A stretch of DNA of 64,000 nt from Balanoglossus misakiensis (Eukaryota > Animalia > Hemichordata): positions 3,276,783 through 3,340,782 of the forward strand of contig CM082580.2 of the NCBI GenBank assembly GCA_040954595.2. Direction: 5' to 3'. The number at the start of each line of letters is the position of its first letter. The first letter of the stretch is position 1. Positions 1 through 64,000 of this stretch are shown in pieces. Position numbers and translations under genes: made by a program. A model generated the notes under the pieces. It had not been told where the DNA came from and searched no databases. It saw only the letters and a list, made by a program, of their open reading frames with translations.

Positions 1-2614
1 TGAGGAATGTTACACCTGAGTACACTGGATCGAAATTTGGGAAAAGGGAATAATACCGGTACTGTCAGCAATATTTCTATTGTCCAACTAATTTTGGTGT
101 CATTCATTAATAGAATCTCACACTCCCAAGGACCTGGGATTGTATTTCGCACACAAGTTGGGGATTTTTTGTCACACACAAGCCGCAGGCAAGTGTGGGA
201 CAAAATATTGCGAATCATGCGAGAACGATGACATCACTTGCATCACGCAAAAACTATGACGTCATATTCTAGACATGTTTTGCTACATGTATATTAGCAT
301 ATTCAAATGAGTAATGTTGATGATGGAAAGGGATAATTAATCTAAGAGTATTAACCTAGAAGTAGAACACATTTAAATTCACATGACAGAATTCTAAAGA
401 GTAGTGTACAATGTAACTTTAATCTTGTACTTTATAAAGGCACATGGCACCGGTACTTAAAACAATAAAACTAAGATTAGGAAAAAGAAACAAGCACACA
501 GCAGCTGCAGAGTGCCTTTGTCTGAATAAGTTGAAGCTATGGAGAAACGAGACCTGCATGGAATATTCCACCCTGACTTGATTGAGTGTTCTTGCTTGAT
601 AGAATTAGCACTGTTAATGGGTTTCCCTGTTTAGCCGAAATTGCTTTGATTAGCGACTGCAGGCTTGTTTTTTGCTGTTTGAATTTCAATTTCAGGGCTT
701 GGCGGCAAGCAGGCAATCACTTCTCTTTATTTCGGGTTGTGGGGATAATTGGAATTTTGTTAGCATGCGACTGCAACCAACAGGGGGCTTAAGTTGCTAA
801 ATGTATGATTCATGTTTCATCAAGTTGCACTGAAATTTTCATCTAATGTTTGCTGTTGTAAGATACGTGCACTGTCAGCTTTGGTTAGATTCAATTTACT
901 GTCACAAGCCCAGGTAATTCCAAGGTATACCTGTATTGTAAAAGGACTGATTCTGCATAGTTAGAGCTATTTATCACCATACAAGTTTGAGGCAGCAAAT
1001 TTTATTTATAAAGAAATCAGACGTGAACTGAATATGCCCCACGGTTGGACTGTGATAGTTTGTATGTACAAGCCACAGTGACTGTACATTGTCGTACTCA
1101 AGTTTAATGAAACAAATTTTGGCACAGTAATTATGGACATATACCCTAAATTTTCGAAGCCCAGTTGAATATGCAATTTAAAAAGTAAGTTTATATTTAC
1201 ACTCTGGTTGAGATCAATATCTGTAAGCCTTCACTAAATTGGATCAGTAACTTTGGATTCATGTTTCTCATTTTAATATGCTCATTTAATAGGTGCACTG
1301 GCACATTTTGACAAGAAATTGTGGAAGTAATACAATCACATGTGTCAAAGATCAGCATAGATCTCTAGAGCAAGTTTCATTAAAATGTCAGTGTCAGTGC
1401 AAAATGTCTCTCAATGCACTTGTATGTGAGATCAATAAGTATAGGTTATTGCACGAGTAACGGTGCCTTACGCACGTGTATCACCACACTTTTGGTCATT
1501 AGTTTGTAAAATTCACCAAGCCAAAACTCGGCAAATTTGTGGTATATTAAGTAGGTTATCATGATTCGTAACGGTGGGTTACTCTTGATATCACCACACA
1601 TTGTATTGTATCACAACATAAAATGCATTATGTTCATCCTGGCACAATTTTTCCTTGTCAAGTTTGTGTAATTCTGGACAAGAAAAACTAGCAAAATGGC
1701 CGCACGGTAGCCATGTTGGATCATTTTACAACACAAATTAACGTAAATCATTGTTCGTTGTTGTATTAAGACCAGGGCAGAAGAGTTTCAGGCATGTCAA
1801 ATGGCTCAGAAACTTAAAAAAATTGACAGTCACATTTTGATGATAATATTAAAATAGAAAATACATACATACATGTACGTATGTACATCTTAATACCCTC
1901 AAGCTTGCATTGAAATCAATCCAGGTACAGTATGTCTGAGTGTGATGGTCAGTAACACATGGATGGACAACTAGACTAGTCCCATGTACAATGTACTTCA
2001 TCTATGGAGACTTAAAAAACTACATTGGATTTGCTTTTATAAAACTGTCACTTTCTGACTAATGAGTCCATTTTTGTGTAAATGCACAATCACCCAAACA
2101 AGTGGACTTGTTCATGATTTTCCTTAACAACATCATCACGCAAAATTAGACAGCTGGCATACGCTACATACATAGCATTTCAAATATTCCATTTTCTCCT
2201 TCAGCAATTACCTTAAGCAGTTTGTGACAACTATATAAAACACAGACCATGCTTGCTGAGTGTCAATTAAACACTTTTCATAAAGAAACACAGTGTTCGC
2301 CTGACTGCTTTACTTCAAAGAAACACACTTGACATGCAGCACGGTAAAAAGATTAAATCTGTGAATTGCATCTCAATGAGGGATGATGATACATCACTTC
2401 AAATAGCTTCTAGAGTTCATTCTGACAGCAGCTGAATTCTCCATGCAAGTCACACAGTTACAGTGATCAAGAAACTTACATTGTAAAGGACGGAAACGCA
2501 AGACATTCCTTAAAAAATAGTATGTAAATTGTTGATAATCAAAAGATAATAAACAGTGAATTCATTTTAATTTGTATTCATATAAGCCATTCGATCAGTA
2601 TATGTAGATTTTTA

Positions 2615-2648
2615 TGTGTATGTGTGTGTGTGTGTGTGCATGTGTGTG
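2615..2648. repeat. (TG)n microsatellite
   Basis: Imperfect tgtgtg run seen directly. Confidence 0.8.
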
Positions 2649-5600
2649 CATATAGTACATGTGTTTGATTGCACTGCATAAGCATCCGAGGTCAACATAT
2701 ACGTTACAATGTGAAGGCAGACCCAAGGTAACAGTGACCGTGTATGATACCAGTATATGGTTCAGAAGGTGAAGGACATGAATGCCTGTCAGTCACATTG
2801 ATGGAAAAAAAATTGTTTTAATATTAAAATGTTGTTCATTTCACGTTGGTCCCATGTAAATTGCCTACATGTGCATTTTTCAAGGAAAGGCATTTAAAAT
2901 TTTAGAGCCTTTGCTTGCGATTCAGACTTATTAAATTTCATGAAAGCTTCATTTTGGTTTTGCGATTATTTATTGTGAAACCTTTTTACATCTTCTCAAA
3001 AGTAAATGAACTCACTATTGGAATTAATACAAGTAACTACTTTTTAAAATTCTAGTCTATAGTGGTATTCACGAAAATATCATTTTTCAAGGTATTTACT
3101 CAAGATATGCTACGGATTATTATAGTATACTGCTGCTAAAATTTAGAGTATAAAAAAACTTAAAATTATTAATAAATTGATTAAAATACTGAGGGGCGCA
3201 TACTCAATGATGTCAACAATATGTTTGTTATTGTTTATGAAACTCCTTGCTGTAAGTTGCTGGTATGTAGAATACTGCTGTTCTCAGGTGTGTCCAATTA
3301 ACCTGATCATGATTGGCCGGTCACAGCTCTAAATTTGCATAAACCCAATAATAGACATGACTGACAATCATACTCCTGAGGGTTACTTCAATTATATGGT
3401 AGACAACGTACATTGCAGAACAGATAAGAACAGTGATTTTGCAGGCTTGCAGTGTTGCTGAATGAAGGGGGAAATAAAAGTTTGTTACATCAATACATGT
3501 ACTGTAAAACATGTTATTTTCGCGAGCAATAAATTTTCGCGAAATAAAATGGCGTGAAAGTAAAAGCGCAAATGTCCCGGTCAGAAGGTAACTACGAGCT
3601 CCGTAGAGCAGCGTTCGACACGCTAAACAACTCTCGTCGTCCATGTTCGAGTCAACACGTCTCCCTCAACACGCACGTACTTCAACTGCGCAATTGGGAT
3701 GGGGGGCGCCTCTTTTTCTACTAAATTGTGACGTTGTTACAATTTTAGAGATAACGTGTCGGCGGAATCAAAGAAATACGATGTTGCTAGTTTGCCGTTT
3801 GTTGCTAGTATTTCGAATTTCATAGTACATGTAGATGCATAGGGAGAAAACCCTACAAAATATAGCCCAATCAATTCAATCAAAAACATCATTATCCACT
3901 GATTTAATAATAGACGGCTATATGAGCAACAAGATACTATGATGTGAATGCCAATAAATGTGTATGGCTTCTGCATTTAGAATTCAACTGTATAACAGTT
4001 ACTGTAAACAAATTTCAAGGAGATTTCTGAAGGCCTTCTTTCTAATTGAGTCTCAATGTACCCTAGAGACATCAAACTCGTAAAATGACTTTCTATAAAA
4101 GTAAATGCTGATATCATTAAAACTGATGGCCACATATGTAATTTCCCTCAATTTACGTAATTTTATTTCAAAGATTCAGATTTTATGGTAAACTTATGTG
4201 TCATTTAATACGTTGGGTCAAAACTGCAAAAGTTACATTGATTATTCAAACAGAAAATCGAAGTTTAATATGAAACTGCCACATTTTGAAAGAACATTAA
4301 AATCTCTACAGAGAAAAGAGCTGCCAACACCAGATGAAGTACATGTAATACACAAATTAAAAAAAAAGTTAAAAAATTGGTAATTTGCACCAAAGACAAT
4401 AAAAATTCAAGAAACATTTTTATTTAACAGATTGATTTTTATTTAACAGTTTGAATCTTTACTCTGCAAGTGTCTAAAACTGTATTAAAATGAGTAAATT
4501 CCATATCATTCCTGATCTGTTAGAAAAATGGAAAATACATATTCACCAATCTCATTCAACATGACTGACCGATTGCGGCACATTTAAAGAACGATGAACA
4601 AATGCAGTCACGTTAGTTTTTCTAAAATCAATTCACAATTTTCTCTTTCAACTGAGGACAGATTTGCCTGTATTTGGTCTAAATCAAGGAGCCAGACAAT
4701 TTTTTCCCAGTTCTGCGAAACTTGTAATTGCTACATTTAACATAATTTAATAATTGAATATGAATCCACAATGATAAAATTAAACATTAATTCATTTACA
4801 TGAAGAACAGAGAATCTTAGGTATTTCAGAGAATGTGCCTAAATAAAGTGGAGAGTAAACATAGCGTTGATTTATTTCTAACTCTGTGTTCTTTTAATGC
4901 AGCTCTTTTTAGTATACAGAACCCATAAACCCCTCTAAATTGATTGATTTAACAAAATACTTTCCCATTAAAGGAGTCTGTCGATTAGATCTATGGTACC
5001 ATTAACAATTAAGTTTTATTTTCAGTCTGCAATCCACTGTCAGGTCACCTTATAGTCTGAGCAGGACGAAAATAGTACATGACTAGGAAAATAAGTCTGC
5101 AATACAATGTCTGAGATAACTACTTTTCTTAAAGCTGCAGTTATTTTAATGCATATAAGCATCACATACCAGTCAACATCTTCATATCAAGCAGCCTTTA
5201 TGTGGTTGCCTCTAGCAACTCCAGTCATTGATTGATACATGTACTTCGACATACATGCACCCCTTAGTAAGTATACTTAATTAATTTCCATAGCTTGCAA
5301 GTAAAAAAATCCAAAAATTTCGCAGACAATGAGATTCTACCAATTACATAGTTACACAGATGTTCAGATTTGATTGCTAAGAATCAGAATATGACGTAAC
5401 TCCATGACCTCTGCACCTCAACTCTGCTTTAATAGAAGTTATTTTCATGAATGATGTGGTATGGTGATATCCTGCAGAAGCACTTTCAGGAGCACAGTGA
5501 CTAAAATTACAGCACAACAGTCAACACAGAACATGTACATTATGCCATTTGCAGATTAATAAGAACAGACTGAAATTCTCTCTTATAAATTTTAGCCTAC

Positions 5601-5664
5601 TCTATGATTGAATATCAAGCTTCCATTTCATATTTATATACTGTACCATTGTTAGCATCACATC

Positions 5665-5960
5665 ACTAATAGAATCTCACACTCCCTGAGATTCTATTTC
5701 TCACACAGTCACAAATTAGCCAAATGCGTTAAAAAACATTGAATAAATGACTCTGGCACTGCCGTCTGGCACGTCGCGCTGTAGCCTATGTCCCTATAAT
5801 ACACATCACGCCATTGGATTACATTTAGCAAAAGAACGCTTTGTCAACCAATCAGCACTCACGTCATATGCAGCTTTCGAGTCAGTGAGAGTGTGGGATC
5901 GATTTGTTTTCACACTCTGATCCCACACTCCCAGCGTGCCAGGAGTGTGAGAATAAGAAA
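5665..5960. repeat. Interspersed repeat fragment, related copy at ~105-210
   Basis: taatagaatctcacactccc occurs at ~107 and ~5667, followed by similar sequence; the 5665 copy ends in a partly inverted ggagtgtgagaat. Confidence 0.45.
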
Positions 5961-8661
5961 ATCTTCCACAGACTCAATAGTTCAATTATCGAAAGCTACT
6001 CTACTTTTATACCTCATACAGTTATAATACATGAAGAATGGGTTTCATGTCGAAAACATGTACAATGTCAAGCCATTAACTGGCTTACTCAGGACTCTGA
6101 TCAATAACGTACATGTGGGCAGAATACAGGTTTGCTTCCTACTAATTATTCCAAAGATTTCTTGGATAAACATTTAAAGAGCTTTGTAAAGAATGACCCA
6201 AAACAAGGCTGGTTGCAGGTACTGGGTCCCATATCACAATTATCACACAGTTGCTGGGTGTATAGTGTAACTACTTCAATTTACATCAAATGTTACAAAA
6301 ATATGCTTAAAAGAACAGTCTCACTGGTAGCTATTTTTAACAAGTACACATTTTAGCTGTCTGCCTTACTAAATTATTTATGTCTATGATATACAGATGT
6401 GTACTGATTGTGAATGCTTACAGAAATCATACAAGCTATTAGTATGTTCATGGGGTTTCCGTGTATTGTGAATAGACATTCCCCAAGTCATTTTCACTTT
6501 CCTTGATAAACATCTTAGTCTTTTAATTACTAGCAGGTGTACATTAATTTCTCATAAATTGCATTTATTTCAGTTATATATTAAAATGACTGATGACTTA
6601 TTTATAGTTATATGGGATATTTGTAGTTGTAATGGGACCCAACATTTATAGTAAATTGTTATGGCATATTTACATGTAGAGATGCTACAGGATTCACAAT
6701 GCAATGTAATGATACTTCAGAGTCAGATAGGTACAGCCTTATGGCAATTTTTAGTACAATGGCATTAATGGAATATTATAAGACAAAAACATTCATCTAC
6801 CATAACTGTAACCAGTTGGTCAACAGTGATGCAATGAACATCTGTTATGTTCTATTAATATGCAATTGGGCATTACCTACCAGGTATGCTTGTAATTTCA
6901 ACTCTTTCTGACAATTCACTGCATGGTACATACATCATCCCTTGTGTCAATGAGTGACAGACATCATACATGTACAATGTCAAAATGACAGGCATTGAAA
7001 ACTTCACCCAATCAAAGTACCTATCTGTCTATCATCTGTCTATGTATCTATCTGTCTGTCCGTCTCGTAGATCTATCTATTGATCAATCGATCAATCAAT
7101 GGATGGACTGAAAAAAAATTGTTCAGTTAGCTGAGGTGTTCAGTTAATAGATTCATTCAAAACACATGGTTCTATGTGAAAGGGACTAGAATATTTGTTC
7201 GGTATAGACAGGTTTCCAGATTAGATAATTACATACTACAGATCTAAGATTATGGTGCCAACTGATCCAATAAGCTCCCCCTCGTATGACACAACCTCAC
7301 AGTGGAATAAACAATGACGTCAACTTCAACCAGACATTTCATTGTGCACATGAACAATATTACACATACTTTGATGATGATGAGATCACATCTGAGTTCA
7401 GGTATTGCTTGCACAGAATGGAAAGGACTATATATTCTCATTTCACCCTTATTGATCCCATGCCCCATTGAATTTCTCATGCAGACAAGATGATGGATAT
7501 GCTGAAAATCATTCAAAAGTTTAAAGCTCCCATGTTTCCAATCTTATTACTTTTGTCTTCAGGCTAACTTTATGTAAATTGTATGTAAATGAATGATGCA
7601 GTGAAAACACTTCATCTGTGCAAATTAATCAAAGTGATATCTGTACGTTTCATAAGCTAAATATAACAACTACTGTATGCATTTTATATCTAGGTTTATA
7701 CACAAAATACAACTCTGTAGGACGAGGCCTCGGTGAATGACGGCTTATGTTGGGTCACATAAAGGTCACAGCAAGTTACAGTATTTGTGACATGATTCCA
7801 CTTTTATGTATAAAATAAATAATTGTGATACAACTTGTACAAAATGAAACCTTTCACTAAGATTCAAACATTGTTCTGAGATGCCTGGAATAAGCACAGA
7901 TGCAACTTTTTAAGGTTTTGCCAGGCAAATTCTCGAGCTTCAGTACAGTGTCCTATAAACGCTGACAGTGACAGTATTATTTGGTTTGTTCCATATGTTC
8001 CCATGTTTTTTCACTATAGAATCATTGACCGGTACATCCCATTGAATGAAACCGGAAGGAATCGATGAGAAAAACAAAAAGGCCACGTAGCATTAAATCG
8101 ATCGCGACTGCAGTGTTCTAGTGGAATATAAATAATTAATGTTCGTATGCTGGAGAGTATTTTTGTTTGTTTACAATTCAGTATCCATTTGTCGGGTGCA
8201 TATACATATAGAGTTTTAAAAAAAGGGCATCGATGAATTCGTACGACGGCGATTCAGTAAAATTCCACACGTAAGTTAAGCCACGTACCAGTCCACCACT
8301 GAAATAATGCATTTTACAATCAAATCTCTATGGAAACAGTGCAAGTGCACTTGGTTATTGCTGCAGGCTACGTCCCTCACATACCTCCGTTGTTCTGATG
8401 TCGAAAAACATTTCGTCAATTTCATTCTATTCCTCTAAACAATTTAAACTCTTCCTCTTTTGGAGTGCATAAAAAAAAAATTATATAAAACGAGAATCAG
8501 ATCAAAACTGCGAGTCAGTGATTTTAATGGTTTGGTGTTTTTCGTCTCCACTGGTCCCAACCGTGATGTCTGGTATAAAAACCGTGCTATGGCTGAATCG
8601 CCAATAATTAATTGCACCAACATCCCCGAATTCGCTCAAACAACATAAGGTGTACACTTAC

Positions 8662-8820
8662 TATTTTATGATGAAGTGCCTGTAGTTCTTTCTCTGTGAT
8701 TTTCCTGTGGTCCTTTACACTCCGCTCCTGTTTCTCTTGGCGATACTGGTTGTAGCGGTAGACCAGGTAGAGCCCTGGGATTGCGAATAACACCAATGGC
8801 TTCATCAATTTCGAGCTCAT
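8662..8820 (-). CDS. First coding exon (53 aa) of a small protein with an N-terminal hydrophobic anchor and charged helix; later exons not located
   Basis: MSSKLMKPLVLFAIPGLYLVYRYNQYRQEKQ...KITEKELQALHHKI followed by a phase-0 GTAAGT donor (8661-8656). From memory it resembles conserved invertebrate small TM plus C-terminal RING proteins (not verified). Confidence 0.7.
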
Positions 8821-8974
8821 AACAACATTAACACATCAGAGAGAATTGTCCTTCGGTTACCATCGGTCTGCTTATTATACAACGGTAGAATTTTACTTGG
8901 GCGATGATGGTTGGTAGCGATCGATCTCCTCCAAGCTGGCTGCTCTGATCACACTCAATGCAACTCGGTCTGTA

Positions 8975-9050
8975 TTTACGGAAGTGCTGTGCACACACGT
9001 ATGTGCAGTTCTCGCCGATGCAAAATCTCGTTTGAACTATCGCGAGATCT
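8975..9050. promoter_or_regulatory. Possible promoter of the 8820 gene
   Basis: CpG-richer patch just upstream of the ATG with an ETS-like CGGAAGTG (8979-8986) and a TATCGCGAGA palindrome-like motif near 9038. Confidence 0.3.
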
Positions 9051-9969
9051 AGATTAAGCTTTCGATCGAATCAACAGGTGGCTAGGTATACTAGTATATT
9101 ACCAACGTTTGAGTGGCTAATTTTTCTTATTTTATATTGATGTGTGATGAATAGCCCCATGTGTATCCTCAGAAGTCACATTTTGATAATCAATGAATGT
9201 AAAAAGATCGTGATCAGCTCCTTAGTCTGTCGTAGCGGAATTTTAAACCATCAGTGCCAAAGGCAGGCGATACGATCGCTTCGGGATGGTCGCGATGGGG
9301 CTGTGTCGTGAATTATTTTATCCGCCTGCTATGTAGTTGTTTTGTTGTTGTTTTATTGGGGGATTCCTAAAAATATTTCAACAACTCATGGTGTCACACG
9401 ATCAATGCTTTTTTTTTCAAATGTTGTTTAGAATAAAAGGCATTGATATCACAATGCCCCGGTCCCGGGGCATTATGAGCACATAAAACTTTTGAATGGA
9501 AATTGTTTCCTAATTCTGTGTATCTTCTCCATCCTAACAATCGCTGTGTTGAGTGACTGTGTACAATCATGGCTCCATGGTACAAATGTAAAGGCAAAGT
9601 GGTCATGTCAGGGCCAGAAATGTTTCAACGAAAAGGCGCCCTCAAGTGTCGTTTTGCTGCAGGAGTGGAAGTGAAATTTTTTTTGCGCCTACGGCTTATA
9701 GGCCTACAGAGTTTCTGATATTGCAAAACACACCTGGTCAGCTAAACTGGTTGAAAACCAAAGCTTACCGACTTTCAAACTTTGCGAAATCTTTAATCAC
9801 CACAACTAGTACAAACAATTCATGTTGATCTTTTATATGTTTTAACTTTTTTTCACTGCAAAATTAAACCTGAGTAATCGATTAATAGAGAATGTTACTG
9901 TATTGTCTGTTTTATAATTACTGCATATGGGCGGTGGCCTTGAAAAATAGTAATAAAGTATTGTTGTTA

Positions 9970-10404
9970 CAGCCGAAATTATGAAAGGTCGCCGATTCAA
10001 TATGTGATCTAGACGTCCTGTGTGCACTGAACACACGATGTGTTTATCTAACACAAACAACAGAACCTCTCATAAAAGAGATGCGGTATCATTAGACTAA
10101 TTACAGATGGTAGTCTGGAAACACGCTCCCCCTCAGAGAGAGTTGTTTACTTGGGTACACTCTCAACATAAAGCGTATACACTTTGAGATTAAACTTTGA
10201 CATCCGTGTTACAAGAGAATAAAGTTTCAAATACATGACCATGGGGGGCGTGTTTCCAGACTACCATCTGTAATTAGTCTAATGATACCGCATCTCATTT
10301 ATGAGAGGTTCTGTTGTTTGTGTTAGATAAACACATCGTGTGTTCAGTGCACACAGGACGTCTAGATCACATATTGAATCGGCGACCTTTCATAATTTCG
10401 GCTG
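9970..10404. mobile_element. Tc1/mariner-type MITE with ~160 bp TIRs
   Basis: Near-perfect inverted repeats (9970-~10131 vs ~10243-10404), CAGCCG...CGGCTG termini, TA on both flanks. Confidence 0.9.
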
Positions 10405-11208
10405 TATATGCGGATCAGTAGTCTGGCCTATGGAAATCCGACTTGTTCAGCGGGGCTGATGTAGGCCTAACCCTCTCACGAGTGACAAAAAGTGGAGAGA
10501 GTAATAATGTCGTACACGAGTACGAGCGCTTTTTTTTCCTCAAGTTATGTGGGCTAGTTGCTGGCATGGGCCCGGAATTCAGTAAAATCTTAACACTCCA
10601 TAGGCCATACGTTTAAAACAATTTGCTCGGTCCAATGAGTTTATGTCGAAATGGAAATACTATTCTTAAAATAATTTTCTTAACGTGTTTCACAAACGGG
10701 CCAAACGCTAAAACCGTTTATCTAAAAACAGGAACGATGACAAATTTTGTTTCTTTGTAACGAGAGTGATGGAACACTTCGATGATTTCTATCTGCCCGG
10801 ATTCTCAGAAGAAACGTCACCAAAGGAGGGCGCACTATGTCCTGCATACAGAAAAAATAACCAGTTCTGGACGAGAGTAAAGTGGAAAGTGGGTGGATAT
10901 TATGGTCATCAAAATATAAATAAAATGTGGCATGACCATTTTGCTGGCCCTTTGTCTTTTGTTAATGACAATTTTAATGAAACTCGTGTTATCCCCATTG
11001 TCATAGGTTAAACTGGTGATGTAACATTTGTTGGGAATTATCGCCCTATGCCATTTCTAAACTTTATGAAACTTTGCGGCTTCATAGATGCGAAAATGTC
11101 TTGGAACGAGTGACCACCAATTTGGCTTCAAAACTGGCCGTTCAACTGACGTGCGTTTTTTTTTATTCTGAAACGTCACAGCAGCCCGGTTTTCTTTTGA
11201 CGACAGCT

Positions 11209-11337
11209 GTCAGGATGGCCGAGCGGTCTAAGGCGCCAGACTCAAGGTTCACACCTTCCCATTGTATCGATGGGTCACGACGAAAAGAGCGTTCTGGTCT
11301 CCGAATGGAGGCGTGGGTTCGAATCCCACTTCTGACA
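11209..11337 (+). tRNA. tRNA-Leu-CAA: tRNA-Leu(CAA) with 45-nt intron (11247-11291)
   Basis: GTCAGGATGGCCGAGCGGTCTAAGGCGCCAGACT-CAA-G | intron | TTCTGGTCTCCGAATGGAGGCGTGGGTTCGAATCCCACTTCTGACA. Canonical A and B boxes, long variable arm, intron after position 37. Confidence 0.97.
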
Positions 11338-11347
11338 TTTATTTTTT
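11338..11347 (+). terminator. Pol III terminator
   Basis: tttatttttt immediately after the tRNA discriminator base. Confidence 0.8.
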
Positions 11348-12950
11348 GCGTTGTTCAACAACACTATAGAGATTTCAAATGTTACCCGTCCAACATCGCT
11401 TCTTTTTACAGTTGGATTACAAATATGGTTGTATCTGGCTGTAATTACTGTTCATTTTTCAACAGAGACCATTGTATATTAAAACAGGGTGGTTGGTCTA
11501 CCCACAGACAAACACCAACAGTTTGTGTTATTGGGGACATTTTTGCAAATTTTGTCGAAAATATTTTTCTCTGAAAGCGCTTGTCAGATTGCTTTGAACT
11601 TTGGCAGGCATGTTCCTTGTGGTGATTGAAGTAAGATATTGTATAAATTCATGATTATGGTAATATTTGCAAATTTGTGTTTTTGCCACTTTTGAACAAA
11701 TATTGTTTTCTGTGAAACTGCTTGTTGGATTGCTATTTGGGATTAATATTTTTTTTTCTATTGTATAAAATGCAACTTCAAAGCCCATCCCATATATGAA
11801 TGGTCAACACACACAAACAAAAGTATATTTATCATAAAAACTGTTCATTCGGCACGTCCTTGGTGCAAGAAAAACAAGCGAGATCACGCCATGTTGGACA
11901 AAAAGTGCTGGATTGCGTCAGTGGAAGGAGGGGGGCTTGGGGGGAATTGAACCTGCACATTATAGTTAGGAGCTAGATCGATTAACCATTATCGTACAAG
12001 CAAAGTATCACAGTTACCAACGTAAAAGTCTCCCTTTTGTTCAAGTCAAACCTCTCCTGTTTTCAAATTGTCACGATCGCCCTCTTGCAATAGCCATCAA
12101 AATTATTTGGTTTCAAGTCAAAGGGCTGGGTGTAAACACAATATTTACTGCTTTAGGGCATTCTTATTGGAACCATTGCAGTTCATGTTTGCATTATGGA
12201 CAAAAAGTTTGTGAACTTTTTTTTGTCTGAAAGAAGAATAAATTGCAGTAATAAATGTACCAGGAAATTTTTCAATGATGTGCATTGTAGCAGTTAAAAT
12301 TTTCACCAACTTTTATCGTTCACAACTGTGTCATATGAGACACTTTAATAAAACCCACACTTGAATTTAAATTACCCAGTTGCAGTTTCTTCCATCTTTC
12401 ATTTGCAATAAACTTTTTTAATCAGAGAATTCGTGTGTTGTCTCATTAACTGAGATTTGTGTTAGATTTCAATCAGTATGAGTCAAGCTTTTTAATTTAC
12501 ATCTGAGAATGTGTTTATTTTTTATGAGCAATGCCTTTATGGACTTCAATACACAACAGAATGTGTGGATGAGTACACGTACGTACAGCAAAGTACAAAA
12601 ATACATACAATTTCATTATTGTTGTCTTGGAATGCTGATGAATGTTACAGTACCTAAGTGGAAATTTACAAGAACATGCTCACTTAAACGAAGACGATAT
12701 ATTTTCACCCTTTCACCCCCCAGTTCCCTCTTTGCAGGTCCAACCTCCCCATAGAAAACAACGGATTTGGACTGAACCATATTGAAGAATGGGTTAATAC
12801 TACCAGGTTTGTAAATTTCTAACCTTTCCCCCTAAACATCAAACACAAATATATTCTGGCATTCATGACAAATAAACTACTAGTTGTCAGTCAATAATAT
12901 TAACTGAAAAAAAAGTTACAACCTGTTTTACATTACAAGTACTAATTTAA

Positions 12951-13302
12951 AGGGACAAAGTCTCTCTCTCGCTGCCCTTCTTTCCAATTAATTATATTTG
13001 ATACAAAACACCGTTTGTTATTCTACATGTGGATATATAGTGAATGAACGTTCAACCACACACAACTTTCATCCCTCTTATAGACAGGAGAGTGAAAAAA
13101 CTCGCCAAAATGAATAATCGTTATTTACCATTTATTCATTTGGGGCGAGTTTTTACTCTCATAGATATCATACAAGTGGGATGGAAGTTTTGTGTGGTGT
13201 ATCATTGATTCACTATATATCCACATTTACATTAACATAAATGGTGTCTTGTATCAAACATAATTAATGGAAAAGGGGCAGCTGGAGAGAGACTTTGTCC
13301 CT
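12951..13302. mobile_element. Kolobok/T2-type palindromic MITE
   Basis: TTAA on both flanks, AGGGACAAAGTC...GACTTTGTCCCT termini, whole element an imperfect fold-back. A related half copy lies near 22447-22530. Confidence 0.8.
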
Positions 13303-13349
13303 TTAATGTCAATAATGATAATACATGTAACACAAAAATGTAACAGGCA

Positions 13350-13530
13350 CTCAAATTCATTTGAAAACAATACATGTGTTTCTGTAGAGTGTCGCTATGG
13401 GTGAAACGTTTGCCACAGTCTTTGCATTCAAATAGTTGTTCATTTGCTCTGTCGAACATTTCACCAAATGTGTTGATCTCTTCAGGAGATCAATCATCAT
13501 GGATGAAACATTCTAGCTGTTTGCGGAATC
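13350..13530 (-). pseudogene. Degenerate C2H2 zinc-finger exon, divergent from the plus-strand ZnF gene
   Basis: Acceptor ttacag at 13531, then FECKDCGKRFTHSDTLQKHM (one finger, second His missing) with an in-frame TGA at 13490-13492. A possible upstream exon lies at ~13945-14033. Confidence 0.55.
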
Positions 13531-14404
13531 CTGTAATTAAAAAGTACAAGGTCACCTATGCAAATTAAGCCACAGTTGCCATGGAAAGGAGTAATGTATG
13601 TAGCCAATCACAGACTTTTGTAGAGTGACTTAGATATGTACTTTCAACCATATATGGACAATGTAAATTAAAGGTGATTGTATACATGTAATGGGAAAAA
13701 TTGAAATATATCGTTTTCTTAACACTTTCCCTACAAATCTCTCAGCAGTGAGCACGTTCAGGATAACAACCATTATTGCTATTTCAGAATTTAAAAATAT
13801 GCCTTGTCAAACTACATTCCTCTGGCATTCACAACTTGCATATGGACAACTAATTTCTGGGCTTTTTCGACCTGGTTGGATAGCTTGCGACTCCTTCTGT
13901 CGCGTGTTTATTTTGGCAGGGCCCAGCTAAGTACATGTACTTACCCCCGCGAGACTGTACCCGAACCGCTGGTTTCAGAAGCGGAGATAGAGCCCACGCT
14001 TATGTCGTTGACATTCTTAGAGTGTGTAGCGCCCTACATAGCAATTGGAAAAGTTGAGAACACATCCCATCCAAACAAGAGGTTCAATTCATAGGTAGAG
14101 GTCTGGTCGTAACGCAGTACACAGAGAAACAACAGTAATAAGTCAATTTGAGTCAGATTCGGAATCAGATTCAGAGCACCGGAAGTTTGGTTCGGATGCG
14201 CATAATACATCGCATTTAATGCATTAATTTTGTAGTTATAGGCACTCTTTCCTGGTATTGATGGAATAATGGCATTCCTTTACCCAAAAATGTTCGTGGA
14301 CTACAATTTTTTTGGTCAATTCGCCGAGGATTCCTTTGCGCATCTAATGAGCAGAAGAGTAGAACACGAGCTCGAATCTGAATCTGACCTCAATTGACAG
14401 GACA

Positions 14405-16294
14405 GTGTCCCAGTCGAATACCACTGCCAGTGTTGCCCAATTTCTATACGGTAAAAAAGACGGTGTTTATCCGTTTGAAAATTGTCAGGATGACTCCGAA
14501 CCTTTCCCGATTGCTTTGAGTAGTGCTACAACTTCTGGTGACGTCAGTGACTTCAGCGTCACCTCGCTCGTTGCCCCTGGCAACAATGTGGGTAAGTATA
14601 ACGTTGACACATGCTACGCCTCTGCAAAATAAACCAAAGTTAATGTGGAAAGTTGAGAGCTAGCTAACCTAAAATTGTATCAAGTATGAATATACATGTT
14701 CTCAGTTTTTACATTATATATTATTTCTAATTCCAGAACGCGAGAAGACATTTGAAAATCTGTATGATCATCTGACTGTGTTTGGTGAAGTCATTGAAAG
14801 GTGTACTCAGGAATTCAAACAGAGATTTCAAGGCAACAATGTTAAGTATAACGTTGACACATGCTACGCCTCTGCAAAATAAACCAAAGTTAATATGGAA
14901 AGTTGAGAGCTAGCTAACCTAAAATTGTATCAAGTATGAATATACATGTTCTCAGTTTTTACATTATATATTATTTCTAATTCCAGAACGCGAGAAGACA
15001 TTTGAAAATCTGTATGATCATCTGACTGTGTTTGGTGAAGTCATTGAAAGGTGTACTCAGGAATTCAAACAGAGATTTCAAGAAGAAAATCTATTACAAA
15101 ATGGTATGTATGTCAGTCAATACAAGACTTTCTTAAACTCTCCATGACAGACAGATAGCTGTAGACAGGTCAATTAATGCATATGTAAATTCCACACAGT
15201 CTGTAGGAAGTTGCCCTTTCACCCCCATTTCCTTGTGCAGATGTCCATCCTTACCTTTGAAATCACTGGGTTTGGACCTAACCATGGTGGTGGAAGGGTT
15301 AAACATTGTTACATGTATATTTACAGTCCCAGTATTTTCATTTGTTTTCTAACGACCAATACTTCTTGTTGTTTCAACAGATATTCTTCTCATCGTCCAC
15401 TGTCTTGCTCTGCATGGTCACGTTTCCAAGGATACAGGCGATTCAATCCCACAACTCGAGACTGACAATGTTCTCGTCGTCAGAGACTCGAATCAATGCA
15501 AAGTGTGCGGTAAAACATTCACGAGGCACTACACACTAATTGCTCATCAGGAGATTCACTCGAACAACAGGGAGAGACGGCATCAATGTGAGGAGTGCGG
15601 TAACGCCTTCTTCACAAAACAGGGACTCAAGTCGCATCTGTCGGTTCACTCAAACGAGAAACGGTTCCAATGCACGTACTGCGGTAAGCGGTTCCGACAT
15701 AGCTACACACTCAAGGGACACCAAAGCTTCCACACAGGCAAGAGGGCACACGAGTGTAAAGACTGCGGCAAGAGGTTCTACACGAAAGGCAAGCTGCAGC
15801 GGCATGCTGCAACGCACACGACCGAACGGCCGTACGCCTGCGAAGAATGCGGTAAAACGTTCCGCAAGAAGAACACCCTCAAACAGCACTACGGGACGCA
15901 CTCCAACGAACGTCCGTTCCCGTGCGAAGCCTGCGGAAAAGCGTTCAACCGAATGTCTTCCCTGAAAGAGCACTTACTGCAGCACACCGGCCAGCGTCTG
16001 TACGAATGCAGCGACTGCGGCAAGCGCTACGCCACCCGTCAGATCCTGCAGCAGCACCGCGTGACGCACTCAAACACCAAACCTTACAAATGCACAGACT
16101 GTGACAAGGCATTCGCCAGACCTCAGTCTCTTCAAAAGCATAGCTGGATTCACACAAACACAAAACCCTATGCATGCAAAGAGTGCGGTAAAGGATTCAC
16201 TTCTACCAGCCGCCTAATCACCCATCGGAGAACTCACTCCAAGGAAAGACCTTACCAGTGTCATTACTGTGGAAAAACTTTCAGTGATTGCTGA
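14405..16294 (+). CDS. C2H2 zinc-finger gene copy 1, 3'-truncated (9 complete fingers); possibly a pseudogene
   Basis: Exons ~14405-14591 (start uncertain), 14987-15103 and 15381-16294 join in phase 1. Tandem CxxC...HxxxH fingers with TGERPY-like linkers. A 7-bp insertion relative to copy 2 creates TGA inside finger 10. Confidence 0.8.
14579..15081. repeat. ~250 bp local tandem duplication of an intron+exon of ZnF copy 1
   Basis: 14579-14831 is repeated at 14832-15081; copy 2 of the gene has a single unit. Confidence 0.9.
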
Positions 16295-16813
16295 TTCCAG
16301 CAACTTGAACTGTCACACCCAAATCCACCAAAAAGACAATGTCAACACAGCAACCCGAGCGAAACAGCTTCCAAGTTCTGTACAAAAGCACCAAGAGAAA
16401 AAAGACTGAAAGTAGCTAGCCATCTATAGCTTTACTCAAATCCAAAGCTGTTAACCCTTTGGATGCCATATTTTGTTGTCAAAATGTGGTGCAACATTTT
16501 CATCATTTTCCGTTATTTTTTCCTTTAATTCTAGACCAAGAGGACACAATTTTCCATTATCTTAAGATCTTGTTCAAAATTTTAGGAGAAAAATATGACA
16601 TTTGTGAAAAATGACAAGTTGACTTGAGCGTATATTGAAAAGGTAATGTGTAAATACTGCCACAACACATTTACCAGAAATAGAGACACATTTGCAATAT
16701 TTACTTGTACATTACACTGACCTTAGCAGAATAGATAACTCCAAGATTTCCATTCACCCTGAGAGCATCAAGTATACATTTTGATCTCTTCAGACTTGTT
16801 TGACAAGGTATTG

Positions 16814-17473
16814 TTAAATAATAACACATGATAGCGAGGGCAATATCACGATTTGAAGCCTGCACGAGGGATGGTGCTCTCTGACCATAATATTGATGAT
16901 GCCCGAGCCGCAGGCGAGGGTATCATCAATATTGTGGTCAGAGATCACCAGCCCGAGGGCAGGCTTCAAATCGTGATATTGCCCGAGCATAATGTGTTAT
17001 TAATTTTATTACGCCGAACATTTGAACGTACATACACTGCAGCATGTAGCATGTAGACTCGCGTCCATATGTCGTACGTTGCTGAGAATGTAAAATGTCT
17101 CGATCTCCCAAGAATTATACAATACCTACTTCGAACTTAGATTATTTTGAAAATACTGCGCTGTTGGTTGCGATTTTGGTGTATTTACTGCCCGTTTGCA
17201 GTAAAATATCATCCAGTTGAACAGGTGTTAAGCCTGTGTGTCGCTTTGAAGCCATATAGATGCGGGAGTTGACTGATCGTGAAGGAAGCCATTGAACGAC
17301 AGTTTGGAACGCGCAGAAGTCGCGCGCAGAACACCAAAACAACCCAGCGGGCAATATCAGCGCACGCGACAGGGCTTTATCAACTCTAGCCATGTTATAT
17401 CACTTTTTTTTCTATATCACGTGAGCGCGTCTCAGCCAATCACGAAAACGGTATAATACGTGAGGTGTAATAA
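16814..17473. mobile_element. 660 bp insertion without TSD, long internal hairpin (Crypton-like non-autonomous element, tentative)
   Basis: Absent at the paralogous site (ggtattg|atgtcaat, 54623/54624). ~70 bp stem at ~16836-16988 with a gccgcaggc loop. Confidence 0.7.
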
Positions 17474-17823
17474 ATGTCAATAAAGTTATACACATTGACC
17501 TAATGAATGATTGGTTGTCCTACATAATTTTTCCTCTTATTGTATTGCTGTCCAAAATGCTATTTTGCATTTTCAGACGAATTAGTTTACCATTTCCAAA
17601 CAAGAGTTCTGAGGCACTACCATTTAGTTGTCTGCACTATCAGAAAACTGGTCTGAACGGTCGCATAGGGGTGCATGGCTATAATATTTCCATATCAGAT
17701 TCATGTTTCAGTTACCTCTGACATTTCTATAGCCATTGAACGCACATGGTTTTAGTTTACTGGGTGGGATTTGAAGCAATCAAATTCTGGTTTTCACAAT
17801 TTATCTGCTCATCTTTTGACAGT

Positions 17824-20800
17824 CTATCTGCGTTCTTCCAATTTCTCGAACATCTCTTCAATCAATCCGACCATATCGTCTCTTCCCATGGTGCTGAATA
17901 TTGCCAACAGATTCTCAAAGTTGCTTTCGAAGACAGGTCCCTTTAATTGTGGATACTTCCGTCTTGTTTTCTGAGCATTCACTTCTTCATCAGAATCTTG
18001 TTGGGGTGACGATGTTGATGACTGTGACATTTTTGCAGAACGACCTTCGGAGGTCTCTATGTCAGGTGAGATGGCTCTGGCACCTGCAGCTGTAGTGGTG
18101 TCTTTTCCTCGTCGGAATTGGACGCTTGAGTCTGGTTGTTGTGATGACGGTGACATTTTTGCTGAACGACCTTCGGAGGTCTCTATGTCAGGTGAGATGG
18201 CTCTGGCACCTGCAGCTGTAGTGGTGTCTTTTCCTCGTCGGAATAGGACGCTTGAGTCTGGTTGTTCTGATGATGGTGACATTTTTGCTGAAGGACCTTC
18301 GGAGGTCTCCTTGTCAGGTGAGATGGCTCTGGCACCTGCAGCTGTAGTGGTGTCTTGTCCTCGTCGGAATTGGACGCTTGGGTCTGGTTGTTCTGATGAT
18401 GGTGACATTTTTGCTGAACGACCTTCGGAGGTCTCTATGTCAGGTGAGATGGCTCTGGCACCTGCAGCTGTAGTGGTGTCTTTTCCTCGTCGGAATTGGA
18501 CGCTTGAGTCTGGTTGTTCTGATGATGGTGACATTTTTGCTGAACGACCTTCGGAGGTCTCTATGTCAGGTGAGATGGCTCTGGCACCTGCAGCTGTAGT
18601 GGTGTCTTGTCCTCGTCGGAATTGGACGCTTGAGTCTGGTTGTTCTGATGATGGTGACATTTTTGCTGAACGACCTTCGGAGGTCTCTATGTCAGGTGAG
18701 ATGGCTCTGGCACCTGCAGCTGTAGTGGTGTCTTGTCCTCGTCGGAATTGGACGCTTGAGTCTGGTTGTTCTGATGATGGTGACATTTTTGCTGAACGAC
18801 CTTCGGAGGTCTCTATGTCAGGTGAGATGGCTCTGGCACCTGCAGCTGTAGTGGTGTCTTGTCCTCGTCGGAATTGGACGCTTGGGTCTGGTTGTTCTGA
18901 TGATGGTGACATTTTTGCTGAACGACCTTCGGAGGTCTCCTTGTCAGGTGAGATGGCTCTGGCACCTGCAGCTGTAGTGGTGTCTTGTCCTCGTCGGAAT
19001 TGGACGCTTGGGTCTGGTTGTTCTGATGATGGTGACATTTTTGCTGAACGACCTTCGGAGGTCTCTATGTCAGGTGAGATGGCGCTGGCACCTGCAGCTG
19101 TAGTGGTGTCTTTTCCTCGTCGGAATTGGACGGTTGAGTCTGGTTGTTCTGATGATGGTGACATTTTTGCTGAACGACCTTCGGAGGTCTCCTTGTCAGG
19201 TGAGATGGCTCTGGCACCTGCAGCTGTAGTGGTGTCTTGTCCTCGTCGGAATTGGACGCTTGGGTCTGGTTGTTGTGATGATGGTGACATCGTTGCAAAA
19301 CCACTATCAACATCATGTGTGTCATGAGAAGTGGCCGGGAATTCTGCAGCTGTAGTGGTGTCTTGTCCTCGTCGGAATTGGACGCTTGGGTCTGGTTGTT
19401 GTGATGATGGTGACATCGTTGCAAAACCACTATCAACATCATGTGTGTCATGAGAAGTGGCCGGGAATTCTGCAGCTGTAGTGGTGTCTTGTCCTCGTTG
19501 GAATTGGACGCTTGAGTCTGGTTGTTGTGATGATGGTGACATCGTTGCAAAACCACTATCAACATCATGTGTGTCATGAGAAGTGGCCGGGAATTCTGCA
19601 GCTGTAGTGGTGTCTTGTCCTCGTTGGAATTGGACGCTTGAGTCTGGTTGTTGTGATGATGGTGACATCGTTGCAAAACCACTATCAACATCATGTGTGT
19701 CATGAGAAGTGGCCGGGAATTCTGCAGCTGTAGTGGTGTCTTGTCCTCGTCGGAATTGGACGCTTGAGTCTGGTTGTTGTGATGATGGTGACATCGTTGC
19801 AAAACCACTATCAACATCATGTGTGTCATGAGAAGTGGCCGGGAATTCTGCAGCTGTAGTGGTGTCTTGTCCTCGTCGGAATTGGACGCTTGAGTCTGGT
19901 TGTTGTGATGATGGTGACATCGTTGCAAAACCACTATCAACATCATGTGTGTCATGAGAAGTGGCCGGGAATTCTGCAGCTGTAGTGGTGTCTTGTCCTC
20001 GTCGGAATTGGACGCTTGAGTCTGGTTGTTGTGATGATGGTGACATCGTTGCAAAACCACTATCAACATCATGTGTGTCATGAGAAGTGGCCGGGAATTC
20101 TGCAGCTGTAGTGGTGTCTTGTCCTCGTTGGAATTGGACGCTTGAGTCTGGTTGTTGTGATGATGGTGACATCGTTGCCAAACCACTATCAACATCATGT
20201 GTGTCATGAGAAGTGGCCGGGAATTCTGCAGCTGTAGTGGTGTCTTGTCCTCGTCGGAATTGGACGCTTGAGTCTGGTTGTTGTGATGATGGTGACATCG
20301 TTGCAAAACCACTATCAACATCATGTGTGTCATGAGAAGTGGCCGGGAATTCTGCAGCTGTAGTGGTGTCTTGTCCTCGTCGGAATTGGACGCTTGAGTC
20401 TGGTTGTTGTGATGATGGTGACATCGTTGCAAAACCACTATCAACATCATGTGTGTCATGAGAAGTGGCCGGGAATTCTGCAGCTGTAGTGGTGTCTTGT
20501 CCTCGTCGGAATTGGACGCTTGAGTCTGGTTGTTGTGATGATGGTGACATCGTTGCAAAACCACTATCAACATCATGTGTGTCATGAGAAGTGGCCGGGA
20601 ATTCTGCAGCTGTAGTGGTGTCTTGTCCTCGTCGGAATTGGACGCTTGAGTCTGGTTGTTGTGATGATGGTGACATCGTTGCAAAACCACTATCAACATC
20701 ATGTGTGTCATGAGAAGTGGCCGGGAATTCTGCAGCTGTAGTGGTGTCTTGTCCTCGTCGGAAATGTATGCTTGGGTCTGGTTGTTCTGATGACGGTGAC

Positions 20801-21957
20801 ATTGTTGCAAAACCACTATCAACATTTTGTGTGTCATGAGAAGTGGCCGGGAATTCTGCGGTGTCTTTTTCCCATTGAAGACGTCTTGTCCCTACCCATC
20901 TACGACACCACTCTACAAAGATGTATTCTGTAACTGGTATGCCTGTTTTTGCCGACATCTCTTCAAATGCCCTGACATCCTGGTAGACGATTCCCATGAA
21001 TTTTTCTGCCATGAGGGCATAGTGCAAAGATGGTGCATGTTGAATGTCCATTCTCATGGTCAGTTTTCTTCTGGTTTCTAGAAGCATCCATTTGATATCA
21101 CAGCGTTTCCATTTATGTCGTAAGATTGTTGTGTCATGACCTTGACAAAGCAGGTCACAAACATCTTCTGCTTCACCAACTTCTTTGTTGTAAACTTTCT
21201 TTCCCATGTCTTCTGCACGTAGCACGTCATCCAGAGTGTAAAATTGTATTTTTTCTACGTTACTGTGGTTTGCAAGAGAATCTGCACTCAGGATAAGCTG
21301 ATTCATCCTGTTGCCTGGACATGCGATCGAGAAGACATCATGTACTTCTTTGGAAACCATCTCAAGAAGTTTGTAGCCCTCACCAATCGACTTCTTGTCT
21401 TTAACTCGTACACAGACATTGACTGCCCTTCTGCCATTGGTCATAAAGACAAGACCTTCAACTTCATGACACACTTTGATACCATTTCTCCATAAGCCAC
21501 TGGGCGGTTGGCCAAGGTTGGTGAAACGCTTATATAGACGGGTCTGTAATCTGGGGAAAAAGCCTGCCGTAAAGGAATCTGATTCATCGTGGCATTCGAA
21601 TCGTCTTCCAAGGTAGATTGTCTTCACTTCGCTCTTCTCCCAATGACCTTCAGGCATATCATCGTCTTGAAGCCCTGGTATGACGAAGAGTTTCTCTCCA
21701 GTCTTTGTGAGGCCATGTGCATGACAGAGAAGCTCAAAATCTTCCAGAAGGTCGATGAGAAGTTTGCTGTTTACACGGTCACCAAGTACATCTTCTATTT
21801 GATCCATCGTCTGAAAGCAATCTCTCTTGAATCTGGAACTGAACTGTGCAAATAAAGGAGTGGCCAACATTGGTCCAAATATCCTGTAACACAACCAGTT
21901 TGGATCCAATACCACGATATCTTCTCTTTCCAGAGATGACTTCTTCACAAACAAAAG
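17824..21957 (-). CDS. Roco copy 1 terminal exon: COR, death domain and 42-aa repeat tract
   Basis: Acceptor tgcacag before LLFVKK; 4134 bp open frame to the stop (3' part of the 1423-aa ORF). Confidence 0.9.
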   Translation of the reverse strand, partial: LLFVKKSSLEREDIVVLDPNWLCYRIFGPMLATPLFAQFSSRFKRDCFQTMDQIEDVLGDRVNSKLLIDLLEDFELLCHAHGLTKTGEKLFVIPGLQDDDMPEGHWEKSEVKTIYLGRRFECHDESDSFTAGFFPRLQTRLYKRFTNLGQPPSGLWRNGIKVCHEVEGLVFMTNGRRAVNVCVRVKDKKSIGEGYKLLEMVSKEVHDVFSIACPGNRMNQLILSADSLANHSNVEKIQFYTLDDVLRAEDMGKKVYNKEVGEAEDVCDLLCQGHDTTILRHKWKRCDIKWMLLETRRKLTMRMDIQHAPSLHYALMAEKFMGIVYQDVRAFEEMSAKTGIPVTEYIFVEWCRRWVGTRRLQWEKDTAEFPATSHDTQNVDSGFATMSPSSEQPDPSIHFRRGQDTTTAAEFPATSHDTHDVDSGFATMSPSSQQPDSSVQFRRGQDTTTAAEFPATSHDTHDVDSGFATMSPSSQQPDSSVQFRRGQDTTTAAEFPATSHDTHDVDSGFATMSPSSQQPDSSVQFRRGQDTTTAAEFPATSHDTHDVDSGFATMSPSSQQPDSSVQFRRGQDTTTAAEFPATSHDTHDVDSGLATMSPSSQQPDSSVQFQRGQDTTTAAEFPATSHDTHDVDSGFATMSPSSQQPDSSVQFRRGQDTTTAAEFPATSHDTHDVDSGFATMSPSSQQPDSSVQFRRGQDTTTAAEFPATSHDTHDVDSGFATMSPSSQQPDSSVQFRRGQDTTTAAEFPATSHDTHDVDSGFATMSPSSQQPDSSVQFQRGQDTTTAAEFPATSHDTHDVDSGFATMSPSSQQPDSSVQFQRGQDTTTAAEFPATSHDTHDVDSGFATMSPSSQQPDPSVQFRRGQDTTTAAEFPATSHDTHDVDSGFATMSPSSQQPDPSVQFRRGQDTTTAAGARAISPDKETSEGRSAKMSPSSEQPDSTVQFRRGKDTTTAAGASAISPDIETSEGRSAKMSPSSEQPDPSVQFRRGQDTTTAAGARAISPDKETSEGRSAKMSPSSEQPDPSVQFRRGQDTTTAAGARAISPDIETSEGRSAKMSPSSEQPDSSVQFRRGQDTTTAAGARAISPDIETSEGRSAKMSPSSEQPDSSVQFRRGQDTTTAAGARAISPDIETSEGRSAKMSPSSEQPDSSVQFRRGKDTTTAAGARAISPDIETSEGRSAKMSPSSEQPDPSVQFRRGQDTTTAAGARAISPDKETSEGPSAKMSPSSEQPDSSVLFRRGKDTTTAAGARAISPDIETSEGRSAKMSPSSQQPDSSVQFRRGKDTTTAAGARAISPDIETSEGRSAKMSQSSTSSPQQDSDEEVNAQKTRRKYPQLKGPVFESNFENLLAIFSTMGRDDMVGLIEEMFEKLEERR

Positions 21958-24900
21958 CTGTGCACAAGAAAAGAAAAATTTTGATACATGAAAATCTGCA
22001 TGTTGCACACATGAGACAATAATATTATAAAATTGGTGATTGCGGATTTCTGAAGAGAAAATAATTTGTAACTGATATGGAAATATCACATTCACTCAGC
22101 TTAGTATTCGTACTGAAAGAGAATGGATGAGCAAGATGTTGTTTCTTGTTACTGACCTCTCCTATGTCATGCAGATAGTTGGTGGCTTTTCTTAAGAAAC
22201 TTTCATCAACCATGGGATATATTTCTTTGATTCTTGTCATATATGTTTTCCAATAAAGTGCAGGGAACTTTTCTTTGTACAAGTCACTCTTCTTTTCCAT
22301 TATCTTGGCACACAGATTTGGAAGAGTTTTTACTGCCTAAAAATTTAGGAGACGAAAAATTAAATAACAGCATAACTTGTCCAGTAAGTCTCAAAAGTGA
22401 TGAATAAAACACATATTAGTCTACTGTACCTGGGATGGGGGTATGTAAAAGGCACTAAGTCTCTCTCTCGCTGCCCTTTTTTCCATTAATTATGTTTGAT
22501 ACAAGACTCGGTTTATGTTATTTTACATAGCGAAATCACAGTGAGGAACACAACTTGATTTCAATGGCATTCTTAAATAATTGACTGACATGCTGATGTT
22601 TCAAGTGAGACTTCACTCGGTGAATTTACACTGCTTGCCTCTGAGCCTGGTTCAAAATGGCGGCTAGTTCAAATCGTGTGTACAGCCAGATGTAAATCCA
22701 ATCTTAGCGTAAACATAGTTCACGATATTCTTCAAGCCATTTGTGTGGTCATCACATATGTTACTTATTGATATTGAGTACCCCTGGTACGTATTTAATG
22801 GAGAGATATTGTCCATTTAAGAAATGTATTCTTCATGAATCTTGTAATTGTACATGTAAATTAACTGTCATGAATACTTAAGGATGTACCGGTACGTTCA
22901 GTAAAATTGAAAGTATTGTCATTTTTTTAAATTGTGGATTTTTTTATTCTCCTTTGTACTATGTATAATGAAAATCCGTAATAAAATATAGGGGTCACCG
23001 CGCTTGTTTATGAAATACAGAGACATGAATTGGTCGATAATGGAAGAAATCTGCTGACTCACCATTTTTCACCAATGGTTTGTCTATGGGCAAAATTTTT
23101 AACGCAATTTATCTCAAAATAGAGCGCGGTGACCCCTATATTTTATTTGACCAATGAATTTATATTTGCTGGACTGAGCTATGTGTAAAATTTCGTGAAA
23201 ATGACAATAGTAGAATAATAGAAGTTTGTTTTCTAGCAATTATCAATGTAATCCTATGGGAAAAAGACTGGGCGCGCAGTGTTTCCGGTTTATGTTTTGC
23301 GCGTACATCCTTAAGAGGCAATATTGAGTACTATGAGGTTATCGCTGCATCACACTCGTCTTCGACTCGTGTGATGTGGCTCACAACCCACACTCGCGGC
23401 AAATATGGCCCAACAAGAGGTGATATGGGGCGATAACCGATTTATCATGTGCTCAAACATCGGAATTTACAAGAAAAATGAAAAAATAAAACAAGAACAT
23501 TTTAATTTTTATGAATTATTTTATTCCGCATAGCGCATTGATATTTTAATAAAATTGTAAATCGGCTTCATTCATGATGATGTTGACGTGACCCGCCATT
23601 TTAAAGTGTAGCGCTAGCGTACGGTTATGTAAAAGTATGAGGATAACTGTTAAGATGTAAAATAACGGTAGGAAACGACAACATCGGTAAGTCAAAGATG
23701 TTTTAGAATAGTAAATTGTTCAAGGACCGATCCGCATCATGCAAAACAACACATTCTGAAAATTGAACTTGAATCGGTGCAACAACAACAACGAACAAGT
23801 GAACGTCATCAACATTGCGATGAAATTCAAAATCGGTATGAAATTAGTTAAATTGCAAATAAAGCCAGAGGCCTTTTATATCAAAGTTCAAGAGTCTCAA
23901 AGTCTGCTCATTTTTTGTGAATTTTCTGATGAGCACGGAGAGTCATATCTGACTGCACGATGGCGTCGTTTGTTCGGTGGCGGGGGCTGTGTCATGGAGG
24001 ATGATCCCGTAGACGTCGCATTGGAAACGTACAGATATTGAACGAGCCGCCATATATCACTGCGTCGCTAAATATACCAACCCTTGTCGCCGTTTTCCAT
24101 CTGACACGTACTTGAACTGGTCGAACCAGATTTCACATGTGAAATTGCCCGATTTTCGACGTGTTTGGATGAAGATTGGGCGAGGATGTTTGACATCTCT
24201 TCCTGCTGTCTGAGCGAGGCGGTATTTTGTACAGGTGTAACTGACAATCGTGTTTTTTTCTAAATCAATCACACAAGATAAATCTTTTATTTATAACAAA
24301 TGTCCGAGGCCATCAGAACCCCATGACTTTCGATGTTGACTACCGGTATATCAAATCTCATGAAACCGGGCCCTGTATCGGGTTATGTTTGTTTACATTT
24401 AAGGTCGCGATTTTCATAAATATAGTTCCGGGTATCAGCGCAAGAAATGATGACGTTTAGTGTGAAATATCACCGGGTGATATTTCACACTAAACATGGT
24501 GATATTCACGTTAAACGTCACTAGGAGGAGGTGATATCAGCATGAGCATATGATAAAGCAAAATATTGTTACCTTTTTCTCATGTAAACAGGCACGGACT
24601 TGCTTCATTTCTTTATCTGTAGAATCACGGCAATTCACCAGAAATATGGCATTCACTATGTCTAAATAATCTTGAAACATTTTCTGTGCTTCTGTCAGAA
24701 CTTCGTCCAGCATATGGCGAGCTGTGAAATTATAACACGCAATTCTAATTGCTGCATAACAACTCGATTTGCAGAAAGTAAGGCATAAAGTTCAACTGTG
24801 AAACTTTTCCTTGACAAATAGCTAGTGCTTAAAATGGACACAGTAATAGCTGGGTTTTTTTTTTCAAACTTTGACATGTCCAACAACTATCTATACATGT

Positions 24901-27900
24901 TCTTCTCACTATCAATCAATTTGTCAACAGTTGAACAACACATGTTACATAAATATGATATTATGAGTATCAGTTTGACATTGTACAATATGTGATTGAG
25001 CTGACAACACCCACTTAGAGCCATATCAACTCTCTTCAACTTATCAGCTCGACATAAAGGCATAAAGTTCAGCTGTGAATCTTTTTCTTAATGACAGCTA
25101 GCTAGTGCTTAAAATGGACATTATATAATAGCTGTTTTTTTTAACTTTGACATTTCCAACAACTATACATGTTCTTCTCACTATCGATCAATTTATCAAC
25201 AGTTGAACAACACATGTTACAATGAGCTTGACATTGTACGGTATGTGAATGAACTGACAACACCAACCTAGAGCCATATCGATTCTCTTCAACTGATCAG
25301 CTCGACTTGCAACCAATATCACCACTGGTTTCTTGTATCTTTCACCGGGCTGATCAAATGAATACTTGTCCATTTGGGTTGTTCCTTTCAGAAACCGCAA
25401 CCAAAACAAAATCTATAAATGAGAATATTTGTATAATGAAATGTTAAATTATTTTTGAGGCAAAGTTAAAGGGATCATGAATGTGAGATTATAGTTCAAG
25501 AATTGATATTTTGGGAATTGTCAGTTTCTTCTGTCTTGGGGTATGGAAAATGATAAATGATGCAATACATATGGACTTCCAGTCTCATGCATGTTTAGTA
25601 AATTTTTAGTGAAGATTCTTACCCGTGGGAACACACCTTCAAAGGTGTTGAGTTGACCATTCTTGTCTGTAGCTTTGAACACCAATATGGAGACAGCATT
25701 GGGTGCTCCCAGAAACATGTTATGAGTGACGTAATACTCAGCCTGGCCAGCAAAATCCCAAACACTGGCATTTCCTACATCAGGAATATGAACACTTTGG
25801 ACATCAATACCGGGTGTGGGAATATGTTCACTTTCCTCCCATACCAGTGTTGTTTCTCCAGTCTTTGATATAGGGAGAGTGAAAGAAGAAAAATTGTAGT
25901 TATTTTAAAAGTTTCCCATTTTATGTGTGACCATACTTGTGAATTATAAAATTGTACAAAACTTCTAAATGGAAAGTGCACAATATGCTTGCAAAGTGGT
26001 TGCAATATCACTGTTCAATAGTATAAAAGCAATATACAAAAGCATAGCTGCAGGCACTGTGTGACTGTGGAAAAATGAAAAAGCAATGACGTGTTTATCC
26101 TGTGAACTTCCATAATGCCAGCACTACAATAACTTCACAAAACAATGAAATTTCATCAACCATACGTAGATTTAACTTTCCATCATTCACCTGTTCTACA
26201 GCAGTTTCCTAATATGCAATTATACAATTAATAAATATCAACATACCCTCTGAAGTGACTTCAACAGTGTAGTCTTACCAACTCCACCATCTCCAGCCAA
26301 GAACAACTTAAAAGTGTCACATTCCATACCTGATTCCTTCATCAGGTCAATGAACTCATCTCGTTTCTTGTTAAATAAAGAAATCAGAAAATACATGTAA
26401 CAAATTATCACATTGATATTTAATTATGGACACTCTTAATGCAGGGTACATAAGAATTTGCAGATTTCAGGTTATAAATTATTCAAATTCAAAAATTACA
26501 CTCACCCTAATGTAATCCAATAGCACATCCTTAACATAGCTCCTTACAGCAACATCAAGTGGTGTCTGTCCAGTCTAAGTTATATTGGAATAAAAGAAGT
26601 AACTATCAAATATGATGTCGATATTGATAAAATAATACTTTTATTAATATACTGTAACAACAGGTAACCAAATTTCAATTTCCCCCAAAATTTAACTCAA
26701 TTTTAATTTCAACTTTTTCATACAGAGAATGACCATATTCAATAGTAAACAAAACTTTCACCCAATTAATTTGATTAGCCGATAGCTTCTGTGACATTGA
26801 AACTTTTACAAATGCCAAATAATTTTGAATGATACCATCATATTTCTAGTATGTAGCCAAAACCAAAGAAATGAACAAATGCAGTGAGAGATCAAAAGGA
26901 AAATAAAGGGTATCATCATAATTTATCAAAAATAAATACTGGTTTCCTGTCTCAATAACATTTCAGAGCGCCGATCAAAACTATAAGAAAGTCTTAGGAT
27001 TGGCATCAACATGTCGAGTCTAAGGAACATGCATTACATCTTTCCAAACGCCATGGCTGAGGATATTCGTATATGCCCTACTCCAATTTATCAAAACTAC
27101 AATGGATTGGGAACGTACGTACTATATGCTGAATATATTGCAATTTGCATCAACTTCATATTGCATTATGAGTGTTTTGTTGAAACATTTGGATAAAATT
27201 GTACAGTCGTACAAACTGAATTTCAAATTCAATGCTTGTGAAGATTTAACTTTAAAATGGGAGTTAAACAGAACGCATGATGTCAGTTTTAATGGAATAA
27301 AAAATTGCAATAAGCAATAGAAGATTGTACCTTATTTTTGCAGTCAATATCAGCTCCATATTGCAGCAACAGTTTCACAATTTTTCCATAATCCAGCCTC
27401 CAAGTGCTTGTACCCATTGCTGCCATGTGGAGTGCTGTGTTGCCATCCTTTGCAAGAAACAAAAGTAAGTACTTCATGTAAGAGATACAGCAAGATAGGG
27501 ACTGGGTGCCGCAAAACATACCTGTACTACCAACTTATATATTGCCTGATGAGGAAACCATAGTTGTTAGTGGTTGGTATCTCCTCTAAATACATGTCGG
27601 CTGTAAAAGATGAACTGAAAGAGTAACATAAAACTGTCACCATATCTTCTTTACAATAATGATCCCCACTCAAATGTCTTCTAAACAAACTTGATATGTT
27701 GAATGAAAATGACTATGAATACATCAACAGTTTGATTTGAGTTTCAATAACAATCAGACACGGTATTCATTGCTGCATATTGTAAAGGTGTCCATACTTT
27801 CAGTAATGAAAGATTTCTACAGTATATAAGCGTCAATTTCATGAAGGGTTTCCCTATATCAAAAAAATAAATAAACATAAAAATAAACAAACAAACAGTC

Positions 27901-30900
27901 ATGTATTTATATCTGCATTGGTATTTACCTTGTTTTGTATGTTAGCATCAGCTTTGTGTTCCAATAACAATCTGACACGGCCTTCATCACCATTCCTTGC
28001 TGCAAAGTGTAAAGGGGTGTCTCCATCCTGTAAGTAATAAAGGAGGAGAATGAGAATAATGTCACAAAAATTAAAATGTTCTGTGAGGTCTCCGTAAATA
28101 AACAAAACAAAAAAACAAACACACAAAGTAATGTTTGTATGTTGATTAGAATTAACCTGTAGAAGTGAGGTTGGTATTTACCTTATTTTGTATGGTTACA
28201 TCAGCTTTGTGTTCCAATAACAATCTGACACACCCTTCATCATTGGACCTTGCTGCTGCAAAGTGCAAAGGTGTTTCTCCATCCTGTAAGTAATGAAGGA
28301 GGAGCATGAGAACAATGTCACAAAAATTAATTAAAATGTTCTGTGAGGTCTCCGTAAATAAACAAAACAAAAAAACAAACACACAAAGTAATGTTTGTTT
28401 GTTGATTAGAATTAACCTGTAGAAGTGAGGTTGGTATTTACCTTATTTTGTATGGTTACATCAGCTTTGTGTTCCAATAACAATCTGACACACCCTTCAT
28501 CATTGGACCTTGCTGCTGCAAAGTGCAAAGGTGTTTCTCCATCCTGTAAGTAATGAAGGAGGAGCATGAGAACAATGTCACAAAAATTAAAATGTTCTGT
28601 GATGTCTCCGTAAATAAACAAAACAAAAAAACAAACACACAAAGTAATGTTTGTATGTTGATTAGAATTAACCTGTAGAAGTGAGGTTGGTATTTACCTT
28701 GTTTTGTATGGTTACATCAGCTTTGTGTTCCAATAACAATCTGACACGGCCTTCATCACCATCCCTTGCTGCTGCAAAGTGCAAAGGTGTTTCTCCATCC
28801 TGTAAGTAATGAAGGAGGAGCATGAGAACAATGTCACAAAATTCAAATGTAATGTGAGGTCACCTTAAATAAACAAAACAAACACACATACAAATTTTTG
28901 TATGTTGCTTAGAATTAACCTGTAGAAGTCAGGTTGGTATTTACATGTACCTTGTTTTGTATGTTAACATCAGCTTTGTGTTCCAATAACAATTTTACAT
29001 GGCCTTCCTCACTAGATATTGCAGCTGCAATGTGCAAAGGTGTGATTCCATCCTGTAAGTAATGAAGGAGGAGCATGAGAACAATGTCACAAAATTCAAA
29101 TGTAATGAGAGTTCTCCTTAAATAAACAAAACAAACACACAAACAAATATTTGTATGTTAGTGAGGTTGGTATTTACCTTCTTTTGTATGTTAACATCAG
29201 CTTTGTGTTCCAATAACAATTTCACATGGCCTACATCACTAGATATTGCAGCTGCAATGTGCAAAGGTGTGATTCCATCCTGTAAGTAATGAAGGAGGAG
29301 AATGAGAACAATGTCACAAAAATCGAAATGTAATGTGAGGTCACCATAAATAAACATAACAAACACACATACTAATATTTGTATGTTGATTAGAATTAAC
29401 CTGTAGAAGTCAGGTTGGTATTTACCTTGTTTTTTATGTTAGCATCAGCTTTGTGTTCCAATAATAATCTGACACGGCCTTCATCACTATCCCTTGCTGC
29501 AATGTGCAAAGGTGTGTCTCCATCCTGTAAGTAATGAAGGAGGAGCATGAGAACAATGTCACAAAATTCAAATGTAATGAGAGGTCTCCTTAAATAAACA
29601 AAACAAACACACAAACAAATATTTGTATGTTAGTGAGGTTGGTATTTACCTTCTTTTGTATGTTAACATCAGCTTTGTGTTCCAATAACAATTTCACATG
29701 GCCTACATCACTAGATATTGCAGCTGCAATGTGCAAAGGTGTGATTCCATCCTGTAAGTAATGAAGGAGGAGCATGAGAACAATGTCACAAAAATCGAAA
29801 TGTAATGTGAGGTCACCATAAATAAACATAACAAACACACATACTAATATTTGTATGTTGATTAGAATTAACCTGTAGAAGTCAGGTTGGTATTTACCTT
29901 GTTTTTTATGTTAGCATCAGCTTTGTGTTCCAATAACAATCTGACACAGCCTTCATCATCAGACCTTGCTGCTGCAAAGTGCAAAGGTGTTTCTCCATCC
30001 TGTAAGTAATGAAGGAGGAGCATGAGAACAATGTCACAAAAAATGAAATGTAATGTGAGGTGTCCTTAAATAAACAAAACAAACACACAAACAAATGTTT
30101 GTATGTTGATTAGAATTAACCTGTAGAAGTCAGGTTGGTATTTACCTTGTTTTTTATGTTAGCATCAGCTTTGTGTTCCAATAATAATCTGACACGGCCT
30201 TCATCACTATCCCTTGCTGCAATGTGCAAAGGTGTGTCTCCATCCTGTAAGTAATGAAGGAGGAGCATGAGAACAATGTCACAAAATTCAAATGTAATGA
30301 GAGGTCTCCTTAAATAAACAAAACAAACACACAAACAAATATTTGTATGTTAGTGAGGTTGGTATTTACCTTCTTTTGTATGTTAACATCAGCTTTGTGT
30401 TCCAATAACAATTTCACATGGCCTACATCACTAGATATTGCAGCTGCAATGTGCAAAGGTGTGATTCCATCCTGTAAGTAATGAAGGAGGAGCATGAGAA
30501 CAATGTCACAAAAATCGAAATGTAATGTGAGGTCACCATAAATAAACATAACAAACACACATACTAATATTTGTATGTTGATTAGAATTAACCTGTAGAA
30601 GTCAGGTTGGTATTTACCTTGTTTTTTCTGTTAGCATCAGCTTTGTGTTCCAATAACAATCTGACACAGCCTTCATCATCAGACCTTGCTGCTGCAAAGT
30701 GCAAAGGTGTTTTTCCATCCTGTAAGTAATGAAGGAGGAGCATGAGAACAATGTCACAAAAAATGAAATGTAATGTGAGGTGTCCTTAAATAAACAAAAC
30801 AAACACACAAACAAATGTTTGTATGTTGATTAGAATTAACCTGTAGAAGTCAGGTTGGTATTTACCTCATTTTGTATGTTAGCATCAGCTTTGTGTTCCA

Positions 30901-33900
30901 ATAACAATCTGACACGGCCTTCATCACCATCCCCTGCTGCAAAGTGCAAAGGTGTTTCTCCATCCTGTAAGTAATGAAGGAGGAGCATGAGAACAATGTC
31001 ACAAAAATCGAAATGTAATGTGAGGTCACCATAAATAAACATAACAAACACACATACTAATATTTGTATGTTGATTAGAATTAACCTGTAGAAGTCAGGT
31101 TGGTATTTACCTTGTTTTGTATGTTAGCATCAGCTTTGTGTTCCAATAACAATCTGACACGGCCTTCATCACCATACATTCCTGCTGCAAAGTGCAAAGG
31201 TGTTTCTCCATCCTGTAAGTAATGAAGGAGGAGCATGAGAACAATGTCACAAAAAATGAAATGTAATGTGAGGTGTCCTTAAATAAACAAAACAAACACA
31301 CAAACAAATGTTTGTATGTTGATTAGAATTAACCTGTAGAAGTCAGGTTGGTATTTACCTCATTTTGTATGTTAGCATCAGCTTTGTGTTCCAATAACAA
31401 TCTGACACGGCCTTCATCACCATCCCCTGCTGCAAAGTGCAAAGGTGTTTCTCCATCCTGTAAGTAATGAAGAAGGAGCATGAGAACAATGTCACAAAAT
31501 TCAAATGTAATGTGAGGTCACCATAAATAAACATAACAAACACACATACAAATTTTTGTATGTTGATTAGAATTAACCTGTAGAAGTCAGGTTGGAATTT
31601 ACCTGAATGTTTTGTATGTTAGCATCAGCTTTGTGTTCCAATAACAATCTGACACGGCCTTCATCACCATACATTCCTGCTGCAAAGTGCAAAGGTGTGA
31701 GTCCATCCTGTAAGTAATGAAGGAGGAGCATGAGAACAATGTCACAAAAATTGAAATGTAATGTGAGGTGTCCTTAAATAAACAAAACAAACACACAAAC
31801 AAATGTTTGTATGTTGATTAGAATTAACCTGTAGAAGTCAGGTTGGTATTTACCTCATTTTGTATGTTAGCATCAGCTTTGTGTTCCAATAACAATCTGA
31901 CACGGCCTTCATCACCCTCCCCTGCTGCAAAGTGCAAAGGTGTTTCTCCATCCTGTAAGTAATGAAGGAGGAGCATGAGAACAATGTCACAAAAATTGAA
32001 ATGTAATGTGAGGTCACCATAAATAAACATAACAAACACACATACAAATTTTTGTATGTTGATTAGAATTAACCTGTAGAAGTCATGTTGGTATTTACCT
32101 GAATGCTTTGTATGTTAGCATCAGCTTTGTGTTCCAATAACAATCTGACACGGCCTTCATCACCATACATTCCTGCTGCAAAGTGCAAAGGTGTGAGTCC
32201 ATACTATAAGTAATAAAGGAGAAGCATGAGAACAATGTCACAAAAATTAAAATCAGGGCTTGCGCGCGTTTGATATTTAATTTTTTACATGCAGTGCACG
32301 CAAATAGCCAAAAGAATTGCGTGAAATTGTATTTGAATTATGTGCAACAAAATAGCGATAGACAAGCAGGCTTTCAGATAAGCAACGACTTGAAAGAGTT
32401 CTCGCTTCCTGTCTATGATCACATTCTTTTCAAAAACGGGGTTTTTCGAGCCTTTACTGTCGACAAGACGCGCATATGAGTGAGCCAGAATGCTGCACTC
32501 TGATTGGTCAATTTAGTAGCCACTAGAGGGCAGCGCTCATGAGTCCCCCCCCCCCCCCCCCCCCCCCCCGATGTGCATGCTAACATATGAAAAGCAGGTC
32601 AATGGACACCTGAGGTCACCCAAAAATTTGACAAAAAATTTTCATTCATGTTTATGTCATGTGCAACAAATCCTACATTTGCAGCCCTTTCACTTTGCCT
32701 ACCATTAGGTATGCACGTAATTCTTTACTATCAATCACGTGATCTGGCCATGTGACCAACGGCGTTGTCATTTTCAGATGACGGGCAAGCAATATTTCGG
32801 CATCTAGTAAAAGTTTTTTTCCGAGTATGTTTTTATTTTAGAACCGCCAAACACATAACATGTATCAGGTATGGTGCCTCATCAGCCTCATTGCATTTCG
32901 TCTGCACAGTCTTTGTCTGCACCACGTAAGTCCACGTTGCTGAATTTGCCCGTCATCTAGAAATTTGAATGCGCACGTAACTGCCGTCTGAGCGCGTCTG
33001 ACGTCATTTGATATCGAAGAATACATGAATCAAACAGGTGTCACAGGTATCCCCCTGTATTTGGCATTTCATGATAGTTTCATCCCTCCAAATACCAAAG
33101 CTGCACCTGTACAACGTGCTGAGATATGGCACTGTACGACAGAGGTCATCCAAATCACCTTATACATTTGGGCAAAAACCAACTGACACTTACATTCGTC
33201 CCTGTGGAACAAAAACCACACATATCGCCCTGTTGGTTAGTGTCCAATTAAATGTACAAAATCAATGATTTAGGCAGGTGCAACAGGTGACCCCGCCTTT
33301 GGTATATCATTATGGTCCCATCCGTATATCCCCCCCCCACCCCACGCCATAGCTGCATGCATCTGCTGTTATTCACTAAGCAAAAGTAGGTGAAATGTCA
33401 CATAAAGTCGCCCACAACTTGACAGGAAAATCGGACTTCATATTGATCCATGTGCAACAAATACCACGCTAGCATCCCTTTCATTGACCCCACAATTACG
33501 CATGCACATAATTGAGTTACGCAGGTGTCACAGGTGACCCCCGAATCGGGCGTATTATTTTGGTCCCATACAGCTGCATGAAGCTACGTGCCATTACGGG
33601 CGACCTGATAACCCCCACGGCCACCTGCGGGCCAACCCCCATACTGAACGTCCAGTTGCAACGTCACGACTGAAGTAGGAACTTTTGAACGGCAACGAAG
33701 CCTGATCTCTGATTATTGCTGGTACCATACTCCCTTCGTGCAAGAAAATCACTCGTCTGCTTACGTATTTCGGCCAATTTCCCGAACTACTAACCACTAC
33801 ATGTGACTGCCATGCTAATGAAACCTCCCACAACATTAGCGACTGAGGGTCAAAGTCCGCTGCCGCATTACATTGAATGTTAACCCGTGTAGCCGGGTCT

Positions 33901-36900
33901 GCGTAGACACATTTGAACGGCAACAGCTAACAAACTCAGCGTTATTCAATAAAACGCCCTAACACAGCCTGAACTCTGATAATGTGTTGTCCCAAAATTC
34001 ATTCCGTGGAAAATAATCACTGGTCTGTTTACGTATTTCAGCCGATTTTCCAAGGACTACTGCAACCCGCCAGAAGTGAGTACCCTGCTAATGAGATCTC
34101 CACAACATTACGTAATGACGGTCAAAGTCCGATGCCCCAGTGTTCGTCCTCAGCCCACCAAAAAATGCGAAAAATATTACAAAAATCTTCTTCTCAAAAT
34201 GGACGTGGCCTAGGACCTTGAAATTTGGCACAGGGGATTTTGGCCACATGGTCTACAAAAATCGCGAAAAGAATGTACATGCCCCCATTAACGTGCAAAT
34301 TAGGTCAATTTGAAAATTTCGCTCGATTATAGCCACCAAGTCACGTGACTAATTACAAATTCAAAGGGCAGGTGCACCAGTACTCATGGGCCCCAACCAC
34401 CGTGCCAAGTTTAATAGGCGTCGGTCCAGGGATTTTTGAGAAAAATGGGAGCAAAAAAACGACTCAAGAAGAAAGAAGAAATATAGCTGCAAGCAGCGAT
34501 GACGGGCACAAGCTTAAGCCGAAGGTCAAAGGTCATATGTGGTCACCCAAAATTTGGGCAAAAAGTTCGATCCACCCAAACACAAATGGTGTACCTGTTC
34601 TGGATGCTGAGATATTGGAAAGTAGGTCAAAGGTCACCTGAGGCCACCCGAAAGTTGGGCAAAAAATTTTGACCCCATACTAGTACAGGTGTAAGAAAAA
34701 CCAGACCTCTAGCCCTATTGGTTCGCCTAGAATTAGATATGCACATAATTAATGAGGTTAAGTATAAGGCTCCATTAGGAGTTCCATGCCTCCAAATGCC
34801 AAGGCTGTATCTGCGCTGGTTGCCGAGATATGATAAAGTAGGTCAAAGGTCACCTGAGGTCACGCAAAATCGGGCAAGACATTTTAACCCTATACTGGTC
34901 CATGTTCAACATAAATCAAACCTCTAGCCCTATTGGCTACCCTCGAATTAGGTATGCACATAATTAATGAGGTAAAGTATAAGGCTCCATTAGGAGTTCC
35001 ATGCCTCCAAATGCCAAGGCTGTATCTGCATGGGTTGCCGAGATACGGTAAAGTAGGTCAAAGGTCACCTGAGGTCACCCTAAATTGGGCAAGAAATTTT
35101 AACCCCATACTGGTCCATGTCCCACAAGAACAAAACCTCTAGCCCTAATAGTTAGCCCGGAATTAGGTATGCACATAATTAATGAGTTAAGCAGGTGTTA
35201 CAGGTGAGCCCAAAATGTTGTCTTTTATTTTGGTCCCATTCAGCTCACGGGCCACTAGAATGTCACTGTACAGGACAATTGCACAGACGTGGCCATAGCG
35301 TCATAGCTTAACTATAGAAAGTATAGGCCTATGGCTGGGTCCACAAATATGACAAATAATATTTAATAATCTTCTTCTCACAATAGACTTGGCCCACGGC
35401 CTTGACACTTGACATGTAGGACACTGACCACATGTTCCGCAAAAATTGCTAAAAGAATTTTGATATCTCCATTCATATGCAAATTAGGCCCATTTGAAAA
35501 CTTTGCCCATATATGGTCATCAGGTCACATGACTTATTAAACATTCACGAGGGTACTGCACCAGCTCTCATAGGCCTGCATCACTGTGCCAAGTTTGAGA
35601 TTTGTAGGTTCAGCCGTTTTCAAGATCCTATTGGGCAAAAAAACTACACAAGAAAAAGAAGAGGAATATAGCTGCAAGCAGCGATGACGGGCACAAGCTT
35701 AAGCCGAAGGTCAAAGGTCATATGTGGTCACCCAAAATTTGGGCAAAAAGTTTTGACCCCCATACTAGTCCAGGTCCAACAGAAACCAGACCTCTAGCCC
35801 TATTGGTTTGTCTGAAATTAGATATGCACATAATTAATGATGTAAAGTGTAAGACTCTATCAATAGTTCGATCCCTCCAAACACAAATGCTGTACCTGTT
35901 CTGGATGCCGAGATATAGGAAAGTAGGTCAAAGGTCACCTGAGGCCACCCGAAAGTTGGGCTAAAAATTTTGACCCAATACTAGTCCAGGTCCAACAAAA
36001 ATCAGACCTCTAACCCTATTGGTTCGCCTAGAATTAGATATGCACATAATTAATGAGGTAAAGTATAAGGCTTCATTAGGAGTTCCATGCCTCCAAACGC
36101 CAAGGCTGTATCTGCGCTGGTTGCCGAGATATGGTGAAGTAGGTCAAAGGTCACCTGAGGTCACCCAAAATTGGGCAAGAAATTTTAACCCAATACTGGT
36201 CCATGTTGAACAAAAATCAAACCTGTAGCCCTATTGGCTAGCCTGGAATTAGGTATGCACATAATTAATGAGATCAGCAGGTGTCACAGGTGACCCCCAA
36301 TTTTGTCTTTTCAATTTTAGTCACAACCCTCCAAACGCCAAGTCTGTACCTGCTGTGGATGCCGAGATATAGGAAAGTAGGTCAAAGGTCACCTGAGGTC
36401 ACCCAAAATTTGGGCAACATTTTTTGATCCCATACTGGTCCATGTCCCACAAGAACAAAACCTCTAGCCGTATTAGTTAGCATGGAATTAGGTATGCACA
36501 TAATTAATGAGTTAAGCAGGTGTTACAGGTGAGCCCGAAATTTTGCCTTTTAATGTGGTCCCATTCTGCTCACTGGCCAGTAGACAGTCACTGTACAGGA
36601 CCATTGCACAGACGTGTACATGGCGTCATAGCTTAACTATAGAAAGTATAGGCCCATGGCTGTGTCCAAAAATATGAAAACTACTAATATTTACAAGTCT
36701 TCTTCTCAAAATAGACTTGGCCCACGGCCTTGATATTTGGCATGTAGGACACTGATCACATGGTCCACAAAAGTTGCTAAAAGAATTTCGATATCTCCAT
36801 TCATATGCAAATTAGGCCCATTTGAAAACTTTGCCCATATATGGTCATCAGGTCATGTGACTAATTAAACATTCACGAGGGTACTGCACGAGCTCTCATA

Positions 36901-39900
36901 GACCTGCACCCTTGTGCCAAGTTTGAGATTCGTAGGTTCAGCCGTTTCCAAGATCCTAGTTGGCGAAAAAACTGCACAAGAAAAAGAAGTAGAAGAAATA
37001 TAGCTGCAAGCAGCGATGACGGGCACAAGCTTAAGCCAAAGGTCAAAGGTCATATGTGGTCACCCAAAATTTGGGCAAAAAGTTTTGACCCCCATACTAG
37101 TCCAGGTCCAACAGAAACCTGACCTCTAGCCCTATTGGTTTGTCTGACATTAGATATGCACATAATTAATGATGTAAGCAGGTGTCACAGGTGACCCCCA
37201 ATTTTGTCTTTTCAATTTTAGTCACAACCCTCCAAACGCCAAGTCTGTAACTGCTCTGGATGCCGAGATATAGGAAAGTAGGTCAAAGGTCACCTGAGGT
37301 CACCCAGAATTTGGGCAACATTTTTTGATCCCATACTGGTCCATGTCCCACAAGAACGAAACCTCTAGCCGTATTAGTTAGCATGGAATTAGGTATGCAC
37401 ATAATTAATGAGTTAAGCAGGTGTTACAGGTGAGCCCGAAATTTTGCCTTTTAATGTGGTCCCATTCTGCTCACTGGCCAGTAGACAGTCACTGTACAGG
37501 ACCATTGCACAGACGTATACATGGCGTCATAGCTTAACTATAGAAAGTATAGGCCCATGGCTGGGTCCAAAAATATGAAAAACTACTAATATTTACAAGT
37601 CTTCTTCTCAAAATAGACTTGGCCCACGGCCTTGATATTTGGCATGTAGGACACTGATCACATGGTCCACAAAAGTTGCTAAAAGAATTTCGATATCTCC
37701 ATTCATATGCAAATTAGGCCCATTTGAAAACATTGCCCATATATGGTCATCAGGCCACATGACTAATTAAACATTCACGGGGATACTGCACCAGCTCTCA
37801 TAGGCCTGCACCATTGTGCCAAGTTTGAGATTTGTAGGTTCAGCCGTTTTCGAGATCTACCTGAGCAATAAAACTACACAAGAAAAAAAAAAAAATATAG
37901 CTGCAAGCAGCGATGACGGGCACAAGCTTAAGCCGAAGGTAAAAGGTCATATGTGGTCACCCAAAATTTGGGCAAAAAGTTTTGACCCCATACTAGTCCA
38001 GGTCCAACAGAAACCAGACCTCTTGCCCTATTGGTTTGTCTGAAATTAGATATGCGCATAATGAATGATGTAAAGTGTTTGACTCAATTAATAGTTCGAT
38101 CCATCCAAACACAAATGCTGTACCTGTTCTGGATGCCGAGATATAGGAAAGTAGGTCAAAGGTCACCTGAGGCCACCCGAAAGTTAGGCAAAAAAATTTG
38201 ACCCCATACTAGTCCTGGTCCAACAAAAACCAGACCTCTAGCCCTATTGGTTCGCCTAGAATTAGATATGCACATAATTAATGAGGTAAAGTATAAGGCT
38301 CCATTAGGAGTTCCATGCCTCCAAATGCCAAGGCTGTATCTGCGTGGGTTGCCGAGATATGATAAAGTAGGTCAAAGGTCACCTGAGGTCACCCAAAATT
38401 GGGCAAGAAATTTATCCCCATACTGGTCCATGTTCAACAAAAATCAAACCTCTAGCCCTATTGGCTAGCCTGGAATTAGGTATGCACATAATTAATGAGA
38501 TAAGCAGGTGTCACAGGTGACCCCCAATTTTGTCTTTTCAATTTTAGTCACAACCCTCCAAACGCCAAGTCTGTACCTGCTGTGGATGCCGAGATATAGG
38601 AGAGTAGGTCAAAGGTCACCTGAGGTCACCCAAAATTTGGGCAAAAAATTTTGATCCCATACTGGTCCATGTCCCACAAGAACAAAACCTCTAGCCGTAT
38701 TAGTTAGCCTGGAATTAGGTATGCACATAATTAATGAGTTAAGCAGGTGTTACAGGTGACCCCAATATTTTGCCTTTTATCGTGGTCCCGTTCTGCTCAC
38801 GGGCCAATAGAGAGTCACTGAACAGGACCATTGCACAGACGTGGACATAGCGTCATAGCTTAACTATAGAAAGTATAGGCCCATGGCTGGGTCCAAAAAT
38901 ATGAAAAATAAAAACGTCTTCTTCTCAAAATAGACTTGGCCCACGGCCTTGATATTTGGCATGTAGGACACTGATCACATGGTCCACAAAAGTTGCTGAA
39001 AGAATTTTGATATCTCTATTCATATGCAAATTAGGCCCATTTGAAAACTTTGCCCATATATGGTCATCAGGTCACATGACTATATAAACATTCACAGGGG
39101 TACTGCACCAGCTCTCATAGGCCTGCACCATTGTGCCAAGTTTGAGATATGTAGGTTCAGCCATTTTCAAGATCCTGTTGGGCAAAAAAACTACACAAGA
39201 AAAAAAAAAAGATGAAAAACCCCAGTAATACCAATAGGGCACAAGCCAGCTTGGCTTGTGCCCTAAAAAAGATGAAAAACCCCAGTAATACCAATAGGGC
39301 ACAAGCCTGCTTAGCTTGTGCCCTAAATATAGCTGCAAGCAGCGATGACGGGCACAAGCTTAAGCCGAAGGTCAAAGGTCATATGTGGTCACCCAAAATT
39401 TGGGCAAAAAGTTTTGACCCCCATACTAGTCCAGGTCCAACAGAAACCTGACCTCTAGCCCTATTGGTTTGTCTGAAATTAGATATGCACATAATTAATG
39501 ATGTAAAGTGTAAGACTCCATTAATAGTTCGATCCATCCAAACACAAATGCTGTACCTGTTCTGGATGCCAAGATAGCAAAGTAGGTCAAAGGTCACCTG
39601 AGGTCACCCAAAATTTGGGCAAAATTTTTGACCCCATACTGATCCATGTACTACAAGAACAAAACCTCTAGCCCTATTGGTTAGCCTGGAATTAGGTATG
39701 CACATAATTAATGAGATAAGCAGGTGTCACTGGTGACCCCAAATTTTGGCTTTTCAATTTTAGTCCTAACCCTCCAAACGCCAAGTCTTTGCCTGCTCTG
39801 GTTGCCAAGATATGGTAAATTAGGTCAAAGGTCACCTGAGGTCATGCAAAATTTTGGCAAGAAATTTTGAGCCTATACTGGTCCATGTTCAACAAAAATC

Positions 39901-42900
39901 AAACCTCTAACCCTATTGGTTAGCCTGGAATTAGGTATGCACATAATTAATGAGATAAGCAGGTGTCACAGGTGACCCCCAATTTTGGCTTTTCAATTAT
40001 AGTCCCAACCCTCCAAACGCCAAGTCTGTACCTGCTATTGATGCGGAGATATAGGACAGTAGGTCAAAGGTCACCTGACGTCACCCAAAATTTGGGCAAA
40101 TTTTTTTAACCTCATACTGGTCCATGTCCCACAAGAACAAAACCTCTAGCCCTATTGGTTAGCCTGGAATTAGGTATGCACATAATTAATGAGATAAGCA
40201 GGTGCCTATTGGTTTTACTGTGTTTTTTAGGGCCCAAGCGCCTGAGGGCGCTTGGGCCCCTAATGAGAGGTCTCCTTAAATAAACAAAACAAACACACAA
40301 ACAAATGATTGTATGTTGATTAGAATTAACCTGTAGAAGTCAGGTTGGTATTTACCTCATTTTGTATGTTAGCATCAGCTTTGTGTTCCAATAACAATCT
40401 GACACGGCCTTCATCACTATCCCTTGCTGCAAAGTGCAAAGGTGTGTTCCCATCCTGTAATGAATGAAGGAGGAGCATGAGAACAATGTCACAAAATTCA
40501 AATGTAATGATGTGATGATTGTGACAAGATAAGCTAATCTTTAGTCCCTGTTCACATTGTGATTTGCACAGTCCTGGACAACGTCGTCTCGCCAACCTTT
40601 GACCTTATAAAGCAGAACCAAGTTGGTCCTCTTCTGGTTGTTTTGTCAAATGATAGACTACACTGTTTATGTCAATTGTAAAAGGTATCAACTAGGACCA
40701 GAGTCGGACAAAATGTGTCCACACACACCATGCTGGGACCAGAGTTGGACCAGAGTCGACCACAAACCACCCCATTCAACTGGGACCAAAATTGTCTGGA
40801 CAAGGGTCGGCCAGACCCGTTCACACCTTTTTTTTTGCTGGGCCATGTACCTTGCTAGGACAAGGGCTTAGCCTTTTTTTGAGTAATGTGAACGGCCTAT
40901 ATGTATAGGCGCTGAGGATCAGTCCCATAGACAATGGGTTGTGGAGAGGTGTTAATCCTTACACCGACTCAGGTCTGGCCGGCAAAGCCATATCAAATCT
41001 GAGACGTTTCAGAACCACTTACACCGTCCACACGTGTTTTTTTAAGACTGTATCTGATCTGAGACGCTTCAGAACCATCTGAATGGTGTGTGTGTGACCC
41101 CAATAAAAAATTTAAACGTAATGTGAGGTCTCCTTAAATAAAAAAAAACCACACAAATAAATGTTTGTATGTTGATTAGAATTAACCTGTAGAAGTCAGG
41201 TTGGTATTTACCTTGTTTTGTATGTTAGCATCAGCTTTGTGTTCCAATAACAATCTGAAACGGCCATAATTGCATGACCTTATTGCTGCAACGTGCAAAG
41301 GTGTGTCTCCATTCTGTAAGTAATGAAGGAGGAGCATGAGAACAATGTCACAAAAATTAAAATGTATTGTGAGGTCTCCATAAATAAACAAAACAAACAA
41401 ACACACATACAAATATTTGTATGTTGATTAGAATTAACCTGTAGAAGTCAGGTTGGTATTTACCTTGTTTTGTATGTTAGCATCAGCTTTATGTTCCAAT
41501 AACAATTTGACACGGCCTTCACCATACTTTCCTGCTGCAATGTGCAAAGGTGTTTCTCCATCCTGTAAGTAATGAAGGAGGAACATGAGAACAATGTCAC
41601 AAAAATTAAAATGTACTGTGAGGTCTCCGTAAATAAACAAAACAAACAAACACACATACAAATGTTTGTATGTTGATTAGAATTAACCTGTAGAAATCAG
41701 GTTGGTATTTACCTTGTTTTGTATGTTAGCATCAGCTTTATGTTCCAATAACAATTTGACACGGCCTTCACCATACTTTCCTGCTGCAATGTGCAAAGGT
41801 GTTTCTCCATCCTGTAAGTAATGAAGGAGGAACATGAGAACAATGTCACAAAAATTAAAATGTACTGTGAGGTCTCCGTAAATAAACAAAACAAACAAAC
41901 ACACATACAAATGTTTGTATGTTGATTAGAATTAACCTGTAGAAATCAGGTTGGTATTTACCTTGTTTTGTATGTTAGCATCAGCTTTGTGTTCCAATAA
42001 CAATCTGAAACGGCCATAATTGCATGATCTTATTGCTGCAACGTGCAAAGGTGTGTCTCCATTCTGTAAGTAATGAAGGAGGAGCATGAGAACAATGTCA
42101 CAAAAATTAAAATGTACTGTGAGGTCTCCGTAAATAAACAAAACAAACAAACACACATACAAATGTTTGTATGTTGATTAGAATTAACCTGTAGAAATCA
42201 GGTTGGTATTTACCTTGTTTTGTATGTTAGCATCAGCTTTATGTTCCAATAACAATTTGACACAGCCTTCACCATACTTTCCTGCTGCAATGTGCAAAGG
42301 TGTGTCTCCATTCTGTAAGTAATGAAGGAGGAGCATGAGAACAATGTCACAAAAATTAAAATGTACTGTGAGGTCTCCGTAAATAAACAAAACAAACAAA
42401 CACACATACAAATGTTTGTATGTTGATTAGAATTAACCTGTAGAAATCAGGTTGGTATTTACCTTGTTTTGTATGTTAGCATCAGCTTTATGTTCCAATA
42501 ACAATTTGACACAGCCTTCACCATACTTTCCTGCTGCAATGTGCAAAGGTGTGTCTCCATTCTGTAAGTAATGAAGGAGGAGCATGAGAACAATGTCACA
42601 AAAATTAAAATGTACTGTGAGGTCTCCGTAAATAAACAAAACAAACAAACACACATACAAATGTTTGTATGTTGATTAGAATTAACCTGTAGAAGTCAGG
42701 TTGGTATTTACCTCATTTTGTATGTTAGCATCAGCTTTGTGTTCCAATAATAATCTGACACACCCTTCATCACTATCCCTTGCTGCAAAGTGCAAAGGTG
42801 TTTCTCCATCCTGTAAGTAATGAAGGAGGAGCATGAGAACAATGTCACAAAAATCGAAATGTAATGTGAGGTCACCATAAATAAACATAACAAACACACA

Positions 42901-45900
42901 TACAAATATTTGTATGTTGATTAGAATTAACCTGTAGAAGTCAGGTTGGTATTTACCTTGTTTTTTATGTTAGCATCAGCTTTGTGTTCCAATAACAAAG
43001 GAGCATGAGAACAATGTCACAGAAATTAAAAAGTAATGTGAGGTTTCATTTAACAAACAAACAAACAAACAAACAAACAAATGTTTGGATGCATGTGTGT
43101 ATTTGGCTGTAATGTATGTTAGAAACTTGGATTATTGTTTGTGTAGCATTTATGCGCACAACATAACAAAGTGCTAGTGCTACATTGTTTTCATATTTGA
43201 AGTTCACCAAAAAGGAATGAATAACTCGCACACTCCCCATAGCAAGAGAAAAAAATTGACAAATCACACAAGGTTTTAATTGAAGACTAAAAACAAATGT
43301 TTTGTTATCTCATGATTGTCAATAAAAAGAATTCCAGAGATCATTAAGACATAAATACATAATGAACTTGTTAGTTCATGTACCTTAGTATTAGCATTGA
43401 CATCTGAACCAATGATAATCAACTCACTCATAGTATCAAGTTCACCTTTCCAGGATGCTGCATGCAATGCTGTTAAATCCTGGAATGAAGAATAAAAATG
43501 ACATCACAAATCTGATACTTTTCATATGTGTGTGTCAAACACTTGACACACACACATAAGCTGCAGTCATGGATATGCAGTTAAAATAAATAACACTTTC
43601 AACATTCCTTAACCCCCCCTCCCCCTTAGACTTTTTAACAGTCTTTGATTGAAGACGGGGAGTACAATAATGGATCGAATATGATGCAGAGATAGTCTTG
43701 AAAATTTTGCTCTTAGAATTCAAATTCTTTGCTGTTTCATATGTGTTGTTATCCTCGTGTGTTATTGTTATTTTACAAAAGGCCAATATAAACACTCACC
43801 AGGATCAGGTGATTGTCCACGTATAATTCACCCCTTGCATTGACATCATATCCATCAGCTATCAGCGACTGGATCTTTGCAATGTCACCATGCTTTGCGG
43901 CATTGATGAGAACCTGTAACAATCAACAGGCAACACTTGTTTTATCAAAATATTCTCAATATGAAATCATAAACAGGAAAACATTGAAATCTTCGTTGAT
44001 GAAGAATTGTGAAAACAATTAAGGAATATCACGCCTCGATCATTTTACTTTAGTTGTTTGCGCAGGTTTCTGCACAGAGTGTAAAAAGTTTAATTTTATT
44101 TCCAGTGTTTTTCAAACAAAGTTGTAGTGTAGTGCTGTGAGGTTATGTTAGTAGATACGATGTATTTATTAAATTTGGGACTGAACTTTTCATGCGTTTG
44201 CAATACTGATGGTTGCTATAGCAACCAAACCCTTTGGCAGCCTATCCCGGGCTATTGAAAATGCCCGAAAGCCATGTTTAACTGCCTGTGTCTCAAAAAA
44301 TTGCATGGTGACCCCCTATTTTTTTGCCTTAAATTGATTTGATATATTTCATACAAGGTATCTACCAAGTCTTAAAAAAAGTTTACTTCTAGAAGTGGTA
44401 AAAAACTTATAAAAAGTAGATTTTTAGGCAATTCTGTCTTTAAGGTGGCATTGCATGAAACCGTCGAGACTTTTTCAGAGGCATATTTCTCATCAAAGAC
44501 AACGTTAAAACCCCCATAAACCATATATATTCTGGAAGCTGAGTTTTTGAACTTTTGTTTGAGTTGCAAATATTATTGATCCCCGGAAATGGTGGCGATT
44601 TTTGATATTATGTCATTAAATTTAAATTAGGTAAAAAAGTTGACCATGCATCATGCATCTTAATATGTCATTCGAAACTAGAGTACACGTGCAAAAAAAC
44701 GGTAATTTTGTTTTGTGTTATCTGCTTCCATTGAGGAGTAACAGCGTTTGAAAGTTAGATTTTTAGTAAAATTTCATCAAATTCACGGTGAGTTGTATTG
44801 AATCAGAGTTTATTCCCGCCAGGGACACTTTATCGACTAACAAAAATAACGTTTTATTGGATGGGTCATACACAATCCCCTGTTAAAATTTGAGCAAATT
44901 CGGCCAACGCAGAGCGAAGCTATGTTCGTCAGAAGTTGTCAAGAGCAGCGAAAATGCAAACTGAGAAAAACGGCCATTTGCATTATTGACACCTATTTGT
45001 TAAGCTGTGAACTCATTCAGAAAAGTGCTATTTTGGGGTGATTATGCACCATTTCCGCCAAGACGTATTAGTCAGGATGTGGGTCAGTATTAGGCCTACC
45101 GATTTATGTAAAAAAGTAAAATTTGGCAAAAATCACAACTTTTCATGCAATGCAGGCTTAATTTAACAGTTGTATTGATATGCGATTATCATACTGAACA
45201 AGATAAAATCTCAAAATTGCGAAAAAAAATATTCAGGTTAACATTCTATAATGGTGAGAAAAAAAATATGACGACCCTCCCAAAATACTTATTTATGGAG
45301 CCGTTTTACAAAGATCTACGAACACTGGCAAAAGCTATAGAGGGCGCTTTCCCCCAAAATCTAGCTGGTTGACCCCCATTTTTATACCATAGATTAAATG
45401 TTTAGAAGTCATAGTATCTTCAGTATTAAATTAAATTTCAACATGATCAGATGACCTTTTATTTCAAGGTGCGTAACACCTTAAACTGTGATGTCACCAT
45501 GGATAAAAAAAAAGATAAGGGAGCATTCGTTTTTTACAGGGAGGGGGGGGCCGGTGGAATTTGAGTCGCCGACTAAATGTAAAAGGCAACCCCCCCTGGA
45601 AATTACTTTTCTAAAATGTGACCCCCCCCCCCCCAAAAAAAAAAAGTTTATCCACCGGATTAAACTTATCATGGACACAGCGCTCCCATGAAAAGAATTT
45701 GAAACCGATATTTCCCCTCATCAGTGGGTATTAAAACTGAACATTGTTTTTATTTTTTAAGTATTTGTATTCTGTGTTGGGAGACATTGTAAACCGAGAA
45801 TTGAAAGGGGGGGTTTGGGAGGGGGTGTCCCCCTCCCACGTAAGAAAATTTTATAAAATACAGAGCTCAAAGCTGCATTTTAATAAACCCAGCAAAAGCA

Positions 45901-47190
45901 AATTAACGTCGCCGCTCAAAGTTATCATGGGGTGGGGGCAAGTCCCCTGACCTGGGACACTAGATAAACCAGTCAATGATTGAAAGGTGTTGATGAATGG
46001 AGGGGGTGGGTGTGAAAATTTTGTAAAATAAAGGACGCGAAACTGCATTTTTGTGGACTCAAAATAAATATTTAGCCGTCAAAGTTTTGAAGTCCCCCCC
46101 CTTTCAGTCCCTATATAATAATCCCTTGATTATAAAATTTGTCCCCCCCTAAAAACTGCTTTGTAAAAGTAAACCCCCCCCTGATTTCCACCGGCCCCCC
46201 CCCCCCCTCCCTGTAAAAAACGAATGCTCCCTAACATCATACAATGGGTAAACATAAGTTCATGATTATTCTTCACAAACAGAATGCAAAGGATAGATGA
46301 ATAATCTCAGCATACTGAAAGACATTATTCTGAAAAAAGTACTGTGTGTTACAATTTAAAGTTTTCCTCTCAATCAGACAGATAATATTTCCTGTAGCGT
46401 ATCTGCCCATAACTTCAGTTCAAAAGTCACTTACCTGTGGGTCTTTATATTCCTCCGAAGCCGTTGTTCCCTCATCAGATTCACTGTCTGTTGGGTGTAC
46501 CTGAAATATCCCAAAACACACCCTGGTAACCACTTAAATGCCATTAGAACAACAACATTCCACAAAGGTTTGGGTTTTGTGAAGTGTGTGAAGTGTCCAG
46601 CACACAGTCAATAAAATCACGGTCATGTTGAATAATTACTGTGATGTACGGTACTACGTTTCTCAATCTGATGAAGTGCATTTGTTTCCACACATTACCG
46701 TTTGCATTACATTTTCAGTGATCAACTCGACAACTGACTCCATCACCCTCTAACACTCTCACTCACTCACTCACTCACAGATGTCAAAACAGTTTAGTTA
46801 ATAGTAACACAAACATTTTGCCATATAAATGGCAAGTTTTGCGACTGTTGGATTTATAAAACCGCACTTCACTGCATTTAAAGTGTTGTAGTGCATCGAC
46901 AATTTGTCAATTAGCTTTCACAATCACAATTTAGCTGTGTTGATATGACATACATTGTACATGTACTTTACGGCATTTTGTCCATCAAATGCTTCAATGC
47001 AATGGAATCATGCATAATTTCAGTATACTGACAATCTTGTTAGTGCTCTTTACAATTTTCCTCTTGCAGACAGACTATTTCAGCAGCAAGGCATATGCCC
47101 TTAACTTCAGTTCAACTGGTCACTAGCACTTACCTGTGGCTCATCATATTTCCAGGAAACCCTGGTTTTCTTATGCCAAATATTGCCCAT
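17824..47190 (-). CDS. Roco gene copy 1: ankyrin array - ROC GTPase - COR - death domain (DAPK-like, no kinase seen)
   Basis: Spliced model in continuous frame: 47190-47134, 46500-46435, 43913-43800, 43479-43384, 26 cassette ANK exons, 27447-27331, 26574-26506, 26366-26247, 25862-25623, 25412-25268, 24721-24573, 22336-22157, 21957-17824. Motifs GDGGVGKT, WDFAGQ, VILVASRAD, COR-like VVLDPNWLC, DAPK-type death-domain ends. Confidence 0.9.
18026..20860 (-). repeat. Coding minisatellite, 126 bp / 42 aa unit, 13 type-A then 10 type-B units
   Basis: A = AEFPATSHDTHDVDSGFATM-SPSSQQPDSSVQFRRGQDTTTA, B = AGARAISPDIETSEGRSAKM-SPSSEQPDSSVQFRRGQDTTTA, exact 126 bp spacing. Confidence 0.97.
22157..22336 (-). 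CDS. Roco copy 1 exon, start of COR
   Basis: 180 bp, AG/GT bounded, AVKTLPNLCAKI...FLRKATNYLHDIGE. Confidence 0.88.
22882..23310. mobile_element. TTAA-flanked MITE (Kolobok-like)
   Basis: TTAA on both sides, GGATGTAC...GTACATCC termini, internal inverted repeat. Near-identical copy at 63187-63597. Confidence 0.85.
23332..24556. mobile_element. 1.2 kb insertion without TSD containing palindromes
   Basis: Absent from the paralogous intron (gagtac|agcagaat near 57713). Contains a 20-bp-arm palindrome at 24455-24495 and a hairpin near 23350-23380. Confidence 0.65.
24573..24721 (-). CDS. Roco copy 1 exon, ROC C-terminal part
   Basis: 149 bp, phase 1 to 0, RHMLDEVLTEAQKMFQDYLDIVNAIFLVNCRDSTDKEMKQVRACLHEKK. 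Confidence 0.85.
24780..25305. repeat. ~275 bp diverged local tandem duplication of intron plus exon 3' end
   Basis: ggcataaagttca...tagagccatatc...tcagctcgac occurs twice; only once in copy 2. Confidence 0.75.
25268..25412 (-). CDS. Roco copy 1 exon with G4-like motif
   Basis: 145 bp, ILFWLRFLK...PVVILVASRAD. Confidence 0.87.
25623..25862 (-). CDS. Roco copy 1 exon with G2/G3 motifs
   Basis: 240 bp, PTPGID...VWDFAGQAEYYVTHNMFL. Confidence 0.93.
26247..26366 (-). CDS. Roco copy 1 exon with P-loop
   Basis: 120 bp, FKLFLAGDGGVGKTTLLKSLQR. Confidence 0.93.
26506..26574 (-). CDS. C-capping ankyrin half-repeat exon
   Basis: 69 bp, TGQTPLDVAVRSYVKDVLLDYIR, phase 0. Confidence 0.85.
27331..27447 (-). 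CDS. Unique last full ankyrin exon
   Basis: 117 bp, DGNTALHMAAMGTSTWRLDYGKIVKLLLQYGADIDCKNK. Confidence 0.9.
27929..32203 (-). CDS. Ankyrin exon-cassette array, lower block: 18 single-repeat phase-0 exons
   Basis: Exons 27929-28027, 28182-28283, 28442-28543, 28698-28799, 28951-29052, 29178-29279, 29426-29524, 29650-29751, 29898-29999, 30146-30244, 30370-30471, 30618-30719, 30866-30964, 31111-31212, 31359-31457, 31603-31707, 31854-31952, 32099-32203. Consensus DGxTPLHxAAxxxxEGxVxLLLEHKADxNIxNx; all AG/GT bounded. Confidence 0.93.
32254..40260. mobile_element. 8 kb intronic composite of head-to-tail Helentron/DINE-1-like non-autonomous elements with ~215 bp internal subrepeats
   Basis: Terminal motif agctgcaagcagcgatgacgggcacaagc at 34485, 35670, 37002, 37899 and 39331; hairpins gggcacaagc..gcttgtgccc (~39237, ~39297) and gggcccaagcg..cgcttgggccc (~40230-40259); many ggtcaaaggtcacctgaggtcac units. 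Family assignment is inference. Confidence 0.7.
40356..42810 (-). CDS. Ankyrin exon-cassette array, upper block: 8 single-repeat phase-0 exons
   Basis: Exons 40356-40454, 41212-41313, 41464-41562, 41713-41811, 41962-42063, 42214-42312, 42463-42561, 42712-42810. Confidence 0.93.
40544..40897. mobile_element. Possible degenerate Harbinger-type MITE inside a ~600 bp intron insertion
   Basis: gtccctgttcacatt ... aatgtgaacggcc imperfect TIRs. Confidence 0.35.
42957..42998 (-). pseudogene. Truncated ankyrin cassette (acceptor and 5' part deleted)
   Basis: Only LLLEHKADANIKNK plus the donor remain, joined directly to intron sequence. Confidence 0.85.
43384..43479 (-). CDS. Unique N-terminal ankyrin exon
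   Basis: 96 bp, DLTALHAASWKGELDTMSELIIIGSDVNANTK. Confidence 0.88.
43800..43913 (-). CDS. N-capping ankyrin exon
   Basis: 114 bp, VLINAAKHGDIAKIQSLIADGYDVNARGELYVDNHLIL, acceptor ttacag and donor gtgagt. Confidence 0.88.
44023..45480. mobile_element. Old TTAA-flanked element with a nested TTAA-flanked element at 44444-45157
   Basis: The inner element has GCATTGCATGAAA inverted repeats with TTAA flanks. Outer ends are TTAA-GG...CC-TTAA with weak TIR similarity and a ggtgaccccctatttt motif shared with the 22882 MITE. Confidence 0.5.
45519..46231. mobile_element. PIF/Harbinger-type MITE
   Basis: GGGAGCATTCGTTTTTTACAGGGAGGG TIRs, TAA on both flanks. Confidence 0.88.
46435..46500 (-). CDS. Roco copy 1 acidic N-terminal exon
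   Basis: 66 bp, VHPTDSESDEGTTASEEYKDPQ, acceptor tttcag and donor gtaagt, phase 0. Confidence 0.75.
47134..47190 (-). CDS. Putative first coding exon of Roco copy 1
   Basis: (M)MGNIWHKKTRVSWKYDEPQ followed by GTAAGT, phase 0. A tttcag acceptor just upstream means an earlier exon is possible. Confidence 0.65.
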
Positions 47191-47565
47191 CATGCAGCTG
47201 AAACTCACCAAAAGAAAACCCACCAACTTTTGCACTGGTCTCGTGCCCAACAACTTTTACTTCGTTCTAAGATGGCGTCTTCTGGTCAGAATCATGTGAT
47301 CTTGAAGACTGGAGGGGGTGTAAAAAGTAACTATAAGTAAATACACCCCCCTATACACTACAAAAGAAGTCAGAATATAAAACATGATGAGACATATGTC
47401 AAAGCCTGAGGAATTTTTTGCACACAGCCCTGCCTGAGGAATTTTTTGCACACAGCCCTGCCTGAGGAATTTTTTGCACACAGCCCTAAATATTTTCACA
47501 ATACACTCAACAAATTTACCGCATGCAGCACAAAATAAAATATTGAACACCCAGATTTCTTAATT

Positions 47566-49110
47566 AGGGCCCAAGCGAACAGCAGCGCTTGGGCCCTATT
47601 GGTTTCGTTGGAATTTTTAGGGCCCAAGCGCAAGCAAGCGCTTGGGCCCTATTGGTTTCGTTGGAATTTTTACGGGCCCAAGCCAAGCCAGGCTTGGGCC
47701 CGTATTGGTTTCGTTGGGGTTTTTAGGGCCCAAGCGCATACCAGCGCTTGGGCCCTATTGGTTTCGTTGGGGTTTTTAGGGCCCAAGCGCAAGCAAGCGC
47801 TTGGGCCCTATTGGTTTCGTTGGGGTTTTTCTGTCTTTCCTTCTTTCTTCTTTCTTTCTTTATTCTTGTGTCAATTCTTTGTCGCTCTAGATCTCAGAGA
47901 CCACTGCAGGTACACTTCTGAAACTTGCTACAGTGGTCAAGGTCAATGAGTAGTCGTGCATTGAACCCTTGAATTTTTAATTAGTCACATGACCTGGCGG
48001 CCATCTTGGATTTTCTGAAAAAATGCAAATCTCAGATCTCAGAAACTACAAGTCAGATCGACTTCAAATTTGGCGTGCAGGTAGACTACCTTCTGCCCAT
48101 CATTTTTGTAATTGGAAATTATGCTGTCAATGTTGCAGTTTTTTTGCTACAATTTTTTTTCTGAAATCTGGTCAAAATTTCAAAAATCTTCTTCTCCAGA
48201 ACCGGTGATAACCGAGACACGGGGTTTAGTGTATGTGGTCATCTAACTGATGTCTATCATTTTTGCGAAGATCATTGTGATTGGTCGAAGATTATGGCGG
48301 CCATATTGGATTTTGTAAAAAGCAGTGAAAAATTGAAATTCCTTTTCCTAGTCTAAAAATTGATAGCATACAAATTCTTTTTATGGATATCAATCGTCAT
48401 GTGACTAAAATATGTTACAATTTTTTGGTAATTTTTTACATGACCTTTGACCTACTTTTCACACGTTATTATTTCTGCATATCTATTTCCAGGCTAACCT
48501 ATAGGGCTAGACGTTTGGTTTTTGATGCATGTGGATTAGTGTGTGATCAAAATATTTTGCTACTTTTCATGACCCCTTTGACCTCTGCTGACCTCATTAA
48601 TTATGTGCATAGCTAATTACAGGCGAACCAATAGAGCTAGAGGTTTGGTTTTTGTTGGACATGGACCACTATGGGAACAAAATTTTTTGCCCAAATGTTG
48701 GGTGACCTCTGGTCACCTTCGACCTACTTTCGCATATCTCAGCATCCAGCGCAGATACAGCCTTGGCATTTGGCAGGATGGGACCAAAATGTAAAGCCAC
48801 ATTTTTAAGTCACCTGTGACACCTGCTGACCTCATTAAATATGCACATACCTAATAACATCCGAACCAAAAGAGCTAAAGTTTTGGTTTTTGTTGGACAT
48901 GGACCAGTATGGGTAAAAAAAAATTGCCCAAATGTTGGGTGACCTTAGGTGACCTTTGACCTACTTCACCCTATTTCAGCAGCAACAATACACACATCCT
49001 TGTTATGTCATGAGATAATACATCCGATAGAAAATTCTGTTTCTTCTCATTCATACTGTGCATATATAATTCAAGATCAGCGCTTGGGCCCGACAATGCT
49101 GCTCGCAGCT
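47566..49110 (+). mobile_element. Helentron/DINE-1-like non-autonomous element
   Basis: Starts with gggcccaagc hairpins, ends cgcttgggccc + gctgctcgcagc stem-loop; body is reverse-complement related to the 34.5-40.2 kb array. Confidence 0.7.
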
Positions 49111-49739
49111 TTAATTGTAACAGTGTTTACTGTGTTTGCTTGAAAAACATTACCAACTCCACCAAACTTTCTATGCATTTGAGAACATATACAGGGTTCA
49201 TACACCTAGAGCAATTCAAAATTCCAGGAGGGGTTTCAAATTCCAGGAGTTTCCGGGAGCGTACGAACCCTGGTATAAGTTGTCTACTGAAACCAACCCA
49301 ATGATATTCGTCATTACTGCTTAACAGTTTCATTTATAATTTATTAATTGATTAACACTAATTAATTATAACATAGCATTGGCACCTTGTAGAATTTCTG
49401 TTCCGAGTTCCTTGTTCCAGACATCCCTAAGGTGCAGTACATCATGTTTAAGTAAGCGTACTTTCTTTTTCTGGTTAATATTTTATACTCCATTAAACCA
49501 GGTATTTGTACAACCAGATTGTAAAATAAAACATAAAATATCTCTAAGAGTACAAAAAGGAATGATTAGCAACAATTCCTCGTGCTGGTATGTAGACCAT
49601 AAAATGCACAGTCTCAAGTAGTGTCTTATTTCCTCGTTACTAAGAATATAAACTAGGGTACTCTCTCTCCCTCCCTCCCTCCCCCCCCTCTTTTCCCTCC
49701 CCCACTCTCTCATTCATTGTGCTTCAGTGATACTAGCTA

Positions 49740-50176
49740 CAGTGCAGCTTAGGAATAGCTTTCCAATTTGCTAACAACTTGCTGACACGGTGTTTATAAT
49801 GAGCCAACACAGTGTTAGCCTGTGTGTTCCAAGTGTTAAAAAGGTGTGAATCTGTTGGCCCTGGCACTTGGCATTGTTCAGTGTTAGCATGTGCTACAAA
49901 GGTGTTAAACCTTGGCGCACCCTATTGTTTTGGCACACAGTGTTAGCCTGTGTGTTCCAAGTGTTACAAAGGTGTGAATCTGTTGGCCCTGGCACTTGGC
50001 ATTGTTCAGTGTTAGCACCTTGGCGCACCCTATTGTTTTGGAACACCCCAGTTAAACACAAGCCCAATAGGTGCTAATTAGAGCGCCAATAGGGTGCCAA
50101 CCCAGAGTTGACCCAGTGTTTAAACAGAGCTGACCCAGTGTTGGTGCAGTTGGAAAGCTATTCCTAAGCTGCACTG
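49740..50176. mobile_element. Tc1/mariner-type MITE with internal duplication
   Basis: CAGTGCAGCTTAGGAATAGCTTTCCAA perfect TIRs, TA flanks. Confidence 0.88.
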
Positions 50177-51540
50177 TAGGTTGATCTCCTGCACATAGGC
50201 AAACTGATATGTCACTTAAAGCACTGGCATTTATAAAAGGTTAAATTATTTACACAAGAAACTCTGCCGACTTTTTAAAATTAAATGACCATAAATAAGT
50301 ATCAGTTATCTTGAAAGCTGTATAGACATCTGTCAATAAATTAAAACCCCTGTGTCAGGCCGCAAATACATGTCTCTGGTAGCTAAATGATAAAGCCTAA
50401 AACTTGTCAATCAAGATTAGGTATTTTATTTCATGGTACAGGGATTATGGTGTGCAATGCTTCATAATAATTTGAGACGAAATATTAATTTTCAAATTAA
50501 CCAAAAATTCATGTTTATCACTTCATTGAAACAAATATAACTGGTCCTCAGTGTGATAAGGATACGGTATTACAAAACATATAAAAATCCCATTGTCAGA
50601 TCGCCCACACATGACTCTGGATGCTTAAGGCAAATATACCTGTGGTTTGTGAGAAAATGTCTGAGAGACGGCTTGAAAACATCTACAGAGCCCATATCAA
50701 AGAAGACAGGTACGTTCCACTTTGGCCACAATAACCTGACAAGACATACCATTGCCTCTTGGTAACACACAAATATGGTGACAAGCAAGATGTGTTGTAA
50801 CATGTTTAGTTTTGGATCAAGCCATGCATTTGATTGATGTGCATTTAAAGGTCTCATGCCATGCCCTATACAACCACGCGTAAAATCACTATTTGGGTCT
50901 TGAAGTTAACGTATGTTACTATCTTGCAATGCGTTTTGCCCCTTGTGCTTAGATAACAAGCAAGTAAAAGTGGCGGGTGGGCGTGTACCCCTAACCCAAC
51001 TCAGTCGAGTTTTTTCGGCTTTTCGAAGTTCAGTCGAAGACTTATCTTGATGTGGACAAATAGTCTTTCACACCTTCGTAAATCCTCTGCCTGTAATGTG
51101 AGGCAAGGGCTTCCTTTGCTTTGAACACTGTTTATATAGCTTGTCTTTGTCTGTGGACTTAATTACTCATGGACTGCTAATTACACCTTACTGTTAGCAG
51201 AATGGTACACTATGACGTAGTGTACTTGTTTGTCCATATGCAAATGCCTTCGCCTGGCTCGAGTGCGAAGTGGCTCCCTGATCACAGGCATGAAAAAAGG
51301 GGGCAAATTCCGGCATTCGCGCACATTTTTCGGAACCGACACAATAAGCAATGCATAGACAGGTACCCTAGGTGAGCTTTTGACGTGGAAAAATGAAAAC
51401 TTTCCAAAGCATGGCATGAGACCTTTAAAAGTAAACCTGATCCAGAGTGGGACTTGTGAATCAATATTATATGCCAAAAGTTATCACCAGTCTTTCAACT
51501 ATTCATCCACAAGACCCTCGGCTACAAAGGTTTTTTTAAA

Positions 51541-51610
51541 TGGATGATTGAATGATTGAATGAGTGAGTGAGTGAGTGAGTGAGTGACTGAGTGAGCGAG
51601 CGAGCGAGTG
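51541..51610. repeat. Compound (GAAT)/(GAGT)/(GAGC) microsatellite
   Basis: Seen directly. Confidence 0.75.
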
Positions 51611-51990
51611 TGCATGCATGTGGGCGTGCGTATGTGATAGATACAAATTAAACTTATCTACAGTAAATGGCTTGACTTACTTTCATATACCTGTAGACAA
51701 CCAGACTCCATTCCAGATCTTCAAACACTAAACAGATCAGGACAGCTTTAAGTTCTGGTTCACCAGCCAGATTTTCAAACATACAGAATCAGACAGTGGC
51801 ATCACTGAGAAGTGGTGTAAATCTCCAGGTAACTTCACAGCACCACAACTTTGACGGAGTTTACTGAAGCAAAAACTCCTCCAGATTAGAATCTCAACCC
51901 TGTGTACAAAAGAAAAAAATATATTAAAATCACAGTTGAAAATAATTTTAATAGTCATTACTGGTAGCTTGCCAATGTGGCCTAGAATCA

Positions 51991-54219
51991 TTGAAAATTG
52001 TCAGGATGAACTCCGAACCTTTCCCGATTGCTTTGAGTAGTGCTACAACTTCTGGTGACGTCAGTGACTTCAGCGTCACCTCGCTCGTTGCCCCTGGCAA
52101 CAATGTGGGTAAGTATAACGTTGACACATGCCACGCCTCTGCAAAATAAACCAAAGTTACTGTGGAAAGTTGAGAGCTAGCTAACCTAAAATGGTGTCAA
52201 GTATGAACAGGGTTCTGCCGAGCCAAAACAGAGTGGTGGTCGCGCTCATGAATATTAATGAGATTATTAATATTCATGAGCTCGATGTAAAGTGTTATCG
52301 ACCTGACCTAATTACGTGACCTTTGACAGTATGCGTCTTTCCTTTGCTTTGTAAACCCGGAAGACAGGCAATTTTTCACCGGACATTTTCTTGACGGCGA
52401 CATCAACAATGATGACGATTTTGGGGGTTTCAAAGACTACAATTTTATACCGATCGAGGCCATTAGCAATGCCGACCGTGACAACGACTTTGGAGTCGAT
52501 CTCAAGAGTGGGTGGTCGCGCGCGATCGCAGCCAACTGCATTAAGCTATATGGACACAATGTACCGCGCACGGTCAGTCGAACGCGCGCGACCTCGTTAT
52601 CGACAGTTTAGCGGGTTTCTTTGTTGACTCTCGCCGAAAAAGAAAATTTCTCACGCCAAAACGCGCGTATCACAGCGAACAATAGCAATGGTCGCGACCT
52701 TTTTGTCCTGGTTGCGGCCTGAAGAGTGCCGACCAGCGTGGGCAGATCCCTGTATGAATATACATGTTCTCAGTTTTTACATTATATATTATTTCTAATT
52801 CCAGAACGCGAGAAGACATTTGAAAATCTGTATGATCATCTGACTGTGTTTGGTGAAGTCATTGAAAGGTGTACTCAGGAATTCAAACAGAGATTTCAAG
52901 AAGAAAATATATTACAAAATGGTATGTATGTCAGTCAATACAAGACTTTCTTAAACTCTCCATGACAGACAGATAGCTGTAGACAGGTCAATTAATGCAT
53001 ATGTAAATTCCACACAGCCTGTAAGAAGTTGCCCTATCACCCCCATTTCCTTGTGCAGATGTCCATCCTTACCTTTGAAATCACTGGGTTTGGACCTAAC
53101 CATGGTGGTGGAAGGGTTAAACATTGTTACATGTATATTTACAGTCCCAGTATTTTCATTTGTTTCTAACGACCAATACTTCTTATTGTTTCAACAGATA
53201 TTCTTCTCATCGTCCACTGTCTTGCTCTGCATGGTCACGTTTCCAAGGATACAGGCGATTCAATCCCACAACTCGAGACTGACAATGTTCTCGTCGTCAG
53301 AGACTCGAATCAATGCAAAGTGTGCGGTAAAACATTCACGAGGCACTACACACTAATTGCTCATCAGGAGATTCACTCGAACAACAGGGAGAGACGGCAT
53401 CAATGTGAGGAGTGCGGTAACGCCTTCTTCACAAAACAGGGACTCAAGTCGCATCTGTCGGTTCACTCAAACGAGAAACGGTTCCAATGCACGTACTGCG
53501 GTAAGCGGTTCCGACATAGCTACACACTCAAGGGACACCAAAGCTTCCACACAGGCAAGAGGGCACACGAGTGTAAAGACTGCGGCAAGAGGTTCTACAC
53601 GAAAGGCAAGCTGCAGCGGCATGCTGCAACGCACACGACCGAACGGCCGTACGCCTGCGAAGAATGCGGTAAAACGTTCCGCAAGAAGAACACCCTCAAA
53701 CAGCACTACGGGACGCACTCAAACGAACGTCCGTTTCCGTGCGAAGCCTGCGGAAAAGCGTTCAACCGAATGTCTTCCCTGAAAGTGCACTTACTGCAGC
53801 ACACCGGCCAGCGTCCCCACGAATGCAGCGACTGCGGCAAGCGCTACGCCACCCGTCAGATCCTGCAGCAGCACCGCGTGACGCACTCAAACACCAAACC
53901 TTACAAATGCACAGACTGTGACAAGGCATTCGCCAGACCTCAGTCTCTTCAAAAGCATAGCTGGATTCACACAAACACAAAACCCTATGCATGCAAAGAG
54001 TGCGGTAAAGGATTCACTTGTAACAATCGCCTAATCACCCATCAGAGAACTCACTCCAAGGAAAGACCTTACCAGTGTCATTACTGCGGAAAAACCTTCA
54101 GTGATTCCAGCAACTTGAACCGTCACACCAAAATCCACCAAAAAGACAATGTCAACACAGCAACCCGAGCGAAACAGCTTCCAAGTTCTGTACAAAAGCA
54201 CCAAGAGAAAAAAGACTGA
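51991..54219 (+). CDS. C2H2 zinc-finger gene copy 2: 10 intact fingers, 5' exon cut by the duplication breakpoint
   Basis: Exon remnant 51991-52108, exons 52805-52921 and 53198-54219; the last has 10 complete fingers and a natural stop. Confidence 0.85.
52208..52752. mobile_element. hAT-like MITE with 6-bp TSD
   Basis: CAGGGTTCTGCC / GGCAGATCCCTG TIRs, TATGAA duplicated; copy 1 has the empty site caagtatgaatatac. Confidence 0.85.
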
Positions 54220-54953
54220 AAGTAGCTAGCCATCTATAGCTTTACTCAAATCCAAAGCTGTTAACCCTTTGGATGCCATATTTTGTTGTCAAAATGTGGT
54301 GCAACATTTTCATCATTTTCCGTTATTTTTTCCTTTAATTCTAGACCAAGAGGACACAATTTTCCATTATCTTAAGATCTTGGTCAAAATTTTAGGAGAA
54401 AAATATGACATTTGTGAAAAATGACAAGTTGACTTGAGCGTATATTGAAAAGGTAATGTGTAAATACTGCCACAACACATTTACCAGAAATAGAGACACA
54501 TTTGCAATATTTACTTGTACATTACACTGACCTTAGCAGAATAGATAACTCCAAGATTTCCATTCACCCTGAGAGCATCAAGTATACATTTTGATCTCTT
54601 CAGACTTGTTTGACAAGGTATTGATGTCAATAAAGTTATACACATTGACCTAATGAATGATTGGTTGTCCTACATATTTTTTCCTCTTATTGTACCGCTG
54701 TCCAAAATGCTATTTTGCATTTTTAGTCAAATTAGTTTACCATTTCCAACCATTTAGGTGTCTGCACTATCAGAAAACTGGTCTGAACGGTCGCATAGGG
54801 GTGCATGGCTATAATATTTCCAAATCAGATTTATGTTTCAGTTACCCCTGACATTTCTATAGCCATTGAAAACACATGGTTTTAGTTTACTGGGTGGGAT
54901 TTGAAGCAATCAAATTCTGGTTTTCACAATTTATCTGCTCGTCTTTTGACAGT

Positions 54954-57900
54954 CTATCTGCATTCTTCCAACGTCTCGAACATCTGTTCAATTAATCCGA
55001 CCATATCGTCTCTTCCCATGGTGCTGAATATTGCCAACAGATTCTCAAAGTTGCTTTCGAAGACAGGTCCCTTTAAATGTGGATACTTCTGTCTTGTTTT
55101 CTGAGCATTCACTTCTTCATCAGAATCTTGTTGGGGGGATGATGTTGATGAGTGTGACATTTTTGCTGAACGACCTTCGGAGGTCTCTATGTCAGGTGAG
55201 ATGGCTCTGGCACCTGCAGCTGTAGTGGTGTCTTTTCCTCGTCGGAATTGGACGCTTGGGTCTGGTTGTTCTGATGACGGTGACATTGTTGCAAAACCAC
55301 TATCAACATTTTGTGTGTCATGAGAAGTGGTCGTGAATTCTGCAGCTGTAGTGGTCTCTTGTCCTCGTCGGAATTGGACGGTTGAGTCTGGTTGTTCTGA
55401 TGATGGTGACATTTTTGCTGAACGACCTTCGGAGGTCTCTATGTCAGGTGAGATGGCTCTGGCACCTGCAGCTGTAGTGGTGTCTTTTCCTCGTCGGAAT
55501 TGTACGCTTGGGTCTGGTTGTTCTGATGACGGTGACATTGTTGCAAAACCACTATCAACATCATGTGTGTCATGAGAAGTGGCCGGGAATTCTGTGGTGT
55601 CTTTTTCCCATTGAAGACGTCTTGTCCCTACCCATCTACGACACCACTCTTCAAAGATGTATTCTGTAACTGGTATGCCTGTTTTTGCCGACATCTCTTC
55701 AAATGCCCTGACATCCTGGTAGACGATTCCCATGAATTTTTCTGCCATGAGGGCATAGTGCAAAGATGGTGCACGTTGAATGTCCATTCTCATGGTCAGT
55801 TTTCTTCTGGTTTCTTCAAGCATCCATTTGATATCACATCTTTTCCATTTACGTCGTAAGATCGTTGTGTCATGACCCTGACAAAGCAGGTCACAAACAT
55901 CTTCTGCTTTAGCAACTTCTTTGTTTTTAACTTTCCTCCTCATGTCTTCAGCACTTAACACGTCATCAAGAGTGTAAAATGCCACTTTTTCCACATCCCT
56001 ATGATTTGCAAGAGAATCTGCACTCAGGATAAGCTGATTCATCCTGTTGCCTGGACATGCGATCGAGAAGACATCCTGTATGTCTTTGGAAACCATCTCA
56101 AGAAGCTTGTAGCCCTCACCAATCGACTTCTTGTCTTCAACTCGTACGCAGACATTGACTGCTCTTCTGCCATTGGTCATAAAGACAAGACCTTCAACAT
56201 CATGGCACACTTTGATACCATTTTTCCATAATCGACCAGGCAGTTGGCCAAGGTTGGTGAAACGCTTATATAGACGGGTCTGCAATCTTGGGAAAAAGCC
56301 TGCCGTAAAGGAATCTGATTCATCGTGGCATTCAAACCGTATTCCACGGTAGATTGTCTTTGTGTGGCTCAATTCCCATTCATCTTTAGGCATATCATCG
56401 TCTTGAAGCCCTGGTATGACGAAAAGTTTCTCTCCAGTCTTTGTGAGGCCATGCGCATGACAGAGAAGCTCAAAATCTTCCAGAAGGTCGATCAGAAGTT
56501 TGCTGTTTACACGGTCACCAAGTACATCTTCTATTTGATCCATCGTCTGAAAGCAATCTCTCTTGAATCTGGAACTGAACTGTGCAAATAAAGGGGTAGC
56601 CAACATTGGTCCAAACATCCTGTAACACAACCATTTTGGATCCAATACCACGACATCTTTTCTTTCTGGAGATGATTTCTTCACAAACAAAAGCTGTGCA
56701 CAAGAAAAGAAAAATTTTGATACATAAAAATCTGCATGTAGCACACGAGACAATAATATTATAAAATTTGCCATTGCAGATTTCTGAAGAGAAAATAATT
56801 TGTAACTGATGGAAATATCACAGACACTCAGCCTAGTATTTTTACTGAAAGAGAATGGATGAGCAACATGTTGTTTCTTGTTACTGACCTCTCCGATGTC
56901 ATGCATATAGTTGGTGGCTTTTTGTAAGAAACTTTCGTCAACCTTGGGGTATATTTCTTTGATTCTTGTCACATATTCTGTCCAATAAAGAGCTGGGAAG
57001 TCATCATATAATTCCCTCTTCTTTTCCATTATCTTGGCACACAGATTTGGAAGTGTTTTTACTGTCTAAAAATTTTCAAGAAGAAATATTTAATAACAGC
57101 ATAATTTGTCAAGTAAGTCTTACAACTGATGAATAAAACACAAGGAGGTAATCACATATTAGTCAAATGTGACTATGTTATGTTACCATATATGGGTGGC
57201 TCCTATAATTGGATAAATATGTAACCTAATCATTTGCAAGTGGTGCTTAAAGCGGGTAGCTCGTCTCATGTGCATGCGCGTAACTTCCCAGCAAATTTTC
57301 CGTTCAATACATTCAAATAGTGGACTGCCTTCGCTTCCGTCCATTTTTCATGCGCACCATATAAGTAGATTCTGGTTTTGTCCCTCCTTTTCACCCAAGC
57401 TAGTGTCTTTTCCCGATCTCTGACACAGATTATGGTCGCCGCCATCTTCTCTGTTGTTAGGACAGAGTACTGCCTTATGGGATTGACTGTTCACTAAACG
57501 TCTGTAACCAGCAACTACAGCTGGAACATGCGTGTGAGACGAGCAAAGGTTATCAAACATACATTGGTAATATGTTGCCAACACTTTGAGTCTTTGCATT
57601 TTTTCAACAAGGAATTATGAAACTGAATCTTGTTATTGTACGGTAACTGAAGTTAATTATAATGTGTTTGTGTGTTTATAAAGGTAGAACAATTCAGAGC
57701 CAATATTGAGTACAGCAGAATATTGTTACCTTTTTCTGGTGTAAATAGGCACGGACTTGCTTCATTTCTTTGTCTGTAGAATTACGGCAATTCACCAGAA
57801 ATATGGCATTCACTATGTCTAAATAATCTTGAAACATTTCCTGTGCTCTTGTCAGTACTTCATCCAGCATATGACGAGCTGTGAAAATATAACACGCAAT

Positions 57901-60900
57901 TCTAATTGCTGCATAACAACTCGATTTGCAGAAAGTAAGGCATTAAGTTTAAGTTTGTATAATAAAACAGGGTCAGTTCAACTACAGTATGTGTTCCCAA
58001 TGGTGAAACTCGGCTGCTTGAGTAGTATGGATGAGTTCGATGAGGAGACAAGCGTCGGGTTTCATAAAAAGTTTTATTGTTAAAAACTTGTTCTACCAAT
58101 GTTTCGATCCTTCACTGAGGATCTTCTTCAGGGATCTAAAAATAGCAAAATGTAAGTGGAAAGTTAAAATAAAGAGTGAGCTATACGGTCAAAAAGACTC
58201 GTTGAGTACTGTATAAATAAAGTCGGAAACGGAGACGAAATAAAAACAGTCGGAACTGCAGTGTGACTTACGGGCTAAAAATGAGACTGGAGTAAAATAG
58301 ATGATAAGCGGACAACAACTTGTGAAACGGAATGATAAAAATATAAAAATAACAGTAAAGAGACAAGAGAGACTTACTCAGCAGTGATGGTCAGAATGTG
58401 GTTTGAATAAAGACAAAGAGGACTCCCTAGTATATGGGAGGAAAAACATCAACCCATCGTCAAAAAGCTTCCATCATACCTCAAGGATACCACTCACCAC
58501 CTGCAGGACAGTGAAAATAGCACAGTACCGGACAATAGCATCCTCGTCACCATGGACGTCGTTTCTCTGTATACCAATATACCCCATGACTACGGCATCC
58601 AAGCAGTACAGGAAGCATTGGAGGAACACAACATTACCACACCTAACCCTACGCTCATCACAGAAATGCTCGAATTCATCCTCACCAAAAACTATTTCCA
58701 ATTCAACGAGAAATTCTACCTGCAAGTTCACGGCACAGCTATGGGTAGTAAGGTCGCGCCATCCTATGCAAACATCACTATGGGCAAACTAGAAAAATAC
58801 ATCCTTGCCAACTTTCCTCTACAACCACAAAATTGGAAAAGATTCATTGATAAGGATAACACTATTCATACGACCATCTACAGCAAACCTACTGACAAGC
58901 ACACGTATCTACTTCCATCATCCTGCCATCCACGTCATATCTTTAAAGCGATCCCCAAGGGACAGGCCCTGCGATATAGACGCATCTGCTCTACAACAGA
59001 TCTCTACAATGAAGAAACCAAGAAACTTCAGGACCACTTCATCCAACGCAATTACAAAGAATCAGCGATCTCTAATGCCATCAATCAAGTAAGAAGCATC
59101 CCACGTGACCGACTCATCAACTACCAGGACAAAAACACCAACTCATCCGAACGTATACCATTCGTCATCACACACCACCCGGCCCTTCCCAGCATATCAT
59201 CAATAATCAGAAAACACTGGCACATACTTGCGAAGACGCTGACCCAGGACTCTGTAAACCGTGTAACAACTGTAGAACAATTCATGATCCAGACCAATGA
59301 ACACAAATTAATCAACAAGCTTAATAACAAATCGCATCCTATCATCGGCCAACTGACATGTAATACTCGCAACATCATTTATGCCATCGTCTGTATCAAA
59401 TGCGACAAATTTTACATCGGGGAAACAAAACGGGAACTCCGTATCAGAATCAACGAACACCTTTACAGTATCCGTATACACAAAGACACTCTAGTCGCTC
59501 ATCACTTCCATGAACCTGATCACAACATTGACCATTTCCAATTCACTGGTCTGTGCAAGGTATATTCGAGACATGACAAAATAAGAAAGCAACTGGAACT
59601 GAAAATTATTAATGCACTTGGTACCCTTTCACCCACTGGTATCAACAAAAAGGACTGGAAGAACTTTTTTCTTTCATTTATTTTTCACTACCTGTAGTCT
59701 TTGTTCACAGCTAGGCAGTCCGTATGGTTTTTCCTCCCATACTAGGGAGTCCTCTTTGTCTTTATTCAAACCACATTTTGACCATCACTGCTGAGTAAGT
59801 CTTTCTTGTCTCTTTACTGTTATTTTTATATTTTTATCATTCCGTTTCACAAGTTGTTGTCCGCTTATCATCTATTTTACTCCAGTCTCATTTTTAGCCC
59901 GTAAGTCACACTGCAGTTCCGACTGTTTTTATTTCGTCTCCGTTTCCGACTTTATTTATACAGTACTCAACGAGTCTTTTTGACCGTATAGCTCACTCTT
60001 TATTTTAACTTTCCACTTACATTTTGCTATTTTTAGATCCCTGAAGAAGATCCTCAGTGAAGGATCGAAACGTTGGTAGAACAAGTTTTTAACAATAAAA
60101 CTTTTTATGAAACCCGACGCTTGTCTCCTCATCGAACTCATTAAGTTTAGCTGTGAATCTTTTTCTTAATGACAGCTAGCTAATGCTTAAAATGGACATT
60201 ATAATAGCTGTTTTTTTTAACTTTGACATTTCCAACAACTATACATGTTCTTCTCACTATCAATCAATTCATCAACAGTTGAACAACACAAGTTACAATG
60301 AGCTTGACATTGTACGGTATGTGAATGAACTGACAACACCCACCTAGAGCCATATCGATTCTCTTCACTTTATCAGCTCGACTTGCAACCAATATCACCA
60401 CTGGTTTCTTGTATCCTTCACCAGGCTCATCGAATGAATACCTGTCCATGTGGGTTGTTCCTTTCAGAAACCGCAACCAAAACAAAATCTACAAATGAGA
60501 ATATTTGTATAATGAAATATTATATTAATTTTGAGGCAAATTTAAGGGGATCATGAATGTGAGATTATTATTCAAGAATTGATATTTTGGGAATGGTCAG
60601 TTTCTTCTGCCTTGGGATGCAATACATATGGACTTCCAGTTTCATGCATGTTTAGTAAATGTACTTGAAGATTTTTACCTGTGGGAACACACTTTCAAAG
60701 GTGCTGAGTTGACCATTCTCGTCTGTAGCTTTGAACACCAATATGGAGACAGCATTGGGTGCTCCCAGAAACATGTTATGAGTGACGTAATACTCAGCCT
60801 GGCCGGCAAAATCCCAAACACTGACTTTGCCTACGTCAGGAATATGAACACTTTGGACGTCAATACCAGGTGTGGGAATGTGTTCACTTTCTTCAGATTC

Positions 60901-63900
60901 CAGATTTGTTTCTTCACTCTTTGATAAGGAAAAGTGAAAGAAAAACAATTTCACTATATACCTAGTACACGAAATGTCGAAATTTCATCAACCATGCGTA
61001 TGCTTTAATTATCCAAAGTTCACCTGTGGCATTCTGCCAGTAGTTTCCTAATATGCACTATACATACAATGTGCATGTATTATGATGTTATGGCTTATAG
61101 AACCGTTACACAAAAAATAAATACCAAGTGAACATACCTTCTGAAGTGACTTCAACAGTGTAGTCTTACCAACTCCACCATCTCCAGCGAAGAACAACTT
61201 AAAAGTGTCACATTCCATACCTGTTTCCTTCATCAGGTCACTGAACTCATCTCGTTTCTTGTATGTTGAATAAAGAAATCATGAAAATACATGAATTAAG
61301 TAGCAAATTATTACATTGATATTTACGGACACTCTTAATTCAGGATACATAAGAATTTGCATGTCAGGTTATGTATTATTCAAATTTGAAGAATTACACT
61401 CACCCTAATGTAATCCAACAACACATCCTTAACAGCTGAGCTGTAACTTTCAGCGACCTCTAGTGGTGTCTTTCCGGTCTAAGTTTTATTGGGATAAAAG
61501 AAGTAACTATCAGTTATGATGTTGATATTGACATCGTCATGTCGAGTCAAAGGATTCTTGGGAACATGTATTACATCTCTCAAAATGCTATGCCTGAGAA
61601 TATTTGTATATACCGTATAGACTCTCTCACAGCCCACGGTTTGCTACAAGGTTCTTTTTCATGTTGTAGTTGTACACTAATGTGCCATCAACCGTTTAGC
61701 AAAGGAGAAGAACCATGGTGTAGCGACACACATGCAACCAGATCATAAGTATGCCTAGGCAGCGAGAGGGACTGTGAGAGAGTCCAATGCCCAAAGTCAA
61801 ATTTATCAAAGAAAAAGTCTGCACCGTAGTACATGGCCATATACAGACAGACACACACACACACATAGAGAGAGATCAATGGGCAGACACTGACTGACCC
61901 ATAAGCTGCCAATGGCATATGTACTGTACATACACTAAATAGAACAGCTGGCCTCTATAAAACTTAGCCAGTTATATCATTCAGGAATTTGCTGTGTTTA
62001 TATGAAACACAGGAGGGAGTTCCTGCCTAATTAAAACAACTCAATAAAGTAAATACACACCACTTTGCAAAGCAATCTGACCAGTAGTTCTTGAGTTACT
62101 GAGTTTTGACCAAATTCACATTTTTCCAGCTAATTTGCATATTTTTGGCAATGACAACTTCATTTGAACAAACTCCCATCTACAGCCCAGCCTGCATCTG
62201 CACACCAAATATCGAGGTTATACGCGCAGCGGTTTTCAAGTTTTTGATGTGGACGGACATACAGACATACATCCATCCATACATCCATCCATACATACAT
62301 ACAGACGCAACCGATCCCATAAGGTCCCATGGTAAAAACCAATGGGACCTAAAAAACCTACAATGGGAACCTACTATATGCTGAATATTTTAGATCAAAC
62401 TCGTATTGTTTTATGAGTGTTTTGTTGAAACATTTTCTATAAAATTGTACAGTCATACAAACTCAATTTCAAATTCAATGGTTGTGAAGATTCAACTTTA
62501 AAAATGGGTTGAGTTAATCAGAATGCATGGTGTCAGTGGAACAGAATAAAATATTGAAATAAGCTATAGAAGATTGTACCTTATTTTTGCAGTCAATATC
62601 AGCTCCATATTGCAGCAACAGTTTCACAACATAATCCTGTCTCCAAGAGGGGCTCATTGCTGCCATGTGGAGTGCTGTGTTGCCATCCTGTGCAAAAAAA
62701 ACAAAAGCAATTACTTCATGTAAGAGATACAGCAAGATCGGGACTATAATAGGTGCGTATAAACAGTGCCGCAAAACATACTGTAGTACCAAGTTACAAT
62801 GGTGGTGGTAGTGGTTGCAAAGGACACAAAACAAAACTCCAAAATGAGGAAACCATTATAGTGGTTGGTGTCTCCTCTAAATAGGCTTTTAGTTTCAGTT
62901 TGTTGACAGATGAACTGAAAGACTAATCTAAAACTGTCACCATATCTTCTTTACAATAACGATTTCTACATAAATGTCTTTAAAAAAACATGATATGTAG
63001 AATGAAACTGACTATGAATATGGGTACATCCAAAGTTTAATTTGAGTTCTAACAACAATCTGACACTGTATTCATTGCTGCATATTGTAAAGGGGTCCAT
63101 AGTTTCAGTATTATGAAAGATTTCTACAGTATATTAGCATCAATTTCATGAAGAGTTTCCCTATATTAAAAAAATAAAGAGATTAAGGATGTACGTTCAG
63201 TAAAATTGAAAGTATTGTCTTTTTTTTAATTATGGATTTTTGATTCTCCTTTGTATGTATAATGAAAATCCGTAATAAAATATAGGGGTCACCGCGCTTG
63301 TTTATGAAATACAGAGCCATGAATTTGGTCGATAATAGAAGAAATCTGCTGACTCAGCATTTTTCACCAATGGTTTGTCTATGGGCAAAATTTTTAACGC
63401 AATTTATCTCAAAATAGAGCGCGGTGACCCCTATATTTTATTTGACCAATGAATTTATATTTGCTGGACTGAGCTATGTGTAAAATTACGTGAAAATGAC
63501 AATGGTAGAAGTTTGTTTTCTAGCAATTATCAATGTAATCCTATGGGAAAAAGACCGGGCGCGCAGTGTTTCGGGTTTATGTTCTGCGCGTACATCCTTA
63601 AAACAAACAAACAGTCATGTATTTGTATCAGTATAGGTATTTTACCTTGTTTTGTATGTTAACATCAGCTTTGTGTTCCAATAACAATCTCACACGGCCT
63701 TCACCATCAGACCTTGCTGCTGCAAAATGCAAAGGTGTCTCTTCATCCTGTGAGTAATGAAGGAGGAGCATGAGAACAATGTCACAAAAATTGAAATGTA
63801 ATGTGAGGTTTCCTTAAACAAACAAACAAACAAACAAACAAACAAACCAACCAACCAACAAACAAACGTTTGTATGTTGATTAGAATTAACCTGTAGAAG

Positions 63901-64000
63901 TCAGGTTGGTATTTACCCAGTTTTGTATGTTAGCATCAGCTTTGTGTTCCAATAACAATCTTACACGACCTTCATCACCATACTTTGCTGCAAAGTGCAC
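54954..64000 (-). CDS. Roco gene copy 2 (3' part; ankyrin array continues beyond the window)
   Basis: Exons >64000-63917, 63747-63646, 62687-62580, 61478-61404, 61257-61138, 60918-60679, 60488-60344, 57878-57730, 57065-56889, 56693-54954; same phases and motifs as copy 1, frame open. Confidence 0.9.
55155..55594 (-). repeat. 126 bp coding repeat in copy 2, four units in order A-B-A-B
   Basis: Read from the 691-aa ORF translation. Confidence 0.9.
58096..58133 (-). ncRNA. Minimal hammerhead motif in the inverted pLTR copy
   Basis: Same motif on the minus strand, with GAAACATT instead of GAAACGTT. Confidence 0.55.
58453..59697 (+). pseudogene. Truncated Penelope RT plus GIY-YIG endonuclease
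   Basis: LPSYLKDT, MDVVSLYTNIP, GTAMGSKVAPSYAN, YSKPTD, NIIYAIVCIKCDKFYIGETKRELRIRINEH. RFID is joined directly to KDNTIHT, so the second catalytic Asp and the following segment are deleted. Confidence 0.9.
60039..60076 (+). ncRNA. Minimal hammerhead ribozyme motif in the pLTR
   Basis: cc-CTGAAGA-a-gatcct/cagtga/aggatc-GAAA-cgtt-gg; matches the minimal type I hammerheads known from Penelope-like elements. Confidence 0.65.
62040..62352 (-). mobile_element. DINE-1/HINE-like element end
   Basis: Terminal hairpin aggtcccat...atgggacct (62322-62350) next to a (catc)/(cata) microsatellite; not present in the copy 1 intron. Left boundary uncertain. Confidence 0.5.
63187..63597. mobile_element. TTAA-flanked MITE, same family as 22882-23310
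   Basis: TTAA flanks, GGATGTACG...CGTACATCC termini. Confidence 0.87.

Follow-up and report, generated by a model that had tools for sequence, protein, structure and literature searches.

Gene model and ankyrin exon array

The stretch of DNA analysed here, a 64-kb window, carries on its minus strand a gene that we modelled with 38 exons (8,112 nt, 2,703 aa), in which the sole stop codon is the terminal one. Its predicted domains make this open model an ankyrin-Roc-COR protein that lacks a kinase and ends in a predicted death domain. The features of the gene, of the insertions and decayed exons within it and of a neighbouring paralog are as follows.

47134..47193, minus: putative first coding exon, 60 bp, phase 0 (by eye: ATG, GT donor, model stays open)
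46435..46500, minus: putative second exon, a short acidic linker, 66 bp (AG/GT, in frame)
43800..43913, minus: N-terminal capping-type ankyrin exon, 114 bp (AG/GT, phase 0; by eye like the N-terminus of Ptychodera P0129)
43384..43479, minus: unique ankyrin exon, 96 bp (Pfam Ank E 3.8e-4; AG/GT)
42957..42998, minus: truncated 27th cassette, exon 3' half and donor retained, in-frame acceptor absent
41212..42810, minus: cassettes 1-7, each exon holding a single ankyrin repeat, introns of 150 bp (403-bp and 292-bp stretches copied exactly, lag 249)
40505..41118, no strand: ~0.6-kb insertion with approximate limits, in the intron that follows cassette 7 (757-bp intron, normal ends)
40356..40454, minus: cassette 8, alone between two insertions (exon mapping)
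32254..40260, no strand: ~8-kb insertion, mainly 215-239-bp tandem units, at the intron position that the 0.6-kb insertion also occupies
27929..32203, minus: cassettes 9-26, 125-158-bp introns (530 bp copied exactly at lag 720; 266 bp copied at lag 493)
27735..27798, minus: decayed ankyrin exon with a TPLQ motif and a stop, without a proper acceptor (paralog counterpart near 63,096)
26506..27447, minus: two unique C-terminal ankyrin exons, 27447-27331 and 26574-26506 (Pfam Ank E 4.7e-9, first exon)
24573..26366, minus: Roc GTPase exons 26366-26247, 25862-25623, 25412-25268 and 24721-24573 (P-loop, DxxG; Pfam Roc E 6e-6, one exon)
17824..22336, minus: COR exon 22336-22157 and last exon 21957-17824 (Pfam COR-B E 1.2e-7)
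18084..20859, minus: 126-bp (42-aa) unit, 22 copies, lying within the death domain in the last exon (repeat scan)
54954..64000, minus: tandem paralog holding a whole cassette and a cut one as well as C-terminal ankyrins, Roc, COR and death, extending past the window edge

Mapping of open reading frames and splice sites across the window recovered all 26 intact one-ankyrin exons proposed by a first-pass annotation, running from 42810 to 27929 on the minus strand with lengths of 99 bp (n = 12), 102 bp (n = 12) or 105 bp (n = 2). Every exon is bounded by AG and GT in phase 0-0 and none of the 26 contains a stop or frameshift, the lack of stops being weak evidence (p = 0.065). Pfam Ank was matched by all three cassette exons scanned (E 1.5e-10 to 3e-8). 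At the DNA level 19 of the cassette sequences are distinct, at the protein level 18. The framework described as fixed (TPLH, AA, G and LLLEHKAD) is unchanged in 26/26 cassettes, and the residues described as variable are all present: D/E/I/K/L/N before TPLH, F/I/V after it, and 12 loop types.

The introns fit their earlier description less closely. Whilst 23 of the 25 between cassettes measure 125-158 bp, close to the ~125-160 bp claimed, two are 757 and 8,152 bp long; these carry insertions, and the array therefore consists of three blocks. The cassette introns are ~94% alike (divergence p = 0.058), no closer than three unique introns of the two tandem paralogs are to one another (92.5-93.8%). 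The array had also been drawn out to 42998, but 42998-42957 is the 27th cassette, whose acceptor and 5' half are lost. The repeat family of the 8-kb insertion is found again at about 48.6-49.0 kb, and a look through the 25 longest out of 40 pairs revealed no terminal inverted repeat for it.

Downstream of the array the model displays the ROCO hallmark, Roc and then COR, and a homolog model matches bacterial COR by structure comparison (Z 17). The last exon encodes, in order, COR-B, the N half of the death domain, the repeat insert, the C half and the stop. The proposed GTPase-death-domain module was recovered as a predicted ankyrin-Roc-COR-death architecture, but one whose death domain is interrupted by an insert of 982 aa (59% S/T/P/D/E/Q) that could disable it. 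In the subfamily, the death fold of homolog P0126 matches the MyD88 death domain (Z 12.4, rmsd 2.3, 97 residues) and HHalign gives the death domain 96.6%. Both halves from this gene, 982 aa apart, align to the subfamily domain, the C half with E 0.0013 and the N half with E 1.6, which by itself is no score against the death profile. An N-terminal Ser/Thr kinase is absent from the 2,703-aa model, and the only frame of at least 130 aa that lies between the start of this gene and its neighbour gives no Pfam match; small upstream exons could still exist.

The post-array part of the paralog is open, and Roc-COR is kept by purifying selection (pN/pS 0.41 between the two genes). The paralog carries its own cassette variants and ~3 copies of the 126-bp unit, as compared to 22 in the first gene. 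Independent DNA contigs cover the gene and its last cassette. Contigs from four sequencing runs over the Roc-COR region and last cassette cover introns, and among 15 of their 104 joints none matched a modelled intron. Summed contig depth in two runs, which is not a copy number, was ~1e5 at the cassette, 1-8e3 at the COR exon and ~1e2 at some introns, a contrast that hints at a multi-copy family. Metagenome scans found neither the cassette motif nor a relative of the COR region.

Copying, recombination and variation of the cassettes

Cassettes have been copied singly and in twos and threes, and they recombine, also within exons. Exact copies, up to 530 bp long, are offset by one, two or three cassettes. 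In a four-gamete test of 23 exon-plus-intron units, 45/171 exon-exon pairs and 104/285 exon-intron pairs failed, and close sites were more compatible than permuted ones (0/2,000 permutations, P = 0.0005). Unequal crossover between conserved introns had been proposed as one source of the variety; cassettes are indeed copied and recombining, but four of the six minimal recombination intervals (Rm = 6) fall inside the exon, and exchange is therefore not limited to those introns. Four loop types are each found joined to at least two 5' ends, and the 25 hairpin junctions are of 15 different kinds.

Amino-acid variation is concentrated, with 1.15 distinct amino-acid changes per site at eight binding-face columns as compared to 0.30 elsewhere, while silent changes amount to 0.75 and 0.69 per site, respectively (amino-acid versus silent, Fisher p = 0.032). 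Under canonical ankyrin numbering, which is not a model of this protein, 20 amino-acid changes fall on concave and four on convex surface positions (p = 0.0008), the latter being a set that we take to represent the convex face. Higher concave than convex variability was also seen in 41/43 old ankyrin arrays, by small margins. Position 5 shows five amino-acid changes and zero silent, and is the top site where M2a is preferred over M1a (2dlnL 12.1, or 9.5 without the indel-rich loop, whose columns are ambiguous in alignment). Values as high as the observed 2dlnL were reached in 0/123 null runs without recombination, 2/123 with matched recombination and 12/123 with heavier recombination. Over the whole cassette exon pN/pS is 0.90, and the six columns randomised in DARPin libraries, taken alone, give dN/dS of 1.0-1.6, not significantly above 1 (Fisher versus rest p = 0.13). 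Taken together, positive selection on the predicted binding-face sites is moderately supported. Position 19, also flagged (CGT/TGT/CAT), resembles CpG decay.

The variable sites had been equated with those randomised in DARPins, and the match is partial. Five of the six randomised positions carry at least two amino-acid changes, but position 10, the F/I/V site, counts as framework in DARPins, and variable positions 15-17, 19, 21 and 30, as well as the loop indels, lie outside the six. According to the part of the DARPin literature available to us, position 10 is a framework site that is nevertheless able to contact targets (PMC8248824). The hairpin residues at the exon end do vary as claimed, but modestly, with one or two amino-acid changes each. 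Comparison with intron divergence, proposed earlier as the check, gave more changes at the binding face than in introns (p<1e-4), but silent exon sites exceed introns too, both in the array (0.127 versus 0.058) and in Roc-COR between paralogs (0.148 versus about 0.07); introns are therefore invalid as a neutral baseline here.

How the array may diversify

We favour, with a probability of roughly 0.6, an inherited, fast-changing intracellular sensor in which 26 one-repeat exons are copied in blocks and recombine, while selection keeps the frame and likely favours change at the predicted binding face. In the germline, out-of-register pairing of the 245-bp units would lead to unequal crossover and conversion, which would alter repeat number and order. 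Exchange across the invariant blocks TPLH and LLLEHKAD may swap sub-exon pieces, and new hairpin tips would arise because the intron interrupts the hairpin, falling between positions 2 and 3. By analogy, a ligand on the concave face might switch Roc-COR, and the death fold might recruit adaptors of cell death or immunity; we assume that all or most cassettes are included in the default transcript.

It is also possible, if rather doubtful, that a repeat-prone gene has undergone neutral runaway expansion, amplifying its units by unequal crossover whilst purifying selection guards only the fold and binding-face sites drift, with no selection for diversity. The whole-exon pN/pS and the non-significant within-column tests are in keeping with this, recombination inflates the site test, and the 22-copy 126-bp repeat and two intron insertions show that the gene tolerates expansion. 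However, plain surface relaxation does not predict almost invariant convex positions, and neither the absence of silent changes at position 5 nor a site test that holds against 121/123 matched-recombination null runs sits easily with drift.

The first-pass annotation had gone further, positing a DARPin-like variable immune receptor. In the strongest form of this reading, combinatorial cassette skipping or somatic rearrangement in an invertebrate deuterostome would draw a repertoire of ankyrin sensors per cell or animal from a multi-copy ROCO family signalling via the death fold. We consider this unlikely. Any cassette subset stays in frame and splice signals are nearly uniform, and an amphioxus relative has an annotated isoform lacking exactly 99 aa, equal to three ankyrin repeats; however, this is one of five isoform pairs compared, and the other four, including that of a Ptychodera paralog with a similar repeat frame, differ outside the ankyrins. 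Many neighbouring cassettes are identical and would add little splice diversity, and in contrast to a receptor locus awaiting assembly the germline gene is already whole. Brown-algal ROCOs are reported to have splice variants, but Teng et al. state that somatic recombinants are not on record even in those algae (PMC11378527). Intron folding offers little to this proposal, with unconvincing covariation in 1/25 pairs (term +0.28).

Hairpins in five introns gave z of -0.7 to -3.1 without covariation support, and intron RNA structure as a splice selector was rejected for this lack of covariation. A cryptic AG/GT lying 25 nt into most introns was likewise set aside, its putative branch point probably being too close.

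That the array or its newest copies represent a decaying locus or assembly artefact, as exact copies of up to 530 bp and one truncated and one decayed cassette might suggest, is very improbable in view of 19 distinct exons with mosaic structure, the open frame, the paralog's own cassette variants and the independent contigs.

Relatives and known systems

The gene, likely that of an acorn worm, groups with acorn-worm 'DAPK1-like' proteins, nearest to Ptychodera flava P0125/P0274 (support 100/99), and kinase-less ankyrin-Roc-COR proteins bearing this database name occur in acorn worms, echinoderms, amphioxus and a sponge. Among 42 relatives scanned, ankyrins are present in 31 and Death or CARD domains in 21, and some add caspase or GT4. 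Ptychodera P0129 has a repeat frame like that of this array, and Glandiceps P0002 and Amphiura P0165 have homogenised arrays; ours is among the most homogeneous compared (75% mean pairwise identity) and has the lowest convex-face variability. The order ankyrin, Roc, COR, death is common to DAPK1 and this gene, but the model has no kinase or calmodulin-binding region, and has ~30 ankyrins and a split death domain. This large family, whose members in acorn worms, echinoderms and amphioxus carry no label but 'DAPK1-like', may hold candidate intracellular immune sensors. Ankyrin genes of vertebrates often give each repeat an exon of its own; our literature search gave no confirmation of this. The same search found no description of an animal ankyrin-ROCO cassette array, most subscription journals and supplements lying outside its reach.

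Brown-algal LRR-ROCO genes, as portrayed in the accessible parts of two papers (Zambounis 2012, PMC3341825; Teng 2024, PMC11378527), share with this gene the Roc-COR core, one repeat per symmetric exon, clustered paralogs and dead repeat exons in introns, here one truncated and one decayed cassette; their selected sites lie on the concave face. Their repeat is an LRR (72 bp, phase 2) rather than an ankyrin (99-105 bp, phase 0), and the predicted death fold is a feature of the animal gene. These excerpts also name lamprey VLR and arthropod Dscam, which, like DARPin libraries (PMC8248824), combine a fixed frame with a variable surface, as here; a VLR-type incomplete germline gene with flanking cassettes is unlike this gene, whose germline model is complete and open.

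Fungal HIC-ankyrin NLRs such as Podospora Pa_3_8560, as far as the sections available describe them (Dyrka 2014, PMC4986451; PMC13449251), resemble this gene in their homogenised ankyrin array, variable sites on inner helix and hairpin, and non-canonical unit lengths (33-36 aa); unequal crossover has been proposed and repeat-number polymorphism shown for them. High internal conservation is seen here by pairwise identity, best-partner DNA identity being 0.90-1.0 across 23 units. In those sections we found no description of a one-repeat-per-exon layout, and the fungal proteins pair a NACHT ATPase with an N-terminal effector, whereas this gene has no NACHT or NB-ARC ATPase but a Roc-COR GTPase and a predicted C-terminal death fold.

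The locus is compact enough to help tell apart germline shuffling, splicing and somatic change. The principle is already in print for fungal ankyrin NLRs and brown-algal ROCOs; the animal gene works alike and belongs to neither, placing the fast-shuffling repeat-sensor design of fungi and brown algae in a deuterostome animal, on an ankyrin scaffold with a ROCO-death module.

Gene model and cassette array

Exons were placed at AG/GT boundaries, with the first two assigned by eye, yielding a model of gene 1, the minus-strand ankyrin-Roc-COR gene, with 38 exons (8,112 nt) that encodes 2,703 aa and carries a sole, terminal stop. It comprises two unique ankyrins, 26 cassettes (each one ankyrin-repeat exon with its adjoining intron), two further unique ankyrins, Roc, COR and a predicted death domain, in that order. 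Pfam supports both Roc and COR-B, and gene 1 is a ROCO member. The predicted structure of the homologue P0126 (pLDDT 83.8) matched bacterial COR (Z 17.0) and the MyD88 death domain (Z 12.4, rmsd 2.3, 97 residues), and death-domain profile comparison gave 96.6%. No kinase was found in the gene 1 model or its upstream frame, and gene 1 is not a DAPK1 orthologue. A 982-aa insert interrupts the predicted death domain of gene 1; it consists mostly of 22 copies of a 42-aa unit and falls in a loop that carries short variable inserts in relatives. At the DNA level this 126-bp coding repeat occupies 18084-20859, with 22 copies of two unit types.

42810 to 27929, minus strand: ankyrin cassette array of gene 1

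The 26 intact ankyrin exons proposed in the first-pass annotation were borne out: twelve are 99 bp, twelve 102 bp and two 105 bp, all are AG/GT-bounded and phase 0-0, and the three scanned against Pfam all matched ankyrin. Its list of invariant and variable residues likewise held across the array, in which the ankyrin frame is clearly conserved. At the DNA level 19 of the exon sequences are distinct, and at the protein level 18. Inter-cassette introns measure 125-158 bp in 23 of 25 cases, the other two being enlarged by insertions at the same intron spot; the insertions (32254-40260 and 40505-41118) are unrelated and isolate cassette 8 between them. A truncated cassette lies upstream of the array and a decayed one downstream. 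CpG is strongly depleted across the array (27929-42810), with an observed/expected ratio of 0.16 in its exons and 0.15 in its introns versus 0.54 in the COR exon, which suggests germline methylation.

Selection and recombination among cassettes

DARPin libraries, as described in PMC8248824, randomise positions 2, 3, 5, 13, 14 and 33 of the ankyrin repeat, whilst position 10 is framework yet able to touch the target. We defined a binding-face set as these six positions, position 10 and the inserted codon, and counted distinct changes per codon column, for which no tree is needed. Amino-acid changes per site reached 1.15 in this set versus 0.30 elsewhere, whilst silent changes were level (0.75 versus 0.69; Fisher p = 0.032). 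The six randomised positions alone gave p = 0.13 with dN/dS of 1.0-1.6, and a ratio of 1.6-2.3 (p 0.01-0.10) against the exon-wide silent rate. Seven concave positions accumulated 20 changes, versus 4 at seven surface positions that we take to be convex. In a codon model, a site class with dN/dS 3.75 was favoured by 2dlnL of 12.1, or 9.5 once the loop was left out, and the clearest site was position 5. Neutral-plus-purifying simulations reached at least 11 in 0/123 runs without recombination, 2/123 with matched and 12/123 with heavy recombination. Over the whole cassette exon pN/pS was 0.90. Introns, which the first-pass annotation had put forward as the baseline, proved an unfair one because silent exon sites diverge about twofold faster, in Roc-COR too. 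Taken together, this analysis indicates that positive selection likely acts on the array, with few sites carrying the signal.

Exact DNA copies occur at spacings of one, two and three cassettes. Among 23 exon-plus-intron units, compatibility between nearby sites was higher than in all 2,000 permutations, and the data require a minimum of six recombination intervals, four of them inside the exon; recurrent mutation could produce some of the site conflicts but would not account for their dependence on distance. More than one 5' end occurs with each of four loop types. Since the intron splits the beta-hairpin, cassette reordering also makes new hairpin tips, and 15 junction types are found among 25.

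As read from sequence, the cassette layout would permit exon skipping. Among five annotated isoform pairs of relatives, all pipeline models, exactly three ankyrin repeats separate the two isoforms of one amphioxus pair; in the other four pairs the difference lies outside the ankyrins. Covariation support sought for intron folds was not found, and germline gene 1 is complete. A spliced or somatic cassette repertoire appears improbable.

Tandem paralog and surrounding duplication

64,000 to 54,954, minus strand: tandem ROCO paralog, post-array part open, running off the window end

Over ~700 codons of the post-array part, paralog and gene 1 differ with pN/pS 0.41. A tandem segmental duplication pairs 14934-27871 with 52752-63178, ~37.8 kb apart, and includes a plus-strand C2H2 zinc-finger exon (15353-16294 and 53170-54219) in convergent orientation to the ROCO gene; identity is 98% in the zinc-finger part and ~93% in the ROCO part. 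A paralog cassette intron shares 90-97% identity with gene 1 cassette introns, versus 92.5-93.8% for three unique introns, which is compatible with exchange between paralogs without proving it. Paralog differences are patchy (20866-21957 versus 55602-56693), with long identical COR stretches, and ~64 death-domain codons show no silent difference, hinting at gene conversion. The 126-bp repeat has ~3 copies in the paralog (55214-55594). A Penelope-like element (58031-60141) with reverse transcriptase and GIY-YIG matches at 58411-59697 and a 417-bp inverted repeat sits in a Roc intron of the paralog, and a 420-bp high-copy element occurs in a COR intron of gene 1 (22892-23314) and in the paralog intron after the last cassette (63191-63601).

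Relatives and known systems

Among the matches listed, Ptychodera, Glandiceps and Saccoglossus proteins named 'DAPK1-like' were the best. A COR-region tree with 31 rows places gene 1 and its paralog as sister to Ptychodera P0125/P0274 (support 100/99); the clade of 19 rows around them (99/99) has only acorn-worm proteins among its named members, a placement that by itself makes an acorn worm the likely host. P0125 and P0272-P0275, the nearest five from Ptychodera, are fragmentary and come from short contigs of 0.4-2.9 Mb, which would be expected of a multi-copy family that is hard to assemble. The protein search matched 227 proteins, of which 150 were listed; of 42 scanned for domains, 31 carry ankyrins, 21 a Death or CARD domain and one the N-terminal kinase of true DAPK, with caspase or GT4 domains added in some.

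At least eight in-register ankyrin units were present in 57 fetched proteins, seven of which, including Glandiceps and Amphiura ROCOs, two from Montipora, and Lingula and Haliotis proteins, have at least 60% internal identity; homogenised ankyrin arrays are therefore not unique to B. misakiensis. The concave face is the more variable in all seven, as in the gene 1 array (1.42 versus 0.25 bits for the convex face), and also, by small margins, in 41 of 43 old ankyrin arrays. Coral, brachiopod and abalone proteins (P0005-P0015) have long ankyrin arrays, several homogenised, fused to other domains, which from their Pfam accessions we take to be GT4 (PF20706), TRADD-N-like, TIR or nSTAND3, and the exon layout in these proteins may resemble that of gene 1. 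One survey puts proteins with highly conserved internal repeats at 0.8% among ANK, TPR and WD repeat proteins in metazoans (PMC4986451), and another notes NLR-like cases in animals (PMC13449251).

Our literature search turned up no account of an ankyrin-ROCO cassette array in an animal. A counter-invader role has been proposed for bacterial LRR-Roc-COR proteins with variable effectors (PMC8195603). Gene 1 lacks one defining feature of the fungal ankyrin NLRs with high internal conservation and one defining feature of the brown-algal exon-shuffled ROCOs, but is similar to both in its working.
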